64,000 nt of DNA, taken from Rhodocyclaceae bacterium (GTDB lineage Bacteria > Pseudomonadota > Gammaproteobacteria > Burkholderiales > Rhodocyclaceae). The first letter of the stretch is position 1, and each line of letters opens with the position of its first letter. The stretch lies in assembly GCA_035565355.1 (NCBI GenBank), contig DATMSM010000044.1, positions 7,373 through 71,372 of the forward strand, given 5' to 3'. The notes under the pieces are model-generated. The model made no database searches. It saw only the letters and a program-made list of their open reading frames with translations, and had not been told where the DNA came from. The translations under genes were made by a program, and so were the position numbers. This document shows, one piece after another, positions 1 to 64,000 of the stretch.

Positions 1-1580
1 AGATTCCCGAGATTCTGCAGAACGCCGTTGTCTATTCGCTCGACATGGGCGCCCTCCTCGCCGGGACCAAGTATCGCGGCGATTTCGAGCAGCGCCTGAA
101 GGCCGTGCTGAAGCAGCTGGCCGACAATCCGGATGCGGTTCTTTTCATCGACGAGATCCACACCCTGATCGGCGCCGGCTCGGCATCAGGCGGCACGCTC
201 GACGCGTCCAACCTCTTGAAGCCCGCCCTGTCTTCGGGCGCCTTGAAGTGCATCGGCGCCACCACCTACAACGAATTCCGTGGCGTGTTCGAGAAGGATC
301 ACGCGCTCTCCCGGCGCTTCCAGAAGGTCGATATCAACGAGCCGTCGGTGGATGAGACCGTATCCATCCTGCGCGGCTTGAAGTCGCGCTTTGAGGAACA
401 CCACGGCGTCAAGTATTCGGCCGCCGCGATCTCCAGCGCCGCCGAGCTGTCGGCCAAGTACATCAACGACCGCCACTTGCCGGACAAGGCCATCGACGTC
501 ATCGACGAAGCCGGTGCTGCCCAGCGCATCCTGCCCAAGTCCAGGCAGAAGAAGCTGATCGGCAAGGGCGAGATCGAGGACATCGTCGCCAAGATCGCGC
601 GCATCCCGCCGCAGCATGTGTCGGCGGACGACCGCAGCGCACTCAAGAACCTCGACCGCGACCTCAAGAATGTCGTGTTCGGCCAGGACAAGGCGATCGA
701 TGCGCTGGCCAAGGCGATCAAGATGTCGCGCTCCGGTCTTGGCAACCCACAAAAGCCGATTGGTTCCTTCCTCTTTTCCGGCCCTACCGGTGTCGGCAAA
801 ACCGAAGTGGCACGCCAACTCGCCTATTGCATGGGTATCGAGCTGATCCGCTTCGACATGTCCGAGTACATGGAGCGTCACGCCGTGTCGCGCCTGATCG
901 GTGCGCCACCGGGCTATGTCGGTTTCGATCAGGGCGGCCTGCTTACGGAAGCCGTCACCAAGAAGCCGCACGCCGTGCTGCTGCTCGATGAAATCGAGAA
1001 GGCGCATCCGGACATCTTCAACATCCTGTTGCAGGTCATGGACCACGGCACGTTGACCGACAACAACGGGCGCAAGGCCGACTTCCGCAATGTGGTCATC
1101 ATCATGACCACCAACGCGGGCGCCGAAGCCCTGCAAAAGACCAGCATCGGCTTCACGACCAACAAGCAGGCCGGCGACGAAATGGGCGACATCAAGCGCC
1201 TGTTTACGCCCGAGTTCCGCAACCGTCTGGATGCCATCATTTCCTTCGCCGCGCTCAACGCGGAGATCATTCTGCGCGTGGTCGACAAGTTCCTGATGCA
1301 GCTGGAAGCGCAATTGCACGAGAAGAAGGTCGAAGCTATCTTCACCGATGCATTGCGTGCCTGGCTGGCCGAAAAGGGTTTCGATCCGCTCATGGGCGCT
1401 CGCCCGATGTCGCGTCTGATCCAGGACAGCATCCGCTCCGCCCTTGCCGACGAGTTGCTGTTCGGCAATCTGGTGCACGGCGGCAAGGTCACCATCGACC
1501 TCGACCAGGACAGCGAGGAGGAAGGCAAGATCAAGCTGACCATAGAGGAAAAGTCGGAGCCCGCTCACGCGGAACGCTGA
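1..1580 (+). CDS. clpA: ATP-dependent Clp protease ATP-binding subunit ClpA (5' end outside window)
   Basis: Frame 3 is open to the window edge (IPEILQNAVVYSLDMGALLAGTKYRGDFEQRL). It has a second AAA+ module with Walker A GPTGVGKTEVARQLA and Walker B LLLDEIEKAHPD. There is no ClpB-type long middle domain. Confidence 0.93.
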   Translation, partial: IPEILQNAVVYSLDMGALLAGTKYRGDFEQRLKAVLKQLADNPDAVLFIDEIHTLIGAGSASGGTLDASNLLKPALSSGALKCIGATTYNEFRGVFEKDHALSRRFQKVDINEPSVDETVSILRGLKSRFEEHHGVKYSAAAISSAAELSAKYINDRHLPDKAIDVIDEAGAAQRILPKSRQKKLIGKGEIEDIVAKIARIPPQHVSADDRSALKNLDRDLKNVVFGQDKAIDALAKAIKMSRSGLGNPQKPIGSFLFSGPTGVGKTEVARQLAYCMGIELIRFDMSEYMERHAVSRLIGAPPGYVGFDQGGLLTEAVTKKPHAVLLLDEIEKAHPDIFNILLQVMDHGTLTDNNGRKADFRNVVIIMTTNAGAEALQKTSIGFTTNKQAGDEMGDIKRLFTPEFRNRLDAIISFAALNAEIILRVVDKFLMQLEAQLHEKKVEAIFTDALRAWLAEKGFDPLMGARPMSRLIQDSIRSALADELLFGNLVHGGKVTIDLDQDSEEEGKIKLTIEEKSEPAHAER

Positions 1581-1603
1581 TGCCCGCTGCAGACTGCAAC
1601 TAG

Positions 1604-1630
1604 AAAAAGCCGCGCACTGCGCGGCTTTTT
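1604..1630. terminator. Bidirectional rho-independent terminator between clpA and the convergent sensor kinase
   Basis: Stem GCCGCGC / GCGCGGC (1609-1625), flanked by an A5 run upstream and a T5 run downstream. Confidence 0.7.
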
Positions 1631-1713
1631 CTTGTCTGACTCACCCTTCCGCTGCGCTGGCCTCCCCCTGCCACTGCCCCTCCGTACGGACAGGACATTC
1701 AGCGCGGCTGAAG

Positions 1714-4700
1714 CTAAGCCGCCCCTTTGCGATAAGCGGCAACTGCCACCAGCACGCTGGCGTAATCCTGCTGTACGGCTTCGCTCCAGTCCGCAGCCGG
1801 CAGGCGGCCCTGTCGGGCAGCGGTCTCGACGCCGCGCAAGCGGGCCACCAGGTGCGGACTGCTCAGTTGCGCAAACAGGCCGATCAGCAGATGACACTGG
1901 TCCGCGAAGCCGGTGCTGTCGCCGACGGCCAGCAGCGCCTGCAGGGTTTGCAACTGGGCCGGCGCATCCGCCAGCACCGCGTCGACGATGGCCTCAGCCA
2001 GGTGCGCATCACCGCCGCAGGTCTGCATCAAGGCCTGAACATCGAACAGCGCCTGCGCATCCGCCGCTGTGGGTGTCGGACCTGCCGGCAACACAGCGGC
2101 AGGCCTGAGCCAGTGCAGTATCTTGTAGCGTAGCTCGTCCAGCGCGACCGGCTTAGGCAGATAGTCATCCATGCCGGCCTGCAGGCAGCGCTCGCGGTCA
2201 CCGCTCAGGGCGTTTGCGGTCATGGCGATGACCGGGATATGGCGATTGGGCTCGCCAGCGATGCCGCTGCGGATCAGGCGGGTGGCGGCAAAACCGTCCA
2301 TGACTGGCATCTGGCAATCCATCAGCACCAGATCAAAGTGCTTGCGCGCAAGCAGGCGTACGGCTTCATCGCCATTGCCGACGGCCTCCGCCTGCAGGCC
2401 GATCCGGCCGAGCATCTGCAGCGCCACCTTCTGATTGATGAGCGCGTCATCGACAACCAGAATGCGCAAGTCGCTGGCAAGCATCTCGACGGGCACCGGC
2501 ACGTCACGCTGCTGCGGCAGCGCTTCCGGCAAAGGCAGGCATAGCCGGACAGTGAAGGTGGAGCCGACACCCAGCGCTGACTCGACCGTTACCCGCCCGT
2601 CCATGAGATCCACCAGGCCACGCGTAATGGACAGGCCCAGGCCGGTACCGCCAAAGCGCCGGGTGACCGAGGAGTCGCCCTGGTAGAACGGCGCGAACAG
2701 GCCGCTGACGACATCCGGTGCCATGCCCACGCCAGTGTCGCGCACGACGATATCAAAACAGGCACGGTGGGCGTCGACGCTCTCCACACTGACCTCGACG
2801 CTGATGCTGCCCTGCTCGGTGAACTTGATGGCATTGCCGAGCAGGTTGACCAGCACCTGGCGCAGACGCGCCGCATCGCCACTCAAGCAGTGCGGCAGCC
2901 GCGTATCGGTGTGCAAGCGCAGATCAATGCCGCGCGCGCGCGCCTGCGGCAGGAACATGCCCACCACGCCTGCCAGCAGCGGCCTCGGCTCGAAGGGCAG
3001 CATTTCGAGTTCCAGTTTGCCGGCTTCGACCTTGGAGAAGTCGAGAATATCGTTGATGATGATGAGCAGCGATTCGGCGCTGGAAACGATGATCTCCGCG
3101 TACTCCTGCTGTTCGGCGTTGAGCGAGGTGCCTTGCAGCAGCTGGGCCATGCCGATCACGCCGTTCATGGGTGTGCGGATTTCATGGCTCATGGTTGCCA
3201 GGAAGGTGCTCTTGGCTCGGCTCGCCTGCTCCGCCACTTCCTTGGCCTGCAGCAGCGAGGCCTCCGCTTCCTTGAGGCGACTGATATCAAGCGCAATGCC
3301 CAGGTAGCCGGTGATCTGGCCATCGATGGCGCGCATGGTGGTCACCGACAGGGACACCCGACACTGCGAGCCGTCCTTGCGGATATAGCTCCACTCGCGC
3401 TGCTCCGAGCCGTGCACGCGCGGCAGTTCGGTGAGGGTACGGAAGCCCTGCACCGGATAAGCCAGTTGTGTGCTCAGCTCCTGCCCGCGTTGCTGCAGCT
3501 CCTGCGCATCATGAAAGGCGACCGGCGTCATGCGTCCGACCATCTCCTCGGCGCTGAAGCCCAGCAGACGTTCGGCACCGCGATTGAAGACCACGATCAA
3601 ACCTTCGGTGTCCGTGGCCACAATCGACACCTCTGAGGCCGCATCAAGCAAGGCCTGATAACGCTGATTGAGCTCAAGCACGGCATTCTCGGCTTCATGC
3701 CGCTCGGTGATGTCATGCACGACACAATAAAGCAGCGCCCGCCCGTCGAGACTCAGCGGGCCCACGTGCATCTCGACATCGCGCAACTGCCCGCTCTTCA
3801 GTTGGTGCTGCTGGAACACATGTCTGCGCTCTCCAGCGACGGCAGCATGCAAGATCTCATCCAGTGCCGCTGGGTCGGTATTGGCGATCGTCGCCAGCGA
3901 CAGGCCGCGCATGTCCACCGCCGCAATGCCGTAGTAGCGCACCGCAGCCTCATTGGCTTCGACGATGCTAGCGTCGGCCGGATCGACAAGCAGGGCGGTG
4001 ACGCCGGAATGACTGAAGATGGAACGGTAGCGTTCTTCGCTAGAGCGAAGCGATGCGGTCAGACGGTCGGCGATACGATGTGCGCGCTGCCGCGTATTGA
4101 CGAAGGCCCAGGTCATGCCGAACAACAGCAGGCAGATGGTCACCATGGAACCCAGCGCCACCCAGGCCGTGTCGGCGCGCAGGCGGTTGCCGTAGCCAGG
4201 CAAGGCGGTATAGCGCAGTGTCCAGACACGCCCCGCCAGCGCCAGGCGCGTGGTCTGATGCAGGGTTTCACCGCTGACCGGACGCGCCTGCAGGTGCAGG
4301 CTGTCGTAGAGCAAGGCGTCGGCAGAGGCGCTGTCGCCATCGAAGATTTCAAGGCGAACATCCTGAAGCTGCTGGCTGAGCAGCGACTCCATCAGCTCGT
4401 TGACGCGGAAGGCGAGAAAGATCCAGCCGCTCAGCGCCCGGCGCCTGTCCTCGACCGAATGCAGGCTTACATTGCTGCCATACACAGGGTAGAACACCAG
4501 GACGCTGGCAGCCGCCATCGCCCCGCCGTCGCCGAGCACTTGTGTCTTGCCGGAGAAGGCCGGCTCACCGGTATCGCGCGCGCGCTCCATCGGCCGCTTC
4601 AACACGGCGTCGGTCAGCATGTCGTGGCCGAAGATGCGGCGTGCCTCCTCGGAAAAAGGCTCCAGGAAATGCACGCTGCTGTAGTCCTTGCGTAGTTGGG

Positions 4701-5163
4701 GCGGCCTGAGATCAAAATCGCCGTAGCCCTCGCTCCGCACTTCGTCCACATAGGCGTCACGCCCATCGGCGGGTATCCGGCGGACGTAGGCCATGCCCTG
4801 CACGCCGCGCGGATTTTCCGCCAGATTCAGTTCCCACACATAGTGACGCCAGGCGCTGCGGCTCACTTGCTCGTTGGCGGCAAACAGGCCGGCGGCGCCG
4901 CGCAGCATGTGTTCGTTGCTGTCCATACGCTCGCTGATACGGGCACTGATCAGGGCGATGTCGGCGTTGAACTGATCGAAACGAGCACGATCGATGCGCG
5001 CATCAATGGCCTGCCAGAGCAGGCCCATGGCCAGCGCACAAATGACAAACGCCGCCAGCGGCGCCCAATGGCGACGCCTCACGGAGAAAGGCTCGGCCAC
5101 GGCAAGCTGCTCACGGCCACTTTGCGCGTGGCCGGGTTCGACGTCTGGCCTAAAGGTCTTCAT
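1714..5163 (-). CDS. Hybrid sensor histidine kinase (CHASE - TM - PAS repeats - HisKA - HATPase - REC - Hpt)
   Basis: H-box SHEIRTPMNGV, G-box DTGVGM...GGTGLGLSI, receiver LVLMDCQMPVMDG...KP, and a C-terminal helical Hpt-like tail. The N-terminal periplasmic region looks CHASE-like, followed by PAS segments. Start set at MKTFRPD (5163) rather than the upstream ORF-track Met. Confidence 0.88.
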   Translation of the reverse strand: MKTFRPDVEPGHAQSGREQLAVAEPFSVRRRHWAPLAAFVICALAMGLLWQAIDARIDRARFDQFNADIALISARISERMDSNEHMLRGAAGLFAANEQVSRSAWRHYVWELNLAENPRGVQGMAYVRRIPADGRDAYVDEVRSEGYGDFDLRPPQLRKDYSSVHFLEPFSEEARRIFGHDMLTDAVLKRPMERARDTGEPAFSGKTQVLGDGGAMAAASVLVFYPVYGSNVSLHSVEDRRRALSGWIFLAFRVNELMESLLSQQLQDVRLEIFDGDSASADALLYDSLHLQARPVSGETLHQTTRLALAGRVWTLRYTALPGYGNRLRADTAWVALGSMVTICLLLFGMTWAFVNTRQRAHRIADRLTASLRSSEERYRSIFSHSGVTALLVDPADASIVEANEAAVRYYGIAAVDMRGLSLATIANTDPAALDEILHAAVAGERRHVFQQHQLKSGQLRDVEMHVGPLSLDGRALLYCVVHDITERHEAENAVLELNQRYQALLDAASEVSIVATDTEGLIVVFNRGAERLLGFSAEEMVGRMTPVAFHDAQELQQRGQELSTQLAYPVQGFRTLTELPRVHGSEQREWSYIRKDGSQCRVSLSVTTMRAIDGQITGYLGIALDISRLKEAEASLLQAKEVAEQASRAKSTFLATMSHEIRTPMNGVIGMAQLLQGTSLNAEQQEYAEIIVSSAESLLIIINDILDFSKVEAGKLELEMLPFEPRPLLAGVVGMFLPQARARGIDLRLHTDTRLPHCLSGDAARLRQVLVNLLGNAIKFTEQGSISVEVSVESVDAHRACFDIVVRDTGVGMAPDVVSGLFAPFYQGDSSVTRRFGGTGLGLSITRGLVDLMDGRVTVESALGVGSTFTVRLCLPLPEALPQQRDVPVPVEMLASDLRILVVDDALINQKVALQMLGRIGLQAEAVGNGDEAVRLLARKHFDLVLMDCQMPVMDGFAATRLIRSGIAGEPNRHIPVIAMTANALSGDRERCLQAGMDDYLPKPVALDELRYKILHWLRPAAVLPAGPTPTAADAQALFDVQALMQTCGGDAHLAEAIVDAVLADAPAQLQTLQALLAVGDSTGFADQCHLLIGLFAQLSSPHLVARLRGVETAARQGRLPAADWSEAVQQDYASVLVAVAAYRKGAA

Positions 5164-5252
5164 GCCGATATCGTACCCATATTCGCGCGGCAGCGGCCGG
5201 GGCTGGGCGATAATGCACGTCGTAGCAACCCGCATCCCGATATGATTCAGGC

Positions 5253-6731
5253 ATGGAAATCGAATTCAAACTCAGCTGCACGCCCGATACCGCACAGGCA
5301 TTGGGCCGGCACCTGACCCGGCTGACCGGTGCCGCGCCGCACAAGCTGCAACTGCAGAACACCTATTACGACACCCCGAATCAGGACCTGCGGGCGCAGG
5401 GCATAGCCCTACGCATCCGCAAACAGGGCCGCCTCAAACTACAGACGGTCAAGTGCGCCGGCATCGTCAGCGGCGGGCTCAGCAGCCGGCCGGAGTGGGA
5501 AACTCCCTATAGCGGCCGCTTCGACTTCAATGCCGTCGATGTCGCCGAGGTACGCGATACGCTCGAAACCCTGGCGCACCTGCCAGGTTACCGCGCCACG
5601 CTGGACACCGACTTCAGCCGCCATGTCTGGCATTGGCGCCCAGAGGCAGACACCGATATCGAGATTGTCATCGATCGCGGCCGTATCGTCGCCGGCGCGC
5701 GCGAGGAAGCCATCTGCGAGATTGAGCTTGAGCTTGTCAGCGGCGAGCCCGCGCGACTGCTGGATCTGGTCGCTCTGCTGGGTACCGTGGCGCCGCTGTT
5801 TCCCGCGCCGCTGTCCAAGGCCACGCGCGGCAGCCGCCTGCTCTCCACTCCGCCCCCGCCCGCCCCTGTAACGGCAAGCCATGCGCAGCACTGTCACGCT
5901 GCCTTCAATGCGCTGGCTCAGGCCTGCCTCGACCATATCAGCATCAACCTGCCTGCCAACTGCACCTATTTCTCCGACGACAACCTGCACCAGGTACGCG
6001 TCGGGCTGCGCCATCTGCGCGCCCTGCTGCAGATGTTCCGCCCCCTGATGCGGGACGGCTGGCCGCGCAAGGCCATCGCAGATGGCGCGCGCCACCACAT
6101 GCAGGCCCTGGCTCACTCACGCGAGCTGCATGTGCTCCTGCATGAAGTCGTGACGCCGGCTGCAAACACGCTGGAGCCGCGTGCCGAACAGGCCTTGCGC
6201 AAGCAGCTCGACGCCATGCACAAGCGCGCCTTCGCCGCGGCCGAAACGCATCTGCTGACACAGACGTTTTCGACCTGGCTGCTGCATACCAGCCTGGCCC
6301 TGTACGCCCGCCCCCTGCGTCACAAGGCCGGTGCCCAGGCCTGGTCCCCCCAGGCACACGCGCTGGTCAGCAAGCGACTCACCGCCTATAACAAGCGGCT
6401 GAAACGCACCCAGCCCCGGCCCACGTCTCTGCACGCGCTACGCAAGCACGGCAAGCATCTGCGCTACCAGTTGGCGGTAAGCGCGCTGCATCCCGCTGCC
6501 GGCAAGGCCCTCGCACAACTGCAGGAAACCCTGGGCGGGCTCAACGATCTGCATGTCGCGGGTGACATCTTCGGACGCCTGCCGGCCACCCATGCGGATA
6601 GCATTGCGGACATCGCAAAATACCACCTGCCCCGCCATACCAAACTGCAGCTGCGCGCGGCAGACCAGCTCAAGCAACTGCGGCGCACATTGCACAAGCT
6701 GCCAGCCAAATCCGGGAAAAACCGCATATGA
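5253..6731 (+). CDS. CYTH (triphosphate tunnel) plus CHAD domain protein
   Basis: N-terminal MEIEFKL...EIELEL strand pattern is typical of CYTH. The long helical His/Arg-rich C-terminal half is typical of CHAD. Confidence 0.75.
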   Translation: MEIEFKLSCTPDTAQALGRHLTRLTGAAPHKLQLQNTYYDTPNQDLRAQGIALRIRKQGRLKLQTVKCAGIVSGGLSSRPEWETPYSGRFDFNAVDVAEVRDTLETLAHLPGYRATLDTDFSRHVWHWRPEADTDIEIVIDRGRIVAGAREEAICEIELELVSGEPARLLDLVALLGTVAPLFPAPLSKATRGSRLLSTPPPPAPVTASHAQHCHAAFNALAQACLDHISINLPANCTYFSDDNLHQVRVGLRHLRALLQMFRPLMRDGWPRKAIADGARHHMQALAHSRELHVLLHEVVTPAANTLEPRAEQALRKQLDAMHKRAFAAAETHLLTQTFSTWLLHTSLALYARPLRHKAGAQAWSPQAHALVSKRLTAYNKRLKRTQPRPTSLHALRKHGKHLRYQLAVSALHPAAGKALAQLQETLGGLNDLHVAGDIFGRLPATHADSIADIAKYHLPRHTKLQLRAADQLKQLRRTLHKLPAKSGKNRI

Positions 6732-7183
6732 ATCTGATCCTGTGGCGCCACGCCGAAGCAGAGGACATCGCGCCGGACCATAGCGACGTCAACCGACGCC
6801 TTACCGATCGAGGTCACAAGCAGGCGCAGAAAATGGGTGCCTGGCTGGACCAGCAGTTGCCTGCCGAGACGCGCATTCTGGTCAGCCCGGCACAGCGCAC
6901 GCGCCAGACCGCCGAGGCGCTCGGGCGCAAGTTCGAAATCGAGCCGCGCCTGTTTACCGATGCCGACGTCGGCCGCTACCTGGAAGCATCGGCCTGGGGC
7001 AGCAGCGATGAAACCCGGCTTCTGGTCGGCCACCAACCCACGCTGGGCCAACTGGCGGCCCTGCTCATGTGCGGCCAGCCGCTGCCGTGGTCGGTCAAAA
7101 AAGGTGCCATCTGGTGGCTGGCCTACGAAGGCACGCGCCAGCCGGCGCGCCTCATCTGCATGCTCGACAGCAAAACCCTCTGA
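6728..7183 (+). CDS. sixA: Phosphohistidine phosphatase SixA
   Basis: MNLILWRHAEAE...RRLTDRGHKQA is the RHG phosphatase motif. Size is about 150 aa. ATGA start/stop overlap with the preceding gene. Confidence 0.8.
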   Translation: MNLILWRHAEAEDIAPDHSDVNRRLTDRGHKQAQKMGAWLDQQLPAETRILVSPAQRTRQTAEALGRKFEIEPRLFTDADVGRYLEASAWGSSDETRLLVGHQPTLGQLAALLMCGQPLPWSVKKGAIWWLAYEGTRQPARLICMLDSKTL

Positions 7184-7191
7184 CACACTTT

Positions 7192-7857
7192 ATGCGCGAT
7201 ACCCTCATCTTCGATTTCGACGGCACTCTGATCGACTCGGCCCCCGGCATCCTCGCCACCTATGCCGAAGTGCTCTCCGCCGCCGGCATCACCCCGGCCG
7301 TGCCGCTGGATCAACACCTCATCGGCCCGCCGCTGCAACCCACCATGGAAAGACTGGTCGGTAATCGGCGCGATGACACCGCATTGCTGCAAGCCTTAGT
7401 TGAAGATTTCAAGCAGCGCTACGCCACCACCGGCGTCGCCCACACACCGGCCTACCCGGGGGCGGATGACACCCTGCGCATCCTGCGGGAACAGGGTTAC
7501 ACCTTGTACTTGGCAACCAATAAACGCGCCGAGCCAACGCTCGCCCTGCTAGAAAAGTTTCGCTGGCAAGCGCATTTTCAGCGGGTGTATTGCATAGACT
7601 CGCCGCAACCACCCTTCGCTGACAAGACGGCAATGCTGCAGCAACTATTACTGGAGAATGATTTGACTTCAGAACAGTGTCTGTATTTAGGTGATACTCG
7701 CGGCGACTATCTGTCGGCCACCGCCTGTAACATCGCCTTTGCGGCAGCGCTTTGGGGTTATGGCGATTGGCAAGATGCTCATGAAGCATCGGAGTTCATA
7801 CGAGGCCGGTACGAGCAGTTGTCCGACTTTTGCACCGCCCTAGGAAAAAAACAGTAG
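7192..7857 (+). CDS. HAD-family hydrolase (phosphoglycolate phosphatase-like)
   Basis: Motif I FDFDGTLIDS sits directly after the Met at 7192. The upstream ORF-track extension overlaps sixA and was not used. Confidence 0.8.
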   Translation: MRDTLIFDFDGTLIDSAPGILATYAEVLSAAGITPAVPLDQHLIGPPLQPTMERLVGNRRDDTALLQALVEDFKQRYATTGVAHTPAYPGADDTLRILREQGYTLYLATNKRAEPTLALLEKFRWQAHFQRVYCIDSPQPPFADKTAMLQQLLLENDLTSEQCLYLGDTRGDYLSATACNIAFAAALWGYGDWQDAHEASEFIRGRYEQLSDFCTALGKKQ

Positions 7858-7889
7858 TAACAGGACAATCGCTTCTCCGCCAACGTACA

Positions 7890-8834
7890 TCAGTCGAAAT
7901 TGATTCTTTCCTGCTCAACCACGATCGGGCGCTTTTGCAGGTAGGTATGGATGGAGCCGACGTACTCGCCAAGAATGCCTATGAAAACCATTAGTACGCC
8001 GAACATGAAGAACATCCCGATCATGAGCGGCGCAATGCCCATAGGGAAGCGCTCCCAGAACAAAATCTTCGCCACTAGAAAAACCAGCGCCGCGAACAGG
8101 CTGAGCCCGCCGATCGCGAACCCGGCAAACGCCGCAAGCCGGATGGGCACCTTCGAATGGCTAATAATGCCTAGCATAGCGATGTCATATAAAGTGTAGA
8201 AGTTATTCTTCGAGATGCCACGTAAACGACGCGGTTGCTCGAACGGCACAGTTTTGATCTCATATCCCAACTCGCAGATAAGGCCGCGTACGAAAGGGTA
8301 AGGGTCGTCAATGGCGCGCAAATGATCGAGCACCTCTCGGTCATACAAGCCAAAGCCGGTAGAGTCGGCAACTAGCCGAATATCGGCAATTCGATTGAGA
8401 GAGCGGTAGTAGCTCTTGCGTATTGCATGTACCCAGGCGAACCCCCCCTGGGCTACCGGCTTTGTCGCCATGACGAGCTTATAGCCCTCCTCCCAGTGTT
8501 TGATGAACTGGGGAATCATCTCGGGCGGGTCTTGCAAGTCCGAAGCGAGATAAACGGTCGCCATGCCACGTGATTGCAAAACGCCGTAGTAAGGTGACCG
8601 GATATGACCGAAGTTACGGACATTCACAATGACCTTGACCATCGGATCAATGGCCGCCAAGCGCCTCAGCTTTTCGACGGTTCCATCCTGCGAATGATTG
8701 TCGATGAAAATGAGTTCGAAATCGTAATCGCAGACATTGAGGATCGCTGCCTTAATGCGGGTATACAGCTCGCCGACATTGTCTTCTTCGTTGTAGCATG
8801 GAGTAACGATGCTCAAAAGTTTGCGTTCAGTCAT
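7890..8834 (-). CDS. Family 2 glycosyltransferase, polyprenyl-phosphate sugar transferase type (GtrB/ArnC/CsbB-like)
   Basis: LSIVTPCYNEEDN and DNHSQDGT motifs, plus two C-terminal TM helices (LAAFAGFAIGGLSLFAALVFLVA and LMIGMFFMFGVLMVFIGILGEY), as in GtrB/ArnC. Confidence 0.85.
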   Translation of the reverse strand: MTERKLLSIVTPCYNEEDNVGELYTRIKAAILNVCDYDFELIFIDNHSQDGTVEKLRRLAAIDPMVKVIVNVRNFGHIRSPYYGVLQSRGMATVYLASDLQDPPEMIPQFIKHWEEGYKLVMATKPVAQGGFAWVHAIRKSYYRSLNRIADIRLVADSTGFGLYDREVLDHLRAIDDPYPFVRGLICELGYEIKTVPFEQPRRLRGISKNNFYTLYDIAMLGIISHSKVPIRLAAFAGFAIGGLSLFAALVFLVAKILFWERFPMGIAPLMIGMFFMFGVLMVFIGILGEYVGSIHTYLQKRPIVVEQERINFD

Positions 8835-9289
8835 GTCCGATCAGCTCCTCCGCCTTTGAAGGTAAATCTCTTATGCGCAAAATACGATACGCCTACGGTA
8901 ATAAGTATCGTCAAAGCCTGGGCCAGCCATACGCTCTGGCGTAAACCGTCAACCAGCGCCGTAAACAAGGCGATGCTCACGATGGACATGCCACCATAGG
9001 CAACATAGCAGCGGAGATACTCGCGCAGCCAGTTTCCGTGAGTCCGAAAGACGAAAAGCTTGTATGTCAGGAACGACATCGAGATCGCAAGCACATTGGC
9101 AATCAATGCGACCTCCCACGTTGCCAACTGCGGTGAGAGCTTAGCGTAAAGGAAAACGACGATGCCATATGCGAACGCGGTGTTCCACGCACCTGCAATT
9201 AGGTAGCGAACCGGCTGCCGCTGACTTGTGATTCCCAAGAGAATCGCCCCAATTTGCCTTATCCCTGCACAAAGCTTAGCGCGCCGCAT
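8831..9289 (-). CDS. GtrA-family small membrane protein (lipid-linked sugar translocase-like)
   Basis: About 150 aa with 4 TM segments. YLIAGAWNTAFAYGIVVFLY and a C-terminal FAHKRFTFK motif are typical of GtrA. Stop overlaps the GT2 start. The start is uncertain (9289 or 9322). Confidence 0.7.
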   Translation of the reverse strand: MRRAKLCAGIRQIGAILLGITSQRQPVRYLIAGAWNTAFAYGIVVFLYAKLSPQLATWEVALIANVLAISMSFLTYKLFVFRTHGNWLREYLRCYVAYGGMSIVSIALFTALVDGLRQSVWLAQALTILITVGVSYFAHKRFTFKGGGADRT

Positions 9290-10250
9290 CGGATAGTCCG
9301 GCCATTGTCCGGATGGCGTCATCCAGCGTATAGGAAAGAGTTAATTCCAGCTCGGCACGGGCTTTCGCAATTGAGGGCACATACCGATTGCGAAAGCTCT
9401 GCGCGGCAGGGTCAGGCGTTGCGGCAATCCGAACATCTTTTCCCGGAGCGACCAAATCGCGGACGAGATATGCGAGTTCTCGGATAGAAATGGCAGCGTC
9501 AGACCCAACGTTGTATGCCTGGCCCGCCCGTCCCCTGGACAGCAAAGCGTACAACCAATGAGCGAGGTCTCTTTGATCCATATATGAACGTATGGGCATG
9601 CCATCCCCATTGACAAGAATCTCTGGCGCCCCCAAGGCATCACGGACGAAATTCCCAATAGCAAAATGCACATCTTGAGGAAGGTCAGGCCCTGCAAAAG
9701 CAAAGCAACGCGCAATGACCGGCTCTAAATCGTGCTGGCTCTGGTAGAGCGCGCATAGGTGCTCTGCGCAACGTTTGGCGACGCTGTAAGCATGCTGGGC
9801 ATCAAGTGGATCCGGCATGCCGTTGTAGCTTTCGGGAATCTGCTCCATTTCCGGCGGCTGTGGGCCATACGCCCCCCCGGAACTCGTAAGGAGGAAGCGT
9901 CGGATACCACGAGACACGGCGTAGTCCAGCATATGGCGCGTGCCGTCCGCAATCTGCGTATAACGCTGCAATGACGTCAGGTTCGGCCCTAGCGTGGAAT
10001 CGGTAGCAGCGTGCAGAAGATGGGTGTAGCCGCTATCGCGGGGCAGCGTTTGCGGATCAAGAATGTCCCCCCGGTGGAAGCGCAGCCATGCATGCCCGGC
10101 GAACTCGGGGTGGCGCTCCAGAAAGACTTGCGGGGAGCGACTCAGCACCGTGACCGAGGGCGTCGCCATTCCGTGCTCGGCCAGCCCGCACCAGTGGCGT
10201 AACAAGGCCTTGCCGAAAAACCCCGTCCCTCCCGTCAATAGCAGCTTCAT
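9276..10250 (-). CDS. NAD-dependent epimerase/dehydratase-family SDR (candidate sugar ketoreductase/epimerase)
   Basis: MKLLLTGGTGFFGKALL Rossmann motif at the N-terminus and the YSVAKRCAE catalytic YxxxK. Start taken at 10250. Confidence 0.85.
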   Translation of the reverse strand: MKLLLTGGTGFFGKALLRHWCGLAEHGMATPSVTVLSRSPQVFLERHPEFAGHAWLRFHRGDILDPQTLPRDSGYTHLLHAATDSTLGPNLTSLQRYTQIADGTRHMLDYAVSRGIRRFLLTSSGGAYGPQPPEMEQIPESYNGMPDPLDAQHAYSVAKRCAEHLCALYQSQHDLEPVIARCFAFAGPDLPQDVHFAIGNFVRDALGAPEILVNGDGMPIRSYMDQRDLAHWLYALLSRGRAGQAYNVGSDAAISIRELAYLVRDLVAPGKDVRIAATPDPAAQSFRNRYVPSIAKARAELELTLSYTLDDAIRTMAGLSDAAR

Positions 10251-10275
10251 AGTCAGTGACGTCTCCGCGCTCATG

Positions 10276-11400
10276 TCAGCGTGAACGGGGAACGGCGTAG
10301 AGCACGGACTCAAAAGAGTTGAAGTAATGCTGACGAATGTAGAACGCGTAGTCGGGGCAAAGCTCGAACAACAACTCGGGCAGGGCCCAAGGGTCCTGCG
10401 GGTTATGGTAGAGCGACATGGTCAGCACGGGGCGGCAGCGTTCGATGGTACGGCGCGCGCCGTCCAGCACCTGGGCCTCCGCCCCTTCCACATCCAACTT
10501 GATGAGATCGACCTGAATCTGCGGCAGCATCTGATCAAGCGCCACGGCAGCGATGTGGATATCGCCATGCACGCCGATCTGGCCGCCTTCGCCCTGCCCT
10601 GAACTAAAGGTCAGGATGGAATACTTGTCGGCCGCCGCCAAAGGCAGGCAGATTGCCTGCGGATGCCGCACACGGATATTGCCGGTCAGGGTATCGAAAT
10701 TACCGGGGTCGGGTTCGAGCAGGAAAGCCTGTGTGCAATGGATATCGGGCTGGCTTACCAAATCAGAAAAGGTATCGCCGGTATACGCGCCGCAATCCAC
10801 GTAAGTGATGGGCTTTTTGCTCAGCGAGTGTAAGGTGATCTCATTGAAATACTGCTTTTCCTCAGAGCAGAAGCTGGCAAATGGAAGATCCAGCCCAAGG
10901 CGGAAGGCGGCCATGCGCAACAGAATGTCGCGACTCTCCTGATCCGCTAGCCGCTCGGCCACACGTGCCATGCGCTCAAGCCCGGAAATAAGGAAGTCCC
11001 GTTTGCTTAACCAGAAGCGCCAGCCCAGTTCCTGCGAGTACGCATCATATGTATCCCAGGGCATGAGCATCTGCGAAAACCCGGCCTTGGCGGCGATTGA
11101 CACCAGCTCGTCAAAAGGCGTGGCCCGGTTGAGAATCCCGAGCGCTAACTGAGAGGCCTTGTCCTTATGCGCGAGCGTAGGCCAGTCGACCACCGGCAGA
11201 TCGGAAACGCTGCCAATCTTGGGGGCTGTCTCGACAAAACCCGCCACCTGGATGCCATTCCCCTGCATGGCCCGACACAGACTTCGGCCAAAGTTACCGG
11301 CGCCGAAAATCCAGATCGGACGTGCCGCATCAATCTGTGCTGCAGGCCTTGCCGCAGCTGCGGCCAACTGGGAGAAATTAGCGTAGGGAAGCATGTTCAT
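10276..11400 (-). CDS. FkbM-family SAM-dependent methyltransferase with an N-terminal Rossmann-like domain
   Basis: YVDCGAYTGDT and LIKLDVEGAE motifs are typical of FkbM. N-terminal IFGAGNFG. ATGA overlap with the upstream ThDP enzyme gene. Confidence 0.75.
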   Translation of the reverse strand: MNMLPYANFSQLAAAAARPAAQIDAARPIWIFGAGNFGRSLCRAMQGNGIQVAGFVETAPKIGSVSDLPVVDWPTLAHKDKASQLALGILNRATPFDELVSIAAKAGFSQMLMPWDTYDAYSQELGWRFWLSKRDFLISGLERMARVAERLADQESRDILLRMAAFRLGLDLPFASFCSEEKQYFNEITLHSLSKKPITYVDCGAYTGDTFSDLVSQPDIHCTQAFLLEPDPGNFDTLTGNIRVRHPQAICLPLAAADKYSILTFSSGQGEGGQIGVHGDIHIAAVALDQMLPQIQVDLIKLDVEGAEAQVLDGARRTIERCRPVLTMSLYHNPQDPWALPELLFELCPDYAFYIRQHYFNSFESVLYAVPRSR

Positions 11401-13223
11401 GCATGAGCCGGCGTGGCAGAGACGGCTCGGATGGCCGCCGCCTCCTCGCGGATACTGTCGAGCTCGGCTGTCTGCAGGAAGGGATGCATGTCATCAAGTT
11501 CCGGGGTGATGAACTTACCGTCTTCGCCGACGCGGGACTTGATGCGCGGCACGAACTCCTGACGGGGATCGACATGCAGATCGATCAGCAGTGGGCCATC
11601 CTGCGCGAGCAACTCATCGAACTGCGCAAAATCCGCTTCGGTAGCAATGGAAGCAGCCCTCAGCCCGTAGGCACTGGCAACTGCAGCATAGTCCGGGAAC
11701 TCCACACCGGAATCGGGGGTTGCTCCAATGACGCGGCCGAAAAAGTTTTCATGCGTCTGCCAGATGGACAGATAGCCGCTATTGTTGAGCACGATCACAA
11801 CGACGTTCAGGCCGCTTGTCTTCAGCGTCTGCAGTTCCTGAATATTCATCTGCAGGCTACCGTCGCCGGCAAAGCAAATGACTCTCCGCCCGCCGCTAGC
11901 CCGTGCAGCGACCGCTGCGCCAAGGGCCGCAGGCAAATCATAGCCCATCGAGGCCGAGCCAGAGTTGCTGAACAAGCGCTGGTCTTTTTGCAAAGTCCCG
12001 ACCTGGAAAGGCAGGATGCAGGCAGAAGCGTTACCGGAGACGACGATATCGTCGGACCGCATTTGCTTGAATATGCGCTCAACCATGAGGTATGGATTCA
12101 AAGGCGCATTCGGAATCTGGCGATGCTCGTTCGAGGCTTTGTATTTCACGCCTATCTTCTGGCACCACTGCGCCCACGGCCGATAATCGGGCAGCTTGAC
12201 GGATGCAAGTTCATTTTCGAGCACATCCAGGAAAGCGGATAGATCCGCCTCCACTGTGAAGTCGACCTTGATTGTGGGCTTGTTCAATTCCACAGGGTCG
12301 ATATCGACCTGTGCCACCCAGGCATTCTTGGCGAACGCATCCCAGTTGTAGCTGGTCTGGCGAATATTGAGTCGAGAACCGAGAACGAGAACAAAGTCGG
12401 CATTCTGCAGACAGAAGTTACCGGCACGTGTACCGATGGTACCCGGTCGCCCCGCAAAGAGCGGGTGATCGGAAGCAATCAGATCGTGGGTCCAGGCGGT
12501 GGTTAGCGGGATGCCGAGGCGCTCGATGAGCGACAGCAGGCGACCTTCCGTCTTAGACAGCCGCACCCCCGTGCCGCCCAAAATCAGGGGACGATGGCTG
12601 AGCTTTAGCTTTTCCAGAATGCTGCGGCAAGCTTGCGGCAAAGACTGTGATGCGCGAGGCTGGGGCGCTTGTGGTTTCGGAATGTCGATCTGGATGGTGG
12701 ACTGCTGAATATCCAGGGGAATGTCGAGCCACGCCGGCCCCGGACGCCCCGACGTAGCCTCGATGAATGCGCTGGGCAGAGCGGACACGAGGTCTTGCTC
12801 ATCGCGGACAAGATGCGCAAATTTACAGGCCGGGGCCGCCATCGCGATGGTCGGCCCTTCCTGATCGCCCAGCTGTCTCAGTTGAGGCAGATCGTAGAAA
12901 GACACACAGGTCTCACGCTTGATTTGCCCCGACAGAATGAGCATCGGGATGGAGTCGGTAAACGCCCCAAAAACACCGTTGAGCGCATTGATCGAGCCCG
13001 GCCCTGAGGTCAACATGACGACTGCGGGCTTACCCATAATCCGCGCATAGCCTTCGGCGGCCATCGCGCAAGCCTGCTCGTGGTGCATGAAGGTACATTG
13101 CAGCCGGGGATGCCCCCCCAACGCCTGGTTGAGAAACATGGCGCCGCCGCCGGTGACAGTAAACACCTGCTCGATGCCGCGCTCAACGAGCCAGTCGGCA
13201 ATTTGCTCCGAAATACGCTTCAT
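11397..13223 (-). CDS. Thiamine-diphosphate enzyme of the acetolactate-synthase family (YerE-like candidate)
   Basis: 608 aa. N-terminal ThDP pyrimidine-binding region (VFTVTGGGAMFLNQAL...HEQACAMAAEGYAR) and C-terminal GDGSLQMNIQELQT...NN ThDP/Mg motif. Confidence 0.85.
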   Translation of the reverse strand: MKRISEQIADWLVERGIEQVFTVTGGGAMFLNQALGGHPRLQCTFMHHEQACAMAAEGYARIMGKPAVVMLTSGPGSINALNGVFGAFTDSIPMLILSGQIKRETCVSFYDLPQLRQLGDQEGPTIAMAAPACKFAHLVRDEQDLVSALPSAFIEATSGRPGPAWLDIPLDIQQSTIQIDIPKPQAPQPRASQSLPQACRSILEKLKLSHRPLILGGTGVRLSKTEGRLLSLIERLGIPLTTAWTHDLIASDHPLFAGRPGTIGTRAGNFCLQNADFVLVLGSRLNIRQTSYNWDAFAKNAWVAQVDIDPVELNKPTIKVDFTVEADLSAFLDVLENELASVKLPDYRPWAQWCQKIGVKYKASNEHRQIPNAPLNPYLMVERIFKQMRSDDIVVSGNASACILPFQVGTLQKDQRLFSNSGSASMGYDLPAALGAAVAARASGGRRVICFAGDGSLQMNIQELQTLKTSGLNVVVIVLNNSGYLSIWQTHENFFGRVIGATPDSGVEFPDYAAVASAYGLRAASIATEADFAQFDELLAQDGPLLIDLHVDPRQEFVPRIKSRVGEDGKFITPELDDMHPFLQTAELDSIREEAAAIRAVSATPAHA

Positions 13224-14333
13224 TCAAAGTCCACGATTCAAAATAAGGCTCTTCAAAGCCACGTTTTCGCTGTACGGACCATCGATGTGATTGATCGTCA
13301 AACGCTCATCCGCCTTGATCGGCGCCTGCAGCTTTTCGCCGTTCATCACTTCCCGGCATGAGAGTTGCCCCTTATGCAGAGGCACCGCAAGGTAGAAGTC
13401 CTTCTCAAAATCATCCTTGTTGAAGACGTAGCCGACATCAAGGTCGCGACGCGCATACGCACCACGAACCAACGCGTCCAGATACTCCGTCTCCTTGCGC
13501 GTGATAACGCGCCGGCTATCGCTCACACCGCCGCACATTTCCTTGGCCTTATGAAAAGCCTTGAACCAGACGTCGCATTGTTCGGGAAGCGAACAATAAG
13601 AAGAAACCGCAACCCCTTCGTAGTTGATGTCGATATGACGCTCCCAGGTCCGTGCTCCCTTACCGTAGGAGATCAGCATGGAAGAGTGCCAATCGTGGTA
13701 TTCGTGAGTGGAAAGGCCGATTACATGATTCGGATAGCGCTTGCGCAGATAGTCGACCTGATCAAGACAGAGCTCGGAGTCCTCGCTGGGATAGAGGGAG
13801 ACGCAATGATTGATGGCCAGCGGAATATCCCGCTTCTCGAAAAAACGGACCATGTCGTCGAGATCCTTTTCCGAAGCGCCGCCTGTGGAAACAATCGTCG
13901 GCCGGCGAGTAGAGGCAATCTTTTCGATCAGCATCCAGTCATTCATGTCCGAACTCGCGATCTTGATGATCGGCATGTCGAACTCCACGCACAGGTCGAC
14001 AGAAGCCTCGTCAAACGGCGTAGACATGGGAATGCATCCGACATTCCTGACCTCTTCCACCATACGAAAAAACTCAGCCTTGGAAAGCTTAGTGTCTTCC
14101 GTTTTCTTTATATACCGCAGCTCGGTATTGCCCTTGAACTCAGGATGGACAAACTCGTCCACATCGCGGAACTGTAGCTTTATCGCGGCCTTCACATTGT
14201 TGTAGCGGACAATGGCACCATGGTCGCGAACAATCTTCAAGCCCCGTTCCAGCTTGCCCCAATGGTTATTGGCCAACTCAAGCACGAAAAGATTCTCGAA
14301 CAAATCTTTATCACGTTGACTGGTGGTGCGCAT
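13224..14333 (-). CDS. N-acetylneuraminate synthase (NeuB/SpsE) family protein with a C-terminal SAF-like domain
   Basis: The ELANNHWG motif corresponds to the NeuB (I/A)ExxxNHxG motif, followed by IKIASSDMND. Size 369 aa. No neuA or neuC partner is in the window. Confidence 0.65.
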   Translation of the reverse strand: MRTTSQRDKDLFENLFVLELANNHWGKLERGLKIVRDHGAIVRYNNVKAAIKLQFRDVDEFVHPEFKGNTELRYIKKTEDTKLSKAEFFRMVEEVRNVGCIPMSTPFDEASVDLCVEFDMPIIKIASSDMNDWMLIEKIASTRRPTIVSTGGASEKDLDDMVRFFEKRDIPLAINHCVSLYPSEDSELCLDQVDYLRKRYPNHVIGLSTHEYHDWHSSMLISYGKGARTWERHIDINYEGVAVSSYCSLPEQCDVWFKAFHKAKEMCGGVSDSRRVITRKETEYLDALVRGAYARRDLDVGYVFNKDDFEKDFYLAVPLHKGQLSCREVMNGEKLQAPIKADERLTINHIDGPYSENVALKSLILNRGL

Positions 14334-14467
14334 CCTTCCTCCAAGTATCTATTTAGTAGAAGCAACGCCAGAATCAGCTGGGGCTGGCGTTCGAAATTTA
14401 TCTGAATCAACAACGATGCGGCATCGATCCAGCCGGGTAGTCCAACCATGATCGATCTCGCACTTCG

Positions 14468-15808
14468 CTAGAAGCCCACCCCGAAGAAGGACTCCAGTTT
14501 TTCAACGGTAAAATCAAGCATTTCCCGGCTCAGTCCGGGAAAAACACCCAACCAGAAAGTCCGATTCATCACGACATCCGTATTGGTCAAGGTACCGCTC
14601 ACCCTGAAGTTCCTACCCATCATGTAAGGCTGTCTTGTCAAATTCCCCGCGAACAATAGACGAGTGCCTATCTTGTTCTGCTCAAGGAAATTGATGAGAT
14701 CGACACGATCAACACCAGCACCCTCCTTTAGCACCAACGGAAACCCGAACCAGGACGGCTCTGAGTTCGGCGTTGCCTCGGGCAGATGCAGGAATTCGGC
14801 ACAGCTTTGCAGGCGCTCCTTGAGATAGGCAAAATTGGCGCGGCGCTGAGCAATGAAATCCTTCACACGATCCATCTGCGCCAAAGCACATGCCGCCTGC
14901 ATGTCCGAGATCTTCAGGTTGTAGCCCAGATGACTATAGGTGTACTTGTGGTCATAGCCCTCAGGCAGATCCCCCAACTTCCAGCAAAACCGCTTGTTGC
15001 AAGTGTTGTCCTTGCCCGGCTGACAGTAGCAATCCCTTCCCCAGTCGCGGAAAGACTCGGCAATTGTCTTAAGTTCCGCGTTATTGGTGAATACCGCGCC
15101 ACCTTCACCCATGGTGATGTGGTGCGCAGGGTAAAAACTCAAGGTTGCAATATCACCGAACGTGCCGACCAATTCTCCGCCATAGGTCGCCCCAAGCGCA
15201 TCACAACAATCCTCGACCAACCACAGATTGTGCTTTTTGCACAACGCAGTAACCACGTCCAGGTTGAAGGGATTCCCCAGACTATGCGCCAGCATGATGG
15301 CTTTGGTCTTGGGCGAAATAGCCGCTTCGATCTTGCTGGCATCGATATTGTGAGTCGCCAAGTCAACGTCGACAAACACAGGCACTGCGCCGAATTGCAG
15401 AATGGGATTCACGGTCGTCGGGAAGCCCGCCGCGACGCCAATAACTTCGTCGCCGGGTTTGATGGCGCGCTCACCCAGCTTGGGGCTCGTCAAGGTGCTG
15501 AAGGCAACAAGATTTGCCGAAGAGCCGGAGTTGACCGTTATCACATACTTCACGCCCAGGAACTGCGCGAGACGTTCCTCAAACATCGCGTTAAAGCGCC
15601 CGGTCGTCAGCCAGCCATCCAATGATGCCTCGACCATGAGCTGTAGCTCTTTGGCGCCGATCACCTTGCCCGATACCGGTATCGGTGTTTGCCCAGGAGC
15701 AAAGGGCTTTGGCGCATAAGCGATATCAGCATATTGTTGAACCAGATCGGCGATCTGGACACGCAACTTTTCGAGTTGCGCTTGAGAAGAAACGTTGGCG
15801 CTCGTCAT
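14468..15808 (-). CDS. rfbH: CDP-6-deoxy-4-keto-hexose 3-dehydrase (E1, RfbH/DdhC type)
   Basis: DegT-fold protein in which the PLP lysine position reads [14 protein letters not shown] (His instead of Lys). A C-X57-C-X1-C-X7-C spacing (DCC...[13 protein letters not shown]) was counted in the translation. Start taken at MTSANV (15808). Confidence 0.88.
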
Positions 15809-16875
15809 AGGGACTCGGTGTATTGGGAAACTTGTTCCAGGCACAGCGCACGCATATCGTGGCCCTGCAGCCATGCACGATGCCACTCAGCAACGCGTGT
15901 CAGGGCGGTTTCCAGATTCCAGCGCGGCGACCACTGCAATCGCTGACGCGCCTTGGAAATATCCAGCTTTAAGAAGCCCGCTTCATGCGGATGCTCTCCA
16001 TTTTGCGGTATCCAAGTGGCGTTATTGCCCCACGCCGTGCACAAGCGCTCGACGATCCACTGCACCGACTGGGCGTCCTCGTCACGCGGGCCGAAATTCC
16101 AGCTCTCGGCAAAAGCCTGGCCTTGTTCATGCAGACGCTCGGCCAGTACGAGATAGCCGGAAAGTGGCTCCAACACATGCTGCCATGGGCGAACCGCATG
16201 CGGATTCCTGAGCTGCACAGACTCTTGGCGCTCCAAGGCGCACAGAATATCCGGCACCAGCCGGTCTGCCGCCCAGTCGCCGCCGCCGATGACATTGCCA
16301 GCACGCGCGGTTGCCATCGCAATCCCCGCCTCTTTCAGGAAGGAGTTGCGATAAGCGCTGCTGACCAGTTCCGCACACCCCTTGCTGCTCGAGTAGGGAT
16401 CATAGCCACCGATGGGCTCGTTTTCTCGATAGCCCCAGACCCATTCACGGTTTTCGTAGCACTTGTCGGTCGTGATATTGACGATGGCCCGCACGGAAGC
16501 GGTATGGCGCGCGGACTCCAACACATGCGCTGTTCCCATCACGTTGGTGGCATACGTTTCAAGTGGCTGCTGATATGACTGTCGGACTAAAGGCTGCGCC
16601 GCCATGTGAATCACGATTTCTGGCTGGAACTCACGGACCAAGGACTGCAGCAAAGAAAAATCGCGGATGTCTGCAATGCAGTGATCCATCCCTTCCGCCA
16701 CGTTCGCTACCCGGAACAATGCAGGCTCGGTAGGCGGCGCCAAAGCGACACCGCGTACGATAGCCCCCATGCTCTGCAACCACAGGCTAAGCCAGCTTCC
16801 CTTGAAGCCGGTGTGCCCCGTTAAAAGAACCCGCCTGCCCCGCCAGAATTGCGGACGAACTTGAGCGGAGCTCAT
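15805..16875 (-). CDS. rfbG: CDP-glucose 4,6-dehydratase
   Basis: [18 protein letters not shown] and YSSSKGCAE motifs. ATGA-type overlaps with both rfbF and rfbH. Confidence 0.9.
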
Positions 16876-17642
16876 TCCCAGACTTTCCAGGGCGCCTTGC
16901 CCGACGCCCATAGCTCTTCCAGATGACTCTTGTCGCGCAGCGTATCCATGGGCTGCCAGAAGCCATGATGCAGGTAGGCGCTCAACTGCCCCTCCCTTGC
17001 GAGCCTATCCATCGGCTCCTTCTCCCATGCCGTGTCATCGCCATCAATGTAGTCCAGCACCTTGGGCGACAGAGCGAAGAAGCCCCCATTGATCCACGCT
17101 CCATCTCCCTGAGGCTTTTCCTGAAAGCGGCTTACCTTGCCTTCGCTCAGGACTAGAGCGCCGAAGCGACCAGGGGGCTGAGTTGCCGTCAATGTCGCCA
17201 GACAACCTTTTTCCTTGTGAAAAGCCAACAGTTTGGAAATATCGACATCTCCGACTCCATCACCGTAGGTACAGCAAAAATCCTCCTCCCCGAGGTAGGG
17301 GCGCAGCCTTTTGATCCGTCCCCCTGTCATCGTGTCATCCCCGGTATCGACCAGCGTCACCCTCCAGGGCTCCGCGTTGTTGTGATGCACTTCCATCTTG
17401 TTCTTCGCCATATCGAAGGTCACGTTCGACATGTGCAGAAAATAGTTCGCGAAGTACTCCTTGATTACATAGCTCTTGTAACCCAGGCAAATAATGAACT
17501 CATTGACTCCGTGGGCGGAATAGATCTTCATGATGTGCCACAGAATGGGTTTCCCACCCACCTCCACCATGGGTTTAGGCTTCACCGAAGTTTCCTCGCT
17601 AATACGAGTCCCCAAGCCTCCCGCTAAGATCACTGCCTTCAA
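16872..17642 (-). CDS. rfbF: Glucose-1-phosphate cytidylyltransferase
   Basis: [18 protein letters not shown]...[20 protein letters not shown] is very characteristic of RfbF/DdhA. 256 aa. Confidence 0.92.
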
Positions 17643-17757
17643 GTTACTTCTCCTTTGACACTATCCAATGCCGACGAATCGGGTTCTAAACCCGCATGCC
17701 GTTTCTCGGAGAGTGATACCCTGACGGCCTCTCCGACCGCCTCCAGCACTCCACCCA

Positions 17758-19596
17758 ATGACCAAATATCCAACAAGCCAGCACTTGATGCCATGGGCAG
17801 GGTATCTGTGTGCACTCGCCGTTCTGGAAATCACGTTCGGCAGATTTTTTTCTCCGGCACACACGGTGGGCCACGACTACGCAACTGCCATGCCAGGGCT
17901 ACTGGATGGCTACTACTGGTTCCTGAATAACGGCATCAGCACCCCACCTTGGTTCACCCCCGCCTTCTGCGCTGGTGTCCCACTTTTTTCCGATCCGCAA
18001 TCACTCTTCTACTCCCCCATACAATTCTTCGCCTTCTTCGCGGATCCGCTGAGGGCCTCCCACCTGGCCTTGCTCGCCTATTCGAGCCTAGGCTATCTGG
18101 GCATGTACCTGCTATGTCGGCAACGACTCGGGCTGTCGACCGCAGCCTCGATCTTTGCCGCCTTGCTGTGGATGCTAAACGGTTTTGTTACGCATCGCAT
18201 GATCATCGGCCATATTGGATTTCTCGGCATCAGCCTGATCCCTCTGCTCACCTACCTTCTCCTCTCGACTTCCACCTCCAAGCCAACCAAAGCCCTATGC
18301 ATAACAGGCGCCGGCATTCTCCTGGCCAGTTGGGTGCATTCCGGACTTGGTACGCTATTGATCGCCGCAGCGCTCTCCGTCTGGGGGTTAATCTGTATCG
18401 CCGTCATCCGCGGGGCGCCGGCTCGCGCAGCATACTTGAATAGCGTAGCAGCGGCGACTCTTGGACTCGGCCTCTCCGCATCCAAGCTCGCGGCGACCAT
18501 CAGCACCATGAGCAATCTGGAACGAACCATGTATCCCTTGCCCGGCTTTGCTTCTGTCGGCGACCTATTACTGGCCTCGTTCAGCACCATGATGCTGCCC
18601 AGCAGCCTGGCACAGCCTATGGCCTGGCCGCTTGTACACAATGCCAAGATCTACTTGGATATACATGAATGGACGTTAAACATTACGCCCATTCCATTCG
18701 CGCTCATCCTGCTTGCCGTACTGGTATCGCTCATTCGCAAGCAATCGCAGCCACTCGCCCGCCCTGCACCATCGGCGCTGAGCCATACACTGCTTCTACT
18801 ATTGATCCTATTCATTTCGCTGGCGGTGCAGTTTTATTCCCCTGGCTGGAATGCCTTTCTCAAGACCGCGCCTATCCTTAAATCGATTTCGACGCCGACA
18901 CGCTGGATGGTGCTCTGGCTGCCCATCGTCTGCGTAGGCGCTGCCATCTCACTCAATTACCTTTGCGCGCTGACGCGCAGAAAGGCCGCATGGCAAGCCG
19001 GTAGCTCACTGCTACTGTGCGTTGCTGTCAGCCTGCTGGTTTATACAGAACCGCGCCCCTACTACGAAAACCAGGGCTATGATCCGAACCCCGTTATCGG
19101 AGCCTTCGAACAAGCCAGTCGGCCAGGATTCAAGCCACACCTGGATAGGCTGGGGGCCTATATTGATTCAGCGGGCAATGTCATCTCTCCTCTGTACCGC
19201 AACAATCTTTTTATTGAGGGCGTATCCCAAGCCTTCTGTGCGAACCCGATTTTTGGTTATTTCCTTGAAGCCTACGATCCCAAAGACCTGGCGCCCGGCA
19301 GTCTTTTGAAGACACTTCCATCCGGCCATTTAAACGTTAAGAATCCGGCCTGCTATACCTTCCCGACCGAGAATCATTGCCGACCCGGCGACCATTTCCT
19401 GCCTCAGAATATTGAAGCCGCACAACGTTTTACCAACTACCAGCAGTGGGCGTTTGTACGCCCTGTCAAACAGAGCGTGTGTGATGGCCTCACGCTCGCG
19501 AGCGTCATACTCAGCTTGGGGATACTCCTGATTTGCGGCCCCCTTACCGTGCTGAAAAGTGCCCGATTCTGTTGCCCGCCGCAGCCCCCGAAGTGA
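17758..19596 (+). CDS. Large polytopic membrane protein, candidate GT-C-type (YfhO/Gtr-type-specific-like) glycosyltransferase
   Basis: 612 aa with at least 10 hydrophobic segments and a soluble C-terminal part. It diverges from the sugar operon that encodes GtrA and the GtrB-like GT2. The functional assignment rests on context only. Confidence 0.5.
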   Translation: MTKYPTSQHLMPWAGYLCALAVLEITFGRFFSPAHTVGHDYATAMPGLLDGYYWFLNNGISTPPWFTPAFCAGVPLFSDPQSLFYSPIQFFAFFADPLRASHLALLAYSSLGYLGMYLLCRQRLGLSTAASIFAALLWMLNGFVTHRMIIGHIGFLGISLIPLLTYLLLSTSTSKPTKALCITGAGILLASWVHSGLGTLLIAAALSVWGLICIAVIRGAPARAAYLNSVAAATLGLGLSASKLAATISTMSNLERTMYPLPGFASVGDLLLASFSTMMLPSSLAQPMAWPLVHNAKIYLDIHEWTLNITPIPFALILLAVLVSLIRKQSQPLARPAPSALSHTLLLLLILFISLAVQFYSPGWNAFLKTAPILKSISTPTRWMVLWLPIVCVGAAISLNYLCALTRRKAAWQAGSSLLLCVAVSLLVYTEPRPYYENQGYDPNPVIGAFEQASRPGFKPHLDRLGAYIDSAGNVISPLYRNNLFIEGVSQAFCANPIFGYFLEAYDPKDLAPGSLLKTLPSGHLNVKNPACYTFPTENHCRPGDHFLPQNIEAAQRFTNYQQWAFVRPVKQSVCDGLTLASVILSLGILLICGPLTVLKSARFCCPPQPPK

Positions 19597-19712
19597 CATT
19601 TTTTGTCAGCGGAGCTGTCTTTTTTGGGCACGACTCCGTGGGTAATGTGCAACATTCAGAATAACAAGCCGTAATCTAGGCACATTCGTCATGGTGTTGC
19701 CTTCAGCTTCTA

Positions 19713-19728
19713 TGGCATGCTCCTTGCT
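19713..19728 (+). promoter_or_regulatory. Sigma-54 (-24/-12) type promoter upstream of the short pilin gene
   Basis: TGGCAT-gctcc-TTGCT matches TGGCAC-N5-TTGCW with correct GG/GC spacing. It lies about 125 nt upstream of the pilin ATG. Confidence 0.55.
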
Positions 19729-19852
19729 GCATGTTGCTATAGCACAACCGCACTCAAGGGCATGGGAAGTCCAACCTGGAGCCAAGCGGTTTGCCGACAA
19801 GCTGGATGCGGATCCGCTTTTCCGACAAAACTCTTACTCTACGGAGACTTTT

Positions 19853-20035
19853 ATGGCCAAAAAAACCCAGCGGGGTTTTACTCTGATTGAGCTGATGATC
19901 GTAGTTGCCATCATCGGCATCCTGGCTGCGATTGCCATCCCGCAATTCAGCGAATACACCAGGAAGGGCGAGAACAAGGCGGCTCAGTCCGACACTCGCA
20001 ACATCCTGACGCAAGCCATCGCCAACAGCCAATAA
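19853..20035 (+). CDS. Truncated type IVa prepilin (PilA-N-like, alpha-1 helix only)
   Basis: MAKKTQRG|[24 protein letters not shown] has the class III signal with Gly-1, Phe+1 and Glu+5. The mature part is only 52 aa. A GGAG Shine-Dalgarno lies 7 nt upstream of the ATG. Confidence 0.85.
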
Positions 20036-20052
20036 TTCCAGGAGACTCCAAT

Positions 20053-20400
20053 ATGAATCCGAATAGCAAAAAAGCGCTGGAAGCCATCCTCGTCGGCGGC
20101 GTACTGGTTGTATCCCTGAACGCGAGCGCTCAAACCGGCGCCTGCACCGGTGGTACCGGCGTGGGGATTCCGAGTGACCCAACCGCCTTCGTGAAGACCT
20201 CCTTCGTGCCGAAGTGCTCGGCCAATGTGAACGCCGTGTATCTGGACTCCGGCGCTGCCTTCAGTGTCGCGGGTTATTCCGCCAAGGGCAACCAAAGCTA
20301 TGGTGGTTCCAGCGAAGGTGGCAGCGTCAGCATGTGCACCACCTTTGGTGTCGGCGCCGCCCCGACCCTGAGCCCCAGCACGACTTCCGGCTGCTCCTGA
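20053..20400 (+). CDS. Secreted Gly/Ser/Thr-rich 4-Cys protein (candidate PilA-C-like pilin partner)
   Basis: AGGAG Shine-Dalgarno. Sec-type signal peptide (ILVGGVLVVSLNASA|QT). Four Cys in the mature part. Starts 17 nt after the pilin stop. Confidence 0.6.
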   Translation: MNPNSKKALEAILVGGVLVVSLNASAQTGACTGGTGVGIPSDPTAFVKTSFVPKCSANVNAVYLDSGAAFSVAGYSAKGNQSYGGSSEGGSVSMCTTFGVGAAPTLSPSTTSGCS

Positions 20401-20412
20401 TCCAGCCTTTGG

Positions 20413-20442
20413 AAAAAGCCGGCTTTGCGCCGGCTTTTTTTT
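20413..20442 (+). terminator. Rho-independent terminator/attenuator after the two pilin-related genes
   Basis: Stem AGCCGGC / GCCGGCT followed by a T8 run. The next ORF starts only 6 nt later. Confidence 0.7.
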
Positions 20443-20447
20443 CGCCC

Positions 20448-21266
20448 ATGTCTCTGACTCCTTACACTCAACATATTTCCATCGCATGGAAGCTCGGCGT
20501 CCGCAGCCATGCCATACGCGCGCTGGTCGCATTCGGCGTGTTTCTTCTTGGCGCTGCGTTTCTCGCTGGAGCATTCTCTTTGCGCCAGCCGCTTATCGTC
20601 ACCCTGGATGTCGGCATCAGCGGCATTCGCCTACTGACGGTCTTGCTAACCCTGTTCTGGATGCAGGAAGCCTTCGTACACGACATCGAGCGCCGCACCC
20701 TGACCCTGGCCTTCAGTTTGCCGCTTGATCGCATCACCTACGTACTGGGGCGCTTTATCGGCATCATGCTTTTGATTTCGCTTGCCGTCACCACTTGGGG
20801 AGCTGCCCTTGCAATTGCCGACCAGTTTGCCAGTTGGGGCTACCCCGGGTCCTCGCGCCCGGCTTTGGGGTTGCGCTACGTCGCCATGCTAATGGGCATC
20901 ATGCTTGATGCCTGGGTTATCGGCGCATTCGTCCTCGCCGTCGCCAGTGTCGCACAAACGCCGCTATTGCCTTTTCTGACCGGTGCCGCGTTCGCGGTCT
21001 CCGCCCGCAGCATAGGCGCCGTACTCGATTACCTGAGTTATTCATCCTCCGTGGATGCTGCAACGAAGGCCTATTTCCTAAGCCTCATCGACAAGCTACG
21101 CTGGATCCTACCCGACCTCGGACTATTGGACTGGCGCGCCGCCACCCTATATGGTCAAGACTTTCCGTGGCCACAGGCGCAGTCAGGGATGGCAATTGCC
21201 TTCGGCTACCTTATTGTTTTCCTATCCATTGCCGTCTTTGCGTATCGCCGGCGAGAATTTTACTGA
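20448..21266 (+). CDS. Polytopic membrane protein, ABC-2-type permease-like
   Basis: 272 aa with about 6 hydrophobic segments. No clear Shine-Dalgarno. TGATG overlap with the following gene. An ABC ATPase is encoded 4 kb downstream in the same operon. Confidence 0.55.
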   Translation: MSLTPYTQHISIAWKLGVRSHAIRALVAFGVFLLGAAFLAGAFSLRQPLIVTLDVGISGIRLLTVLLTLFWMQEAFVHDIERRTLTLAFSLPLDRITYVLGRFIGIMLLISLAVTTWGAALAIADQFASWGYPGSSRPALGLRYVAMLMGIMLDAWVIGAFVLAVASVAQTPLLPFLTGAAFAVSARSIGAVLDYLSYSSSVDAATKAYFLSLIDKLRWILPDLGLLDWRAATLYGQDFPWPQAQSGMAIAFGYLIVFLSIAVFAYRRREFY

Positions 21267-24200
21267 TGTCCGCTCAAGCGCCAGACTCCATGCTCCCGCT
21301 CCTGCAGGCGATCCAGTCCTGCGTCAATCAGGGACAAGCTGCTGAAGCCATCCGTCTGTGGGAGGAAGCCGGGCGCCCCGAAAACCGGGAAACCCTTTTT
21401 CTTACGGCGATTGCCGTGCAGCAACTGGACGACCTCGCTTTGGCCCGAGCCAAGCTGGAGAAGGCCCTCGCGCTCGACCCGGACTACCCTCCGGCACAAC
21501 TGCGTCTTGCCCAGGTTGCGCTGAGCGCATTGGACTACCCCGCGACCATCGCCTGGGCAGACCGCTACCTGAATTACCGGCCGTACAGCCAGGAGGCCAT
21601 CAGCTGGAAGGTCTTCGCCATGCAGAAAAACGGCCAGGCGGAAGCTGCGGAGCAGGCCCTGATGGAGTACATCAGGGTTTTTCCCTATTCTCTGGCCACA
21701 GCACAATGCAGCATCGTGATCGCCAATGAACGCAAGGCCTATGTCTATGCCCTACTCATGGGAGGACGGTTACCGCTAGAGCACTGGCACAGGAGTTACG
21801 CTGGACAAACGCTGGCGGCTTGTTGCTTCCATCTCTCCCATGCGCCGCTGATGCATGCAGTTGTCGATATTGTTTACGCCGATACGGTAGCGGAAGAGGA
21901 CGCTGAATATGCTGCACTGATCGGTAATCTGGCGACGCTCGGCGACGCCTATGAAGATGCGGTGCAATGGTACACGCGTGCACGCCAACTCGACCCGCAC
22001 GCCGAGACAAGCTGGTTCAACGAGGCCATCAGTCGCTGGGCGACCGGGGACTTTGCCGCAGGAAGCATCGCCTACCGCGAACGCGGCAAGCTGATGAAGC
22101 TCATGCGTCTGGATGGAATACCGGAATGGCGCGGTGAGAATCTGGAAGGCAAGACACTGCTTGTGCATAGCGAACAAGGCAGCGGAGACGTCATCCAGTT
22201 CATCCGCTATATGCCGTATCTGCGCGAAATCGCAGGCACCGTGCTGTTCAATACCTACCCTGACATTCTTGCACTGCTGCGGACAGACGAAAAAAGTACG
22301 GCGGCCCAGGGCCTGAACGAAAGTCTCCTCGACAAAATCGACTATCAGATCTGGATGATGGACGTGCCAGGCTATCTGAGGCCGAACGGCCTTGCCGACT
22401 TCCCGGCGGATACACCCTATCTGTTCCCGCCTCAAGAAAGGGTTGCCTCATGGAAGAATCGCCTGGCCCCCTACCAAGGTCTAAAGGTCGGTCTGGTTTG
22501 GGCCGGCAACCCCGAACACGCAAATGATCCCAATCGCTCAGCCAGCCTAGCCGAATGGTCGGCATTGAGTGAACTGCAAGGCGTACACTGGTTTTCCTTG
22601 CAAAAAGGCCACGGAGAGCCAGAAGCGAGTTACCCACCGCCAGGGCTGACGCTGAACAATCTCAGCCCGGAAATTCGCGACTTTTCCGATACCGCAGCCA
22701 TCCTCGCAAATCTGGACTTGCTGATCAGCGTAGACACATCGGTGGCCCATTTGGCCGGTGCGTGCGGACGTCCTTGCTGGACCTTATTGCCGAAGCAATG
22801 CATCGACTGGCGCTGGGCCAACCAGCCCGAGATTCCGCACTACTATCCCAGCATGCGTCTGATTCGCCGACAAAAGGAGGACATCGGCTGGGATAGCCTG
22901 GTACGGCGCGAGGTCATCCCCAGGCTCATTGAGCTCGGTGCCACCACGCGTCCAACCCCATCGGAAACATCTCTATCGGCTTATGCGCAGACGCTGGCGC
23001 AGGCGCGCACTACGTTGCAGAACGGGAAGCTGAGCGAAGCGTTAACCCTGTCAGTTCAAGGACTCACGGAGTACCCAGGCGACCCTCGCCTGCAGATGGT
23101 TTGCGCCGACGCGCACATTCGCATGGGCAACAAGGTGTCTGCCGGAGAATGCGCTGCCGAAGTGCTACGCATCTTCCCGCGCAGTGTCAACGCGCATCGC
23201 ATCGCTATGCAGTCGGCCAAAAAGGACAACCTCTTGGGAATGAGTACTCATCTCCAGGCGATGTTGCGTATAGAGCCGGACAACCATGCCATCTGGCAAG
23301 ACGCTGCACGCTTCTACATGACCCACCATGCGCCGCTGATCGCCTATCTCGTCATGCGACACCTGGTGTCACTTAACCCCTCGCACTCGCATATCACTAC
23401 GCTGGCCATTTCTCTGTTGCGCTTGGGCAATCGAGATGCAGCGGCCTCCTTACTTGCAGACATCGAACCTGCGTCTGGAGACAGCCTTGAGCTCCTCCAA
23501 GAGCTCTACTACGCCTGCGCAACCCTTAATCAACGGGACAAGGCGGACCTATTGCAGTCCGCCATCACAGCCCGAGGGCCGATAGGCTCGGACCTCGGCC
23601 TGATGATAGGCTCCATGCTTCTGAGGTGGGGAGAGCAAGAGGGCTGGAAGTTCTATAACCTCTGCAATTGGCCCGACCCCGTCGAGACGCCGCTCAACGT
23701 CCCGATCTGGAACGGCGAAGCATTGGATGGCAAGCATCTGTTGATTTATCAGGATCAAGGCTATGGAGACGTCATTCAGTTCTTCCCCCTGATAAACAGA
23801 TTACCGTCGGCAAGAAAAATTACGCTCTCGGTGTTCTCCGAGGTGCGTGATCTGCTGAGCGAACAAAGTCTCCCGCGGGGGCTTGAGATCATTACCCACA
23901 AAAAGCTGTCGGAAGACTCGGCGCACTATGACTACAGAATCGGTTTCATGCATTGGGTTGCAGGCCTTGCGCCGGATTTGACCAGGCTGCCCGCCCCCTA
24001 TCCCTACCTGCGTGTATCGAGCTCTCCTCGCCTGGAGACATGGGAACAAAAGATGATGGTCGATGCTGGCTTTAAAGTCGGTATCGCATGGGCAGGAAAC
24101 CCCGCGCACTTCAACGACTACAACCGTTCCACGCAACTGGGTGATTGGTTGCCGCTCACTCAGATTTCTGGCATCTCACTGTATAACCTGCAGCGCGACC

Positions 24201-24550
24201 ACGCATCAGATCAGGTTTTTGAATATCCGCAGTTCGAATTTCAAAATATCGTGGCGGATTGCAAGACTCTCCGCGACACCGCCGCCGCGATGCGTATGCT
24301 TGATCTAGTTGTCATCGTAGACACTGGACCGGCCCACCTCGCCGCATCGCTCGGTGTCGAAACCTGGATTCTTCTTCCTAACCTCGGCAACGACTTCCGC
24401 TGGATGCAGGAACGCGATGATTGTCCGTGGTACCCGAGCGTTCGGCTGTTCCGACAGGATATCAACGAGCCCTGGTCTTCCGTGCTGCAGCGTGTTGCTA
24501 CGGCACTTCATGAACGGATGGCGCATCCGGCGAACGTGGTCGCATGCTGA
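21266..24550 (+). CDS. Tandem TPR - GT9-like glycosyltransferase (two TPR+GT modules in one 1094-aa protein)
   Basis: Two internally repeated modules, each with a helical TPR-like region. Module 1 has GSGDVIQFIRY...VGLVWAGNPEHANDPNRS...DTSVAHLAGACGRPCWTLLP...YYPSMRLIRRQ. Module 2 has GYGDVIQFFPL...VGIAWAGNPAHFNDYNRS...DTGPAHLAASLGVETWILLP...PWYPSVRLFRQ. Confidence 0.8.
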   Translation: MSAQAPDSMLPLLQAIQSCVNQGQAAEAIRLWEEAGRPENRETLFLTAIAVQQLDDLALARAKLEKALALDPDYPPAQLRLAQVALSALDYPATIAWADRYLNYRPYSQEAISWKVFAMQKNGQAEAAEQALMEYIRVFPYSLATAQCSIVIANERKAYVYALLMGGRLPLEHWHRSYAGQTLAACCFHLSHAPLMHAVVDIVYADTVAEEDAEYAALIGNLATLGDAYEDAVQWYTRARQLDPHAETSWFNEAISRWATGDFAAGSIAYRERGKLMKLMRLDGIPEWRGENLEGKTLLVHSEQGSGDVIQFIRYMPYLREIAGTVLFNTYPDILALLRTDEKSTAAQGLNESLLDKIDYQIWMMDVPGYLRPNGLADFPADTPYLFPPQERVASWKNRLAPYQGLKVGLVWAGNPEHANDPNRSASLAEWSALSELQGVHWFSLQKGHGEPEASYPPPGLTLNNLSPEIRDFSDTAAILANLDLLISVDTSVAHLAGACGRPCWTLLPKQCIDWRWANQPEIPHYYPSMRLIRRQKEDIGWDSLVRREVIPRLIELGATTRPTPSETSLSAYAQTLAQARTTLQNGKLSEALTLSVQGLTEYPGDPRLQMVCADAHIRMGNKVSAGECAAEVLRIFPRSVNAHRIAMQSAKKDNLLGMSTHLQAMLRIEPDNHAIWQDAARFYMTHHAPLIAYLVMRHLVSLNPSHSHITTLAISLLRLGNRDAAASLLADIEPASGDSLELLQELYYACATLNQRDKADLLQSAITARGPIGSDLGLMIGSMLLRWGEQEGWKFYNLCNWPDPVETPLNVPIWNGEALDGKHLLIYQDQGYGDVIQFFPLINRLPSARKITLSVFSEVRDLLSEQSLPRGLEIITHKKLSEDSAHYDYRIGFMHWVAGLAPDLTRLPAPYPYLRVSSSPRLETWEQKMMVDAGFKVGIAWAGNPAHFNDYNRSTQLGDWLPLTQISGISLYNLQRDHASDQVFEYPQFEFQNIVADCKTLRDTAAAMRMLDLVVIVDTGPAHLAASLGVETWILLPNLGNDFRWMQERDDCPWYPSVRLFRQDINEPWSSVLQRVATALHERMAHPANVVAC

Positions 24551-25356
24551 AAATATGGCCCTCTGTCATGCTGGCTGCCGGAATCGGGCTGACGGCACTG
24601 GGAAATCATCTGCGTCCACCACCACGGCCGATGCAGGAAAGCCTCTCGGTCATGATCCCCGTCCCAGTTCAAATTGTGGCGGCATTTGGCGATCGCTATC
24701 TGGCGGCCAACATAGGCACTTGGCGTGCAATCATGGTTGGCACGCATCGGATGTCCAAAGACGAACTGACAGCGCTTTCCCAAGTACAAGACAGTGCATC
24801 TTGGCTCAATCCAGGCCATGAAGACAACTATTACACTGCTGCCGCCATCCTGCCATGGGCTGGCGAACTTGAGGCGACGCAACGTATTCTCAAGCGCGCC
24901 ACCCAAGCGCGCCCCCACGATCTGTACCCTTCGTTTTTTCATGGCTTCAACGCACTCTACTTTCTAGGCGATGGACTCACTGCAAGCCAGTCATTGAGGA
25001 CAGCAGCGGCCCATGCTCAGTCAAACGATGAACGCCAGGCATTGTCCGTATTGGCGGCACGCTGGTCCGAGCGAAACAACGCCCCACAGATTGCCATTGG
25101 TATCGTTTCGCATATGGCAAAGGAAAGCAAAGACCCGGCGCTCAAGGCATATTTGGCACAAAGAGTCGTCAGACTGGAAGGGCTGGTACAGCTACGTGCT
25201 GCGGCAACCCGCTATCAAGAGCGTTATGGCCGCCCACTGGAAAACCTCGAGCAGTTGGTCAGTGCCGGCATACTTGCCGCCGTGCCTGTTGATCCGCTTG
25301 GCGATGGATACGGATTGCAGGACAATCAACCCGTACTGTTGTCACCGAAAAACTGA
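24544..25356 (+). CDS. Hypothetical protein with an N-terminal membrane anchor or signal
   Basis: 270 aa. N-terminal hydrophobic segment VMLAAGIGLTAL followed by a helical repeat-like body. Translationally coupled (ATGCTGA overlap) to the TPR-GT gene. Confidence 0.5.
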   Translation: MLKIWPSVMLAAGIGLTALGNHLRPPPRPMQESLSVMIPVPVQIVAAFGDRYLAANIGTWRAIMVGTHRMSKDELTALSQVQDSASWLNPGHEDNYYTAAAILPWAGELEATQRILKRATQARPHDLYPSFFHGFNALYFLGDGLTASQSLRTAAAHAQSNDERQALSVLAARWSERNNAPQIAIGIVSHMAKESKDPALKAYLAQRVVRLEGLVQLRAAATRYQERYGRPLENLEQLVSAGILAAVPVDPLGDGYGLQDNQPVLLSPKN

Positions 25357-25361
25357 ACTAT

Positions 25362-26288
25362 ATGCCGGATATTATTTCTGCCAGCAACGTCAGCAAACAC
25401 TATCGCAAGGGTTTGCGCCGACACATCTTCAATGCCCTCGAAGATGTGAGCTTTAGCGCTGCCGCCGGCGAGTCAATCGGTTTCATCGGCCACAATGGTG
25501 CGGGCAAGAGCACCATGATCAGGATCATCATGGGCTTGCAGACACCGACGAGCGGTTCTGTGCTGTTGCAGGGCATGGACCCGCGGGTGCCGGAAAGCCG
25601 CCGCGGTGTTGCCTACGTTCCGGAGAACCCGCTGCTCTACGACCACCTCAGCCCCAATGAGCTCATCCGACTGACGACACTCAGCCACGGAATCTCACCG
25701 AATGAGACCGCAGCGCGTACGCGGAAGTGGTTAGAAAGACTCAACCTTGCCGAAGTCGCGGACAAGCGCGTACGGCAATTTTCCAAGGGGATGGTGCAGC
25801 GTACGACACTCGCCATGGCTTTAGCGGTGGAGCCGCGCTTTCTGATTCTCGATGAACCGCTTTCCGGGCTGGACCCGACCGGGCGGCGCGAGGTCGTGGA
25901 GATTCTTTCTGAATACCGAAGAAACGGTGGCGGAATGCTGTTCTCGTCTCACGTGCTGACCGACGTGGAAGTGCTCGCCGATCGTTTCCTCTTTATTCAC
26001 AAAGGTCGCATTCGCGTCACGGGAACCCCGGGCACCCTACTGCAAGGCCACGAAGACAGTTACGAAGTCATCATCGAAGCGACGGACGAACCGCCCCCGG
26101 GATTTTCACAGCTATATGGGCTCCAGTACAAACTGGAGCTCGACGCAAATGCGCTTGAGATGAAGTTGTCGGAATTGAGAAACAAGAACGGAGTGCGCCT
26201 GATCAACATTCGTTCCAGAAATACGCTCGAATCGGCCTATTTCAGATTTGTCGCGGAAGCCGAACGATCCGACGCCCGACCATCGTAA
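25362..26288 (+). CDS. ABC transporter ATP-binding protein (ABC-2 exporter type)
   Basis: Walker A GHNGAGKST, signature FSKGMVQR, Walker B LILDEPLSGLD. Confidence 0.9.
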   Translation: MPDIISASNVSKHYRKGLRRHIFNALEDVSFSAAAGESIGFIGHNGAGKSTMIRIIMGLQTPTSGSVLLQGMDPRVPESRRGVAYVPENPLLYDHLSPNELIRLTTLSHGISPNETAARTRKWLERLNLAEVADKRVRQFSKGMVQRTTLAMALAVEPRFLILDEPLSGLDPTGRREVVEILSEYRRNGGGMLFSSHVLTDVEVLADRFLFIHKGRIRVTGTPGTLLQGHEDSYEVIIEATDEPPPGFSQLYGLQYKLELDANALEMKLSELRNKNGVRLINIRSRNTLESAYFRFVAEAERSDARPS

Positions 26289-26305
26289 TTAGGAAGAGAT
26301 TCAAC

Positions 26306-27115
26306 ATGGATGGCTACAATGCTCGCCTGGAAGTCGATATTCCCTATTTACAGCCGCATAGCGCATGCAAGGTCTGTGGAGAACAAGCCAGCCTGTATGG
26401 CGTAGTCGACTTTACTAAGACCTGCGCGCAAGAACTCAAACTAGCGCCAGTCGGCGTCCCGGTCTACTACTATCAATGCAGCCACTGCCAGTTTTTATTT
26501 ACGCGGGCATTCGACAAGTGGACGGTCGGCGACTTCAATCGCCACATCTATAACAAAAACTACCAGGTATTCGACCCTGATTCCCTGGAAATACGTCCGA
26601 GCAGTTTCTACGTTTTTTTTCAAGAAGTCCTAAGCAAACACCGGGGCCGCATTCGCGGATTGGACTATGGGGGGGGCAACGGTCTATTGTCGCGTTTAAT
26701 GGTCGATAAGGGCTACGACTTCAGCACTTGGGATCCAATGGAGGCGGAACAGACCATTCCCGAAGGTAAATTCAACCTCATCAGCGCCATTGAAGTAGCT
26801 GAGCACGTTCCCGATCCCCATACGTTCTTTACCGCCATAGACCGTTACTTATCCCAAGATGGGCTCTGCTTTTTCACTACCGCAGTCCAGGATAGCGCCG
26901 ATATCGAAGACCTGATGGCTTGGTGGTACGTAGCTCCCATCAATGGCCATATCAGCTTGTACTCGCATAAAGCCATTGAGCATTTATGTGCCCAATATGG
27001 TCTGCGAGGCCATATCAGTGGCGGTCGACACTTTCTCTACCGAGAGCCTACACCGCTTCTTGATGAGTTTATAAACACCATACTCTCCCATGAGGAGGCA
27101 AGTCACAGCAGCTAA
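26306..27115 (+). CDS. Class I SAM-dependent methyltransferase with an N-terminal CxxC...CxxC zinc ribbon
   Basis: CKVCGEQ...CSHCQ, followed by LDYGGGNG (motif I). Confidence 0.7.
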   Translation: MDGYNARLEVDIPYLQPHSACKVCGEQASLYGVVDFTKTCAQELKLAPVGVPVYYYQCSHCQFLFTRAFDKWTVGDFNRHIYNKNYQVFDPDSLEIRPSSFYVFFQEVLSKHRGRIRGLDYGGGNGLLSRLMVDKGYDFSTWDPMEAEQTIPEGKFNLISAIEVAEHVPDPHTFFTAIDRYLSQDGLCFFTTAVQDSADIEDLMAWWYVAPINGHISLYSHKAIEHLCAQYGLRGHISGGRHFLYREPTPLLDEFINTILSHEEASHSS

Positions 27116-27165
27116 GCCTCAGCGGGGAAGCTGATATCAGATGCAACTTCGTCGGGGGTATTCGG

Positions 27166-27612
27166 CTATCTAGCCTTACCTGCCAGCGCCTTCGCCAGCC
27201 GGCGGAAATCATGCTCCGCTTGCCACTCTGCTCGTTCGGGCGTGGCATGCGCGTACGATAGAGCCTCTTCAGGGTTCTGTTTGAGGAAGGCATCCAGAGT
27301 TTGGCGCAGAATGCCATGATGCGGCAGCATCGGTCCCATGAACAACACCAGCTCCTTGCGTTGAATCAGCAAGGTCGGAAAGTTCTCGATATCCCAGTCT
27401 TCGACACCCGAGTTCTCGTCCTCGATATCGACCCACACGAAGCCCACGTCGGGATATCGCGCCTCCATCTCCCGGAAACCGTCCTCATACTCGCGGCAAG
27501 TACCGCACCAGGCGGCACAAAGACAAACGACGAGGAATTCGCGGGCGATTGGGTCCAGGGGGTTCGGGGCGGACATCAGGGCGGTTAGAATTGCGGTTTG
27601 GTATTCGATCAT
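27166..27612 (-). CDS. Thioredoxin-family protein
   Basis: AAWCGTC redox motif (WCxxC). 148 aa. Confidence 0.75.
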   Translation of the reverse strand: MIEYQTAILTALMSAPNPLDPIAREFLVVCLCAAWCGTCREYEDGFREMEARYPDVGFVWVDIEDENSGVEDWDIENFPTLLIQRKELVLFMGPMLPHHGILRQTLDAFLKQNPEEALSYAHATPERAEWQAEHDFRRLAKALAGKAR

Positions 27613-27639
27613 ACCCGATCACCACTGTATTCTTCAGCC

Positions 27640-28413
27640 ATGAGCCTAGCCCTAGCCACCGACCAACGTCTCCCCGCCACACCGATCAGCGAGGCTGAGC
27701 GCGCACTGCGCATCGACCTGGCCGCCGCATATCGCCTGGCTGCCCGCCAAGGCTGGGACGACCTGATCTATACGCATATCACAGCCCGCGTTCCCGGCGA
27801 GGACGGCGCCTTTCTCATCAACCCGTTTGGTCTGCGCTTCGACGAAATCACCGCCGCCAGCCTGGTCAAGATCAATATCCACGGCCAGATCTACGGCGAC
27901 GCCGATGTGGAAGTGAATGCCATCGGCTTTCGCATCCACGCCACCGTGCATGCAGCCCGTCACGATGCGCATTGCGTCATGCATCTGCACAACGTCAATG
28001 CAATTGCCGTGTCGGCCCAGCTCGACGGCCTGCTGCCGATTTCGCAGCATGCGATGCGCTTCTACAAGCAGATCGGCTATCACGACTACGAAGGCCTGTC
28101 ACTGACCGAACCCGAGGGGCGGCGCATGGTTCAAAGTCTGGCCGACTACCCGGCCCTGCTACTGCGCAATCACGGCAGTCTGGTGTGCGGCCGCACCGTG
28201 GCCGAAGCGTATGTGTTGATGGACACGCTGGACAAAGCCTGCCAGATCCAGCTCAAGGCCCAGGCCGGTGGTACGGAGCTGGTGACGCCGCCGCCCCAAG
28301 TCCTGCAACACACCGCGCGCCAGCTCGTCAGCGACGATGTGCCGGAAGGCGAACGCGAGTGGCCGGCGCTGCTGCGCCTGCTCGATCAGAGCGACGCCTC
28401 ATACCGCAACTAA
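27640..28413 (+). CDS. Class II aldolase/adducin-family protein
   Basis: THITARVP...HATVHAARHDAHCVMHLHN...LRNHG pattern, typical of the metal-binding His residues of class II aldolases. Confidence 0.8.
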   Translation: MSLALATDQRLPATPISEAERALRIDLAAAYRLAARQGWDDLIYTHITARVPGEDGAFLINPFGLRFDEITAASLVKINIHGQIYGDADVEVNAIGFRIHATVHAARHDAHCVMHLHNVNAIAVSAQLDGLLPISQHAMRFYKQIGYHDYEGLSLTEPEGRRMVQSLADYPALLLRNHGSLVCGRTVAEAYVLMDTLDKACQIQLKAQAGGTELVTPPPQVLQHTARQLVSDDVPEGEREWPALLRLLDQSDASYRN

Positions 28414-28440
28414 GTACAAGCTTTTCAAAAGGAGCCTCTT

Positions 28441-28629
28441 ATGCCCACTTTCAACGTTCAGATTTTCGAAGGCCGCACGCTCGAAGAGAAGCGCGAGTTC
28501 GTCAAAGCCATCACCGAAGCCAGCTGCCGCACCATAGGCTGCACGCCGGAATCCGTGGATGTCATCATCACCGAACTGAAGAAGGAGCACTGGGCCACCG
28601 GCGGCGTGCTCTGGTCGGACCGATCCTGA
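28441..28629 (+). CDS. 4-oxalocrotonate tautomerase-family protein
   Basis: MPTFNVQIFEGRTLEEKREFVKAITEA with catalytic Pro1. 62 aa. Confidence 0.85.
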   Translation: MPTFNVQIFEGRTLEEKREFVKAITEASCRTIGCTPESVDVIITELKKEHWATGGVLWSDRS

Positions 28630-28646
28630 CACCCACGCTACGTAAT

Positions 28647-28689
28647 AAAAAGCGGAGCCTAAGTTAAGAACCTAGGCTCCGCTTTTTAT
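28647..28689. terminator. Bidirectional rho-independent terminator
   Basis: Stem AGCGGAGCCT / AGGCTCCGCT with A-run and T-run flanks, between convergent genes. Confidence 0.7.
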
Positions 28690-28778
28690 TGCCTGTCTAT
28701 TGAGGGAGGCGGGCACAAGCACGATGAACCCTAGCTCCCCCTCCCCGAGGGAAAGGGGCTAGGACTCAGGCTTGCCTG

Positions 28779-29660
28779 TCACCACTCGATCTCCATCCCC
28801 TCGCGCGCCAGCACGACCTCTGGCCCGTTCGCAGGCACCCGCGTCAGCATGTCGGCAAACACCTTTTCCAGTTCCTCGTCGCTACGCGTCGGCTCATGGT
28901 GGGTACAAATCAGCTTCTTGGCGCCGACCCGGTAGGCCAGCTCCAGGCTGTTGTCAAAAGTACCGTGCCCCCAGCCCACCTTGGACGGATATTCGGCCGT
29001 GGTGTATGAACAGTCCATGACCAGCACATCCACGCCCTGCAAAAAAGCGTCGAGCTCGGCCTGACGTGCATCGATCATGGCCTGGTACTCGTCGTAGTCA
29101 GCATCCCCGGGTGTGTAGATATTGGTCCAGGGCTCATGGTCACCGCTGAAGAACATCGACTTTCCCTGGCATTCGACACGGTAGCCGAAGTTGGTGACTG
29201 GGTGGTTCAGCAAGGTATTGCACACGGCCGCATCGCCGACAATTACGGTCTCGCCTATCGCCAGCGTCTGATATTCGATTGCCGCGCGCAACTCCGCCTC
29301 GCGCACCGGAAAATAGCTGTACTGCAACTGCACATTCATGATCTGCTCGATGCCACTGCCGGAAACAAAATCGTAGGCGCCATGGATCTTGGCCTTGTTG
29401 CCGGGGATATAGAGCGGGGTAAAGAAGGGCAGGCCCTGGATATGGTCCCAGTGCGTGTGGGTGATGAAGATATTGGCGCTGACCGGTAATTGCTTGAGCA
29501 GGGACTGAGCTAGCGGAAAGATGCCAGTCCCGGCATCGAAGATAAGCAGCTCGCCCGCATCGCTGCGCACCTCGATACAGGTCGTGTTGCCGCCATAGCG
29601 CGCGGTATGCGGGCCAGGCGACGCAATCGAACCGCGTACGCCCCAGAAACGAATCTTCAT
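28779..29660 (-). CDS. MBL-fold metallo-hydrolase
   Basis: MKIRFWGVRGS... and the THTHWDH motif (HxHxDH). Confidence 0.8.
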   Translation of the reverse strand: MKIRFWGVRGSIASPGPHTARYGGNTTCIEVRSDAGELLIFDAGTGIFPLAQSLLKQLPVSANIFITHTHWDHIQGLPFFTPLYIPGNKAKIHGAYDFVSGSGIEQIMNVQLQYSYFPVREAELRAAIEYQTLAIGETVIVGDAAVCNTLLNHPVTNFGYRVECQGKSMFFSGDHEPWTNIYTPGDADYDEYQAMIDARQAELDAFLQGVDVLVMDCSYTTAEYPSKVGWGHGTFDNSLELAYRVGAKKLICTHHEPTRSDEELEKVFADMLTRVPANGPEVVLAREGMEIEW

Positions 29661-29679
29661 ACTGCGACTATCCTCCGCA

Positions 29680-30543
29680 TTATTCCGCCTCGACCTGGGC
29701 AAAACTGCGTGCCTCGGCCACAAACTTGTCGATATCCCCCAGGCTGGCGATCACGGCTTCCAGATCGGTGCCGAAGCGCTGCGGTGCAATCGCCCCCTCG
29801 CCCAGGCGATAGGGATTGCCGGCATCACCGAATTGACGATAACGGCAGATCTGATCGGCCATGCGCAGACAATCGCCCATTGCATTCTGCCCAGCCTCGC
29901 TGTGGTGATTACGAATGCACTCGACCAAGGAGGGCGGAAACTGCCAACGTTCAGCCAGCATGGAACCGACTACGGTGTGATCCGCGCCGATGACAGCGGC
30001 CTCGGCGACATGCAACTGCACATTGTGCGCCGCGCAGTAATCCAGTGCCTCACGAAACTCCGTCGGCATGAACTGGGCAAACACCACTTTGCCGAAATCA
30101 TGCAGCAATCCGGCGATATAACAGTCACCGGGGTCCAACTCGCCCGCAAGCTGGTGGCTGGCCAACGCACGAGCAATCGAGGCCACGGTCAGCGAATGCA
30201 TCAGGTATTTCTGCACGTCAAAGCCGGCTGCATTCGTGCGCGGCAGGATACCCACCGCCGCAAACGACAGTGCCATATTCTTGACGGTATTGAGGCCCAG
30301 ATAGACGACAGACTGATTGATCGACGTCATTTTGCTGGGCAGCGAGAAGGCCGCGGAATTGATGACCTTGAGGATCTTGACCGTCATCACCGGATCCTTC
30401 TCGATGACGCCGACCAGCTCCCGCGGCAGGCAATTGATGTTGCGCGTCAGCTCAAGCACCTTCTGCACGCTCTTGGGAAAGGCGGGCATGCGTTCGACGG
30501 CGGCACCAAGCTTCTTTTCGACGTCCGGAGAAATCTGGCTCAC
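29680..30543 (-). CDS. HDOD domain-containing signalling protein
   Basis: [15 protein letters not shown]...AGLLHDFGK pattern is typical of HDOD. Confidence 0.8.
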
Positions 30544-30647
30544 GGGCAGTTTTCCGATGCGGGATGGCGCATTATAAAGTCAGGCACTATTCACAGGCCC
30601 GGGCACAGATGCGAAAATCCCGCCCACCCAGCCGAAATAACAACACG

Positions 30648-31439
30648 ATGATTCCCTTCTCCGACCTGCCCCTGCCGCATCGCCCCGCCGAACCGGGCAC
30701 CGTCTATCTGGTCGGCGCCGGCCCCGGCCACCCGGAACTGCTGACCGTGCGTGCAGCGCGCCTACTTGCCCAGGCCGATGCACTTGCTTACGATCACTTG
30801 GTCGCCCCGGAAATCATCGCCATGGCGCCAGCCCATGCCGAACGCATCTATGTCGGCAAGGAACGCAATCAGCACACCCTGCCGCAAGACGATCTTAACC
30901 TGCTGCTGGTGAAGCTGGCCAAGGCCGGCAAGCGCGTGGTGCGGCTCAAAGGTGGCGATCCCTACATCTTCGGGCGCGGCGGTGAAGAGGCAGAAATCCT
31001 GGCCGCGCACGGAGTGCCTTTTGAGGTCGTGCCCGGCGTCACCGCGGCCGCCGGCGTCGCCGCCTACGCCGGCATTCCGCTGACCCATCGCGAGCATGCC
31101 CAAGCCTGTGTCCTAGTCACCGGCCACCTCAAGGATGGCAGCGCCGACCTGGACTGGGTGGGACTGGCGCGCAAGGAACAGACGGTGGTCATCTACATGG
31201 GACTGCAAGGCCTGCCGACGCTGTGCACTCGCCTGATCGAACATGGCCTACCCAGCGACTGGCCGGCCGCCATTGTCCAGCAGGGCACAACCGCACGGCA
31301 AAGAACGGTGGTGGGTACACTCAGCACCTTGCCCGCGCTGGCCGAAGCGGCGCAGCTCAAGGCACCCACGCTGATCGTCATCGGCAGTGTGGTCAGCCTG
31401 CGCGAGAAGCTGGCCTGGCTGGACGAACCGGCGCTATAA
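30648..31439 (+). CDS. cobA: Uroporphyrinogen-III C-methyltransferase
   Basis: [22 protein letters not shown]...[16 protein letters not shown]. Start set at MIPFSDL. Confidence 0.9.
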
Positions 31440-31462
31440 AGTAGTCGCGCAGCCCCACAAGC

Positions 31463-31495
31463 AAAAAAGCCTCACCGATCGGTGAGGCTTTTTTA
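31463..31495. terminator. Bidirectional rho-independent terminator
   Basis: Stem AGCCTCACC / GGTGAGGCT with A6 upstream and T6 downstream. Confidence 0.75.
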
Positions 31496-31510
31496 GCGGA
31501 CATGTACCAA

Positions 31511-32119
31511 TCAGACGCTGATGGTGTTTTCGTTGATCGCCCAGATTTCGCGGTAGGCGCCGGCCAGCTTGATGAGTTGCGTATACGGCACCGGCTTGTG
31601 GAACACCGACACGCCGGGCGGCAGGCCGCCGCGACTTTCGATCTCGGACGGCTCCAGCGCGGTCGCCACAACAATTTGCATGGGCTTGGCCAAGGCACGC
31701 TTGGTCAGCGTTTCCAACATGCCGAAACCATCAATGCCCGGCATCACCAGGTCAGTCACCAGCAGGTCCGGCTGTTGCTCGCCAATCAGCAGCAAAGCTT
31801 CGTAGCCCGACTCGGCGGTACGCACATTGACGCGCTGCTTGCCCATACGCACCAGCACGGTCTGGTACATCTCGCGCTGAACGGGGTCATCCTCGACCAC
31901 CAGGATCTCGAAACGATGAACCGGAATCGCCAGCTCGGCACGGCGACGAGCCAGCACTTCGTCAACTGAGGTACGCAGGATGCGGCGGTGACCGCCCGGC
32001 GTCTTCCAGGCCTTCAGACGGCCCTCTTCCACCCATATCTGCGCTGTGCGCACACTGATACCAAGGGCCAAGGCGGCCTCACGCGTCGAGCATGTTTCTT
32101 CCGGATTACGGATGTCCAT
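31511..32119 (-). CDS. Response regulator with an N-terminal excisionase/MerR-type HTH and a C-terminal receiver
   Basis: STREAALALGISVRTAQIWVEEGRL HTH, then ILVVEDD...LLVTDLVMPGIDG...HKP receiver motifs. Confidence 0.8.
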   Translation of the reverse strand: MDIRNPEETCSTREAALALGISVRTAQIWVEEGRLKAWKTPGGHRRILRTSVDEVLARRRAELAIPVHRFEILVVEDDPVQREMYQTVLVRMGKQRVNVRTAESGYEALLLIGEQQPDLLVTDLVMPGIDGFGMLETLTKRALAKPMQIVVATALEPSEIESRGGLPPGVSVFHKPVPYTQLIKLAGAYREIWAINENTISV

Positions 32120-32310
32120 TGGGGTCTCCAGATTTCAGTTTTTTCGATAATAGCATTTGAACGAGAAACAAGAAAGCCCCCATGGCCTTGTCATGGAAGC
32201 TCAAATTGCAAGCAAATGCTAGATGGAATTCGCGCACCCTACCCTGGCGCCAGGAAGTCGCATTTAGCCCATTTGCGAGTCAGGCGAGAATTATCAGCGG
32301 GGAGGGTTTG

Positions 32311-32348
32311 AAAAAAGAAAAAGGGCCATCGGGTAGATGGCCCTTTTT
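32311..32348 (-). terminator. Rho-independent terminator downstream of tRNA-Pro (also usable from the plus strand)
   Basis: Stem GGGCCATC / GATGGCCC with a long A-run on the plus strand (a U-run on the minus transcript) and T5 on the other side. Confidence 0.7.
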
Positions 32349-32389
32349 GCGGGAAGTTCAAGCTGCGTCGTTTGTACTACCCGAATTTT

Positions 32390-32467
<78 letters not shown>

Positions 32468-32478
32468 CAAGCTTGAAA

Positions 32479-32874
32479 TTATACCAGAGGACGCGCCGGC
32501 AAACGCAGCATCTCGATGATGTTTGCAAGTTCCGCGCGCAAACTCGGCAGTGCCGACTCGGCCTCGGATTTATGCTCACGCAGATTGTGCGGCTCATCGA
32601 GGCGATTGCGTGCACCGCTGATGGTGAAGCCCTCCTGGTAAAGCAATTCGCGGATACGCCGCACCAGCAGCACTTCGTGGTGCTGGTAGTAGCGCCGGTT
32701 GCCGCGACGCTTGACCGGCTTGAGCTGCGTGAACTCCTGCTCCCAGTAGCGCAGCACATGCGGCTTGACGCCGCACAACTCGCTCACTTCACCGATCGTG
32801 AAGTAGCGCTTCGCCGGGATAGGCGGCAACTCCTGCAATTCACTGGACGGCGTTTGCATGATCCAGCGTTTCAA
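32479..32874 (-). CDS. MerR-family transcriptional regulator
   Basis: [28 protein letters not shown]. Sits directly downstream of ihfA. Confidence 0.8.
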
Positions 32875-33145
32875 CCGCGAGCTTGAGCTTCTGGCTGGCG
32901 TGGAAGGTCACCACGCGCCGTGCGGTGATCGGAATCTCTTCCCCGGTCTTGGGGTTGCGGCCCGGCCGCTGCGGCTTATCGCGCAGCTGGAAATTACCGA
33001 ACCCGGAAAGCTTGACGCTGTCACCGCTTTCGAGGGCGATGCGAATCTCGTCGAAGAATGCTTCCACCATGTCCTTGGCTTCGCGTTTGTTGAGCCCGAC
33101 CTTCTCAAACAAAAGATCGGCCAGTTCTGCCTTGGTCAATGTCAT
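32840..33145 (-). CDS. ihfA: Integration host factor subunit alpha
   Basis: [34 protein letters not shown]...[26 protein letters not shown]. Confidence 0.93.
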
Positions 33146-33206
33146 TCTGACTCCCTGGTCATTATTTGTTTTTGGGACCCCCAGGAGGCTCCCCTCCCAT
33201 ACTGCT

Positions 33207-35582
33207 TCAGGCGCGCAATTCGGCGCCGAGTTGCTGCGCCGCTGCGACCAGTTTTTCGATCGCTGCATCGACTTCGGCGTCTGCAAGAGTCTTGCGAGTA
33301 TCTTGCATAACTACCCGAAATGCAAGGCTTTTTTTCCCTTCTTCGAGTCCCTTGCCTTGATAAAGGTCGAACAGATTGACGCCCTTGACGATGTCATCAG
33401 CCGCCTGCTTCAAGCCATCCAGCAAGGTTTGCAGCGAGGTTTCCTGCGCCACGACGAAGGCCAGATCGCGTTCGACAACGGGGAAACGGGAAACGCTGCC
33501 GTAGTTCGGCATGGGAGCCGCCAGCAGCGCCGGCAGCTCTAGCTCAAAGACGACGGGCGCGGCGCCAAGCTCGTATTTCTGCGCCCATTCCGGATGCAAT
33601 TCGCCGACCACGCCGATGCGTTCACCATTCAGTAACACAGCGGCGCTACGCCCCGGATGCAGGGCTGGGTGCACGATCTTCTCGAAGCGCAGGGTTTGAC
33701 CGGCGAACAAGGCCTCGACATCGCCCTTCACGTCGAAAAAGTCTACGTTGCGCGACTTGCTGCCCCATTGCTCAGGATCAGCAGGGCCAGCCGCCAGGCC
33801 CGCCACGCGCAGCGGCTGCGTAAAGCCGGGCACGGGCGTTCCAGAAGCATCGCGCCAGAAACAGCGACCGATCTCGAACACGCGCACGCGGCTGGTGCGG
33901 CGTTTGAGGTTGAAGGAGAGCGTATTCACGAGGCCACCGATCAGCGTGGTGCGCATGACGCCCATCTGGCTGGCAATCGGGTTGGCAAGCACGATGGGCT
34001 TGTCATTGCCGGCGAAATCCTTTTCCCAGGCGGTCTCGACGAAGCTGAAGTTCACCACTTCCTGATAGTCGCGCTCGGCCACCAGGCGACGTACCTGCAT
34101 AGGCGTACGCTGCATTTCCGGCAGCGGCAGCATGGCCACGCGATTGTCCGGGGCCGGCGCGGGAATATTGTCGTAGCCGTAAAGACGGGCAACTTCCTCG
34201 ATCAGATCCTCTTCGATTTCCATGTCGAAGCGATGCGCCGGCGGCGTCACCACGAAGGTATCGCCGTCCGCAGTCCACGGGAAACGCAAGTGCTTGAGCT
34301 GGGTCTCCACGGTCCCGCGCGCGAAGTCCATGCCGATGACTTTGCTGAGACGGGCCAAACGCAGGCGCAGCGGCTGGCGCTTGGGCAAATCGGCCTCCGA
34401 CACCATCTCGACCACCGGACCGGCAGCACCGCCGCAGATTTCCAGTACCAGCTGCGTGGCGCGCTCCAGGGCGTCGACCTGGCGGCTGAAATCCACGCCG
34501 CGTTCGAAACGATAGGAGGAGTCGGTCGAGAAATTCAGTGCGCGTGCCTTACCAGCGATCACCTCGGGTGCAAAGAAGGCACTCTCAAGGAAAATTTCGG
34601 TGGTTGCCGTGGTGACGCCACTCTCCTCGCCACCCATGATGCCACCCAGCGCCAGCGCACGCGCTTCGTCGGCGATCAGCACAGAATCGGCATCCGGCGC
34701 AATGGTGTTGCCGTTCAGCAATTGCAGCTGCTCGCCGGCCTTGGGCAGACGCACGTGAATCGCACCCGACAGCTTCGCGTTGTCGAAGGCATGCATGGGC
34801 TGGCCCTGCTCGAGCAGCACATAGTTGGTGATGTCGACAATCACGGAGATGGAGCGGATGCCGCTGCGCGCCAGGCGCTGGACCATCCACCCCGGCGTGA
34901 CGGCCGCGGCATTGACGCCGCTGACCACTCGACCGGCGTAGCGCGGGCAGTGCTGTTTTGCCTCAACGACGACAGCACGCGTCTTGTCGCTGCTCACGGC
35001 GGCCGGCTTAATTTCAGGCGCGGTCAGATCGCAACCGGTCAGCGCAGCGACTTCGCGCGCAATACCGAGGATGGACAGACAGTCGGCACGGTTAGGCGTG
35101 AGCTTGAGGGTGAACAGCTTATCGTCGAGTCCGAGATAATCGCGGATATCCGTACCGACCGGCGCGTCAGCCGGCAGTACCAGGAGGCCGTCGCTCTCTT
35201 CGGCGATCCCCAACTCCTTGGCCGAGCACAGCATGCCGAAGCTTTCGACATCGCGAACCTTGGCCGCCTTGATATTGAAGTCACCCGGCAGTTGGGCGCC
35301 AACCAGTGCGCACGGCACCTTGAGACCCACGGCTGCATTGGGGGCGCCGCAGACGATCTGCAGCACTTCGCCACCGACATTGACGGTGGTGAGGCGCAGC
35401 TTATCGGCATTCGGATGTTTTTCAGCGGTCAGGATTTCGCCGACGACCACCTTGTTGAAGGCCGGCGCAGCGGGATCGAGCTCTTCCAGCTCAAGACCGG
35501 CCATGGTCAGCAAGTGGCCCAGCTCATCGCTGGTGAGCTTGGGGTTTACAAAACTACGCAGCCAGTTTTCCGAGAATTGCAT
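33207..35582 (-). CDS. pheT: Phenylalanine--tRNA ligase beta subunit
   Basis: [14 protein letters not shown] start. 791 aa. Sits directly after pheS. Confidence 0.97.
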
Positions 35583-35611
35583 GCTGAGTTCTTCTACTTG
35601 AATTGGCGGGG

Positions 35612-36721
<1,110 letters not shown>

Positions 36722-36757
36722 TTAGCCCAGACCTCCCTTTTCGTACGCAGCTTTTAA

Positions 36758-37117
36758 TTAAGCAGCGAGTTTGGCCTTGGCTTGGTTGGCAAGGGCGGCA
36801 AAAGCAGCCTTGTCAAACACGGCCAGATCGGCCAGCACCTTGCGATCAACTTCGATCGAGGCCTTCTTCAGACCATTCATCAGGGTGCTGTACTTCATGC
36901 CCAGCTCGCGAGCCGCTGCGTTGATACGAGCGATCCACAGGGCACGGAACTGGCGCTTGCGTTGGCGACGGTCACGGTAGGCGTATTGGCCGGCCTTCAT
37001 CACCGCCTGCTTGGCGACGCGATAGACACGGCTGCGACGACCGCGGTAACCCTTGGCCTGTACAAGAACCTTCTTGTGGCGCGCGCGCGCCGTTACACCA
37101 CGTTTAACTCTTGGCAT
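36758..37117 (-). CDS. rplT: 50S ribosomal protein L20
   Basis: [18 protein letters not shown] start. 119 aa. Confidence 0.97.
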
Positions 37118-37128
37118 GGTCTAACTCC

Positions 37129-37326
37129 TTAAGCGTAGGGCATCATCGCGCGGATGTGGCCGACATCGGCTGCCACAACTGCAGTGGCGCCGCGCAGCTG
37201 GCGCTTCGACTTGGTGGTTTTCTTGGTCAGAATGTGGCGCTTGAACGCCTGACCACGCTTGACGCTACCGCCGGCGCGCACTTTGAAGCGCTTGGCAGCC
37301 CCGCTCTTGGTTTTCATCTTCGGCAT
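37129..37326 (-). CDS. rpmI: 50S ribosomal protein L35
   Basis: [16 protein letters not shown] start. 65 aa. The upstream ORF-track extension was discarded. Confidence 0.95.
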
Positions 37327-37495
37327 CGAAGATCTCCTTCTTCTATGGCGACAGGTGACTTCCACCACGGAAGCACTTGGGAACCTGGAACCACGGTATT
37401 TCCGCCGCTGCTTGCGCAAGGACGGGAATTCTTTACTGCTTACTTCTCAAAACTCGTTCCCCGATTTCCGGGGATAAGTAAGGGGATGGGTCCCC

Positions 37496-38014
37496 TTACT
37501 TCTTCTTGGGCGCCAGCATCATCACGAGCTGACGACCTTCCATCTTCGGGAACTGCTCGACGATCGCGATTTCATCGAGATCCGCCTTCACACGTTCCAG
37601 CTGGCGCATACCAATCTCTTGGTGAGCCATTTCACGACCGCGAAAACGCAGCGTGATCTTGGCCTTGTCGCCTTCATTCAAAAACTTCACCAGATTGCGC
37701 ATCTTGATCTGGTAATCGTTCTCGTCCGTACCCGGACGGAACTTGATTTCCTTGACCTGAACCTGCTTCTGCTTCAGCTTGGCTTCGTGCTGGCGCTTGG
37801 CTTCCTGGTACTTGAACTTGCCGAAGTCCATGATGCGACACACGGGCGGCTTCGCCAGCGGCGCGATCTCGACCAGATCAAGTTCGGCCTCTTCGGCCAT
37901 TGCCAAGGCAGCTCGTAAAGACATGATGCCGAGTTGCTCGCTTTCCGGGCCGACCAGACGGACTTCGACCGCGGTTATTTCATCGTTGACGCGTTGCGTC
38001 TTTTCCTGAGCGAT
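37496..38014 (-). CDS. infC: Translation initiation factor IF-3, non-AUG (AUC) start
   Basis: The conserved N-terminus [23 protein letters not shown] lies upstream of the first Met. The in-frame stop TGA is at 38018-38020, and ATC (38012-38014) is the only near-cognate start, 8 nt after a GGAGA. Confidence 0.88.
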
Positions 38015-38040
38015 GGTTCAGTTCTCCATAAATTCAAAAA

Positions 38041-39957
38041 TCAAGTCACCACGCCCCGGCTGCTTTTCTCTTGCAGCAGGCGTTCAATCAAGGCTTCGGG
38101 AGTCATTTGCCCTAAATCCTGATTGCCGCGGGCACGCACGGCGACCAACCCAGCTTCCTTTTCCTTGTCGCCGATGACGACTTGGTAAGGACGCTTCAAC
38201 AAGCTATGTTCGCGTATTTTATAGTTAATTTTCTCGCTACGCAAATCGCACTCAACGCGGAAGCCTGCCGCACGCAGCTTTTCGGCGACATTCTGAGCAT
38301 ATTCGCCCTGTGCTTCCGAAATGTTAGCAACCACTACCTGCACAGGCGAGAGCCACAGCGGCAGGGCACCGGCATGGTTTTCAATCAATATGCCGATAAA
38401 GCGCTCCAATGAGCCGAGGATCGCGCGATGCAGCATCACCGGAATGTGACGGGCATTGTCTTCGCCCACATATTCGGCGTCGAGGCGGGTCGGCATGGAG
38501 AAGTCCACCTGTACCGTGCCACACTGCCAGGAGCGACCGATCGCGTCCTTGATGTGGAACTCGATCTTGGGACCGTAGAAGGCGCCCTCGCCCGGCAGCT
38601 CTTCCCACTCCAGACCGCTCGCGCGCAGGCCGGAACGCAGCGCATTCTCGGCCTTGTCCCAGACCTCGTCGGAGCCGACGCGGCTGTCCGGGCGCAAAGC
38701 CAGCTTGACCGACACATCGGTAAAGCCGAAGTCCGCATAGACCTTGCGCACCAGCGCATTGAAGGCAGTGACTTCCGGCTCGATCTGGTCGTCGGTGCAG
38801 AAAATGTGGCCATCGTCTTGCGTGAAACCGCGCACGCGCATGATGCCGTGCAGCGCACCCGAGGGTTCATTGCGGTGACAGGAGCCAAACTCGCCGTAAC
38901 GCAGCGGCAACTCCTTGTACGAACGCAGGCCGTCGTTGAAAATCTGGATATGACCGGGGCAGTTCATCGGCTTGACCGCATAGTCGCGGCTTTCCGATTC
39001 GGTCGTGAACATATTGGCCTTGTAGTGCTCCCAGTGACCTGACTTTTCCCACAGGGTCTTGTCGAGAATCTGCGGGCAACGCACTTCCTGATAGCCGTTG
39101 TCGCGATAGACCGCGCGCATGTACTGCTCGACTTCCTGCCACACGGTCCAGCCGTGCGGATGCCAGAACACTAGGCCCGGCGCTTCTTCCTGCAGGTGGA
39201 ACAGATCGAGCTGTTTGCCGAGCTTGCGGTGATCGCGCTTCTCCGCCTCTTCCAGCATGTGCAGGTAGGCGTCGAGCTCATCCTTCTTGGCCCAGGCGGT
39301 GCCGTAGATGCGCTGCAGCTGTTCGTTCTTGGAGTCGCCACGCCAGTAGGCGCCGGCCACCTTCATCAGCTTGAAGGCCTTCAACTTGCCGGTGGACGGC
39401 ACGTGCGGGCCGCGGCACAGATCGATGAAATCGCCTTCTCTATATAGAGAGACATCCTCGTTGGCCGGAATCGCCGCAATCAGCTCGGCCTTGTAGATCT
39501 CGCCGATGCCCTTGAAGAACTCCACCGCCTTGTCGCGCGACCAGACTTCGCGCGTGACCGGCAGATCCTTCTTGGCCAGCTCGGCCATGCGCTTCTCGAT
39601 CGCCTCGAGGTCTTCAGGCGTAAACGGGCGCTTGTAGGCAAAATCGTAGTAGAAGCCGTTTTCGATGACCGGACCGATGGTCACCTGCGCATCCGGAAAC
39701 AACTCCTTGACGGCATAGGCCAACAAGTGAGCGGTCGAGTGGCGGATGGTATCCAGACCTTCGGGGTCCTTGTCGGTGATGATGGCCAGATCCGCATCGT
39801 TCTCGATACGGAAAGAGGTATCGACGACCTTGCCGTCCACCTTGCCGGCGATCGCCGCCTTGGCGAGACCAGGGCCGATCGAGGCGGCCACCTCGGCAAC
39901 TGTCACAGCTTGGTCAAAGCGACGCTCGGAACCATCGGGCAAACGAATCGCGGGCAT
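38041..39957 (-). CDS. thrS: Threonine--tRNA ligase
   Basis: [17 protein letters not shown]-domain start. 638 aa. Class II motifs are present. Confidence 0.97.
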
Positions 39958-40005
39958 ATGCGGGCCTTTAGGAATTACTGGGTAACGATACGGAAACTAT
40001 GGACG

Positions 40006-40038
40006 AAAAAAAAAGTGCGGGGGTGAGCCGCACTTTTC
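40006..40038 (-). terminator. Rho-independent terminator about 50 nt upstream of thrS and downstream of tRNA-Val
   Basis: The minus strand reads AGTGCGG-ctcaccc-CCGCACT followed by T9. Confidence 0.75.
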
Positions 40039-40182
40039 TTCAGAAGGAACTGAATGAGCCGAACTCCACCCGGGCGTTGTTACGCTGCGGCAAAAGTTCG
40101 AGTTCGGGTCATTCCGATTGCTCCCTCTAGGGCAAACGCCTTAAAAACGAATTAACGATTTTAAAACGTCCTACCAGGATTC

Positions 40183-40259
40183 TGGTAGGCGCGATTGGAC
40201 TCGAACCAACGACCCCCACCATGTCAAGGTGGTGCTCTAACCAGCTGAGCTACGCGCCT
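40183..40259 (-). tRNA. tRNA-Val (anticodon GAC)
   Basis: The reverse complement reads AGGCGCGTAGCTCAGCTGGTTAGAGCACCACCTTGACATGGTGGGGGTCGTTGGTTCGAGTCCAATCGCGCCTACCA. It has anticodon stem CCACC/GGTGG, loop TT-GAC-AT and an encoded CCA. Confidence 0.9.
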
Positions 40260-40370
40260 GCAAAGACGAGCATTATAGGGGATTTTTTCGCGGCGTGGAA
40301 GAACTTCCGAAAATTTTCCGCAGACAAGCAAGGTTTACATCGGCGGAGTACTCCGGTTATATTGCCGCCC

Positions 40371-40886
40371 ATGCGTTTTAAGCCCACCCTGCTCGCGGCC
40401 GTTTTTTCCGCTCTCTCCGTCCTGTCTGCCGCGTCGGCACAGGCGGGCGAAGCCGTTGCCGATGTCTCGGTGCAGGAGAACGCTTCGCTGATGAGTCGCG
40501 CCACCACGTCCATGCAGACAGCGATGGACGACGCGCTGAATCTGATCGGCGTGCGCTACAAGCGCGGCGGGACCTCGCCGGAAACCGGTTTCGATTGCAG
40601 CGGCTTTGTCGTTCACGTCTTCCGTGAAGGCATGGGGCTGATACTCCCGCGCACCTCGCGCGAGATCAGCAAGGAAGGCGCCGTCGTCAAGAAAAACGAG
40701 CTGCAGCCGGGCGACCTGGTGTTCTTCAACACCATGCGCCGCACCTTCTCCCACGTCGGCATTTATCTGGGCGAAGGACAATTCATCCATTCGCCGCGCA
40801 GCGGCGGCAAGGTGCGCATTGAAAACATGCGCGATGCATACTGGGCCAAACGCTACGAAGGGGCTCGCCGCGTCAGCATGGAGTGA
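40371..40886 (+). CDS. NlpC/P60 (C40) peptidoglycan endopeptidase with a signal peptide
   Basis: Signal MRFKPTLLAAVFSALSVLSAASAQA. Catalytic GFDCSGFVVHVF and HVGIYLGEGQFIHSP. The ORF-track start overlapping the tRNA was rejected. Confidence 0.85.
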   Translation: MRFKPTLLAAVFSALSVLSAASAQAGEAVADVSVQENASLMSRATTSMQTAMDDALNLIGVRYKRGGTSPETGFDCSGFVVHVFREGMGLILPRTSREISKEGAVVKKNELQPGDLVFFNTMRRTFSHVGIYLGEGQFIHSPRSGGKVRIENMRDAYWAKRYEGARRVSME

Positions 40887-40912
40887 TCCATTCCCGGATG
40901 TGCCACAGAACA

Positions 40913-40937
40913 AACCAGCCACGGGCTGGTTTTTTTA
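40913..40937 (+). terminator. Rho-independent terminator
   Basis: Stem AACCAGCC / GGCTGGTT followed by a T-run. Confidence 0.7.
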
Positions 40938-41005
40938 TGTCCGAATTTCATGCACATGAGAATTGTTAGCGTTTAGAATGCCTTAGCTTTTCTTTCATAA
41001 CAGGC

Positions 41006-42046
41006 ATGACCCGAAGGACAACAATGCAAGCCATTCTGAAAACCGCTCTGGGCACCCTTTTCCTGGCAACGCTGGCAGGCGCTGCCCAGGCCGAAGACAA
41101 GGTGCTGAATCTGTATTCGGCCCGTCACTATCAGACCGACGAGGCGCTTTACAGCAACTTTACGCGCATCACCGGCATCACCATCAACCGCATCGAGGGC
41201 AAGGAAGAAGAGCTGCTCGAACGTATCAAGAACGAAGGTGCCAACAGCCCGGCCGATATCTTCCTGACCGTAGACGCCTCGCGCCTGGCACAAGCCGAGC
41301 AACTTGGCCTGTTCGCCCCGGTCAAGTCCAAGGTGCTGGAATCGCGCATTCCCAAGCATCTACGCTCCGACAGTTGGTTCGCCTTTTCCAAGCGCGCGCG
41401 CGTCATCATCTATAACAAGGCGCAGTTCACGGCCGCCGATGCACAGAACTACGAAGATCTGGCAAGCCCCAAGTTCAAGGGCAAGGTGTGTTCGCGCTCA
41501 GGCTCGCACCCCTACAACATCTCGCTGATGGCGGCGCTCGTCGCGCATAACGGCGAAGCCAAGACTGAAGCCTGGGCCAAGGGCATCGTCGCCAACTTCG
41601 CACGCGCGCCCAAGGGCGGCGATACCGACCAGATCAAGGCAGTCAGTGCCGGCGAATGCGGCGTGGCCGTCTCCAACACCTACTATCTGGTGCGCCTGCT
41701 GCGCTCGAGCAAGCCGGAAGACAAAAAGATCATGGACAACATCGGCATCGTCTGGCCGAACCAGACAAGTTACGGCACGCATGTGAACATCTCCGGTGGC
41801 GGCATGCTCAAGTCCGCGCCGCACAAGGAGGCCGCCGTCAAGTTCATGGAATATCTGGTATCCGATCTGGCCCAGGAATACTTTGCCAACGGCAACAATG
41901 AATGGCCGGTGATCGCAAATGCCTCGACCAAGAACGAAACCCTGGATTCGCTGGGCAAGTTCAAGGAAGACACGCTGCCGGTCGCCACCCTGGCCAAGAA
42001 CGCCACCGTGGCCCAGAAGATCTCGGATCGTTCGGGTTATCGCTAA
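41006..42046 (+). CDS. Fe(3+) ABC transporter substrate-binding protein (FbpA/AfuA-like)
   Basis: Signal peptide ending AGAAQA, then KVLNLYSARHYQTDEALY. About 340 aa. Confidence 0.85.
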   Translation: MTRRTTMQAILKTALGTLFLATLAGAAQAEDKVLNLYSARHYQTDEALYSNFTRITGITINRIEGKEEELLERIKNEGANSPADIFLTVDASRLAQAEQLGLFAPVKSKVLESRIPKHLRSDSWFAFSKRARVIIYNKAQFTAADAQNYEDLASPKFKGKVCSRSGSHPYNISLMAALVAHNGEAKTEAWAKGIVANFARAPKGGDTDQIKAVSAGECGVAVSNTYYLVRLLRSSKPEDKKIMDNIGIVWPNQTSYGTHVNISGGGMLKSAPHKEAAVKFMEYLVSDLAQEYFANGNNEWPVIANASTKNETLDSLGKFKEDTLPVATLAKNATVAQKISDRSGYR

Positions 42047-42063
42047 ACCGTAAGCGCTGCAGT

Positions 42064-42107
42064 AAAAAAAGCCTCGCTCTTTGAATGGGCGAGGCTTTTT
42101 TATTTTC
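42064..42107. terminator. Bidirectional rho-independent terminator between the SBP gene and the convergent permease gene
   Basis: Stem AGCCTCGC / GCGAGGCT with A7 upstream and T-runs downstream. Confidence 0.7.
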
Positions 42108-42139
42108 GAGTCCCCAGCGCACCCTGTGCGCCCGCCCGT

Positions 42140-43807
42140 TCAGCGGCGGCTGCGCGCAATCTGTCGCGACAGCGCAATCAAGGGCAGCAAACCGGCCAGG
42201 ACGATGGTCAGGGCCGCCGTCGAGGCCTCGCTCAGACGCTCGTCGGCGGCGAGAATATAGGTCTGGGTGGCCAGCGTGTCGAAGTTGAAGGGGCGCATCA
42301 CCAGCGTGGCCGGCAGCTCCTTCATCACATCGACGAACACCAGCAGGCCCGCTGTCAAAAGACTGCCGCGCAGCATCGGCAGATGCACGCGGCGCAGAGT
42401 TTCGCCCGGCGCGCAGCCCAGGCTCTTCGCCGCATCCTCCATATTCGGCGTTACCTTGGCGAGTCCTGCCTCCACCGTCTGCAGTGCCATGCCCAGAAAG
42501 CGCACCAGATAGGCATAGACCAGGGCAGCAATGCCGCCGGTCAGGATCAGACCTGGGTTACTGCCGCCCAGGTCTTGCCAGAGCGTTGCCAGCACATGAT
42601 CAAGACGCGTCACCGGAATCAGTACCCCCACGGCAATCACGGAACCCGGTACCGCATAGCCCAGGCTGACGACCCGATTGGCCCAGCGCGGCACGCGGCT
42701 GCGGCGCGAGCGTGCTGCGTAGGCCAGCGCGACTGCCAGCAGCATGGCCAGCACTGCCGTCAGCGAAGCCAGCACCACGCTGTTGCGTACGAGAATAAAG
42801 AAGCGTGTACCGAATTGCGCATCGCCCTCGCTCAGCGTCATATCCAGCAGCACTCCCGCCGGCAAGAGGAAGCCAATGATCAGGGGCAACAGGCACAAGC
42901 CACTCGCCGCCCAGCCGCGCCAGCCTGTGAGCGTACGGCTCACGACGCTGCGGCTGCGTGCGGCGCCGGCACCGAAACGGGCGCGGCCGCGGCTGAAATG
43001 CTCCAGCGCCAACAGTAGAAACACAAAGCTGAGCAGACAACCCGCCAGCTGTGCCGAGGCCACGCGGTCACCCAGCGCAAACCAGGTGCGGTAAATGCCG
43101 GTGGTAAAGGTATCGACGCCGAAATAGGCCACCGTGCCGTAATCGGCCAGGGTTTCCATCAAGGCCAGGGCGGTGCCGGCCACGAGGGCGGGCCGCGCCA
43201 GTGGCAGCGACACGCGCCAGAAGCTCTCCCACGGCGACAGCCCCAGCGAACGCGCCGCCTCCAGCGCAGAGCCGGCCCGCTCCAGAAAGACGGTGCGCGC
43301 CAGCAGATACACATAGGGATAGAGCACGCAGATGAACAGCACGATCGCGCCACCCAGGCTGCGCACATCAGGAAACCAGTAGTCGCCGTAGTTCCAGCCA
43401 AAAACCTCACGCAGCCAACTCTGCACCGGGCCGACGAACTGCAGCAAGTCGGTATAGGTATAGGCCATGACATAGGCCGGCATGGCCAGCGGGATCACCA
43501 GCGCCCACTCGAAGATACGGCGTCCGGGAAAGTCATGCATCGCCGTGAGCCAGGCCGCGCCGACGCCAACCGCCGTCACACCCACCCCAACGCCCAGGCA
43601 CAGCCACACGGTATTGAGCACGTACTCAGGCAGGACCGTCGCCAGCAGATGCGCCCAGGTGTCGCCGGTACCGCTGAAGAAGAGATTGCTGCCGACCACG
43701 AACACGGGCAGCGCCACCAGCGCTGCAATCAGCACGGCAGCCAGGGCAGCAAGAGGGGTAAAGGGCAGGCGCAAGGGGTTCCAGCGAAGGAAGGCGAAGC
43801 CGCGCAT
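42140..43807 (-). CDS. Iron(III) ABC transporter permease (two fused MetI-like domains, FbpB-like)
   Basis: 555 aa from MRGFAFLRWNPLRL. Two EAAxxLG-like loops (LEAARSLGLSPWESFWRVSLP and EDAAKSLGCAPGETLRRVHLP). The 162-aa upstream ORF extension overlaps the ATPase gene and was rejected. Confidence 0.85.
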   Translation of the reverse strand: MRGFAFLRWNPLRLPFTPLAALAAVLIAALVALPVFVVGSNLFFSGTGDTWAHLLATVLPEYVLNTVWLCLGVGVGVTAVGVGAAWLTAMHDFPGRRIFEWALVIPLAMPAYVMAYTYTDLLQFVGPVQSWLREVFGWNYGDYWFPDVRSLGGAIVLFICVLYPYVYLLARTVFLERAGSALEAARSLGLSPWESFWRVSLPLARPALVAGTALALMETLADYGTVAYFGVDTFTTGIYRTWFALGDRVASAQLAGCLLSFVFLLLALEHFSRGRARFGAGAARSRSVVSRTLTGWRGWAASGLCLLPLIIGFLLPAGVLLDMTLSEGDAQFGTRFFILVRNSVVLASLTAVLAMLLAVALAYAARSRRSRVPRWANRVVSLGYAVPGSVIAVGVLIPVTRLDHVLATLWQDLGGSNPGLILTGGIAALVYAYLVRFLGMALQTVEAGLAKVTPNMEDAAKSLGCAPGETLRRVHLPMLRGSLLTAGLLVFVDVMKELPATLVMRPFNFDTLATQTYILAADERLSEASTAALTIVLAGLLPLIALSRQIARSRR

Positions 43808-43855
43808 TATAATTGAGGGTGATTCACACTCCGCCTCCCGGGCACGCAAACCAAC

Positions 43856-44917
43856 GTGAGCCAAACCGCCGCACTCCTGCAGATCAAGGGCCTCCAGCAT
43901 CGCTACGGCGAGCAGGTCGTGATCGACAATCTTTCGCTGCAACTTGCCGAGGGCGAGATCGGTTGCTTGCTTGGCAGCTCCGGTTGCGGCAAGACCACGG
44001 TGTTGCGCTGCATCGCCGGCTTCGAGCATGCGCAGGGCGGACGAATCGAGGTTGCGGGCGTCACTCTGAGCGCACCAGGACAACACATGCCGCCGGAACG
44101 CCGCCGCATCGGCATGGTGTTCCAGGACTACGCGCTGTTTCCCCATCTCGACATCGCCACCAATATCGCCTTCGGCCTGCGCGGCCTGTCGGCAACAGAG
44201 GCCGCTGCGCGTGTTGAGGAACTGCTCGAACTGATCGGCCTCGCCGGCCGCAGCAAGCGCTATCCGCACGAGATTTCCGGCGGCCAGCAGCAACGCGTGG
44301 CCCTCGCCCGCGCACTGGCGCCCCGACCACGCCTGCTCCTGCTCGATGAGCCCTTCAGCAATCTCGACGTGGAACTGCGCGAGCGGCTTTCACAGGAGGT
44401 GCGCAGCATTCTCAAGCAGAGCGGCACCACGGCGATATTGGTGACGCACGACCAGAACGAAGCTTTCGCCGTGGCCGACAAGGTCGGCGTCATGCGCGCC
44501 GGCCGCATCGAGCAGTGGGACACACCTTATCGCCTCTATCATCAGCCGGAAACCCGTTACGTCGCCGACTTCATCGGCCAGGGCGCCTTCCTGGCAGGCA
44601 CGGCGGTGGACAGCCATACCGTGGCCATGGAGCTGGGGGCGCTGCAAAGCCTCAGCCCCATCGACTGCCACGATCCCGCCCCCATGCAGATCTTGCTGCG
44701 TCCCGACGATGTGGTGCATGACGACGCCAGCACACTGACGGCCGAAGTGGTCAACCGCATCTTCCGCGGCGCCGACTTCCTCTACACCCTGCGCCTGGCC
44801 TCGGGCGCCGAAGTGCTGTCGCTAGTGCCCTCACACCATAACCACGCCATCGGCGAACACATCGGCATCCGCATCGATGCCGATCACGTCGTCACTTTCC
44901 GAGCCGGGCAGACTTGA
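43856..44917 (+). CDS. ABC transporter ATP-binding protein (FbpC/PotA-like with a C-terminal TOBE-like domain)
   Basis: Walker [10 protein letters not shown], signature [15 protein letters not shown], Walker [15 protein letters not shown] start. Confidence 0.9.
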
Positions 44918-45639
44918 TACCCTGGCTGCCGCCCGAGCCAGTATTCCCCCCGCTGGAATCCGCGCTGAGCGAACCCAATGGCCCGAACGGATTGCTCGCC
45001 GCCGGCGGCGACCTCTCCCCTGAGCGCTTGCTGAGCGCCTACGCACGAGGCATTTTCCCCTGGTTCTCCAAGGGTGACCCCATCCTCTGGTGGAGCCCGG
45101 ATCCGCGCATGGTGCTGACCCCAAGCGAGATCATCATCCGTCGCTCCCTGGCCAAGGTGCTGCGCAACTGCACCTATGAAATACGCGTGGATACGGCGTT
45201 TGCCGGTGTCATGGCCGCTTGCGCCGCGCCCCGGCAGGACGGGCAGAGCGGCACCTGGATCGTGCCGGAGATTCAAACCGCCTATGTGCGCCTGCATGAA
45301 CTTGGTTACGCGCACAGCGTCGAAACCTGGATAGACGGGAAACTCGCGGGTGGTCTCTACGGCGTAGCCCTGGGTCATGCCTTCTTCGGCGAATCGATGT
45401 TCTCGCGCCACAAGGATGCCTCCAAGATCGCGCTCGCCCACCTGTGCGTCCTGCTGCAACAGAAAGGTTTTGGCATAATTGATTGCCAGATGGAAACTAC
45501 TCACCTAGCCTCGCTCGGCGCTCGCCCCATCCCTCGCAGCGAATTCGCTGCCCGGCTGGGGGTGCTTGTGCCCCAGCAAGGCGAAGTCGGCCCATGGTCG
45601 GCTGCTACCGTGAGCGGACATTTCCGCAAGGACGCCTGA
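44914..45639 (+). CDS. aat: Leucyl/phenylalanyl-tRNA--protein transferase
   Basis: [35 protein letters not shown] is very close to the E. coli Aat motif. TTG start overlaps the preceding stop. Confidence 0.92.
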
Positions 45640-45640
45640 G

Positions 45641-46384
45641 ATGGCCTACCTGCGCGACCTTCCCCCCTTCCCGCTGCTGCACTTCTACGCCACGGCGCCT
45701 TACGGCTGCTCCTACCTGCCGGGCCGCGTGGCGCGCTCGCAGGTCGCCACGCCGACCCATCTGATCGACAACGACACCTACGGCGAACTTGTGCGTGCCG
45801 GCTTCCGCCGCAGCGGCGTGTTCACCTATCGCCCGCACTGCGGCACCTGCCGCGAGTGCGTGCCGGTGCGCCTGCGCGTCGCCGACTTCAAGCCCAATCG
45901 CAGCCAGCGCCGCTCGCTCAAGCAGCACGCCGCGCTGGTGCCGCGCGAAATGGGCCTGGGCTTCCGCGAGGACCACTATCAGCTTTACCAGCGCTACCAG
46001 GCGGCGCGTCACTCCGGCGGCGGCATGGACAGCGACAGCCGTGAGCAGTACGCCCAGTTCCTGCTGCAAAGCCACGTCGATAGCTGCCTCGTGGAGTTTC
46101 GCGAAGACGGCGTGCTGCGCATGGTCAGCATCATCGATCTACTCTCGGACGGACTCTCGTCCGTCTATACCTTCTACGATCCGGATATCGAGCACGCCAG
46201 CTACGGCACCTTCGGCATCCTGTGGCAGGTGGCGCAATGCCAGCACCTGAAACTGCCCTATCTGTATCTGGGCTACTGGATACGCGACAGCCAGAAGATG
46301 GCGTACAAGGCCAGCTTCCGTCCGCTGGAACGCTTGAGCGATGAGCCGGGTACCGACAGACTCTGGGTGGATCTCACGCCTTAG
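45641..46384 (+). CDS. bpt: Arginyl-tRNA--protein transferase family protein (Bpt)
   Basis: CSYLPGR...FRRSG...[16 protein letters not shown] and SSVYTFYDP motifs. Confidence 0.9.
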
Positions 46385-46444
46385 CGCCGGGACTCAGCCC
46401 ACGCCCCCGAGAAGGGGACGGGAGGCAGGTTAAAATGCGGCGCT

Positions 46445-47449
46445 ATGCTGCCCTACTCCCTTGCCCGCCCCTTCCTGTTTTCGCTAGACGCGGAAACCGC
46501 CCATGAATTCACGCTGAACACCTTGCGTCGCACGCAGGGACTGATGCCCGCCTGTGCCTCCAGCGGCCGCCCTGTGCATGTGATGGGCATCGACTTTCCC
46601 AACCCGGTCGGTCTCGCCGCCGGGCTCGACAAGAACGGCGAGTGCATCGAGGCCTGGGGCAAGCTGGGTTTCGGCTTTGTCGAGATCGGCACCGTCACGC
46701 CGCGCCCGCAGCCGGGCAACCCCAAGCCGCGCATGTTCCGCCTGCCGGAGGCCATGGGCATCATCAACCGCATGGGCTTCAACAACCACGGCGTAGACAA
46801 TCTGCTCGCCAATGTCGCCGCCAGCAAGTACAAGGGCGTGCTCGGCATCAATATCGGCAAGAATTTCGACACGCCGATCGAGAACGCCGCCGACGACTAC
46901 CTGATCTGTCTGGACAAGGTCTACGCGGCCGCCAGCTATGTGACGGTCAATATCTCCTCGCCGAACACCAAGAACCTGCGCCAGTTGCAGGGCGAATCCG
47001 AGTTGGATGCCCTGCTCGGCGCATTGAAGGCGCGGCAGACCGAGCTGACCCAGCGGCACGGCAGATATGTGCCGATCACGCTAAAGATCGCGCCCGATCT
47101 CGACGAGGCACAGATCGTGAATATCGCCGATGCACTGCGCCGTCATCGTATCGACGGCGTGATTGCCACCAACACCACCCTGGGGCGCGCAGGCGTCGAA
47201 CACCTCAAGTATGGCGCTGAAGCCGGCGGCCTGTCCGGCGCGCCGGTCTTCGAGAAATCCACCGCCGTAGTCGCGGCACTGAGCCAGGCCCTGGCCGGCG
47301 AACTGCCCATCATCGCGGCCGGCGGCATCACCGATGGCGCCAAGGCCAAGGCCAAACTCGATGCCGGCGCCAGCCTGGTGCAGATCTACTCGGGCATGAT
47401 CTTCCGCGGCCCGACGCTGATTGCGGAAAGCATCCAAGCGACCCGCTGA
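46445..47449 (+). CDS. pyrD: Dihydroorotate dehydrogenase (quinone)
   Basis: [14 protein letters not shown]...[26 protein letters not shown]...ISSPNT motifs. Confidence 0.95.
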
Positions 47450-47563
47450 CCCAAGACCGCTAAGAACTTTAGGTTATATATTTCCTTTTTATAAGTATTT
47501 TCCAAATCTAAACGAGTCCAGTAACATCCGCCTTCCCATAAAAGGCGGTCTGAGTACTTACTC

Positions 47564-48343
47564 ATGGATTTTGGCTATTCAGTTGCAGGTTTCATTGTCG
47601 GCGCCATCGTCGGCCTGACGGGTGTCGGCGGCGGTTCGCTGATGACGCCCCTGCTCGTGCTGATGTTCGGCATCCACCCGGCCAAGGCCGTGGGTACCGA
47701 CCTGCTCTACGCCGCCATCACCAAATCCGGCGGTACCTGGGTGCATGCCAGGAAGGGTACGGTGGACTGGAAAATCACCGGCCTGCTCGCCGCCGGCAGC
47801 ATGCCCGCCACCGTCATCACCCTGCTGCTGGTGCACTTCTATGCGCCGGGCGGCTTCGGCAATGCGACCCACCTTATCTCCGTAGCGCTGGGTATTGCGT
47901 TGCTGTTGACCGCGCTTTCGCTGATCTTCCGCACCAAGCTGCTGACCTGGGCGCAATCGCGCCAGCGCACGCCGCGCAGCCAGAAGGCGACCGACCGCTT
48001 GACCATCCTTACCGGTCTTATCCTCGGCGTACTCGTTTCGCTGTCTTCCGTGGGCGCGGGCGCCCTGGGCGTCACTGCCCTGCTGTTTTTGTATCCGACG
48101 CTGCCAACGGTTAAAATCGTGGGTTCGGACATTGCCCATGCCGTGCCCTTGACCCTGGTCGCGGGCATCGGTCACTGGTTCATGGGCAGTGTGGATTTTG
48201 AACTGCTGGGGGCGCTGCTGGTCGGCTCCCTGCCCGGCATCTATCTCGGCAGCCATCTGGCCGTTCGCATTCCGGAAAAAGTATTGCGTCCCAGTCTTGC
48301 CGCCATTCTGCTCTTCACCGGCAGCAAGCTGCTGGCGAACTAG
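47564..48343 (+). CDS. TauE/SafE-family sulfite exporter-like membrane protein
   Basis: Two repeated halves, each with a GVGGGSLMTPLL / SVGAGALGV motif. Confidence 0.8.
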   Translation: MDFGYSVAGFIVGAIVGLTGVGGGSLMTPLLVLMFGIHPAKAVGTDLLYAAITKSGGTWVHARKGTVDWKITGLLAAGSMPATVITLLLVHFYAPGGFGNATHLISVALGIALLLTALSLIFRTKLLTWAQSRQRTPRSQKATDRLTILTGLILGVLVSLSSVGAGALGVTALLFLYPTLPTVKIVGSDIAHAVPLTLVAGIGHWFMGSVDFELLGALLVGSLPGIYLGSHLAVRIPEKVLRPSLAAILLFTGSKLLAN

Positions 48344-48374
48344 AACAGATAGAGAACACCCCAAAGGCTCTCCT

Positions 48375-50069
48375 ATGTACCGTTACGATCATTACGACCA
48401 GGCCATTGTCGACGACCGCGTGAAGCAGTTCCGCGATCAGACCAATCGCTATCTGGCCGGCACCCTGTCCGAGGACGAATACCGTCCGCTCCGCCTGCAG
48501 AACGGGCTCTACATCCAGCGCTATGCGCCCATGCTGCGCATCGCCATTCCTTACGGTCTGCTCTCTTCCAAGCAATTGCGGGCGCTGTCGGACATCGCGG
48601 CGAAGTACGACCGCAGCTACGGCCACATCAGCACGCGCCAGAACCTGCAACTGAACTGGCCCAAGCTCGAAGACGTGCCGGAAATCCTGGCCGAACTGGC
48701 CAAGGTCGAGATGCACGCCATCCAGACCTCAGGTAACTGTATCCGCAACGTGACCAGCGACCAGTTCGCCGGCGTCTCGCCCGACGAGCTCACCGATCCG
48801 CGCCCCTGGTGCGAGATCCTGCGCCAGTGGTCGACCTTCCACCCGGAGTTCGCCTACCTGCCGCGCAAGTTCAAGATCGCCGTGAACGCTGCCGATACCG
48901 ACCGTGCCGCCACCCGCGTGCATGACATCGGCCTCGACGTGCTGAAGGATGCCGACGGCAACATCGGCTTCCGCGTCATTGTCGGCGGCGGTCTCGGCCG
49001 CACCCCCATCGTCGGCGTCGTGATCAAGGACTTCCTGCCCTGGCAGCACCTGATCACCTATCTCGAATGCATCCTGCGCGTGTACAACCTGCACGGTCGC
49101 CGCGACAACAAGTACAAGGCGCGCATCAAGATCCTGGTCAAGGCGCTGGGCATTGAGGAGTTCCGCCGCCAGGTCGAGAACGAATGGGCCTACGTCAAGG
49201 ATGGCGCGGCCACCCTGACCGAGGCCGAAGTCGAGCGCATCCAGAAGCACTTCACCGATCCGGCCTGGAAGCAACTTGACGACATCAGTCTCGAAAGCAT
49301 CAGTGCAGAGAAGAATGACAAGGCCTTCACGCGCTGGCTCGAACGCAATGTGCACGACCACAAGAAGCCCGGCTACGCCGCCGTGACGCTGTCGCTCAAG
49401 GACCCCAAGACCGCGCCGGGCGACATCACCAGCGCGCAGATGAACTTCGTCGCCGACCTTGCCGACAAGTACAGCTTCGGCGAGCTACGTACTTCGCACG
49501 AACAGAACATCATCCTGGCCGACGTCGAAAAGTCGCGCCTGCATGAGCTGTGGCTGGAAGCCCGCGCCCACAGCCTGGCCTCGCCCACCGTCGGCCTGCT
49601 GCAGGACATCATCTGCTGCCCCGGCGGCGACTTCTGCTCGCTCGCCAACGCCAAGTCCATCCCGATCGCCACCGCGATCCAGGAACGCTTCGACGATCTC
49701 GACTACCTGCACGACATCGGCGAACTCGATCTCAACATCTCCGGCTGCATGAATGCCTGCGGGCACCATCACGTCGGCAATATCGGCATCCTCGGCGTCG
49801 ACAAGAGCGGCTCAGAGTGGTACCAGGTCTCGATCGGCGGCCGCCAGGGCTATAACGCCCACCTCGGCGACGTCATCGGCCCGTCCTTTGCCGCTGCCGA
49901 GATTCCGGACGTGATCAGCCAGTTGATCGAAACCTATATCGACAACCGCGAAAGCGACGACGAACGCTTTGTGGATGCCGTACATCGCCTTGGCATCGGC
50001 CCCTTCAAGGAGCGCGTCTATGCCAACAAGAATAATGCCGGCAAGGAAAGGGCGGTTGCCAATGGCTAA
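48375..50069 (+). CDS. cysI: Sulfite reductase hemoprotein-type nitrite/sulfite reductase
   Basis: Siroheme/4Fe-4S ligands CPGGDFC...SGCMNACGHH. Start set at MYRYDHYDQ. Confidence 0.88.
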   Translation: MYRYDHYDQAIVDDRVKQFRDQTNRYLAGTLSEDEYRPLRLQNGLYIQRYAPMLRIAIPYGLLSSKQLRALSDIAAKYDRSYGHISTRQNLQLNWPKLEDVPEILAELAKVEMHAIQTSGNCIRNVTSDQFAGVSPDELTDPRPWCEILRQWSTFHPEFAYLPRKFKIAVNAADTDRAATRVHDIGLDVLKDADGNIGFRVIVGGGLGRTPIVGVVIKDFLPWQHLITYLECILRVYNLHGRRDNKYKARIKILVKALGIEEFRRQVENEWAYVKDGAATLTEAEVERIQKHFTDPAWKQLDDISLESISAEKNDKAFTRWLERNVHDHKKPGYAAVTLSLKDPKTAPGDITSAQMNFVADLADKYSFGELRTSHEQNIILADVEKSRLHELWLEARAHSLASPTVGLLQDIICCPGGDFCSLANAKSIPIATAIQERFDDLDYLHDIGELDLNISGCMNACGHHHVGNIGILGVDKSGSEWYQVSIGGRQGYNAHLGDVIGPSFAAAEIPDVISQLIETYIDNRESDDERFVDAVHRLGIGPFKERVYANKNNAGKERAVANG

Positions 50070-50574
50070 GATAATCAAGCACAACAATATCGTCGACGAT
50101 AGCTGGACGCTGCTTCGCCTCGCTGAAGGCGAGACGGCCGAGAGCGTGCAGCTGCCGGCCGGCGACCTCATCGTTCCCCTGGCTGTCTGGCAGGCGCGCA
50201 AGACCGAACTGCTGGCCCGACCGCAACGCGGCGTGTGGCTGGCACCGGACGAACTGGCCCAGGACATCGCCACCGACCTCGCCAACCTGCAGCTCGTCGC
50301 CATCGACTTTCCGCAGTTTGCCGACGGCCGCGGCTATTCCACCGCCGCCCTGCTGCGCAGCCGCTTCGGCTGGCGTGGCGAACTGCGCGCCATCGGCGAG
50401 GTGCTCCGGGACCAGCTCTTCTATCTGCACCGCGTCGGCTTCGATGCCTATGCGATTCGCGAAGGCAAGGACATCGAGGACGCGCTGAAAGCGCTTAACG
50501 ACTTCTCCGAAACCTATCAGGCCGCCGTGGATGAACCACTGCCCCTGTTCCGTCGCCGCGGCCGCGCCGCCTGA
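50062..50574 (+). CDS. DUF934-family protein (conserved partner of CysI)
   Basis: MAKIIKHNNIVDDSW...FADGRGYSTAALLR. Overlaps the cysI stop by 8 nt. Confidence 0.75.
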   Translation: MAKIIKHNNIVDDSWTLLRLAEGETAESVQLPAGDLIVPLAVWQARKTELLARPQRGVWLAPDELAQDIATDLANLQLVAIDFPQFADGRGYSTAALLRSRFGWRGELRAIGEVLRDQLFYLHRVGFDAYAIREGKDIEDALKALNDFSETYQAAVDEPLPLFRRRGRAA

Positions 50575-50582
50575 GCCTGAAC

Positions 50583-51302
50583 ATGCCGGACGCAAGACTC
50601 AAGGCCAAAAATCATGCGCTGCCGCCTGAAAAGGTGGAAGCAGCACTGACCCTGCTGCGCCAGGTGGCCAGCGACTATTCGCCGGCCACTTTCGCCAACA
50701 GCCTCGGCGCCGAGGACATGGTGCTGACGGACATGATCCTGCGCGAGAAGATCGCGCTGGAGATCTTCCTGCTCGACACCGGCCGCCTGCCCATCGAAAC
50801 CTACGATCTGCTCGCCGCCGTCGAAAAGCGCTACGGCACCACCTTCAAGGTCTATTACCCCAAGCACGATCTGGTCGAGGAGTATGTGCGTACGCATGGC
50901 ATCAATGCCTTCTACGAGTCCATCGATCTGCGCAAGGGCTGCTGCTACGTGCGCAAGGTGGAACCGCTGGGCCGCGCCCTGGCCGGCAAGAAGGCCTGGG
51001 TGACGGGCCTGCGCGCCGAACAGGCGGCCACGCGCAGCGGCCTGCCCTTGCACGAGAAGGACGCGGGCAACGGACTGGAGAAATTCAATCCGCTCGCCGA
51101 CTGGAGCGAAAAGGATGTGTGGGCCTATATCGCCCAGTACGACGTGCCGTACAACGCCCTGCACGACAAGTTCTACCCCAGCATCGGCTGTGCGCCGTGC
51201 ACCCGCTCGGTCACGCCGGGCGAGGACATACGCTCAGGTCGTTGGTGGTGGGAATCGCCCGAACTGAAAGAGTGCGGTCTGCACGTGAAGAAGTCGGCCT
51301 GA
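50583..51302 (+). CDS. cysH: Adenylyl-sulfate (APS)/PAPS reductase, thioredoxin-dependent, Fe-S-type
   Basis: C-terminal ECGLH motif, plus the CC (KGCCYVRK) and CxxC (GCAPCT) cysteine pairs that mark the Fe-S APS-reductase subgroup. Confidence 0.88.
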   Translation: MPDARLKAKNHALPPEKVEAALTLLRQVASDYSPATFANSLGAEDMVLTDMILREKIALEIFLLDTGRLPIETYDLLAAVEKRYGTTFKVYYPKHDLVEEYVRTHGINAFYESIDLRKGCCYVRKVEPLGRALAGKKAWVTGLRAEQAATRSGLPLHEKDAGNGLEKFNPLADWSEKDVWAYIAQYDVPYNALHDKFYPSIGCAPCTRSVTPGEDIRSGRWWWESPELKECGLHVKKSA

Positions 51303-51342
51303 GACGCGGTCAAAAAACTGCGGCAAAAACGGAAAAGCAAAG

Positions 51343-52254
51343 ATGAAAACCATGAGTAAAACACTCTCCCATCTCGACTGGCTCGAAGCCGAAGCCATCC
51401 ACATCATGCGCGAGGTCGCTGGCCAGTGCGCCAACCCGGCCCTGCTCTTCTCCGGCGGCAAGGACTCGGTCTGCCTGCTGCGCCTCGCCGAAAAAGCTTT
51501 CCGCCCGGGCCGCTTCCCCTTCCCGCTGGTGCATATCGACACCGGCCACAACTACAAGGAAGTGACCGACTTCCGCGACAAGCGTGCCGCCGAACTCGGC
51601 GAGCGCCTGATCGTGCGCTCGGTCGAAGACTCGATGAAGCGCGGTACCGTCGTGCTGAAGTCGGAGCTAGAACCGCGCAACAAGCACCAGTCGGTGACGC
51701 TGCTGGAAACCATCGCCGAGTTCGAGTTCGACGCCTGTATCGGCGGTGCCCGCCGCGATGAGGAAAAGGCCCGCGCCAAGGAGCGCATCTTCTCCTTCCG
51801 CGACGAGTTCGGCCAATGGGACCCGAAGAACCAGCGCCCCGAGCTTTGGGACCTGTACAACGCGCGCGCCTTCAAGGGCGAAAACATCCGCGCCTTCCCG
51901 ATCTCGAACTGGACCGAACTGGACGTGTGGCAATACATCGAGCGCGAAGGCCTCGAACTGCCGTCGATCTACTTCGCCCACCAGCGCCAGATCGTCAAGA
52001 AGAACGGCCTGCTGCAACCGGTGACCGAGGTGACCCCGATCAAGGACGGCGACGTGGCAGAAACCATGACCGTGCGTTTCCGCACCGTCGGCGACATCAC
52101 CTGCACGGCACCGGTCGAATCGGATGCCAGCAACATCCGCCAGATCATTGAAGAAACCGCGGCAACCACCGTGACCGAGCGCGGCCAGACGCGTCTGGAC
52201 GACCAGACCTCGGAAGCCTCAATGGAACAACGCAAGAAGGAAGGGTATTTCTAA
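51343..52254 (+). CDS. cysD: Sulfate adenylyltransferase subunit 2
   Basis: LLFSGGKDSVCLLRLA PP-loop and HIDTGHNYKE. Confidence 0.95.
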   Translation: MKTMSKTLSHLDWLEAEAIHIMREVAGQCANPALLFSGGKDSVCLLRLAEKAFRPGRFPFPLVHIDTGHNYKEVTDFRDKRAAELGERLIVRSVEDSMKRGTVVLKSELEPRNKHQSVTLLETIAEFEFDACIGGARRDEEKARAKERIFSFRDEFGQWDPKNQRPELWDLYNARAFKGENIRAFPISNWTELDVWQYIEREGLELPSIYFAHQRQIVKKNGLLQPVTEVTPIKDGDVAETMTVRFRTVGDITCTAPVESDASNIRQIIEETAATTVTERGQTRLDDQTSEASMEQRKKEGYF

Positions 52255-53546
52255 TGGGCGCTAATGAAATTCAAGATCGCGGCGTACTGCGCTTTCTGAC
52301 CTGCGGCAGCGTCGACGACGGCAAGAGCACGCTGATCGGCCGCCTGCTGTTCGACACCAAAACCATCCTGGTCGATACGCTCAACGCCATCGAGCGCACC
52401 TCCAAGAAGCGCGGCATGGAAGCGGTGGACCTGTCCCTGCTTACCGACGGCCTGCAGGCCGAGCGCGAGCAGGGCATCACCATCGACGTGGCCTACCGCT
52501 ACTACAGCACCGGCACGCGCAAGTACATCATCGCCGATGCGCCGGGCCACGAGCAGTACACCCGCAACATGGTGACTGCCGCCTCGACCGCCAACCTCGC
52601 CATCATCCTCATCGATGCGCGCAAGGGCATGCTGACGCAGACGCGTCGCCACTCCTACCTGGCCAACCTGGTCGGTATTCCGCATCTGCTGGTTGCCATC
52701 AACAAGATGGACCTCGTCGATTACGACCAGGCCGTGTTCGAGAAGATCAAGGCCGAATACCTCGCATTCGCCCAGCAGATCGGTCTCAAGGATGTGCGCT
52801 TCATCCCTATGTCGGCGCTGAATGGCGACATGATCGTGGATCGTGGCGACAAGCTGGACTGGTACGATGGTCCGACCCTGCTCGAAATTCTCGAAGCGGC
52901 GCCCTGCGCCCACGGTGAAAACGGTGGCGACCGCGATGAGCGCTTCCGCTTCCCGGTGCAGTTCGTGTGCCGCCCGCACGACTCCGCCAACCCCGAGCTG
53001 CACGACTATCGCGGCTTCATGGGACGCATCTCGTCCGGCTTCATCGCCAAGGGCGATGCCGTGACCGTGCTGCCCTCGGGCGCGACCAGCACGGTCAAGG
53101 ACATCCAGATCTACGGCGAATCGCTGGCCGAAGCGCATGCCGATCAGTCGGTAACCCTCCTGTTGGAGGATGAAGTCGATATCTCGCGCGGCGACATGAT
53201 CGTCAAGAGCGCTGCGCAACCGACCACCACCAAGCAGATCGAGGCCGTGCTGTGCTGGCTGTCGGAAACACCGCTGGATAAGGCGCGCAAATATGTCGTG
53301 CGCCACACCACGCGCGAATCCAAGGCCATCCTGGCCGGCATCGAATACCGTCTCGACATCAACACGCTGGAAAAACAGGGCGCCGACAAGCTGGCGGTAA
53401 ACGACATCGCCAAGGTGACGATCAAGCTGGCCCAGCCGCTGGCCATCGATCCTTACTCGGAGAACCGTGCCACCGGCGCTTTCATCGTCATTGATGAGTC
53501 AACCAACAACACGGTGGGTGCCGGCATGATTTTGAACGCCGCTTAA
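52254..53546 (+). CDS. cysN: Sulfate adenylyltransferase subunit 1 (GTPase only, no fused APS kinase)
   Basis: GSVDDGKSTLIGRLL, DAPGHEQY and NKMD GTPase motifs. At 430 aa there is no CysC domain. TAATG overlap with cysD. Confidence 0.95.
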   Translation: MGANEIQDRGVLRFLTCGSVDDGKSTLIGRLLFDTKTILVDTLNAIERTSKKRGMEAVDLSLLTDGLQAEREQGITIDVAYRYYSTGTRKYIIADAPGHEQYTRNMVTAASTANLAIILIDARKGMLTQTRRHSYLANLVGIPHLLVAINKMDLVDYDQAVFEKIKAEYLAFAQQIGLKDVRFIPMSALNGDMIVDRGDKLDWYDGPTLLEILEAAPCAHGENGGDRDERFRFPVQFVCRPHDSANPELHDYRGFMGRISSGFIAKGDAVTVLPSGATSTVKDIQIYGESLAEAHADQSVTLLLEDEVDISRGDMIVKSAAQPTTTKQIEAVLCWLSETPLDKARKYVVRHTTRESKAILAGIEYRLDINTLEKQGADKLAVNDIAKVTIKLAQPLAIDPYSENRATGAFIVIDESTNNTVGAGMILNAA

Positions 53547-53731
53547 GCGGCGTTCAAAATCACAGCTAAGCACTCCCTCCCCCGCCCCGTCCGGGGCTCG
53601 CATTGCACTGCTCGCCCGCTCATGCGGCGCAAAGCAGTGCTTTGCGAATTCCCGCCTTCGCCCCACATGGAAGGGGCGAAACCGGTCGGTCCGCTCTTCG
53701 CCGATACGGTCAAGTCGCGTAAGATTGCCGC

Positions 53732-54229
53732 ATGAAGCTGCTCACGCCCACACGCATCTTTGTTCTGACCTTCCTGGCCGGTGCCGGTCTGGTTGGCGGC
53801 GGCTTGTATCTGGCCAAGACGCTCAATCTGGCGGCCTGCCCGCTGTGCATTTTGCAGCGCATGGTGTATCTGGCGCTGGCGCTCTCCTCCCTGATCGGCC
53901 TAGTACTGTCACGCTGCCGCCTGTCGCAGGTGCTGGTCGCGCTCGGCAATAGCGGGCTGGCCGGACTGGGCGCCTTTATCGCCGGCTACCAAGTCTGGCT
54001 GCAGCGCTTCGCCACCGACATCAGTTGCACCGCCAACGCTCCCTGGTGGGAAGAGTTTGTTTACTGGGCCGGGGAGAAAGTCCCGCCTCTGTTCGAGGCG
54101 ACGGGCCTGTGTTCGGAAGCCGGCTGGAAGTTCCTCGGCCTCGCCATCGCCGACTGGTCGCTGCTGGCCTTCAGCGGCCTGCTGCTACTGTCGCTGCTTG
54201 CCTTCGCCAAGATCCTGCGCGGCAGATAA
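53732..54229 (+). CDS. dsbB: Disulfide bond formation protein B
   Basis: Four TM segments. First loop has CPLCILQR and the second periplasmic loop has a Cys pair. Confidence 0.85.
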   Translation: MKLLTPTRIFVLTFLAGAGLVGGGLYLAKTLNLAACPLCILQRMVYLALALSSLIGLVLSRCRLSQVLVALGNSGLAGLGAFIAGYQVWLQRFATDISCTANAPWWEEFVYWAGEKVPPLFEATGLCSEAGWKFLGLAIADWSLLAFSGLLLLSLLAFAKILRGR

Positions 54230-54259
54230 ACGCCCGCCGCGCCGCGATTTGGCGGAAAA

Positions 54260-55099
54260 TTGCAGCATTCGCCAATCAAGAGCGTTACCCCGATGAGTAG
54301 TACCTATCCCGTTTTTCGTCTTCACCCCGCGCCTAGCACCGAGGCTGAACGGCTGATCGCGAAAATTGACGCCGTCCTTCCCCAGACGCAGTGCACCAAG
54401 TGCGGCTATGACGGCTGTCGCCCCTATGCCGAGGCCATTGCGCGCGGCGAGGCCGACATCAATCAGTGCCCGCCCGGCGGCGACCATGGCATTCATGTGC
54501 TGGCCGAGCTGCTGGACAAGCAATACAAGCCGCTGAACCCGGCCAATGGCTTCGAGCAGCCACGTATGGTGGCCTTCATCGACGAGCCGATCTGTATCGG
54601 CTGCACCTTGTGCATTCAGGCCTGCCCGGTCGATGCCATCGTCGGCGCCGCCAAGCTGATGCACACCATCGTTCCCGACCTCTGCTCCGGCTGCGACCTC
54701 TGCGTTGCGCCCTGCCCGGTCGACTGCATCAGCATGCAGCCCGTCACCGCCGAGGAACTGGCACTGGATCGCAGCGAACAATGGCGCAGCCAGCATGAAT
54801 TCCTTTTGTTTCGCGAGCAACGCAACAAGGAAGAAAAGAGCAAACCCGTCGGTGCTAAAGCACCGACCTCGCCGGCTGATGCCGGCATCGCCGAACCGTC
54901 CGCCCCCTCATCGGCTGTAGCAGCAGCGGCCGATCTGATGCCACTGGATGCAAAGCGCGCTCTGATCGCCGCCGCCATGGAGCGCGCGCGCCAACAGCGC
55001 GAGGCGGCCGCGCCGCAGAACACTGACAATCTCAGCGATGCCACACGCGCGGAAATCGAAGCCATCGAAGCGCGACGCAAGAAGAACGAGAACAGCTGA
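54260..55099 (+). CDS. RnfB/RsxB-like 4Fe-4S ferredoxin
   Basis: [13 protein letters not shown]...CPPGG, then two CxxCxxCxxxCP motifs. The start could be 54293. Confidence 0.8.
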
Positions 55100-55105
55100 G
55101 CCCAG

Positions 55106-55744
55106 ATGAATCCCCAAACGCGATACGAAATCTTCAAGCGTCTCGCCAAGTCGATTCCCGAGCCGGAAACCGAACTGGAATATGAAACGCCCTACCAACT
55201 GCTGGTCGCGGTCGTGCTCTCGGCCCAGGCCACGGACAAGGGGGTGAATATCGCCACGCGGCCCCTGTTCAAGAAGGCGCCGACGCCCGAGCAGATGGTC
55301 AAACTGGGTCTGGAAGGTATTACCGAAGCGGTCAAGACCATAGGCCTGTTCCGCACCAAGGCCAAGAATGTGCTGGCGCTGTCCGAACTGTTGATCGCTC
55401 ACCATGGCAGCCAGGTGCCGGATGACCGCGACGCCCTGGAAGCCCTGCCGGGTGTTGGCCGCAAGACGGCCAATGTCATACTCAACACCATCTTCGGCCA
55501 TCCGACTATCGCGGTGGATACGCACATCTTCCGCTTCGCCAATCGCACCAGAATTGCACCGGGCAAGGATGTGCGCGCGGTCGAGGACAAGCTGATCAAG
55601 GTGGTGCCCAAGGACTTCCTCGTCGATGCGCACCACCTGATGATCCTGCATGGCCGCTACGTGTGCAAGGCACGCACGCCCGAATGCTTTCGCTGCGTCA
55701 TCAATGACCTGTGCGAATTCAAAGAGAAAAATCTGGAGTACTGA
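55106..55744 (+). CDS. nth: Endonuclease III
   Basis: HhH-GPD LPGVGRKTANV and the C-terminal Fe-S cluster CKARTPECFRCVINDLC. Confidence 0.95.
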   Translation: MNPQTRYEIFKRLAKSIPEPETELEYETPYQLLVAVVLSAQATDKGVNIATRPLFKKAPTPEQMVKLGLEGITEAVKTIGLFRTKAKNVLALSELLIAHHGSQVPDDRDALEALPGVGRKTANVILNTIFGHPTIAVDTHIFRFANRTRIAPGKDVRAVEDKLIKVVPKDFLVDAHHLMILHGRYVCKARTPECFRCVINDLCEFKEKNLEY

Positions 55745-55750
55745 AATCCA

Positions 55751-56179
55751 ATGAGCCTCTTCAATCCCACCCGTGATCAAGTCCGCCTCTTCTTCATCGA
55801 CGCCTGGAAGAAGGAGCGCGAAGGCCTGCCGCAGACGCCGCTGGAAATGCAGGCCTCGACCTTCGTGAAATGGCATCCGGAATATCATGCCCTGCTCGAG
55901 GCACCGGACGCGCTAACGCGCGAATGGACACCCGAAGACGGCGAGACCAACCCCTTCCTGCATCTGTCCATGCATCTGGCCATCTACGAACAGTTGCAGA
56001 TCGACCAGCCGCCCGGCCTGCGCGACGCCTTCACAAAACTCTGCGACAAGCACGGCAACCAGCACGATGCTTTCCACGACGTACTCGAATGCCTGGGTGA
56101 GACAATGTGGCAGGCCCAACGTAGCGGCCAGCCGCCGGACAGCGCCGCCTATGTCGAATGCGTGCGGATGAAGCTATAA
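55751..56179 (+). CDS. DUF1841-family protein
   Basis: 142-aa conserved hypothetical protein (NPFLHLSMHLAIYEQL). Confidence 0.65.
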   Translation: MSLFNPTRDQVRLFFIDAWKKEREGLPQTPLEMQASTFVKWHPEYHALLEAPDALTREWTPEDGETNPFLHLSMHLAIYEQLQIDQPPGLRDAFTKLCDKHGNQHDAFHDVLECLGETMWQAQRSGQPPDSAAYVECVRMKL

Positions 56180-56216
56180 ACAAGACCTGAGCGCCAACCC
56201 AGCCCGAGGACTCATC

Positions 56217-57059
56217 ATGCGTTTCGAAGGAAGCTCGACCTACGTTGCCACGCCGGATCTGATGCTTGCGGTCAATGCCGCCATCACCCTGCAGCGCCCC
56301 TTGCTGATCAAGGGTGAGCCAGGCACCGGCAAGACCATGCTGGCTGAGGAGGTTGCCGCCGCGCTGAGCAAGCCGCTGTTCCAGTGGCATATCAAGTCGA
56401 CGACCAAGGCGCAGCAGGGACTCTACGAATATGACGCTGTCTCGCGCCTGCGTGACTCGCAACTGGGCGATGATCGCGTCAGGGATATCCGCAACTACAT
56501 CGTCAAAGGCACGCTGTGGCAAGCCTTTGAATCCGACCAGCAGGCCGTAGTCCTGATCGATGAGGTCGACAAGGCCGACATCGAGTTCCCCAACGACCTG
56601 CTGCGCGAACTCGATCGCATGGAGTTCACCTGCTACGAGACGCACGAGACGATCAAGGCCAGGCACCGGCCGCTGATCATCATCACGTCAAACAACGAGA
56701 AGGAACTGCCGGATGCCTTTCTGCGTCGCTGCTTCTTCCACTACATCAGCTTTCCGGACCGGGAAACGATGGCAAAGATCGTCGAGGTGCATTTCCCCAA
56801 GCTCAAGCAGGAATTGCTGCGCGAGGCGCTGGAGGTGTTTTTCGACATCCGTCAGGTACCCGGGCTGAAGAAGAAGCCTTCGACCTCCGAGCTCATCGAC
56901 TGGCTGAAGCTGATGGTGGCCGAGGACATTCCGGCCGATGCCTTGCGCAGCGCCGACCGCCGCACCGTCATCCCGCCGCTGGCCGGCGCCCTGCTCAAGA
57001 ACGAGCAGGATGTGCATCTCTTCGAGCGACTGGCTTTCATGAGCCGCGCCGGCAAGTAA
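56217..57059 (+). CDS. MoxR/CoxD-like AAA+ ATPase
   Basis: Walker A GEPGTGKT and Walker B VVLIDEVDKA. Confidence 0.85.
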   Translation: MRFEGSSTYVATPDLMLAVNAAITLQRPLLIKGEPGTGKTMLAEEVAAALSKPLFQWHIKSTTKAQQGLYEYDAVSRLRDSQLGDDRVRDIRNYIVKGTLWQAFESDQQAVVLIDEVDKADIEFPNDLLRELDRMEFTCYETHETIKARHRPLIIITSNNEKELPDAFLRRCFFHYISFPDRETMAKIVEVHFPKLKQELLREALEVFFDIRQVPGLKKKPSTSELIDWLKLMVAEDIPADALRSADRRTVIPPLAGALLKNEQDVHLFERLAFMSRAGK

Positions 57060-57069
57060 GGACACCGCG

Positions 57070-58245
57070 GTGCTGATCGACTTCTTTCTGCACCTGAAGA
57101 ACAAGCAACTGCCGGTCTCGACCAAGGAGTTCCTAACCCTGCTCGAAGCCATGCAGGCGGGTTTGTCGAATCACAATATCGACGACTTCTACATCCTGTC
57201 ACGCGCCTGCCTGGTCAAGGACGAAAAGCACTACGACAGGTTCGATCTCGCCTTTGGCGAGTACTTCAAGGGCGTGGCAGCCCTTCCGGGCATGGCCGAT
57301 GCCATCCCCGAAGATTGGCTCAAGTACATCAGCAGCCGCTATCTCAGCGAAGAGGCCAAAGCTGCGCTGGAAAGAATGGGCCTGGACAAGCTGCTCGAAG
57401 AATTCCAGAAGCGCATGGACGAACAGAAGGGCCGCCACCAGGGCGGCAACAAATGGATAGGCACCGGCGGTTCCAGCCCCTTTGGTCACAGTGGCTACCA
57501 TCCGGAAGGCATACGCGTGGGCGGGGAATCAGCCGGCCACCGCACTGCCATCAAGGTCTGGGAAAACCGCGAATTCAGGAACCTCGACGACACGCTGGAG
57601 CTGGGTACGCGCAACATCAAGGTGGCGCTCAAAACCCTGCGCAAATTCGCACGCAGCGGCGCGGCCGACGAGCTCGACCTGGAAGGCACCATCACCAGTA
57701 CCGCGCGCAATGCCGGCTGGCTGGATCTCCGCATGCGGCCGGAACGGCGCAATGCGATCAAGGTGCTGCTCTTCCTCGACGTGGGCGGATCGATGGATGA
57801 CCATATCCTGCAGTGCGAGGAGCTTTTCTCTGCCGCGCGGCAGGAGTTCAAGCACCTGGAATACTTCTACTTCCACAACTGCATCTACGACCATGTCTGG
57901 CGCGACAACCGGCGCCGCCGCACCGAGGCGATTCCGCTGCACGACGTGCTGCACAAGTACGGCAGCGACTACAAGCTGATCATCGTCGGCGACGCCAGCA
58001 TGGCGCCCAGCGAGATCCTTCATCCCAACGGTAGCGTCGAATACAACAACGCCGAATCAGGCCAGACCTGGATGAGGCGTCTGCTCAGCACCTATCCCCA
58101 CGCCGTATGGCTGAACCCGGAACCCGGGCACATGTGGCAATACACCCGCTCGATCGGCCTCATGCAGGAGCTCATGCAGGGGCGCATGTACCCGCTGACC
58201 CTCGACGGTCTGGGCAGCGCCATGCAGGAACTCAGGAGAAAGTAG
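57070..58245 (+). CDS. VWA domain protein (CoxE-like partner of the MoxR ATPase)
   Basis: LLFLDVGGSMD MIDAS-like motif. GTG start 11 nt after the MoxR gene. Confidence 0.8.
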   Translation: MLIDFFLHLKNKQLPVSTKEFLTLLEAMQAGLSNHNIDDFYILSRACLVKDEKHYDRFDLAFGEYFKGVAALPGMADAIPEDWLKYISSRYLSEEAKAALERMGLDKLLEEFQKRMDEQKGRHQGGNKWIGTGGSSPFGHSGYHPEGIRVGGESAGHRTAIKVWENREFRNLDDTLELGTRNIKVALKTLRKFARSGAADELDLEGTITSTARNAGWLDLRMRPERRNAIKVLLFLDVGGSMDDHILQCEELFSAARQEFKHLEYFYFHNCIYDHVWRDNRRRRTEAIPLHDVLHKYGSDYKLIIVGDASMAPSEILHPNGSVEYNNAESGQTWMRRLLSTYPHAVWLNPEPGHMWQYTRSIGLMQELMQGRMYPLTLDGLGSAMQELRRK

Positions 58246-58259
58246 CCCGGGCGCCGCGC

Positions 58260-60080
58260 TCAGCCTGGCGGCGCGACCTTGAGTACTTCCTCTATCGTGG
58301 TCAGCCCCGCCGCCACCTTCATGGCGCCGGAGATGCGCAAGGGCTTGGTACCCTCGCGCATCGCCTGCTCGCGCAAGTCGTTCAGATCGCCTTGAGCGGC
58401 CAGCACCTTCTTGAACTCGGGCGTCAGCATCAGGATTTCATACAGGCCGACGCGGCCCTGGTAACCGGTCATGCGGCAATCCAAACAGCCGACGGGGTAG
58501 TAGATATTGGCGGGTACCTTGGCCTTCCACGGCGATACCAACTCATTCCAGGCCGCCTCTTCCTCCGGCCGGATCGGGTGCGCGGCCTTGCAGGCCGGGC
58601 ACAGGGTGCGCACCAGGCGCTGCGCCATCACGCCAAGCACGGTGGCGTTAATGAGATAGGCCGGCACGCCGAGATCGAGCATGCGCGTGACCGCCGAGGC
58701 CGCATCGTTGGTGTGCAGTGTGGATAGGACCAGGTGGCCGGTCAGGGCCGCCTGGATCGCCATCTCGGCGGTTTCCAGGTCGCGGATTTCGCCGACCATG
58801 ATGATGTCCGGGTCCTGCCGCATCAGGGCGCGCACGCCGGCGGCGAAGGTCACGCCGATATCCGACTGCACCTGCACCTGATTGAAGGCGCTCTCGACCA
58901 TTTCGATCGGATCTTCGAGCGTGCACACATTGACCTCATCGGTCGCCAGCTGCTTGAGCGTGGTGTACAGCGTAGTGGTCTTGCCGGAGCCGGTCGGGCC
59001 GGTGACCAGAATGATGCCGTTGGGCTTGGCGGTCATGCCGTCCCAGCGCGCCTTGTCTTCGGGCGAGAAGCCGAGATCGGCGAAGTCGCGCACCAGCACT
59101 TCCGGATCGAAGATACGCATCACCAGCTTCTCACCGAAGGCGGTGGGAATGGTGGACAGACGCAGCTCGACCTCCTGCCCGTCCGGCATCTTGGTCTTGA
59201 TACGGCCATCCTGCGGGCGACGCTTCTCGACCACATCCATGCGGCCGAGAATCTTGATGCGGCTGGTCATTGCATTCAGCACCGACTTGGGGATCTGGTA
59301 GACCTGATGCAGCACGCCATCGATGCGGAAACGCACGATGCCCAACTCGCGGCGCGGTTCGATGTGAATGTCGCTGGCGCGCTGGTCGAAAGCGTATTGC
59401 CACAGCCAATCGACAATGCGCACGATGTGCTGGTCGTTGGCGTCGAACTGCTTGTTGCTGTTGCCAAGCTCGACCAGTTGCTCAAAATTACTGGCACCGC
59501 CATTGCCTTCGCCCGACTTCATTGCCCCCTTGACCGAACGCGCCAGGTTGTAGAACTCGACCTGGAAGCGCGTGATGTCGTTGGGGTTCGCCACCACCAG
59601 CCGGATATCCTTGCGGATGATGGGCTGCAGCTCGGCCTCCCATTCACGCATGAAGGGCTCGGCGGTGGCGATCACCACCTCGTGCGGCTTGACCTCGACC
59701 GGCAGGATGCCAAAGCGGGTTGCATAGGCGCTGCTCATCACCTCGGTAACGGCGGAAAAATTGGTCTTGAGCGGGTCGATATGCACATAGTCGAGACCGG
59801 CCCAGCCGGCCATCCACTGTGTCAGGCTATCCACATCCAGAACACGATGCGGCGGCTTCAGCGACTTCCAGCGCTGTTCGGCGATCAACACCAGCGGATG
59901 CGTTGCCCCCTTGTAATGGCGGCGCTCATGCTTGAACTGTGCGGCAACATCGGGATCGATAAGCTGGCTTTCAAGCAGCGCATCGATCAGTTCGACCAGC
60001 GCGACACGATGCGCGGCAGTGTGCGCAGCGCTGGCGCTGCTGGCAGGACGAGCGGCCGTTTTGGCGTTAGGTGTGCTCAT
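58260..60080 (-). CDS. GspE/PilB-family type II/IV secretion ATPase
   Basis: Walker A GPTGSGKTT, Asp box, Walker B IIMVGEIRD, His box, tetracysteine CPACK...CLDC, and an N-terminal T2SSE_N-like domain. Start set at MSTPNAK. Confidence 0.9.
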   Translation of the reverse strand: MSTPNAKTAARPASSASAAHTAAHRVALVELIDALLESQLIDPDVAAQFKHERRHYKGATHPLVLIAEQRWKSLKPPHRVLDVDSLTQWMAGWAGLDYVHIDPLKTNFSAVTEVMSSAYATRFGILPVEVKPHEVVIATAEPFMREWEAELQPIIRKDIRLVVANPNDITRFQVEFYNLARSVKGAMKSGEGNGGASNFEQLVELGNSNKQFDANDQHIVRIVDWLWQYAFDQRASDIHIEPRRELGIVRFRIDGVLHQVYQIPKSVLNAMTSRIKILGRMDVVEKRRPQDGRIKTKMPDGQEVELRLSTIPTAFGEKLVMRIFDPEVLVRDFADLGFSPEDKARWDGMTAKPNGIILVTGPTGSGKTTTLYTTLKQLATDEVNVCTLEDPIEMVESAFNQVQVQSDIGVTFAAGVRALMRQDPDIIMVGEIRDLETAEMAIQAALTGHLVLSTLHTNDAASAVTRMLDLGVPAYLINATVLGVMAQRLVRTLCPACKAAHPIRPEEEAAWNELVSPWKAKVPANIYYPVGCLDCRMTGYQGRVGLYEILMLTPEFKKVLAAQGDLNDLREQAMREGTKPLRISGAMKVAAGLTTIEEVLKVAPPG

Positions 60081-60170
60081 GGAAGACCTTGCGGGGCGGA
60101 TTGCGCACAATATAGCTGAGCGGCGGGTGCTTCTGTACTTTCCGGGCGTGCCGGACCGAAGCAGTGTCGC

Positions 60171-61133
60171 TCAAACCGCAGCAAAGCGGGCCAGAAAGAC
60201 GGCGCTGACCGTGTCGATGGACGCGGCATCCAGGCCGGTAATGCCACCCGCCGACTCGCGCCCGCCGCCGCCCGGGAACTCGCGGCAAAAGCGCGCCGCG
60301 CCGTAAGGGCGCAGTTGCGGCGCCCTTACGCTGGCGGTGTAGCTGCCCCGGCCATCCGGGCAGAAAATCAGGTGCGCGCGGGCACGCTCCTGTTGCGACA
60401 GCGCGTTCGCCCAGACACCGATAGCCCGGCGCGCCCAGGGCCGATCCGGCAGCACATAAATAGCGCAGTCCGAGGTTAGGGTGCCAGGCTGCACGGCGCT
60501 GACTGCCGCCATATCTTCCTCATAGCCCGCCTTCAGGGTCGCGTAAGCCTCAGCTGCGGCAACGAAGGCGAAAGGATCGCCGTACTCGCGCAGGATGCCG
60601 TACAGCACGACCGGATCGAAGTGCAAATCGGCCAGCTCGCTACCGTAGCCGTTGTAGTTCAGCAGCTCGCCCAACTGGCGCAGGGTCGCGGTACGCGCCT
60701 GATCGAAGCCAGCGGCCTGCGCCAGCCGGCCGGCCACACTGGGCATATTGTCGCCAAAGGCGCCCGCCACCGCCCAGGCCGGCTGGGCGCCGCCGGTGGC
60801 GTGATACACCAGCAGACTGGTACATACCTCGGGCGACTCATCCACCGTCAGCGTCAGGGCCGGATGCTGCAAGCGCTCGCCGGGATGGTGGTGGTCAAAA
60901 TAGCGAATCACGGCGCCGTCGGCCAGCAATCGCGCCACATCGGCCCGGTTGTTCTCGAAATTGATATCCAGTACCAGCAGCGTCTTGCCGACGCCACTGT
61001 CGACCCGGCGCAGCAATGCATTGTCACGCTTGACCCCACTCAGGAGGCTGGCCTCGGCCGGATAGCGCAAACGCCACTGCATGAGCGCGCACAAGCCATC
61101 GGCATCACCGTTGAATACGTCGATCAGTTCCAT
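60171..61133 (-). CDS. DHH/DHHA1-like phosphoesterase-family protein
   Basis: DGDADGLCA and FDHHHPG motifs. C-terminal GGGGRESAGG resembles the GGGH motif of DHHA1. Confidence 0.65.
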   Translation of the reverse strand: MELIDVFNGDADGLCALMQWRLRYPAEASLLSGVKRDNALLRRVDSGVGKTLLVLDINFENNRADVARLLADGAVIRYFDHHHPGERLQHPALTLTVDESPEVCTSLLVYHATGGAQPAWAVAGAFGDNMPSVAGRLAQAAGFDQARTATLRQLGELLNYNGYGSELADLHFDPVVLYGILREYGDPFAFVAAAEAYATLKAGYEEDMAAVSAVQPGTLTSDCAIYVLPDRPWARRAIGVWANALSQQERARAHLIFCPDGRGSYTASVRAPQLRPYGAARFCREFPGGGGRESAGGITGLDAASIDTVSAVFLARFAAV

Positions 61134-61327
61134 TCTGCTCGTGAGATCCGTAAAAGAGGCGGCTGCACGCTTCCATAAGAAAACGGACCGCCGGGATTGG
61201 CACCTGAATTGGGCCGACGCCGCAGGCGGCAGCTATTGCCTTTTGACCGGCAATAGCTGCCGGAGCCCGGACCTGCCTCATGTGCCACACCCTGATTATT
61301 CCATGCGCAAGCCCCAAAAGTGGTACT

Positions 61328-61343
61328 TGGCACGCTAGCTGCT
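61328..61343 (+). promoter_or_regulatory. Candidate sigma-54 promoter upstream of the first flagellin gene
   Basis: TGGCACG-ctag-CTGCT has correct GG/GC spacing and lies about 40 nt upstream of the ATG. No sigma-28 motif was seen in this intergenic region. Confidence 0.4.
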
Positions 61344-61382
61344 AAAGGGCCTGGGTAGCTGTACATTGACAGGAGAGCCCTC

Positions 61383-62075
61383 ATGGCCCAGGTAATCAAC
61401 ACCAATATTGCTTCGCTGAACGCCCAGCGCAATCTCAACGGTTCGCAAGGTGCAATGAACCAGGCCATCCAGCGCCTGTCCACAGGTCTGCGCATCAACA
61501 GCGCCAAGGACGACGCCGCCGGCCTCGCAATCTCGCAACGCATGACCAGCCAGATCAACGGCTTGAACCAGGCTGCGCGCAACGCCAACGACGGTATCTC
61601 GCTGGCCCAGACCGCAGAAGGCGCCCTGTCCTCCGCCGGCGACATCCTGCAGCGCATCCGCACCCTGGCTGTTCAGTCGGCCAACGCGACCAACTCCAGC
61701 ACCGACCGCGCCTCGCTGAACGCCGAAGTCCAGCAACTGACGCAGGAACTGCAGCGCATCGCCACCAGCACCCAGTTCAACGGTCTGAACCTGCTCGACG
61801 GCAGCTTCACCACCGCCACTTTCCAGGTCGGCGCCAATGCCAACCAAACCATTACCGCCAACTCGGGCAACTTCCAGACCAGCGCCTACGGCAACTACCG
61901 TATCGGCGGTCTGGCTGCCTACAAGTCCAACGGCATCGGCGACATGACCGTCGGCACCACCAATACCTCGGGCGCAGCCGGCTACGGCGACGCCTGGCTG
62001 GCCAAGGCCGGCACCACCGACGGCAATAGCTCCGCGGTGGCTGGTGCCACCGCCGCCGGCCAGTTTACGCTGACC
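61383..62075 (+). repeat. Direct repeat copy 1 (5' ~690 bp of the flagellin gene, near-identical to 63308-64000)
   Basis: The two flagellin N-terminal regions align residue for residue with few substitutions over at least 230 codons, at an offset of 1925 bp. The antisense shadow ORFs are also duplicated. Confidence 0.85.
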
Positions 62076-63056
62076 TCGGCCACCGGTACCTACGACGTCC
62101 TGTACAACGCGGGCGCCAGCGCGGCCGACATCGCCAATGCGGTCAACCGTCTCAGCACCGGCGTGACCGCCTCGGCCATCACGCAAGCCGTGCTCGGCGG
62201 ATCGAGCGGCACTGCTGCACTTGCCCAGAACACCACCTACACCTTCCAGATCGCCAACGACTTCAATCCCGGCTCGAATCCGTCCAGCTTCACGACCGTG
62301 TCCTTCAAGGTGGGCGGCGCCGCCACCGATGGCTCGGCGGTCAACTCGGCAGAGCAACTGAATGCTGCCGTCCAGGCCTTCAATGACGCGGCCGGCCGTA
62401 GCGGCTTTACCGCCGAGGCCGTACAGACCGAAGACAATCAATGGGCCATCAAGCTGACCAGCGAAGCCGGCAAGGATTTGCGCATTGCCGCCGACAGCAG
62501 CACGGCCAACGCCGTGGCGCTCACCGACATCTCGGTGCTGGACGGCAGCACCGACACGATTGACGCCCTGGGCGTCAGCCTCAACGGCACCACAGGCGCT
62601 GCCAACGGCGACTGGGATGCAGCCGATGGCGCCTGGGTCACCGGTCGCGTAATCTTCGATTCCGACAAGTCCTTCTCGATCACGACCTCGATCGCCGACA
62701 TATTTGTGGCAGGCGCCGGCAGCTACGGCGGCCAACTACAGGCCGTCTCACAGATGGACATTTCCTCCTATGACGCCTCCTTGCGCACCATCTCGATGGT
62801 CGATTCGGCCTTGTCCTCGATCAGCAGCCAGCGTGCCCGCTACGGCGCCATGCAAGGCCGCTTCGAGAACGCCATCACCAATCTGAACGCCACGGCGGAA
62901 AACCTGACGGCCTCGCGCTCCCGTATCCTCGATACGGACTTCGCGGCCGAAACGGCCAACCTGACCCGCGCCCAGATCCTGCAGCAGGCAGGGGTTGCCA
63001 TGCTGGCACAGGCCAATGCCCTGCCCAACACCGTACTATCCTTGCTGCAGCAGTAA
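61383..63056 (+). CDS. fliC: Flagellin (557 aa)
   Basis: [18 protein letters not shown]...[20 protein letters not shown]-terminus and C-terminal [33 protein letters not shown]. Confidence 0.96.
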
Positions 63057-63072
63057 GCTAAGCTACTGAAAT

Positions 63073-63107
63073 AAAAAGGGGATCTCAGCAACGAGATCCC
63101 CTTTTTT
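63073..63107 (+). terminator. Rho-independent terminator after the first flagellin gene
   Basis: Stem GGGGATCTC / GAGATCCCC followed by T6. Confidence 0.8.
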
Positions 63108-63184
63108 ACATACGGAACGCCTCCCATCGCCTGCTCTTACCCGCCCGACTCACCCGGGCCAATCAGGGAAAGATAAAAAAGTCC

Positions 63185-63211
63185 TAAAGTTCTCCTGCCG
63201 ATTGCCGCTAA
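63185..63211 (+). promoter_or_regulatory. Sigma-28 (FliA) type promoter upstream of the second flagellin gene
   Basis: TAAA-N15-GCCGCTAA compared with the consensus TAAA-N15-GCCGATAA. It lies about 95 nt upstream of the ATG. Confidence 0.6.
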
Positions 63212-63307
63212 TGGACCTGTGACAGCGGATTAGTAAGCCGCTGATCGTGTGAAGGCTGGCTTCCCCAGCCGATTTGATCTCAGCGGTAACCTGATAGGAG
63301 AGCCATC

Positions 63308-64000
63308 ATGGCATCAGTAATTAATACCAACGTTGCTTCGCTGAACGCGCAACGTAATCTGACCGGTTCGCAAGGTGCAATGAACACGGCCATTCAACGC
63401 CTGTCCACCGGCCTGCGCATCAACAGCGCCAAGGACGACGCCGCCGGCCTCGCCATTTCCGCCCGTATGACCAGCCAGATCAATGGCTTGTCGCAGGCAG
63501 CACGTAACGCCAACGATGGCATCTCGCTGGCCCAGACCGCTGAAGGCGCCCTGTCCTCCGCCGGCGACATCCTGCAGCGCATCCGCACCCTGGCTGTTCA
63601 GTCGGCCAACGGCACCAATGCCAGCACCGACCGCTCCTCGCTGAACGCCGAAGTCCAACAGCTGACGCAAGAGCTGCAGCGCATCGCCACCACCACCCAG
63701 TTCAACGGCCTGAACCTGCTCGACGGCAGCTTCACCACCGCCTCCTTCCAGGTCGGTGCCAACGCCAACCAGACCATTACCGCCAACTCCGGCAACTTCC
63801 AGACCAGCGCCTACGGCAACTACCGCATCGGCGGCCTGGCAGCCTACAAGTCCAACGGCATCGGCGACATGACCGTCGGCACCACCAACACCACCGGCGG
63901 CACCGGCGTCGGCGACGCCTGGTTGGCCAAGAATGGGACTGACGGCAATACTTCCGCCGTCGCCGGCGCAACTGCCGCCGGTGAGTTCATGCTGACCACC
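63308..64000 (+). CDS. fliC: Flagellin paralogue (3' end outside window)
   Basis: [50 protein letters not shown]. The frame is open to the window end. It is missing from the ORF track because there is no stop codon in the window. Confidence 0.93.
63308..64000 (+). repeat. Direct repeat copy 2 (5' part of the second flagellin gene)
   Basis: See copy 1. Similarity continues to the window edge. Confidence 0.85.

Follow-up and report, generated by a model that had tools for sequence, protein, structure and literature searches.

Type IV pilins built from two polypeptides have been documented experimentally in Geobacter only (PMC10710030, PMC12954529). In the pili of both G. sulfurreducens and G. 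metallireducens, PilA-N and PilA-C co-assemble, as seen by cryo-EM (PMC10710030, PMC12954529, 10.1101/2025.10.22.684050). PilA-N is a short type IVa prepilin that amounts to the alpha-1 helix alone, and PilA-C is a beta-sheet protein of about 110 aa that is encoded on the same strand, directly 3' of the pilin (GSU1496/GSU1497; PDB 6VK9, 7TGG, 9EGP). GSU1497 has a signal peptide of its own, as described by Shu et al. (PMC5174107). Canonical type IVa pilins, such as PilA of Pseudomonas aeruginosa PAK (1OQW), PilE of Neisseria (2HI2), and PilA4 of Thermus thermophilus (6XXD), are single chains. Tad/Flp (type IVc) pilins are also very short, with a helix-only mature form; they carry the Flp motif, lack F1 and P22, and build helix-only filaments without a second protein (PMC10710030). 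GspG and other pseudopilins of type II secretion systems (T2SS) share the N-terminal methylation motif and the hydrophobic helix. Finally, the e-pilins have been defined by at least 9.8% aromatic residues, gaps of at most 22 residues between them, and aromatics at positions 1, 24, 27, 50/51, and 32/57 (Bray et al., 10.1101/668343).

We analyzed a 64-kb stretch of DNA, here called the window, from a betaproteobacterium of the Rhodocyclaceae (Geobacter belongs to the Desulfuromonadales). The window contains a locus that we consider likely to encode a type IVa pilin split over two polypeptides, as the counterpart in betaproteobacteria of Geobacter PilA-N/PilA-C. As in Geobacter, a short type IVa prepilin gene for the alpha-1 helix alone is followed, directly 3' and on the same strand, by a gene for a beta-sheet protein of similar size with its own signal peptide; we refer to the latter as the companion. 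The features of the locus are as follows.

19713..19728, + strand: candidate sigma-54 (-24/-12) promoter, TGGCATGCTCCTTGCT; weak motif evidence, about 125 nt 5' of the pilin start
19853..20035, + strand: PilA-N-like prepilin gene (ORF reading, Pfam, NCBIfam, PDB, relatives)
20036..20052, + strand: intergenic spacer of 17 nt with the companion Shine-Dalgarno AGGAG at 20040-20044 (sequence)
20053..20400, + strand: PilA-C-like companion gene, 115 aa (family profile, hhalign, AF2, Foldseek)
20413..20442, + strand: intrinsic terminator, AAAAA-GCCGGC-TTTGC-GCCGGC-TTTTTTTT (read directly from the sequence)
20448..21266, + strand: ABC-2-like membrane permease, 272 aa, cassette gene 1 (weak Pfam ABC2_membrane_2 and ABC2_membrane_5 matches)
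21266..24550, + strand: TPR protein, 1094 aa, with two GT9 (heptosyltransferase-like) matches (Pfam TPR families; Glyco_transf_9 in two stretches)
24544..25356, + strand: 270-aa protein of no known family, cassette gene 2 (homology to the Geobacter locus)
25362..26288, + strand: ABC transporter ATPase, 308 aa, cassette gene 3 (Pfam ABC_tran, E 3e-31)
26306..27115, + strand: class I SAM methyltransferase of 269 aa, last gene in the row (Pfam Methyltransf_23, E 4e-27)

RESULTS

A helix-only pilin of the type IVa class

The prepilin ORF runs from an ATG at 19853 to a stop codon at 20033-20035, behind a GGAG ribosome-binding motif (19843-19846), and encodes 60 aa. The leader MAKKTQRG (8 aa, 19853-19876) is followed by the cleavage point and by FTLIELM...IP22Q, so that the mature pilin has 52 residues (19877-20032) and is helix-only, without a globular domain. 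Its short basic leader ending in Gly, F1, E5, and P22 are the type IVa hallmarks found also in the canonical pilins named above, and F24 and Y27 are present as well. Pfam N_methyl matches the product with an E value of 1.2e-11 and 44 bits (cut-off, 21), and TIGR02532 of NCBIfam matches it above its own cut-off; all full-length pilin and pseudopilin models of NCBIfam stay under theirs. The best PDB matches are the Geobacter PilA-N chains, named "Geopilin domain 1" (7tgg, 9egp, and 2m7g/6vk9; E 1e-16 to 9e-15), and identity to G. metallireducens PilA-N is 66%. A search of all six reading frames returned this pilin as the only prepilin motif in the 64-kb window.

The pilin differs from Geobacter PilA-N in length and in aromatic content. 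The mature form has 52 to 53 residues here and in relatives versus 59 to 61 in Geobacter, and the aromatic C-terminal tail of Geobacter PilA-N (LESYYSEHQFYPN) is absent. Aromatics make up 3 of the 52 mature residues (5.8%), namely, F1, F24, and Y27, with none past position 27. The protein thus falls outside the e-pilin definition, and a "conductive" pilin is unlikely given this content. Two other identities were considered and rejected. A Tad/Flp (type IVc) pilin is ruled out by the presence of F1 and P22, and the window has no tad genes. A T2SS pseudopilin does not fit either: the GspG model gives 39.6 bits (cut-off, 88.85) and the GspH model 39.8 (cut-off, 80), with only the N-terminal 45 to 50 residues matching, and no T2SS genes were found near the pilin.

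A companion with a Sec-type signal peptide in the same transcription unit

Seventeen nucleotides after the pilin, the second ORF begins with its own Shine-Dalgarno and start codon. Read by eye, its first codons (20053-20130) specify a Sec-type signal peptide with predicted cleavage after NASA: the N terminus, MNPNSKKALEAILVGGVLVVSLNASA followed by QTG, combines a basic n-region with a hydrophobic core and has A-S-A as its cleavage motif. Helix and head would therefore leave the cytoplasm as separate products, one with a class III signal and the other through Sec, unlike the single chain of canonical type IVa pilins. The mature companion is a beta-rich domain of 89 residues (20131-20397).

Four cysteines (C31, C55, C95, and C114) probably form two disulfides, C31-C55 and C95-C114. 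In the companion-family alignment (144 sequences), the first two cysteines covary: 137 members have both, 7 have neither, and none has just one; the number of tail cysteines is always even, with cysteines gained or lost pairwise. The C-terminal disulfide would close an 18-residue, D-region-like loop. The first-pass annotation had read the four cysteines as two disulfides "as in a pilin D-region." The pairing holds up well in the family, but the likeness is partial, since the head of classical type IVa pilins, which also has cysteines, forms one disulfide in its D-region, and Geobacter PilA-C lacks these four cysteines altogether. The rest of that annotation's description of the pair agrees with our reading of the ORFs and residue counts: a prepilin of 52 mature residues that is an alpha-1 helix without a head, keeping F1, F24, and Y27 and missing the C-terminal aromatics, and, after a 17-nt gap, a 115-aa protein with four Cys and its own Shine-Dalgarno and Sec signal.

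Read from the sequence, the pilin and companion genes make up one short transcription unit ended by a terminator, which closes it 5 nt ahead of the next start codon. This terminator was read directly and was not reported by a consensus terminator scan; an equivalent GC-rich hairpin with a T-run lies 3' of the companion in nearly all related loci and in L005, the spacer between pilin and companion in related loci being 10 to 42 nt. Upstream, the sigma-54 site can be named only as a candidate promoter: the motif TGGCAY-N5-TTGCW has one match in the 64-kb window, with a chance expectation of 0.24 and at least one match in 22 of 100 shuffles, and the strict motif stands 5' of the pilin in just 2 of 32 related loci. 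A promoter scan found no sigma-70-like site. An Rfam scan returned just two tRNAs, both away from the pilin, and neither a riboswitch nor any other RNA element in its vicinity.

The companion resembles PilA-C in profile and fold

The companion has no family in Pfam or NCBIfam, and a PDB search with the single sequence gave nothing meaningful. A word-indexed protein search found just 4 relatives; an exhaustive profile search was needed to gather the family, which comprises 304 representative clusters. Against the PDB, the best match of the family profile is G. metallireducens PilA-C (9egp_B, "Geopilin domain 2"), aligned end to end with an E value of 0.0047. When the family was compared by hhalign with a PilA-C alignment that included signal peptides, the probability was 95.6% and the E value 1e-8, values partly inflated because the signal peptides were aligned to each other; another PilA-C alignment gave 2e-5. 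With the mature domains alone, the probability fell to 43% (E 2.5e-4), the aligned region being the conserved core (FtPKCSANV...KGK..FGGS versus QTSNQVTLEYD...KGTRKYASSS). At the sequence level, the similarity of the mature companion to PilA-C is thus weak, and a large-database search with the companion family would not find Geobacter PilA-C. The two are linked solely by profile, fold, and synteny comparisons.

The structural models point to PilA-C as well. In its AF2 model (pLDDT 84), the companion has five beta strands, with residues 5-16 as a separate low-confidence helix, and its predicted fold is of the PilA-C or pilin-head beta-sheet kind. Among 350,542 PDB chains, its top three Foldseek matches are 6vk9, 9egp_B, and 7tgg, which are all three solved PilA-C chains; 9egp_B matches with a probability of 0.96 and a TM-score of 0.54. 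We also modeled an artificial fusion of the two mature proteins of the window, using an unpaired companion alignment, so that the model carries no co-evolution evidence on the interface. In this fused model (pLDDT 85.5), five strands come after a long helix; the pilin part is helical at residues 3-20, 22-27, and 34-51, with low confidence at residues 21-40 (pLDDT 56 to 63). The four best matches comprise the three PilA-C chains and T. thermophilus PilA4, which the model resembles across the full 141 aligned columns; 9egp_B was matched with a TM-score of 0.56 and an rmsd of 2.6 Å over 69 columns. Across the two models, 9egp_B was recovered with probabilities of 0.96 to 0.97, TM-scores of 0.54 to 0.56, and rmsd values of 2.6 to 3.4 Å. 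The Foldseek E values are just 0.1 to 0.9, and it is the rank, probability, and TM-score that persuade.

The pair recurs as two genes in relatives

The pilin-companion pair recurs at 36 genome loci from "Candidatus Accumulibacter," Sulfuritalea, and other Rhodocyclales, in a survey that used a motif-selected sub-alignment and is therefore biased to companions with F[TN]PKCSAN, and on several metagenome contigs; such recurrence is not due to chance. A short pilin is present in 36 of 36 genome loci, at 76 to 87% identity to that of the window in 35 of them and 63% in the remaining one (L034), and a companion detectable by tblastn is present in 34. Divergent two-Cys members of the companion family show the same two-gene arrangement. 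Many relatives differ from Geobacter in having a second short pilin paralogue, so that two short pilin genes accompany one companion.

The two proteins diverge at different rates. Mean pairwise identity is about 88% among the pilins and about 45% among the companions, as would be predicted if the helix is buried and the head exposed. The first-pass annotation had looked to close relatives for an uninterrupted pilin gene that would speak against a split: there is no fused single pilin gene among the 36 genome loci, and among the 150 listed representatives of the 304 companion-family clusters none is fused to a pilin helix.

Gene order around the pair is shared with Geobacter

The pair is followed by three genes with counterparts at the same places in G. 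metallireducens. The permease is 26% identical to the gene directly after pilA-C (E 1e-20) and is found in 35 of 36 loci; the 270-aa accessory protein, which has no match in Pfam, NCBIfam, or the PDB, is 28% identical to the second gene (E 7e-18), also with 35 of 36 loci; and the ATPase is 39% identical to the third (E 1e-59) and occurs in 32 of 36 loci, with no match in the retrieved DNA of the other four. By BLASTP, the order pilin, companion, permease, accessory protein, ATPase is common to the window and G. metallireducens, and TPR and glycosyltransferase genes lie nearby in both. Sequence comparison thus indicates that the pair and the three cassette genes have been conserved across the Rhodocyclaceae, each as a gene of its own, and are syntenic with Geobacter. 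The unit conserved between the two phyla comprises five genes and extends beyond the pilin pair alone.

Other neighbors are less constant. The 1094-aa TPR protein sits inside the cassette and is a component that varies between loci: a 33%-identical counterpart occupies the same position in L045, and Sulfuritalea and Accumulibacter loci have a TPR-GT41 protein after the ATPase instead. TPR-glycosyltransferases were accordingly rejected as part of a conserved cassette core, being homologous neither between loci nor to the Geobacter TPR protein. A tblastn search of related loci did not detect the methyltransferase, whose membership in the system is uncertain. On the 5' side of the pilin, the window has a sugar-nucleotide cluster and a gene for a 612-aa membrane protein. 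In G. metallireducens, pilBTCSR precede pilA-N, a placement that typifies Geobacter but is no strict hallmark of split pilins, whereas the pair described here does not adjoin these genes; none of pilB, pilC, pilD, pilMNOPQ, pilS, and pilR is present in the 64-kb window, and L012 and L015 showed no pil gene within 6 kb of the pair.

Taken against these data, the parallels to Geobacter drawn by the first-pass annotation stand. Its proposal that the arrangement mirrors PilA-N/PilA-C is supported by pilin homology, fold, and synteny. For the pilin, the PDB matches bear out the relationship to PilA-N; for the companion, a PilA-C-like identity is supported by the profile and Foldseek matches, the comparison of mature domains by hhalign being weak. 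Its statement that ABC transporter and polysaccharide genes follow the Geobacter pair was verified in G. metallireducens, where the first three genes are homologous to ours and in the same order.

DISCUSSION

Alternative explanations of the locus

Only 17 nt separate the two neighboring ORFs, which share a strand and whose summed size is about that of a normal type IVa pilin, as it would be if a full-length gene had been broken by a frameshift or nonsense mutation, leaving the second ORF as a C-terminal remnant. We regard such a pseudogene as extremely improbable. The second ORF is equipped with a Shine-Dalgarno and a start codon of its own and with an N-terminal signal peptide, the last of which had already been held against a frameshifted pseudogene in the first-pass annotation; two genes are kept in all 36 genome loci and on metagenome contigs, despite divergence of the companion to 30 to 45% identity; the 150 listed family representatives are all stand-alone proteins of 96 to 159 aa with hydrophobic N termini; and the conserved core and paired cysteines of the companion point to purifying selection. 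If both genes are functional, the 52-residue pilin might still polymerize alone, in a Tad/Flp-like manner, with the companion acting as a periplasmic helper, or as a substrate or partner of the ABC transporter, and not as a filament subunit. A helper role recalls the older "Spc" idea, in which GSU1497 is a pilin chaperone. The weak sequence similarity between mature companion and PilA-C and the Foldseek E values, which are not significant alone, speak for such a filament, as do the two short pilins per companion in many loci, which fit a strict 1:1 subunit less neatly; moreover, helix-only pili exist, for example, the Caulobacter Tad pilus (PMC10710030). However, the pilin has the type IVa hallmarks (short leader, F1, and P22) and not the Flp motif, and the C-terminal half of the mature pilin is not especially polar, the equivalent surface in Geobacter being covered by PilA-C (PMC10710030). 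The top structural matches of the companion are PilA-C chains and a type IV pilin, its fast divergence beside a near-invariant pilin is more in keeping with an exposed structural surface than with a chaperone, and the Geobacter homologue is a filament subunit by cryo-EM (PMC12954529). A filament of helices only, with the companion as a helper, is therefore quite unlikely in our judgment.

The same split structure could also serve another function. In this scenario, the pair would form, in place of a surface pilus, a short periplasmic or endopilus-like filament that aids the export of a polysaccharide or glycoprotein made by the glycosyltransferase and ABC genes nearby. The three cassette genes accompany the pair in Geobacter and, depending on the gene, in 32 to 35 of the 36 loci from Rhodocyclaceae; TPR-glycosyltransferases, albeit of different families, lie in or beside the cassette; and the sugar-nucleotide cluster is 5' in the window. 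Gu et al. in 2021 reportedly proposed a secretory role for Geobacter PilA-N/C pili, which would count in the same direction. Yet in nearly all loci the pilin pair is set apart from the ABC genes by a terminator, T2SS pseudopilin models remain far under their cut-offs (for GspG, less than half the required bits), and the companion has diversified strongly, which suggests that it is exposed to the environment. In addition, extracellular PilA-N/C pili are found in sheared Geobacter preparations (PMC12954529, 10.1101/2025.10.22.684050). A secretion pseudopilus is thus unlikely.

A model for assembly of the split pilin

We favor a type IVa pilin whose helix and head are separate polypeptides. According to this model, the prepilin peptidase would cleave after Gly8 and methylate Phe1, with the helix held meanwhile in the inner membrane, and the companion would be exported through Sec and then oxidized in the periplasm. 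The companion may then dock non-covalently onto the C-terminal half of the helix, recreating the canonical pilin fold, and the heterodimers would be polymerized by type IV pilus machinery whose genes would lie elsewhere in the genome. Conserved helices would form the filament core, and the fast-evolving companion would form its exposed surface. Co-assembly of pilin and companion is what we infer from the comparison with Geobacter. Such a filament would most probably have ordinary pilus roles, for example, adhesion, biofilm or floc formation, or twitching; a pseudopilus-like role in secretion is possible.

A more tentative proposal, and one that we hold to be somewhat doubtful, concerns the five genes together: short pilin, Sec-exported head, ABC-2-like permease, protein of about 280 aa, and ABC ATPase. 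These may constitute a module in which the ABC system, unrecognized so far, is dedicated to the biogenesis or modification of the split pilin. It could deliver or modify the head, or it could export a glycan that the TPR-glycosyltransferases attach to the head. The two-gene pilin would then be old and widespread and not a recent adaptation of Geobacter to electron transfer. If the module is real, the Geobacter phenotypes now assigned to the downstream "xap" polysaccharide genes need a fresh look.

Significance

Because the pair also occurs in Accumulibacter, Sulfuritalea, and their relatives, the split is neither confined to Geobacter nor bound to "nanowire" pilins. The aromatic-poor pilin separates the split architecture from conductivity, and these loci offer natural comparison systems for the e-pili debate. 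They also bear on whether the two genes arose by fission or represent the ancestral state, a question raised in PMC10710030. A family of about 300 clusters with no Pfam or NCBIfam entry is now probably accounted for as pilin head domains. The annotation of pili in these genomes, at present just a 60-aa "pilin" and a "hypothetical protein," would change accordingly. The Rhodocyclaceae include the cultured genus Sulfuritalea and "Ca. Accumulibacter," the key phosphate remover in wastewater plants; for Accumulibacter, the locus points to a major structure on the cell surface that matters for the formation of flocs and granules.

A short prepilin gene and a putatively secreted companion lie in tandem

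The pilin gene and its surroundings occupy the following positions in the window.

7890-17642, minus strand: sugar-nucleotide and glycan gene cluster, upstream of the pilin
17758-19596, plus strand: 612-aa polytopic membrane protein, directly 5' of the pilin
19853-20035, plus strand: prepilin ORF, product MAKKTQRG plus 52 mature residues
ATG at 20053, plus strand: companion ORF, 115 codons
20413-20442: hairpin AAAAAGCCGGC-TTTGC-GCCGGCTTTTTTTT, after the companion gene
20448-26288: cassette of a permease, an accessory protein of ~280 aa and an ABC ATPase (also Geobacter metallireducens locus L007, 10428-12995, and Rhodocyclaceae genome loci L009-L046)
32393-32466 and 40186-40259, both minus strand: two tRNA genes, the sole Rfam matches in the window

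The prepilin leader consists of eight residues, is basic, and ends in Gly; the mature protein has F1, E5, P22, F24, and Y27. It matches the Pfam N_methyl family (the prepilin N-terminal methylation motif) with an E value of 1.2e-11, while every full-length pilin or pseudopilin model stays far below its cut-off because no sequence follows the helix. The gene ends in TAA, and a spacer of exactly 17 nt, which includes AGGAG, leads to the companion gene. The companion begins with MNPNSKKALEAILVGGVLVVSLNASA, continues with QTG after the cleavage site, and carries Cys at positions 31, 55, 95, and 114; judged by eye, its signal region combines a basic n-region with a hydrophobic core and carries an A-S-A cleavage motif. 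The first-pass annotation had described the prepilin, the 17-nt gap, and a companion with its own Shine-Dalgarno sequence, signal peptide, and four Cys, all of which we confirm as written. The next gene starts at 20448, downstream of the hairpin. The window holds no second prepilin motif.

The two-gene arrangement is conserved among relatives

Scanning genomes with the companion motif as seed gave 36 loci, which all come from Candidatus Accumulibacter species, Sulfuritalea, and other Rhodocyclales and betaproteobacterial MAGs. A short pilin is present in every one of them. ORF parsing placed a prepilin of 60 to 61 aa, ending 10 to 42 nt 5' of the companion start, in 32 of the 36; the remaining four, where parsing or a contig edge interfered, were settled by tblastn. 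The layout is unchanged on metagenome contigs whose companions are 39% and 63% identical to ours, and it is retained in two divergent family members that lack the first Cys pair. The survey of relatives foreseen in the first-pass annotation thus found separate genes throughout, with no uninterrupted full-length pilin and no fused pilin-companion gene in genome loci, metagenome contigs, or divergent members. In nearly all loci, the companion gene is followed by a GC-rich hairpin and T-run. Pilin and companion therefore make up a conserved two-gene unit, and a terminator sets the ABC genes apart from it. Across 29 pairs, mean identity is 88% for the pilins (80% when the first 25 residues are left out) and 45% for the companions; a buried helix beside an exposed, diversifying companion surface would be expected to show such a contrast.

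Several loci depart from this layout in detail. A second short pilin paralogue, with 52 to 55 mature residues in 11 parsed cases, lies upstream of the pair or just 3' of the companion in L010, L014-L016, L019, L021, L023, L027, L036, and L042-L046, where the companion gene remains single; the window has one pilin, compared with two in many related loci. In an Accumulibacter propinquus MAG (L016, 5734-5985), the pilin reaches 83 aa, its last ~20 residues being tandemly duplicated (…ARNLLTAAIANSTGIAASKRRRLARNLLTAAISNSTL). On a Ca. Accumulibacter aalborgensis contig (L034), a pilin-like match at ~1537 (minus strand) is on the strand opposite to the companion, and the companion ORF (1646-2014) has an aberrant N-terminus; this could reflect an inversion or an assembly problem.

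The companion belongs to a family of stand-alone proteins

Searched as a single sequence, the companion had no match in Pfam, NCBIfam, or PDB, and a word-indexed search returned four relatives, one of them sourced to a Rhodocyclaceae MAG. Searching 1.84 billion cluster representatives exhaustively with a profile gathered 304 family members at E values up to 1e-3, 102 of them at 1e-10 or better. All of the 150 members listed are 96 to 159 aa long and are matched from near the N-terminus, which makes them stand-alone proteins rather than the C-terminal part of longer pilins. Their alignment runs from the signal peptide through a first Cys, F-(T/N)-P-K-C-S-A-N-V, and S-x-K-G-K-x-x-F-G-G-S-x-x-G-G to a Cys-containing tail. 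Among 144 members, the first two Cys occur together in 137, are jointly missing in 7, and are never split, and the tail has 0, 2, or 4 Cys without exception. Such pairing would be expected from two disulfides, putatively C1-C2 and C3-C4.

In P0004, a 39%-identical companion on metagenome contigs L001 and L004, residues 11 to 14 of the signal region read L-T-A-C, a possible lipobox; therefore, some family members might be lipoproteins rather than soluble periplasmic proteins. On a further metagenome contig (L006, 375-605), the 76-aa called protein P0003 fuses a Polyketide_cyc2-like N-terminal part with the final 37 residues of the window companion, and the DNA that follows is identical to the permease gene of the window; a chimeric metagenome assembly or a rearrangement at this site is the probable cause.

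Both proteins point to the Geobacter split pilin

The best matches of the pilin among all PDB sequences are three Geobacter "Geopilin domain 1" (PilA-N) entries (7tgg, 9egp, and 2m7g/6vk9; E values of 1e-16 to 9e-15), followed by ordinary type IVa pilins at 1e-10 and weaker. Its aromatic content is 3/52 residues (5.8%), with none beyond Y27, so it fails the published "e-pilin" criteria (10.1101/668343). As the first-pass annotation had stated, it lacks the aromatic tail seen in G. metallireducens PilA-N.

Four independent lines bear on whether the companion corresponds to PilA-C: profile against PDB, profile against profile, fold, and fusion fold. The best PDB match of the family profile is 9egp_B, the G. 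metallireducens PilA-C ("Geopilin domain 2"), with an E value of 0.0047 and an end-to-end alignment; lower-ranked matches are antibody noise. Profile-profile comparison gave an E value of 2e-5 against six close PilA-C sequences, and 95.6% probability with an E value of 1e-8 over 94 columns against nine somewhat more diverse ones. Because the 94-column alignment spanned the signal peptides of both sides, we repeated the comparison on mature domains, which yielded 43% probability and an E value of 2.5e-4 over 56 columns spanning the conserved core. Given these values, sequence homology of the mature domain to PilA-C is suggestive, not conclusive.

An AlphaFold2 model of the companion (144-sequence alignment; mean pLDDT, 84) has a sheet of five strands. 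Its top three Foldseek matches among 350,542 PDB chains are all the solved PilA-C chains (6vk9, 9egp_B, and 7tgg), and the next is the Thermus thermophilus pilin PilA4. The match to 9egp_B has a probability of 0.96 and a target-normalized TM-score of 0.54; the Foldseek E values of 0.3 to 0.9 are weak alone. When mature pilin and mature companion were modeled as a fusion (pLDDT, 85.5), a long broken helix led into the same sheet; PilA4 and the three PilA-C chains were the top four matches, with a TM-score of 0.56 and an rmsd of 2.6 Å over 69 columns for 9egp_B.

A five-gene module is shared with Geobacter

In G. metallireducens, pilB-pilT-pilC-pilS-pilR and an IS element precede pilA-N (69 aa) and pilA-C (113 aa), which are followed by a 272-aa protein, a 289-aa protein, and a 296-aa ABC ATPase; beyond these lie TPR, UbiA, and more ABC and glycosyltransferase genes. 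This order confirms the first-pass statement that ABC-transporter and polysaccharide genes follow the Geobacter pair. The three cassette genes of the window are in identical order and are homologous to these three: the 272-aa ABC-2-like permease (26% identity; E value, 1e-20), a 270-aa protein of unknown family (28%; 7e-18), and the 308-aa ABC ATPase (39%; 1e-59). GSU1501 (xapD) is likewise annotated as an ABC transporter ATPase (PMC5585712). The permease and accessory genes lie downstream in 35/36 loci, and the ATPase also within the fetched DNA in 32/36; with the Geobacter order, this makes the conserved unit five genes, not two. In this module the companion occupies the PilA-C slot, and homology is demonstrable for all four remaining genes. 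Because of this position, together with the profile and fold results, we consider the companion the PilA-C counterpart, in line with the first-pass proposal that the pair mirrors PilA-N/PilA-C.

A TPR-containing glycosyltransferase accompanies the cassette, its family varying by locus:

Window 21266-24550; L045 2718-6248: TPR protein with two GT9 matches, 1094-1176 aa
L012 8907-10883 and 3180-5096 (minus strand); L015 9040-10983: TPR-GT41 (O-GlcNAc-transferase-like), Sulfuritalea and Accumulibacter
L007 12982-14697: membrane TPR protein, Geobacter

The TPR proteins of the different loci show no homology to each other; they may point to a putative glycosylation of the Ser/Thr-rich companion. 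In L022, L037, and L041, ~4.5 kb of extra DNA separates the companion and permease genes (about 6200-10800/11000).

Upstream, the glycan cluster has Pfam matches to GT2, NAD-dependent epimerase/dehydratase, and FkbM-type methyltransferase. Its other ORFs were named from translations alone, without family search, and look like a thiamine-diphosphate enzyme, a NeuB-like synthase, a DegT-type aminotransferase, a CDP-glucose 4,6-dehydratase, and a glucose-1-phosphate cytidylyltransferase. For the 612-aa membrane protein, Pfam, NCBIfam, and PDB gave no match, and it was not found in related loci; one guess is a GT-C-type glycosyltransferase or oligosaccharyltransferase. A sigma-54-type motif 5' of the pilin, not conserved in relatives, is a candidate only. 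GC content at ~7 to 27 kb is 0.51 to 0.60, somewhat below the flanks. The Rfam scan found no riboswitch or other RNA family near the pilin locus.

Discussion

Cryo-EM of Geobacter filaments shows a core of PilA-N helices, with PilA-C forming the globular domain on the exterior (PMC10710030, PMC12954529, 10.1101/2025.10.22.684050). By analogy, a PilD-type peptidase would process the prepilin, and the companion would cross the membrane by Sec, be oxidized in the periplasm, and dock onto the C-terminal half of the helix. Pilus machinery encoded elsewhere would polymerize the heterodimers; the window contains no pil assembly or regulatory genes.

That the pair is a broken pseudogene of one full-length pilin is hardly conceivable, since each ORF has independent start signals and the two-gene state is deeply conserved; the first-pass argument from the independent signal peptide therefore holds. 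The pilus could instead be built of helices only, with the companion an unrelated helper protein. The weak homology of the mature companion domain to PilA-C and the two short pilin genes per companion in many relatives speak for this model, which we judge improbable. A pseudopilus with a secretion role tied to the ABC and glycosyltransferase genes would have the same structure and another function; we regard it as unlikely.

Shu et al. reported a truncated pilin in "Ca. Accumulibacter sp. [quoted passage not shown] The literature we searched describes no PilA-N/PilA-C pili outside Geobacter and no split or two-gene pilins elsewhere; an earlier mention may exist. Architecture and linked cassette match those of Geobacter, whereas the Rhodocyclaceae lineage is new, its head-domain family is diverged and unannotated with predicted disulfides, and the window pilin is even shorter and aromatic-poor. 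Overall, a split pilin in Rhodocyclaceae is well supported, extending a known phenomenon rather than revealing a new one. It is likely to surprise specialists who tie pilin truncation to extracellular electron transfer, and the Rhodocyclaceae split pilins offer tractable systems for comparison.

What the first reader, a model, noticed from the sequence alone, without database searches (positions are those of the whole stretch)
21266..24550. Single 1094-aa polypeptide containing two complete TPR + GT9-like glycosyltransferase modules
The motifs G(S/Y)GDVIQF, VG(L/I)(V/A)WAGNP.H.ND.NRS, DT..AHLA...G...W.LLP and (Y/W)YPS(M/V)RL(I/F)R(R)Q each occur twice, about 530 residues apart. Each copy is preceded by a helical TPR-like region. 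GT9 enzymes are cytoplasmic, nucleotide-sugar-dependent transferases such as heptosyltransferases. GT9-related enzymes heptosylate autotransporters, and TPR-glycosyltransferase fusions such as FlmG glycosylate flagellins. TPR arrays suggest a protein acceptor. The gene sits between the halves of an ABC exporter and 0.9 kb downstream of a pilin and a Ser/Thr/Gly-rich secreted protein. Two flagellins with long variable domains lie 37 kb away. The acceptor and the donor sugar are both unknown.
Basis: partly seen in the sequence, partly recalled or inferred. Interest (0 to 1): 0.7.

Follow-up and report, generated by a model that had tools for sequence, protein, structure and literature searches.

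The report
Two-headed glycosyltransferase in a split-pilin operon
A real 1094-residue cytoplasmic enzyme made of two TPR-plus-sugar-transferase units sits in a conserved operon with a Geobacter-like 'split' pilin and an ABC exporter, which suggests it sugar-coats the pilin inside the cell rather than acting on flagellin or LPS; this has not been tested.

Summary
ORF 21266-24550 (+) encodes 1094 aa. Residues 284-548 and 811-1076 are 37% identical (E 7e-46), and all four motifs occur exactly twice. Each half is a TPR array followed by a compact GT-B domain. The closest solved folds are GT9 heptosyltransferases (WaaC, WaaF, 3TOV). The WaaC-type G-D and D-T-x-x-x-H motifs are conserved in both halves.

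The doubling is ordinary for this family. The family has about 12,900 cluster representatives at E<=1e-30, and its members carry 1 to 7 modules.

The context is the informative part. The gene lies in a tight operon found in eight loci, mostly Betaproteobacteria. The operon encodes a 52-54-aa truncated pilin (best PDB match Geobacter PilA-N), a secreted ~88-aa Ser/Thr-rich partner, an ABC-2 permease, this enzyme, a conserved 270-aa protein, an ABC ATPase, and usually a methyltransferase. Module 2 is a lineage found only in these cassettes. In two other loci, full-length pilins sit beside two single-module relatives and methyltransferases, with no ABC exporter.

Best reading (about 0.45): a cytoplasmic, pilin-directed O-glycosyltransferase with two distinct activities. 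Rivals are synthesis of a lipid-linked glycan for ABC export, and a flagellin acceptor. Acceptor and donor remain untested.

The parts
19713..19728 (+). sigma-54-like -24/-12 element (TGGCATGCTCCTTGCT), 140 nt upstream of the pilin start codon
   Evidence: Pattern scan. The relaxed pattern has only 2 matches on the + strand of the window and 0 on the - strand. A similar element lies upstream of the pilin in L041. This is weak, consensus-only evidence.
19853..20035 (+). prepilin of 60 aa (leader MAKKTQRG, mature 52 aa): a truncated type IVa pilin, PilA-N-like
   Evidence: Pfam N_methyl and NCBIfam pilin models hit it. The best PDB matches are Geobacter 'Geopilin domain 1' entries 7tgg, 9egp_A, 2m7g and 6vk9, E 1e-16 to 9e-15. 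Orthologues are 52-54 aa mature.
20053..20400 (+). 115-aa secreted protein (signal peptide plus ~88 aa mature, 28% Ser/Thr, 4 Cys): candidate PilA-C-like partner of the short pilin
   Evidence: Translation and hydropathy. Seven orthologues were aligned; C95 and C114 are invariant, and C31 and C55 are lost together in L041. The top PDB hit of the profile is Geobacter 'Geopilin domain 2' 9egp_B, but E is 0.19 and hhalign probability is 0.7%. Homology is therefore not shown.
20448..21266 (+). ABC-2 type permease, 272 aa, 6 predicted TM segments (start inferred from orthologues)
   Evidence: Weak PF12679 and PF13346 hits. Six hydrophobic segments. Orthologues are 36-71% identical in all cassette loci. 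Its stop codon overlaps the start of the glycosyltransferase gene.
21266..22114 (+). TPR array 1 (aa 1-283) of the glycosyltransferase
   Evidence: Pfam TPR_14, TPR_2 and TPR_1 hits. The AF2 model has 16 helices in aa 6-271.
22115..22909 (+). GT9-like GT-B catalytic module 1 (aa 284-548), the generic family type
   Evidence: PF01075 hit. AF2 model of this domain alone has pLDDT 89.5. Foldseek top hits are 3tov, WaaF 1psw and WaaC 6dfe/2gt1. G307-D308 and D490-T491...H495 align to WaaC G12-D13 and D261-T262...H266. These residues are conserved in 23 orthologues.
22961..23695 (+). TPR array 2 (aa 566-810)
   Evidence: Pfam TPR_19 best stretch is aa 584-640. AF2 helices cover aa 572-797.
23696..24493 (+). 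GT9-like GT-B catalytic module 2 (aa 811-1076), a cassette-specific lineage
   Evidence: 37% identical to module 1. G834-D835 and H1024 are invariant, and D1019 is conserved in >=90% of orthologues. Profiles built for m1 and m2 separate them: m2-type modules occur only as the second module of the split-pilin cassette proteins, 9 of 225 modules.
24544..25356 (+). conserved 270-aa protein of unknown function, with a hydrophobic N-terminus followed by a soluble part that was not modelled; candidate accessory protein of the ABC system
   Evidence: No Pfam or NCBIfam hit. 464 homologues, all unnamed or 'hypothetical'; the named source organisms are Betaproteobacteria or unclassified Pseudomonadota. 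47-58% identical in every cassette locus. Its start overlaps the glycosyltransferase stop by 7 nt.
25362..26288 (+). ABC transporter ATPase, 308 aa, DrrA/GldA/NosF/ABCA-like
   Evidence: PF00005. NCBIfam best hits are DrrA, GldA and NodI, all below cut-off. Nearest solved sequences are ABCA3/4/7/1 NBDs and NosF; no Wzt appears in the best 60.
26306..27115 (+). SAM-dependent methyltransferase (Methyltransf_23), last gene of the tight gene string
   Evidence: Pfam hit. A 36%-identical homologue follows the pilin and two TPR-GT9 genes in L046. Methyltransferases are also present in L003, L004 and L008.

Best explanation
The gene encodes a soluble cytoplasmic Leloir glycosyltransferase built from two TPR + GT9-like GT-B units. 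I propose that it O-glycosylates the products of its own operon. These are a Geobacter-type split pilin: a 52-aa PilA-N-like helix and a secreted Ser/Thr-rich partner of about 88 aa.

Shown:
- The architecture, the GT-B/GT9-like fold, and conservation of the WaaC-type G-D and D-T-x-x-x-H motifs in both modules.
- The absence of any export signal on the enzyme.
- The conserved six-gene cassette: pilin, partner protein, ABC-2 permease, enzyme, 270-aa protein, ABC ATPase.
- The recurrence of 'pilin + two TPR-GT9 modules + methyltransferase' in loci that lack the ABC exporter.

Inferred:
- Each TPR arm binds a protein acceptor, as the FlmG TPR binds flagellin and the OGT TPR binds its substrates.
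- The two catalytic domains belong to separately conserved lineages, so they carry out two different transfers. These could be two sugars in sequence or two kinds of site. The methyltransferase would then methylate the glycan.
- Modification happens in the cytoplasm before membrane insertion or Sec export. Precedents are autotransporter heptosylation by TibC/AAH, HMW1 glycosylation, and cyanobacterial Ogt-dependent PilA glycosylation.
- The ABC-2 system with the 270-aa protein serves pilin handling, in the manner reported for M. xanthus PilGHI, rather than glycan export.

The donor sugar is unknown. In the window, a CDP-3,6-dideoxyhexose-type sugar island lies just upstream, and Chitinimonas has a different sugar island next to its cassette. 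This suggests strain-variable donors.
For: Fold and motifs:
- Internal duplication, E 7e-46.
- PF01075 found twice, plus TPR families.
- AF2 pLDDT 88.9 for the whole protein and 89.5 for module 1.
- The ten best Foldseek hits are GT9 structures, apart from one plant NDH-complex subunit chain at rank 2; TibC also hits, more weakly.
- A profile of the modules hits only WaaC and WaaF in the PDB and aligns the G-D and DTxxxH motifs. Both are conserved in 23 orthologues.
- No TM segment or signal peptide.

Operon: the genes overlap or lie 5-47 nt apart.

Cassette conservation: found in L002, L003, L004, L005, L008 (Chitinimonas koreensis), L029, L041 (Parachitinimonas caeni) and the window.

Pilin link without an ABC exporter:
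- L046 has a full-length pilin, two single-module TPR-GT9 genes, an FkbM methyltransferase and a Methyltransf_23 homologue.
- L078 has a GAF-HD-GYP gene (preceded by a 791-aa ORF that was not scanned), TPR-GT41, GT4, two TPR-GT9 genes and a full-length pilin.

Other points:
- The module-2 lineage is exclusive to cassette proteins.
- Candidate acceptor sites exist: the short pilins end in variable Ser/Thr-containing tails, and the partner protein has a variable S/T/A/P-rich loop between two invariant Cys.

Literature precedents:
- The FlmG TPR binds flagellin, and FlmG's GT-B domain sets donor specificity in the cytoplasm (PMC7591256; 10.1101/2022.03.25.485807).
- Cytoplasmic TPR-GT41 Ogt, encoded next to pilA, is needed for PilA glycosylation and piliation (PMC9306852).
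- PilGHI is described as needed for pilin translocation (PMC3724824).
- The Geobacter xapD (ABC ATPase downstream of pilA) mutant lacks detectable PilA (10.1101/114900).
Against: - There is no biochemical evidence for any member of this family, and homology to FlmG itself was not testable here.
- All well-characterised pilin glycosylation in proteobacteria is periplasmic (PilO/PglL oligosaccharyltransferases, TfpW). Glycosylating a Sec/SRP substrate in the cytoplasm is unusual.
- Three orthologous loci (L003, L004, L005) carry a Wzy_C gene right after the ATPase, and L003 also carries GT2 genes. That pattern is what a lipid-linked glycan route would need.
- Characterised GT9 enzymes act on lipid-linked glycans.
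- The best full-length Foldseek hit is a TPR-containing capsule-polymerase multienzyme, 8qoy.
- The 115-aa protein could not be shown to be homologous to Geobacter PilA-C.
- Gene adjacency is correlative only.
Confidence: 0.45

Rival explanations
1. Glycan synthase for an ABC-exported glycan. The two GT modules would alternately or sequentially build an oligo- or polysaccharide on a lipid carrier at the inner face of the membrane. The methyltransferase would cap the chain and the flanking ABC-2 transporter would export it. The glycan would then become an exopolysaccharide (as proposed for the Geobacter xap cluster downstream of pilA), or a Wzy_C-type ligase or O-oligosaccharyltransferase would transfer it to pilin or lipid A-core.
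For: - The gene is embedded between the permease and ATPase genes of an ABC-2 exporter, in one operon.
- A methyltransferase follows the ATPase, as in ABC-dependent O-antigen systems with methyl caps (the comparison is from general knowledge).
- Wzy_C genes follow the ATPase in L003, L004 and L005, GT2 genes follow in L003, and a GT4 gene follows in L029.
- Sugar-biosynthesis islands adjoin the cassette in the window and in L008.
- Characterised GT9 enzymes use lipid-linked acceptors, and the closest solved folds are WaaC and WaaF.
- The best full-length structural match is a TPR-containing capsule polymerase, 8qoy.
- The Geobacter xap cluster GSU1498-1508 downstream of pilA is reported as needed for about 50% of exopolysaccharide (PMC3495685).
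Against: - L046 and L078 keep the 'pilin + two TPR-GT9 (+ methyltransferases)' pattern, and no ABC ATPase or permease homologue was detected within 10 kb by tblastn.
- Wzy_C is missing from the cassettes of the window, L008, L029 and L041.
- No initiating phosphoglycosyltransferase is present in the cassette.
- The ATPase is nearest to ABCA and NosF NBDs, not to Wzt, TagH or KpsT. The permease gives only weak PF12679/PF13346 hits and does not hit PF01061.
- Long TPR arms are protein-binding modules and are not needed for lipid-linked acceptors.
- The Geobacter xapD mutant lacks PilA, which fits a pilin-handling role for that ABC system equally well.
Confidence: 0.27
2. Flagellin glycosyltransferase of the FlmG type. 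The TPR arms would bind the two flagellins encoded 37 kb away, and the GT domains would decorate their variable domains in the cytoplasm before flagellar export.
For: - More distant family members lie in flagellar clusters. P0034 of Citrifermentans bemidjiense (three modules) and a two-module paralogue lie a few genes from flagellin (L006). Other relatives sit within 10 kb of flagellin genes in L061, L063 and L074.
- FlmG has the same TPR + GT-B layout and is sufficient for flagellin glycosylation.
- The window encodes two flagellins.
- A NeuB-family gene lies 7 kb upstream.
Against: - The flagellins are 37 kb away, beyond thrS, infC, pheST, an ABC importer and sulfite reductase genes.
- None of the eight cassette loci has a flagellin within 10 kb, while all have the split pilin.
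- The gene is translationally coupled to pilin-operon genes.
- Module 2 is a lineage not seen in the flagellin-linked relatives.
Confidence: 0.1
3. The acceptor is another cytoplasmic or envelope protein, or the enzyme's role is mainly structural. Candidate acceptors include the conserved 270-aa protein, a component of the pilus machinery, or several substrates as with OGT. One module might be catalytically dead, and the TPR arms might scaffold the ABC/pilus assembly complex.
For: - TPR-GT enzymes such as OGT and SPY have many substrates. The full-length model matches SPY and OGT at E about 1e-10, largely through the TPR region.
- The 270-aa protein is as conserved as the enzyme, and its gene overlaps the enzyme's.
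Against: - Both modules keep the putative catalytic Asp and the nucleotide-sugar motif across 23 orthologues, which argues against a dead module.
- Nothing specific points to another acceptor.
- The pilin linkage also holds in loci where no 270-aa protein homologue was detected by tblastn.
Confidence: 0.1

Closest known systems
FlmG of Caulobacter crescentus / Brevundimonas subvibrioides (flagellin O-glycosyltransferase)
   Same: Each module (~545 aa) has the FlmG layout: an N-terminal TPR domain (~280 aa) followed by a C-terminal GT-B domain (~270-290 aa). FlmG is 596 aa, with TPR at 1-313 and GT at 309-596. Both are soluble and cytoplasmic. In FlmG the TPR binds the protein acceptor and the GT-B domain sets donor specificity. 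More distant relatives of the window protein sit near flagellin, FlbT and FlaF genes.
   Different: Here two such units are fused, and the gene is in a pilin operon, not a flagellar or pseudaminic-acid cluster. The donor is unknown. Sequence homology to FlmG could not be tested because no FlmG sequence was available. FlmG is described as confined to Caulobacterales, whereas this family is very large and found in many phyla.
GT9 LPS heptosyltransferases WaaC / WaaF (and GT9 protein 3TOV)
   Same: These are the closest solved folds (TM 0.5-0.6). They are also the only glycosyltransferases hit in the PDB by sequence profile. The WaaC G12-D13 and D261-T262...H266 motifs align and are conserved in both modules. 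PF01075 scores above its gathering threshold.
   Different: - Similarity is very distant (11-14% identity, E 0.016 by profile).
- The catalytic domain is more compact, ~265 aa against ~320-350 aa.
- It is fused to TPR arrays and duplicated.
- The genomic context is a pilin operon, not an LPS core cluster.
- NCBIfam heptosyltransferase models score far below their cut-offs, 31 against 185 bits.
BAHT family autotransporter heptosyltransferases (TibC, AAH)
   Same: They have a GT9-like GT-B fold and glycosylate Ser residues of a secreted protein in the cytoplasm before Sec export. This sets the topological precedent. TibC structures are found by Foldseek at E 4e-3 to 2e-2.
   Different: The structural match is weaker than to WaaC and WaaF. 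BAHT enzymes have no TPR, and TibC is an iron-containing dodecamer. No autotransporter gene was noted in the operon or among the flanking genes scanned.
Cyanobacterial Ogt / OgtA (TPR + GT41) needed for PilA glycosylation
   Same: A cytoplasmic TPR-glycosyltransferase is encoded next to pilA genes and is required for pilin glycosylation, pilin stability and piliation (PMC9306852). In L078 a TPR-GT41 gene sits in the same gene string as two TPR-GT9 genes and a pilin.
   Different: The catalytic family differs: GT41 there, GT9-like here. Ogt has a single catalytic unit and acts with full-length pilins. No ABC exporter is described as part of the Ogt locus in that paper.
Geobacter PilA-N / PilA-C split pilin with the downstream ABC ('xap', GSU1498-1501), and Myxococcus PilGHI
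   Same: - The truncated pilin is of the same size, and its best solved match is Geobacter PilA-N.
- A small secreted partner gene lies directly downstream.
- An ABC-2 transporter is encoded just after the pilin genes.
- In Geobacter, loss of the ABC ATPase xapD abolishes detectable PilA. In M. xanthus, PilGHI is reported as needed for pilin translocation.
   Different: - This locus is in Betaproteobacteria. Truncated pilins were reported as limited to the deltaproteobacterial cluster (10.1101/668343).
- Only 3 of 52 residues are aromatic, so it is not an 'e-pilin' by the published density rule.
- Homology of the partner protein to PilA-C is not shown.
- Homology of the ABC parts to PilGHI or Xap was not tested.
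- Whether Geobacter has a TPR-GT9 gene at this position is unknown.

Membership tests
GT9 / Pfam PF01075 (heptosyltransferase-like GT-B) | GT-B fold: two Rossmann-like domains with a C-terminal helix crossing back | tested here: met
   The AF2 models have pLDDT 88.9 and 89.5. Both halves show the strand/helix alternation. Foldseek top hits are 3tov, 1psw, 6dfe, 2gt1 and 2h1h, E 2e-6 to 2e-4, TM 0.47-0.62. Only module 1 was searched alone. Module 2 is inferred from its 37% identity to module 1.
GT9 / Pfam PF01075 (heptosyltransferase-like GT-B) | Significant match to the family profile | tested here: met
   PF01075 scores 37.4 bits against a gathering score of 22, in two stretches. The best stretch covers only profile positions 167-208 of 247. 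NCBIfam equivalogs for HepI, II and III score far below cut-off. The protein is therefore a distant relative, not an orthologue of an LPS heptosyltransferase.
GT9 / Pfam PF01075 (heptosyltransferase-like GT-B) | Catalytic Asp in the N-terminal G-D motif, and the D-T-G-x-x-H nucleotide-sugar motif (WaaC D13, D261, H266; the roles of these residues are from my own knowledge of WaaC) | tested here: met
   The profile alignment to WaaC places G-D opposite G12-D13, and D-T-x-x-x-H opposite D261-T262...H266. D308, D835, H495 and H1024 are invariant, and D490 and D1019 are >=90% conserved, in 23 orthologues. The N-terminal alignment segment is weak on its own.
GT9 / Pfam PF01075 (heptosyltransferase-like GT-B) | ADP-heptose donor and lipid A-core (Kdo/heptose) acceptor | not testable with these tools
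   No ADP-heptose pathway or LPS core genes were found among the neighbours scanned. The context argues against this, but there is no biochemical test.
FlmG class of flagellin glycosyltransferases | N-terminal TPR acceptor-binding domain plus C-terminal GT-B domain in one soluble protein | tested here: met
   The feature is met twice in tandem. FlmG dimensions are taken from PMC7591256.
FlmG class of flagellin glycosyltransferases | Sequence homology to FlmG | not testable with these tools
   No FlmG sequence could be fetched.
FlmG class of flagellin glycosyltransferases | Genetic linkage to flagellin, flagellar genes or Pse/Leg genes | tested here: not met
   The gene is in a pilin operon, and the flagellins are 37 kb away behind housekeeping genes. 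No cassette locus has flagellin within 10 kb. The feature is met only by distant relatives in L006, L061, L063 and L074.
GT41 (OGT / SPINDLY / HMW1C) | GT41 catalytic domain (PF13844) | tested here: not met
   Pfam reports PF01075 and does not report PF13844. Full-length Foldseek matches to SPY and OGT (E ~1e-10, TM ~0.2) are driven by the TPR region. With the catalytic module alone, no GT41 structure is among the best 50 hits.
BAHT (TibC/AAH) protein heptosyltransferases | GT9-like fold with closest similarity to TibC/AAH, and pairing with an autotransporter substrate gene | tested here: not met
   TibC is hit only at E 4e-3 or weaker, below WaaC and WaaF. No autotransporter was found among the operon and flanking genes scanned.
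Wzm/Wzt ABC-transporter-dependent glycan pathway | Wzm-type permease (PF01061) and a Wzt/TagH/KpsT-like ATPase next to polymerising GTs | tested here: not met
   The permease gives only weak PF12679/PF13346 hits. The ATPase's best NCBIfam models are DrrA, GldA and NodI. Its best solved relatives are ABCA NBDs and NosF, with no Wzt among the best 60. Distant relatedness within type V ABC exporters is not excluded.
Geobacter-type split pilin (PilA-N + PilA-C) | Truncated (~60 aa or less) T4a pilin homologous to PilA-N | tested here: met
   The mature pilin is 52 aa. Its best PDB hits are Geobacter PilA-N chains, E 1e-16. Orthologues are 52-54 aa.
Geobacter-type split pilin (PilA-N + PilA-C) | Adjacent gene homologous to PilA-C (GSU1497) | tested here: inconclusive
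   Position, size, signal peptide and Cys pattern all fit. The profile's top PDB hit is 'Geopilin domain 2' 9egp_B, but E is 0.19 and hhalign probability is 0.7%.
Geobacter-type split pilin (PilA-N + PilA-C) | Aromatic density of an 'e-pilin' (>=9.8% aromatics, per 10.1101/668343) | tested here: not met
   Only F1, F24 and Y27 are aromatic, 3 of 52 residues (5.8%) (threshold).

The most novel reading that the evidence does not exclude
The cassette encodes a third, so far undescribed route of type IV pilin glycosylation. In this route a two-headed cytoplasmic TPR-GT9-like enzyme puts two different sugars, later methylated, directly onto a split pilin (PilA-N-like helix plus secreted partner) before export. 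A dedicated ABC-2 transporter with a novel 270-aa partner then handles the modified subunits. This would be distinct from the periplasmic PilO/PglL oligosaccharyltransferase route and from the TfpW GT-C route. It would also give a first function to a very large uncharacterised TPR-GT9-like family, and it would extend Geobacter-type split pilins to Betaproteobacteria.
Probability: 0.3. Interest if true: 0.75.

Novelty: new variant of a known kind. Interest (0 to 1): 0.55.

Why it matters
- The TPR + GT9-like family is very large. It has 36,262 50%-identity cluster representatives at E<=1e-3 and 12,863 at E<=1e-30. It is spread over many phyla. I found no experimental study of it in the literature I could search. 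A defined, operon-encoded candidate acceptor would make its function directly testable.
- If the pilin is the acceptor, this would be a cytoplasmic pilin glycosylation system in proteobacteria. It would use a modular 'reader arm + transferase' logic like FlmG and OGT.
- The two heads allow a clean genetic dissection with D308A versus D835A mutants.
- The locus shows that Geobacter-like truncated pilins with a separate partner gene and a downstream ABC system also occur in Rhodocyclaceae and Chitinimonas. This bears on the debate about what split pilins and the Geobacter 'xap' ABC system really do.
- Cultured carriers exist: Chitinimonas koreensis, C. arctica (known only through the 270-aa homologue P0228; its locus was not examined) and Parachitinimonas caeni.

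Tried and rejected
1. From memory I suspected that P. aeruginosa FgtA (PA1091) and P. syringae Fgt1 were TPR-GT9 proteins. The literature says FgtA is a GT2 enzyme fused to a phosphotransferase (PMC11833859). Lead rejected.
2. From memory I suspected that M. xanthus RfbC/WbgA, next to Wzm/Wzt, was a relative. A literature search gave nothing on its domains, and I could not fetch the sequence. Left untested.
3. I tried to confirm that the Geobacter xap cluster holds a TPR-GT9 gene between GSU1498 and GSU1501. No paper mentions GSU1499 or GSU1500. The Geobacteraceae relative examined, P0034, lies in a flagellar cluster instead. The best 120 homologues of the 270-aa protein include no Geobacter entry. 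Unresolved.
4. Homology of the 115-aa protein to Geobacter PilA-C: phmmer found nothing, the profile gave a top hit at E 0.19, and hhalign gave probability 0.7%. Not demonstrated.
5. Foldseek with the full-length model was dominated by TPR proteins. I therefore modelled and searched module 1 alone.
6. In L004, L005, L029 and L041 a PilB-like GAF-MshEN-T2SSE ATPase precedes the cassette. I looked for one in the window. The 791-aa ORF at 33207-35582 (-) is PheT, and its neighbours are pheS, infC and IHF. Absent from the part of the window tested.
7. The sigma-70 promoter and terminator scan of 19500-27800 found nothing above shuffled expectation.
8. The 612-aa membrane protein upstream has no Pfam, NCBIfam or PDB sequence match. 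Its suspected GT-C nature stays a guess.
9. I did not use the last large protein search. No query would have brought FlmG or Geobacter PilA-C into a 120-row list dominated by close orthologues.

Full report
1. THE OBSERVATION

The ORF list shows one long frame ending at 24550. The ATG at 21266 overlaps the TGA of the upstream gene (TGATG). It gives a 1094-aa product that starts like its orthologues and is identical to a deposited Rhodocyclaceae MAG protein annotated only as 'hypothetical'.

BLASTP of the two halves aligns aa 284-548 with aa 811-1076 at 37% identity over 272 columns, E 7e-46. Pfam finds several TPR families in both halves and PF01075 (Glyco_transf_9) in two stretches, above its gathering score.

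2. FOLD AND CATALYTIC APPARATUS

I aligned 23 orthologues of 1082-1192 aa. With that alignment AlphaFold2 gives a confident model (pLDDT 88.9, pTM 0.88). It has helical repeat arrays at aa 6-271 and 572-797, each followed by two Rossmann-like beta/alpha domains.

A Foldseek search with the whole model is dominated by TPR proteins: SPINDLY, OGT, and a TPR-containing capsule polymerase, 8qoy. I therefore modelled module 1 alone (pLDDT 89.5). Its best PDB matches are, apart from one plant NDH-complex subunit chain at rank 2, all GT9 structures:
- the Veillonella GT9 protein 3TOV,
- WaaF (1PSW),
- WaaC (6DFE, 2GT1, 2H1H).

The protein heptosyltransferase TibC matches more weakly.

A sequence profile of 14 modules hits only WaaC and WaaF in the whole PDB. 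It aligns the module's G-D motif with WaaC G12-D13, and its D-T-x-x-x-H motif with WaaC D261-T262...H266. These positions are D308, D490 and H495 in module 1, and D835, D1019 and H1024 in module 2. They are invariant or >=90% conserved in all 23 orthologues. Both heads therefore look catalytically competent; that these residues matter in WaaC is from my own knowledge.

The protein has no hydrophobic segment or signal peptide, so it is cytoplasmic. NCBIfam heptosyltransferase equivalogs score far below cut-off. The protein is GT9-like, not an LPS heptosyltransferase orthologue.

3. IS THE DOUBLING UNUSUAL?

No. The genome scan returned 78 loci from Cyanobacteria, Alpha-, Beta- and Deltaproteobacteria, Verrucomicrobia, Planctomycetes, Firmicutes and others.

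I built an HMM of the catalytic module and counted modules in 128 family proteins from these loci:

| Modules per protein | Proteins |
|---|---|
| 1 | 77 |
| 2 | 26 |
| 3 | 13 |
| 4 | 5 |
| 5 | 6 |
| 7 | 1 |

There are also tandem arrays of single-module genes, for example eight in a row in Sporomusa. This sample is biased toward multi-module proteins, because loci were ranked against a two-module query.

A full HMMER pass over 1.84 billion cluster representatives finds 36,262 proteins at E<=1e-3 and 12,863 at E<=1e-30. Most of the 150 best-scoring hits have 2-6 matched stretches, which partly reflects score ranking. The (TPR-GT)n architecture is a standard feature of a very large family. I found no functional study of that family in the searchable literature.

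4. THE CONTEXT

The gene is one link in a tight gene string. Stop/start codons overlap or lie 5-47 nt apart.

| Coordinates | Product |
|---|---|
| 19853-20035 | prepilin |
| 20053-20400 | 115-aa secreted protein |
| 20448-21266 | ABC-2 permease, 6 TM |
| 21266-24550 | this enzyme |
| 24544-25356 | 270-aa protein with no known domain |
| 25362-26288 | ABC ATPase |
| 26306-27115 | SAM methyltransferase |

The same order (short pilin, ~110-aa protein, permease, two-module enzyme, ~260-280-aa protein, ATPase) recurs around the orthologues P0003, P0004, P0015 and P0118 (Chitinimonas koreensis). It also recurs in a Rhodocyclaceae MAG (L029) and in Parachitinimonas caeni (L041). A methyltransferase is present in the window, L003, L004 and L008. 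Wzy_C genes follow the ATPase in L003, L004 and L005. GT2 genes follow in L003 and a GT4 gene follows in L029.

The 270-aa protein defines a family of 464 unnamed proteins. The named source organisms are Betaproteobacteria or unclassified Pseudomonadota: Sulfuritalea, Rugosibacter, Sulfurisoma, Chitinimonas.

5. THE PILIN IS A SPLIT PILIN

The mature pilin is only 52 aa ([52 protein letters not shown]). Its best matches among all solved structures are the Geobacter PilA-N chains, E 1e-16. Orthologues are 52-54 aa, nearly identical over the first 45 residues, and end in variable Ser/Thr-containing tails.

The 115-aa product has the following features:
- a signal peptide and a mature part of ~88 aa that is 28% Ser/Thr;
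- two Cys pairs; one pair is lost together in one orthologue, which fits a disulfide;
- a variable S/T/A/P-rich loop between the two invariant C-terminal Cys, resembling the disulfide loop of full-length pilins.

By position and features it is the counterpart of Geobacter PilA-C. Sequence homology is not demonstrated, however. The profile's top PDB hit is 'Geopilin domain 2', but at E 0.19, and hhalign probability is 0.7%.

The published view is that truncated pilins are limited to the deltaproteobacterial cluster (10.1101/668343). With 3 aromatic residues in 52, this one does not meet the e-pilin density rule.

6. WHICH ACCEPTOR?

Three comparative results point to the pilin rather than to an exported glycan or flagellin.

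(a) In two further betaproteobacterial loci, full-length type IV pilins lie directly beside two single-module TPR-GT9 genes, with no ABC exporter detected.
- L046 has a pilin, two TPR-GT9 genes, an FkbM methyltransferase, and a Methyltransf_23 protein 36% identical to the window's.
- L078 has a GAF-HD-GYP gene as upstream of several cassettes (a preceding 791-aa ORF was not scanned), then TPR-GT41, GT4, two TPR-GT9 genes and a pilin.
The constant association is therefore 'pilin + two TPR-GT9 modules + methyltransferase'. The ABC system goes with the split form of the pilin.

(b) Separate profiles for modules 1 and 2 show that module 1 is the generic family type. Module-2-type domains occur only as the second head of the cassette proteins, 9 of 225 modules. 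The two heads are thus separately conserved and presumably do different things.

(c) Flagellin lies within 10 kb in only five sampled loci: L006 and L007 (the same Citrifermentans bemidjiense flagellar-cluster locus), L061, L063 and L074. It is never near a cassette. In the window, the flagellins lie 37 kb away, beyond thrS, infC, pheST and sulfur-assimilation genes.

7. PRECEDENTS FROM THE LITERATURE

- FlmG (596 aa; TPR 1-313, GT-B 309-596) is cytoplasmic. It binds flagellin through its TPR, selects the donor through its GT-B domain, and is sufficient for glycosylation in heterologous hosts (PMC7591256).
[quoted passage not shown] Loss of N. punctiforme OgtA prevents PilA accumulation (PMC9306852).
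- TibC/AAH and HMW1C (from my own knowledge) show that Sec substrates can be glycosylated in the cytoplasm.
- For the ABC part: M. xanthus PilGHI, encoded after pilA, is described as essential for pilin translocation across the inner membrane (PMC3724824). The Geobacter xapD mutant (GSU1501, the ABC ATPase of the cluster starting right after pilA-N and GSU1497) has no detectable PilA (10.1101/114900).
- The window's ATPase is nearest to ABCA-type and NosF NBDs and to DrrA/GldA models, not to Wzt.

Homology of the window's ABC parts to PilGHI or Xap could not be tested.

8. MOST LIKELY MECHANISM (confidence about 0.45)

I propose a cytoplasmic, bi-modular O-glycosyltransferase. Its two TPR arms would recognise the products of its own operon. 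Its two distinct GT9-like heads would transfer two sugars, or serve two classes of Ser/Thr site, from nucleotide-sugar donors. The methyltransferase would finish the glycan. The ABC-2 system with the 270-aa protein would serve membrane handling or export of the subunits.

Architecture, fold, motif conservation, localisation and gene linkage are shown. Acceptor, donor, order of action and the role of the ABC system are inferred.

The main rival (about 0.27) is synthesis of a lipid-linked glycan exported by the flanking ABC transporter.
- In favour: Wzy_C, GT2 and GT4 genes in some orthologous loci, the adjacent sugar islands, and the lipid-linked acceptors of true GT9 enzymes.
- Against: the ABC-less pilin loci, the non-Wzt character of the transporter, the lack of an initiating transferase, and the TPR arms.

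A flagellin acceptor (about 0.1) and another protein acceptor or scaffold role (about 0.1) remain possible.

9. COMPARISON WITH KNOWN FAMILIES, NOVELTY, AND VERDICT

Each unit works like FlmG or OGT in layout, and its catalytic fold is GT9-like. It cannot be filed as any of the following:
- an LPS heptosyltransferase (equivalog models fail, and the context is wrong);
- a GT41 enzyme (the domain was tested and not found);
- a BAHT enzyme (weaker fold match, no TPR in BAHT, no autotransporter nearby);
- a member of the FlmG class (linkage test not met, homology not testable).

I rate it a new variant of a known kind: a TPR-guided cytoplasmic glycosyltransferase with a GT9-like catalytic domain, doubled, with a cassette-specific second head, embedded in a conserved split-pilin/ABC operon.

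The interesting part is the conserved pilin cassette and the testable prediction that follows from it. Interest: 0.55.

Noticed in passing
window 19853-20035 and 20053-20400 (+); also L002-L005, L008, L029, L041: This looks like a Geobacter-type split pilin outside the Desulfuromonadales: a 52-54-aa truncated T4a pilin plus a separate small secreted Cys-paired partner gene. It occurs in Rhodocyclaceae, Chitinimonas and Parachitinimonas. Some loci carry 2-3 copies of the short pilin gene (L004, L005, L029, L041). A published survey states that truncated pilins are limited to the deltaproteobacterial cluster. This pilin has low aromatic content (3 of 52 residues).
   Followed up: partly
window 7890-17642 (-): A lower-GC (53-57% against 62-64%) sugar island lies just upstream. 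It encodes a GT2 plus GtrA pair (GtrB/GtrA-like), an epimerase/reductase, an FkbM methyltransferase, a TPP-dependent acetolactate-synthase-like enzyme, a NeuB-family enzyme, RfbH (CDP-6-deoxy-glucose-3-dehydrase, 756 bits, above cut-off), a CDP-glucose 4,6-dehydratase-like enzyme and a nucleotidyltransferase. This suggests a CDP-3,6-dideoxyhexose. The TPP enzyme raises the possibility of a branched-chain sugar like yersiniose; that comparison is from memory and was not tested.
   Followed up: partly
window 17758-19596 (+): A 612-aa protein with at least 8 hydrophobic segments and a C-terminal soluble region lies directly upstream of the pilin gene. It has no Pfam, NCBIfam or PDB sequence match and no homologue in the other cassette loci. 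With the GtrA/GT2 pair nearby it could be a GT-C-type periplasmic glycosyltransferase (GtrC- or TfpW-like), which would be a second possible pilin-modifying route. This is a guess only.
   Followed up: partly
window 24544-25356 (+): The conserved 270-aa protein has a hydrophobic N-terminus and no known domain. Its family has 464 members, all unannotated, and it is always found between the two-module glycosyltransferase and the ABC ATPase. Its role is unknown. It may be a partner of the ABC-2 exporter.
   Followed up: partly
L004 1-8027, L005 650-5647, L029 2997-8018, L041 344-4552; L078 3292-4977 (GAF-HD-GYP only): In L004, L005, L029 and L041 the pilin/TPR-GT cassette is preceded by a conserved signalling and assembly block. 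The block holds a cNMP-binding/rhodanese protein (not seen in L041), a 780-800-aa GAF-MshEN-T2SSE (PilB/MshE-like) ATPase, and a GAF-HD-GYP phosphodiesterase. L004 also has a CHASE2-guanylate cyclase and an FHA protein. L078 has the GAF-HD-GYP gene; the 791-aa ORF before it was not scanned. This hints at cyclic-nucleotide control of this pilus. The block is absent near the window's cassette.
   Followed up: partly
window 19713-19728 (+): A sigma-54-type -24/-12 element (TGGCAT-N5-TTGCT) lies 140 nt upstream of the pilin start codon. Only two matches to the relaxed pattern occur in the whole window. This would be consistent with RpoN/PilR-type control of pilin genes.
   Followed up: partly
L006 (Citrifermentans bemidjiense Bem, CP001124 4273491-4297843): The flagellar cluster carries a three-module and a two-module TPR-GT9 protein in tandem, upstream of flagellin, FlbT and FlaF. 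Two TPR-GT41 proteins lie on the other strand. This is an unusually dense set of TPR-glycosyltransferases around flagellin genes.
   Followed up: no
L020 7718-19135 (Telmatospirillum MAG); L017, L018, L022, L034, L062, L069 (Microcoleus and other cyanobacteria): These loci hold giant family members: one ORF of about 3800 aa with seven TPR-GT9 modules, and cyanobacterial proteins of about 3300 aa with five modules. Cyanobacteria lack flagella, so their acceptors must be something else.
   Followed up: no
window 5253-6731 (+); L004 17868-19343 (-); L029 17696-19174 (-): A CYTH-CHAD protein (~490 aa) recurs within a few kb of the cassette in three loci, on varying sides and strands. Its significance is unknown.
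   Followed up: no
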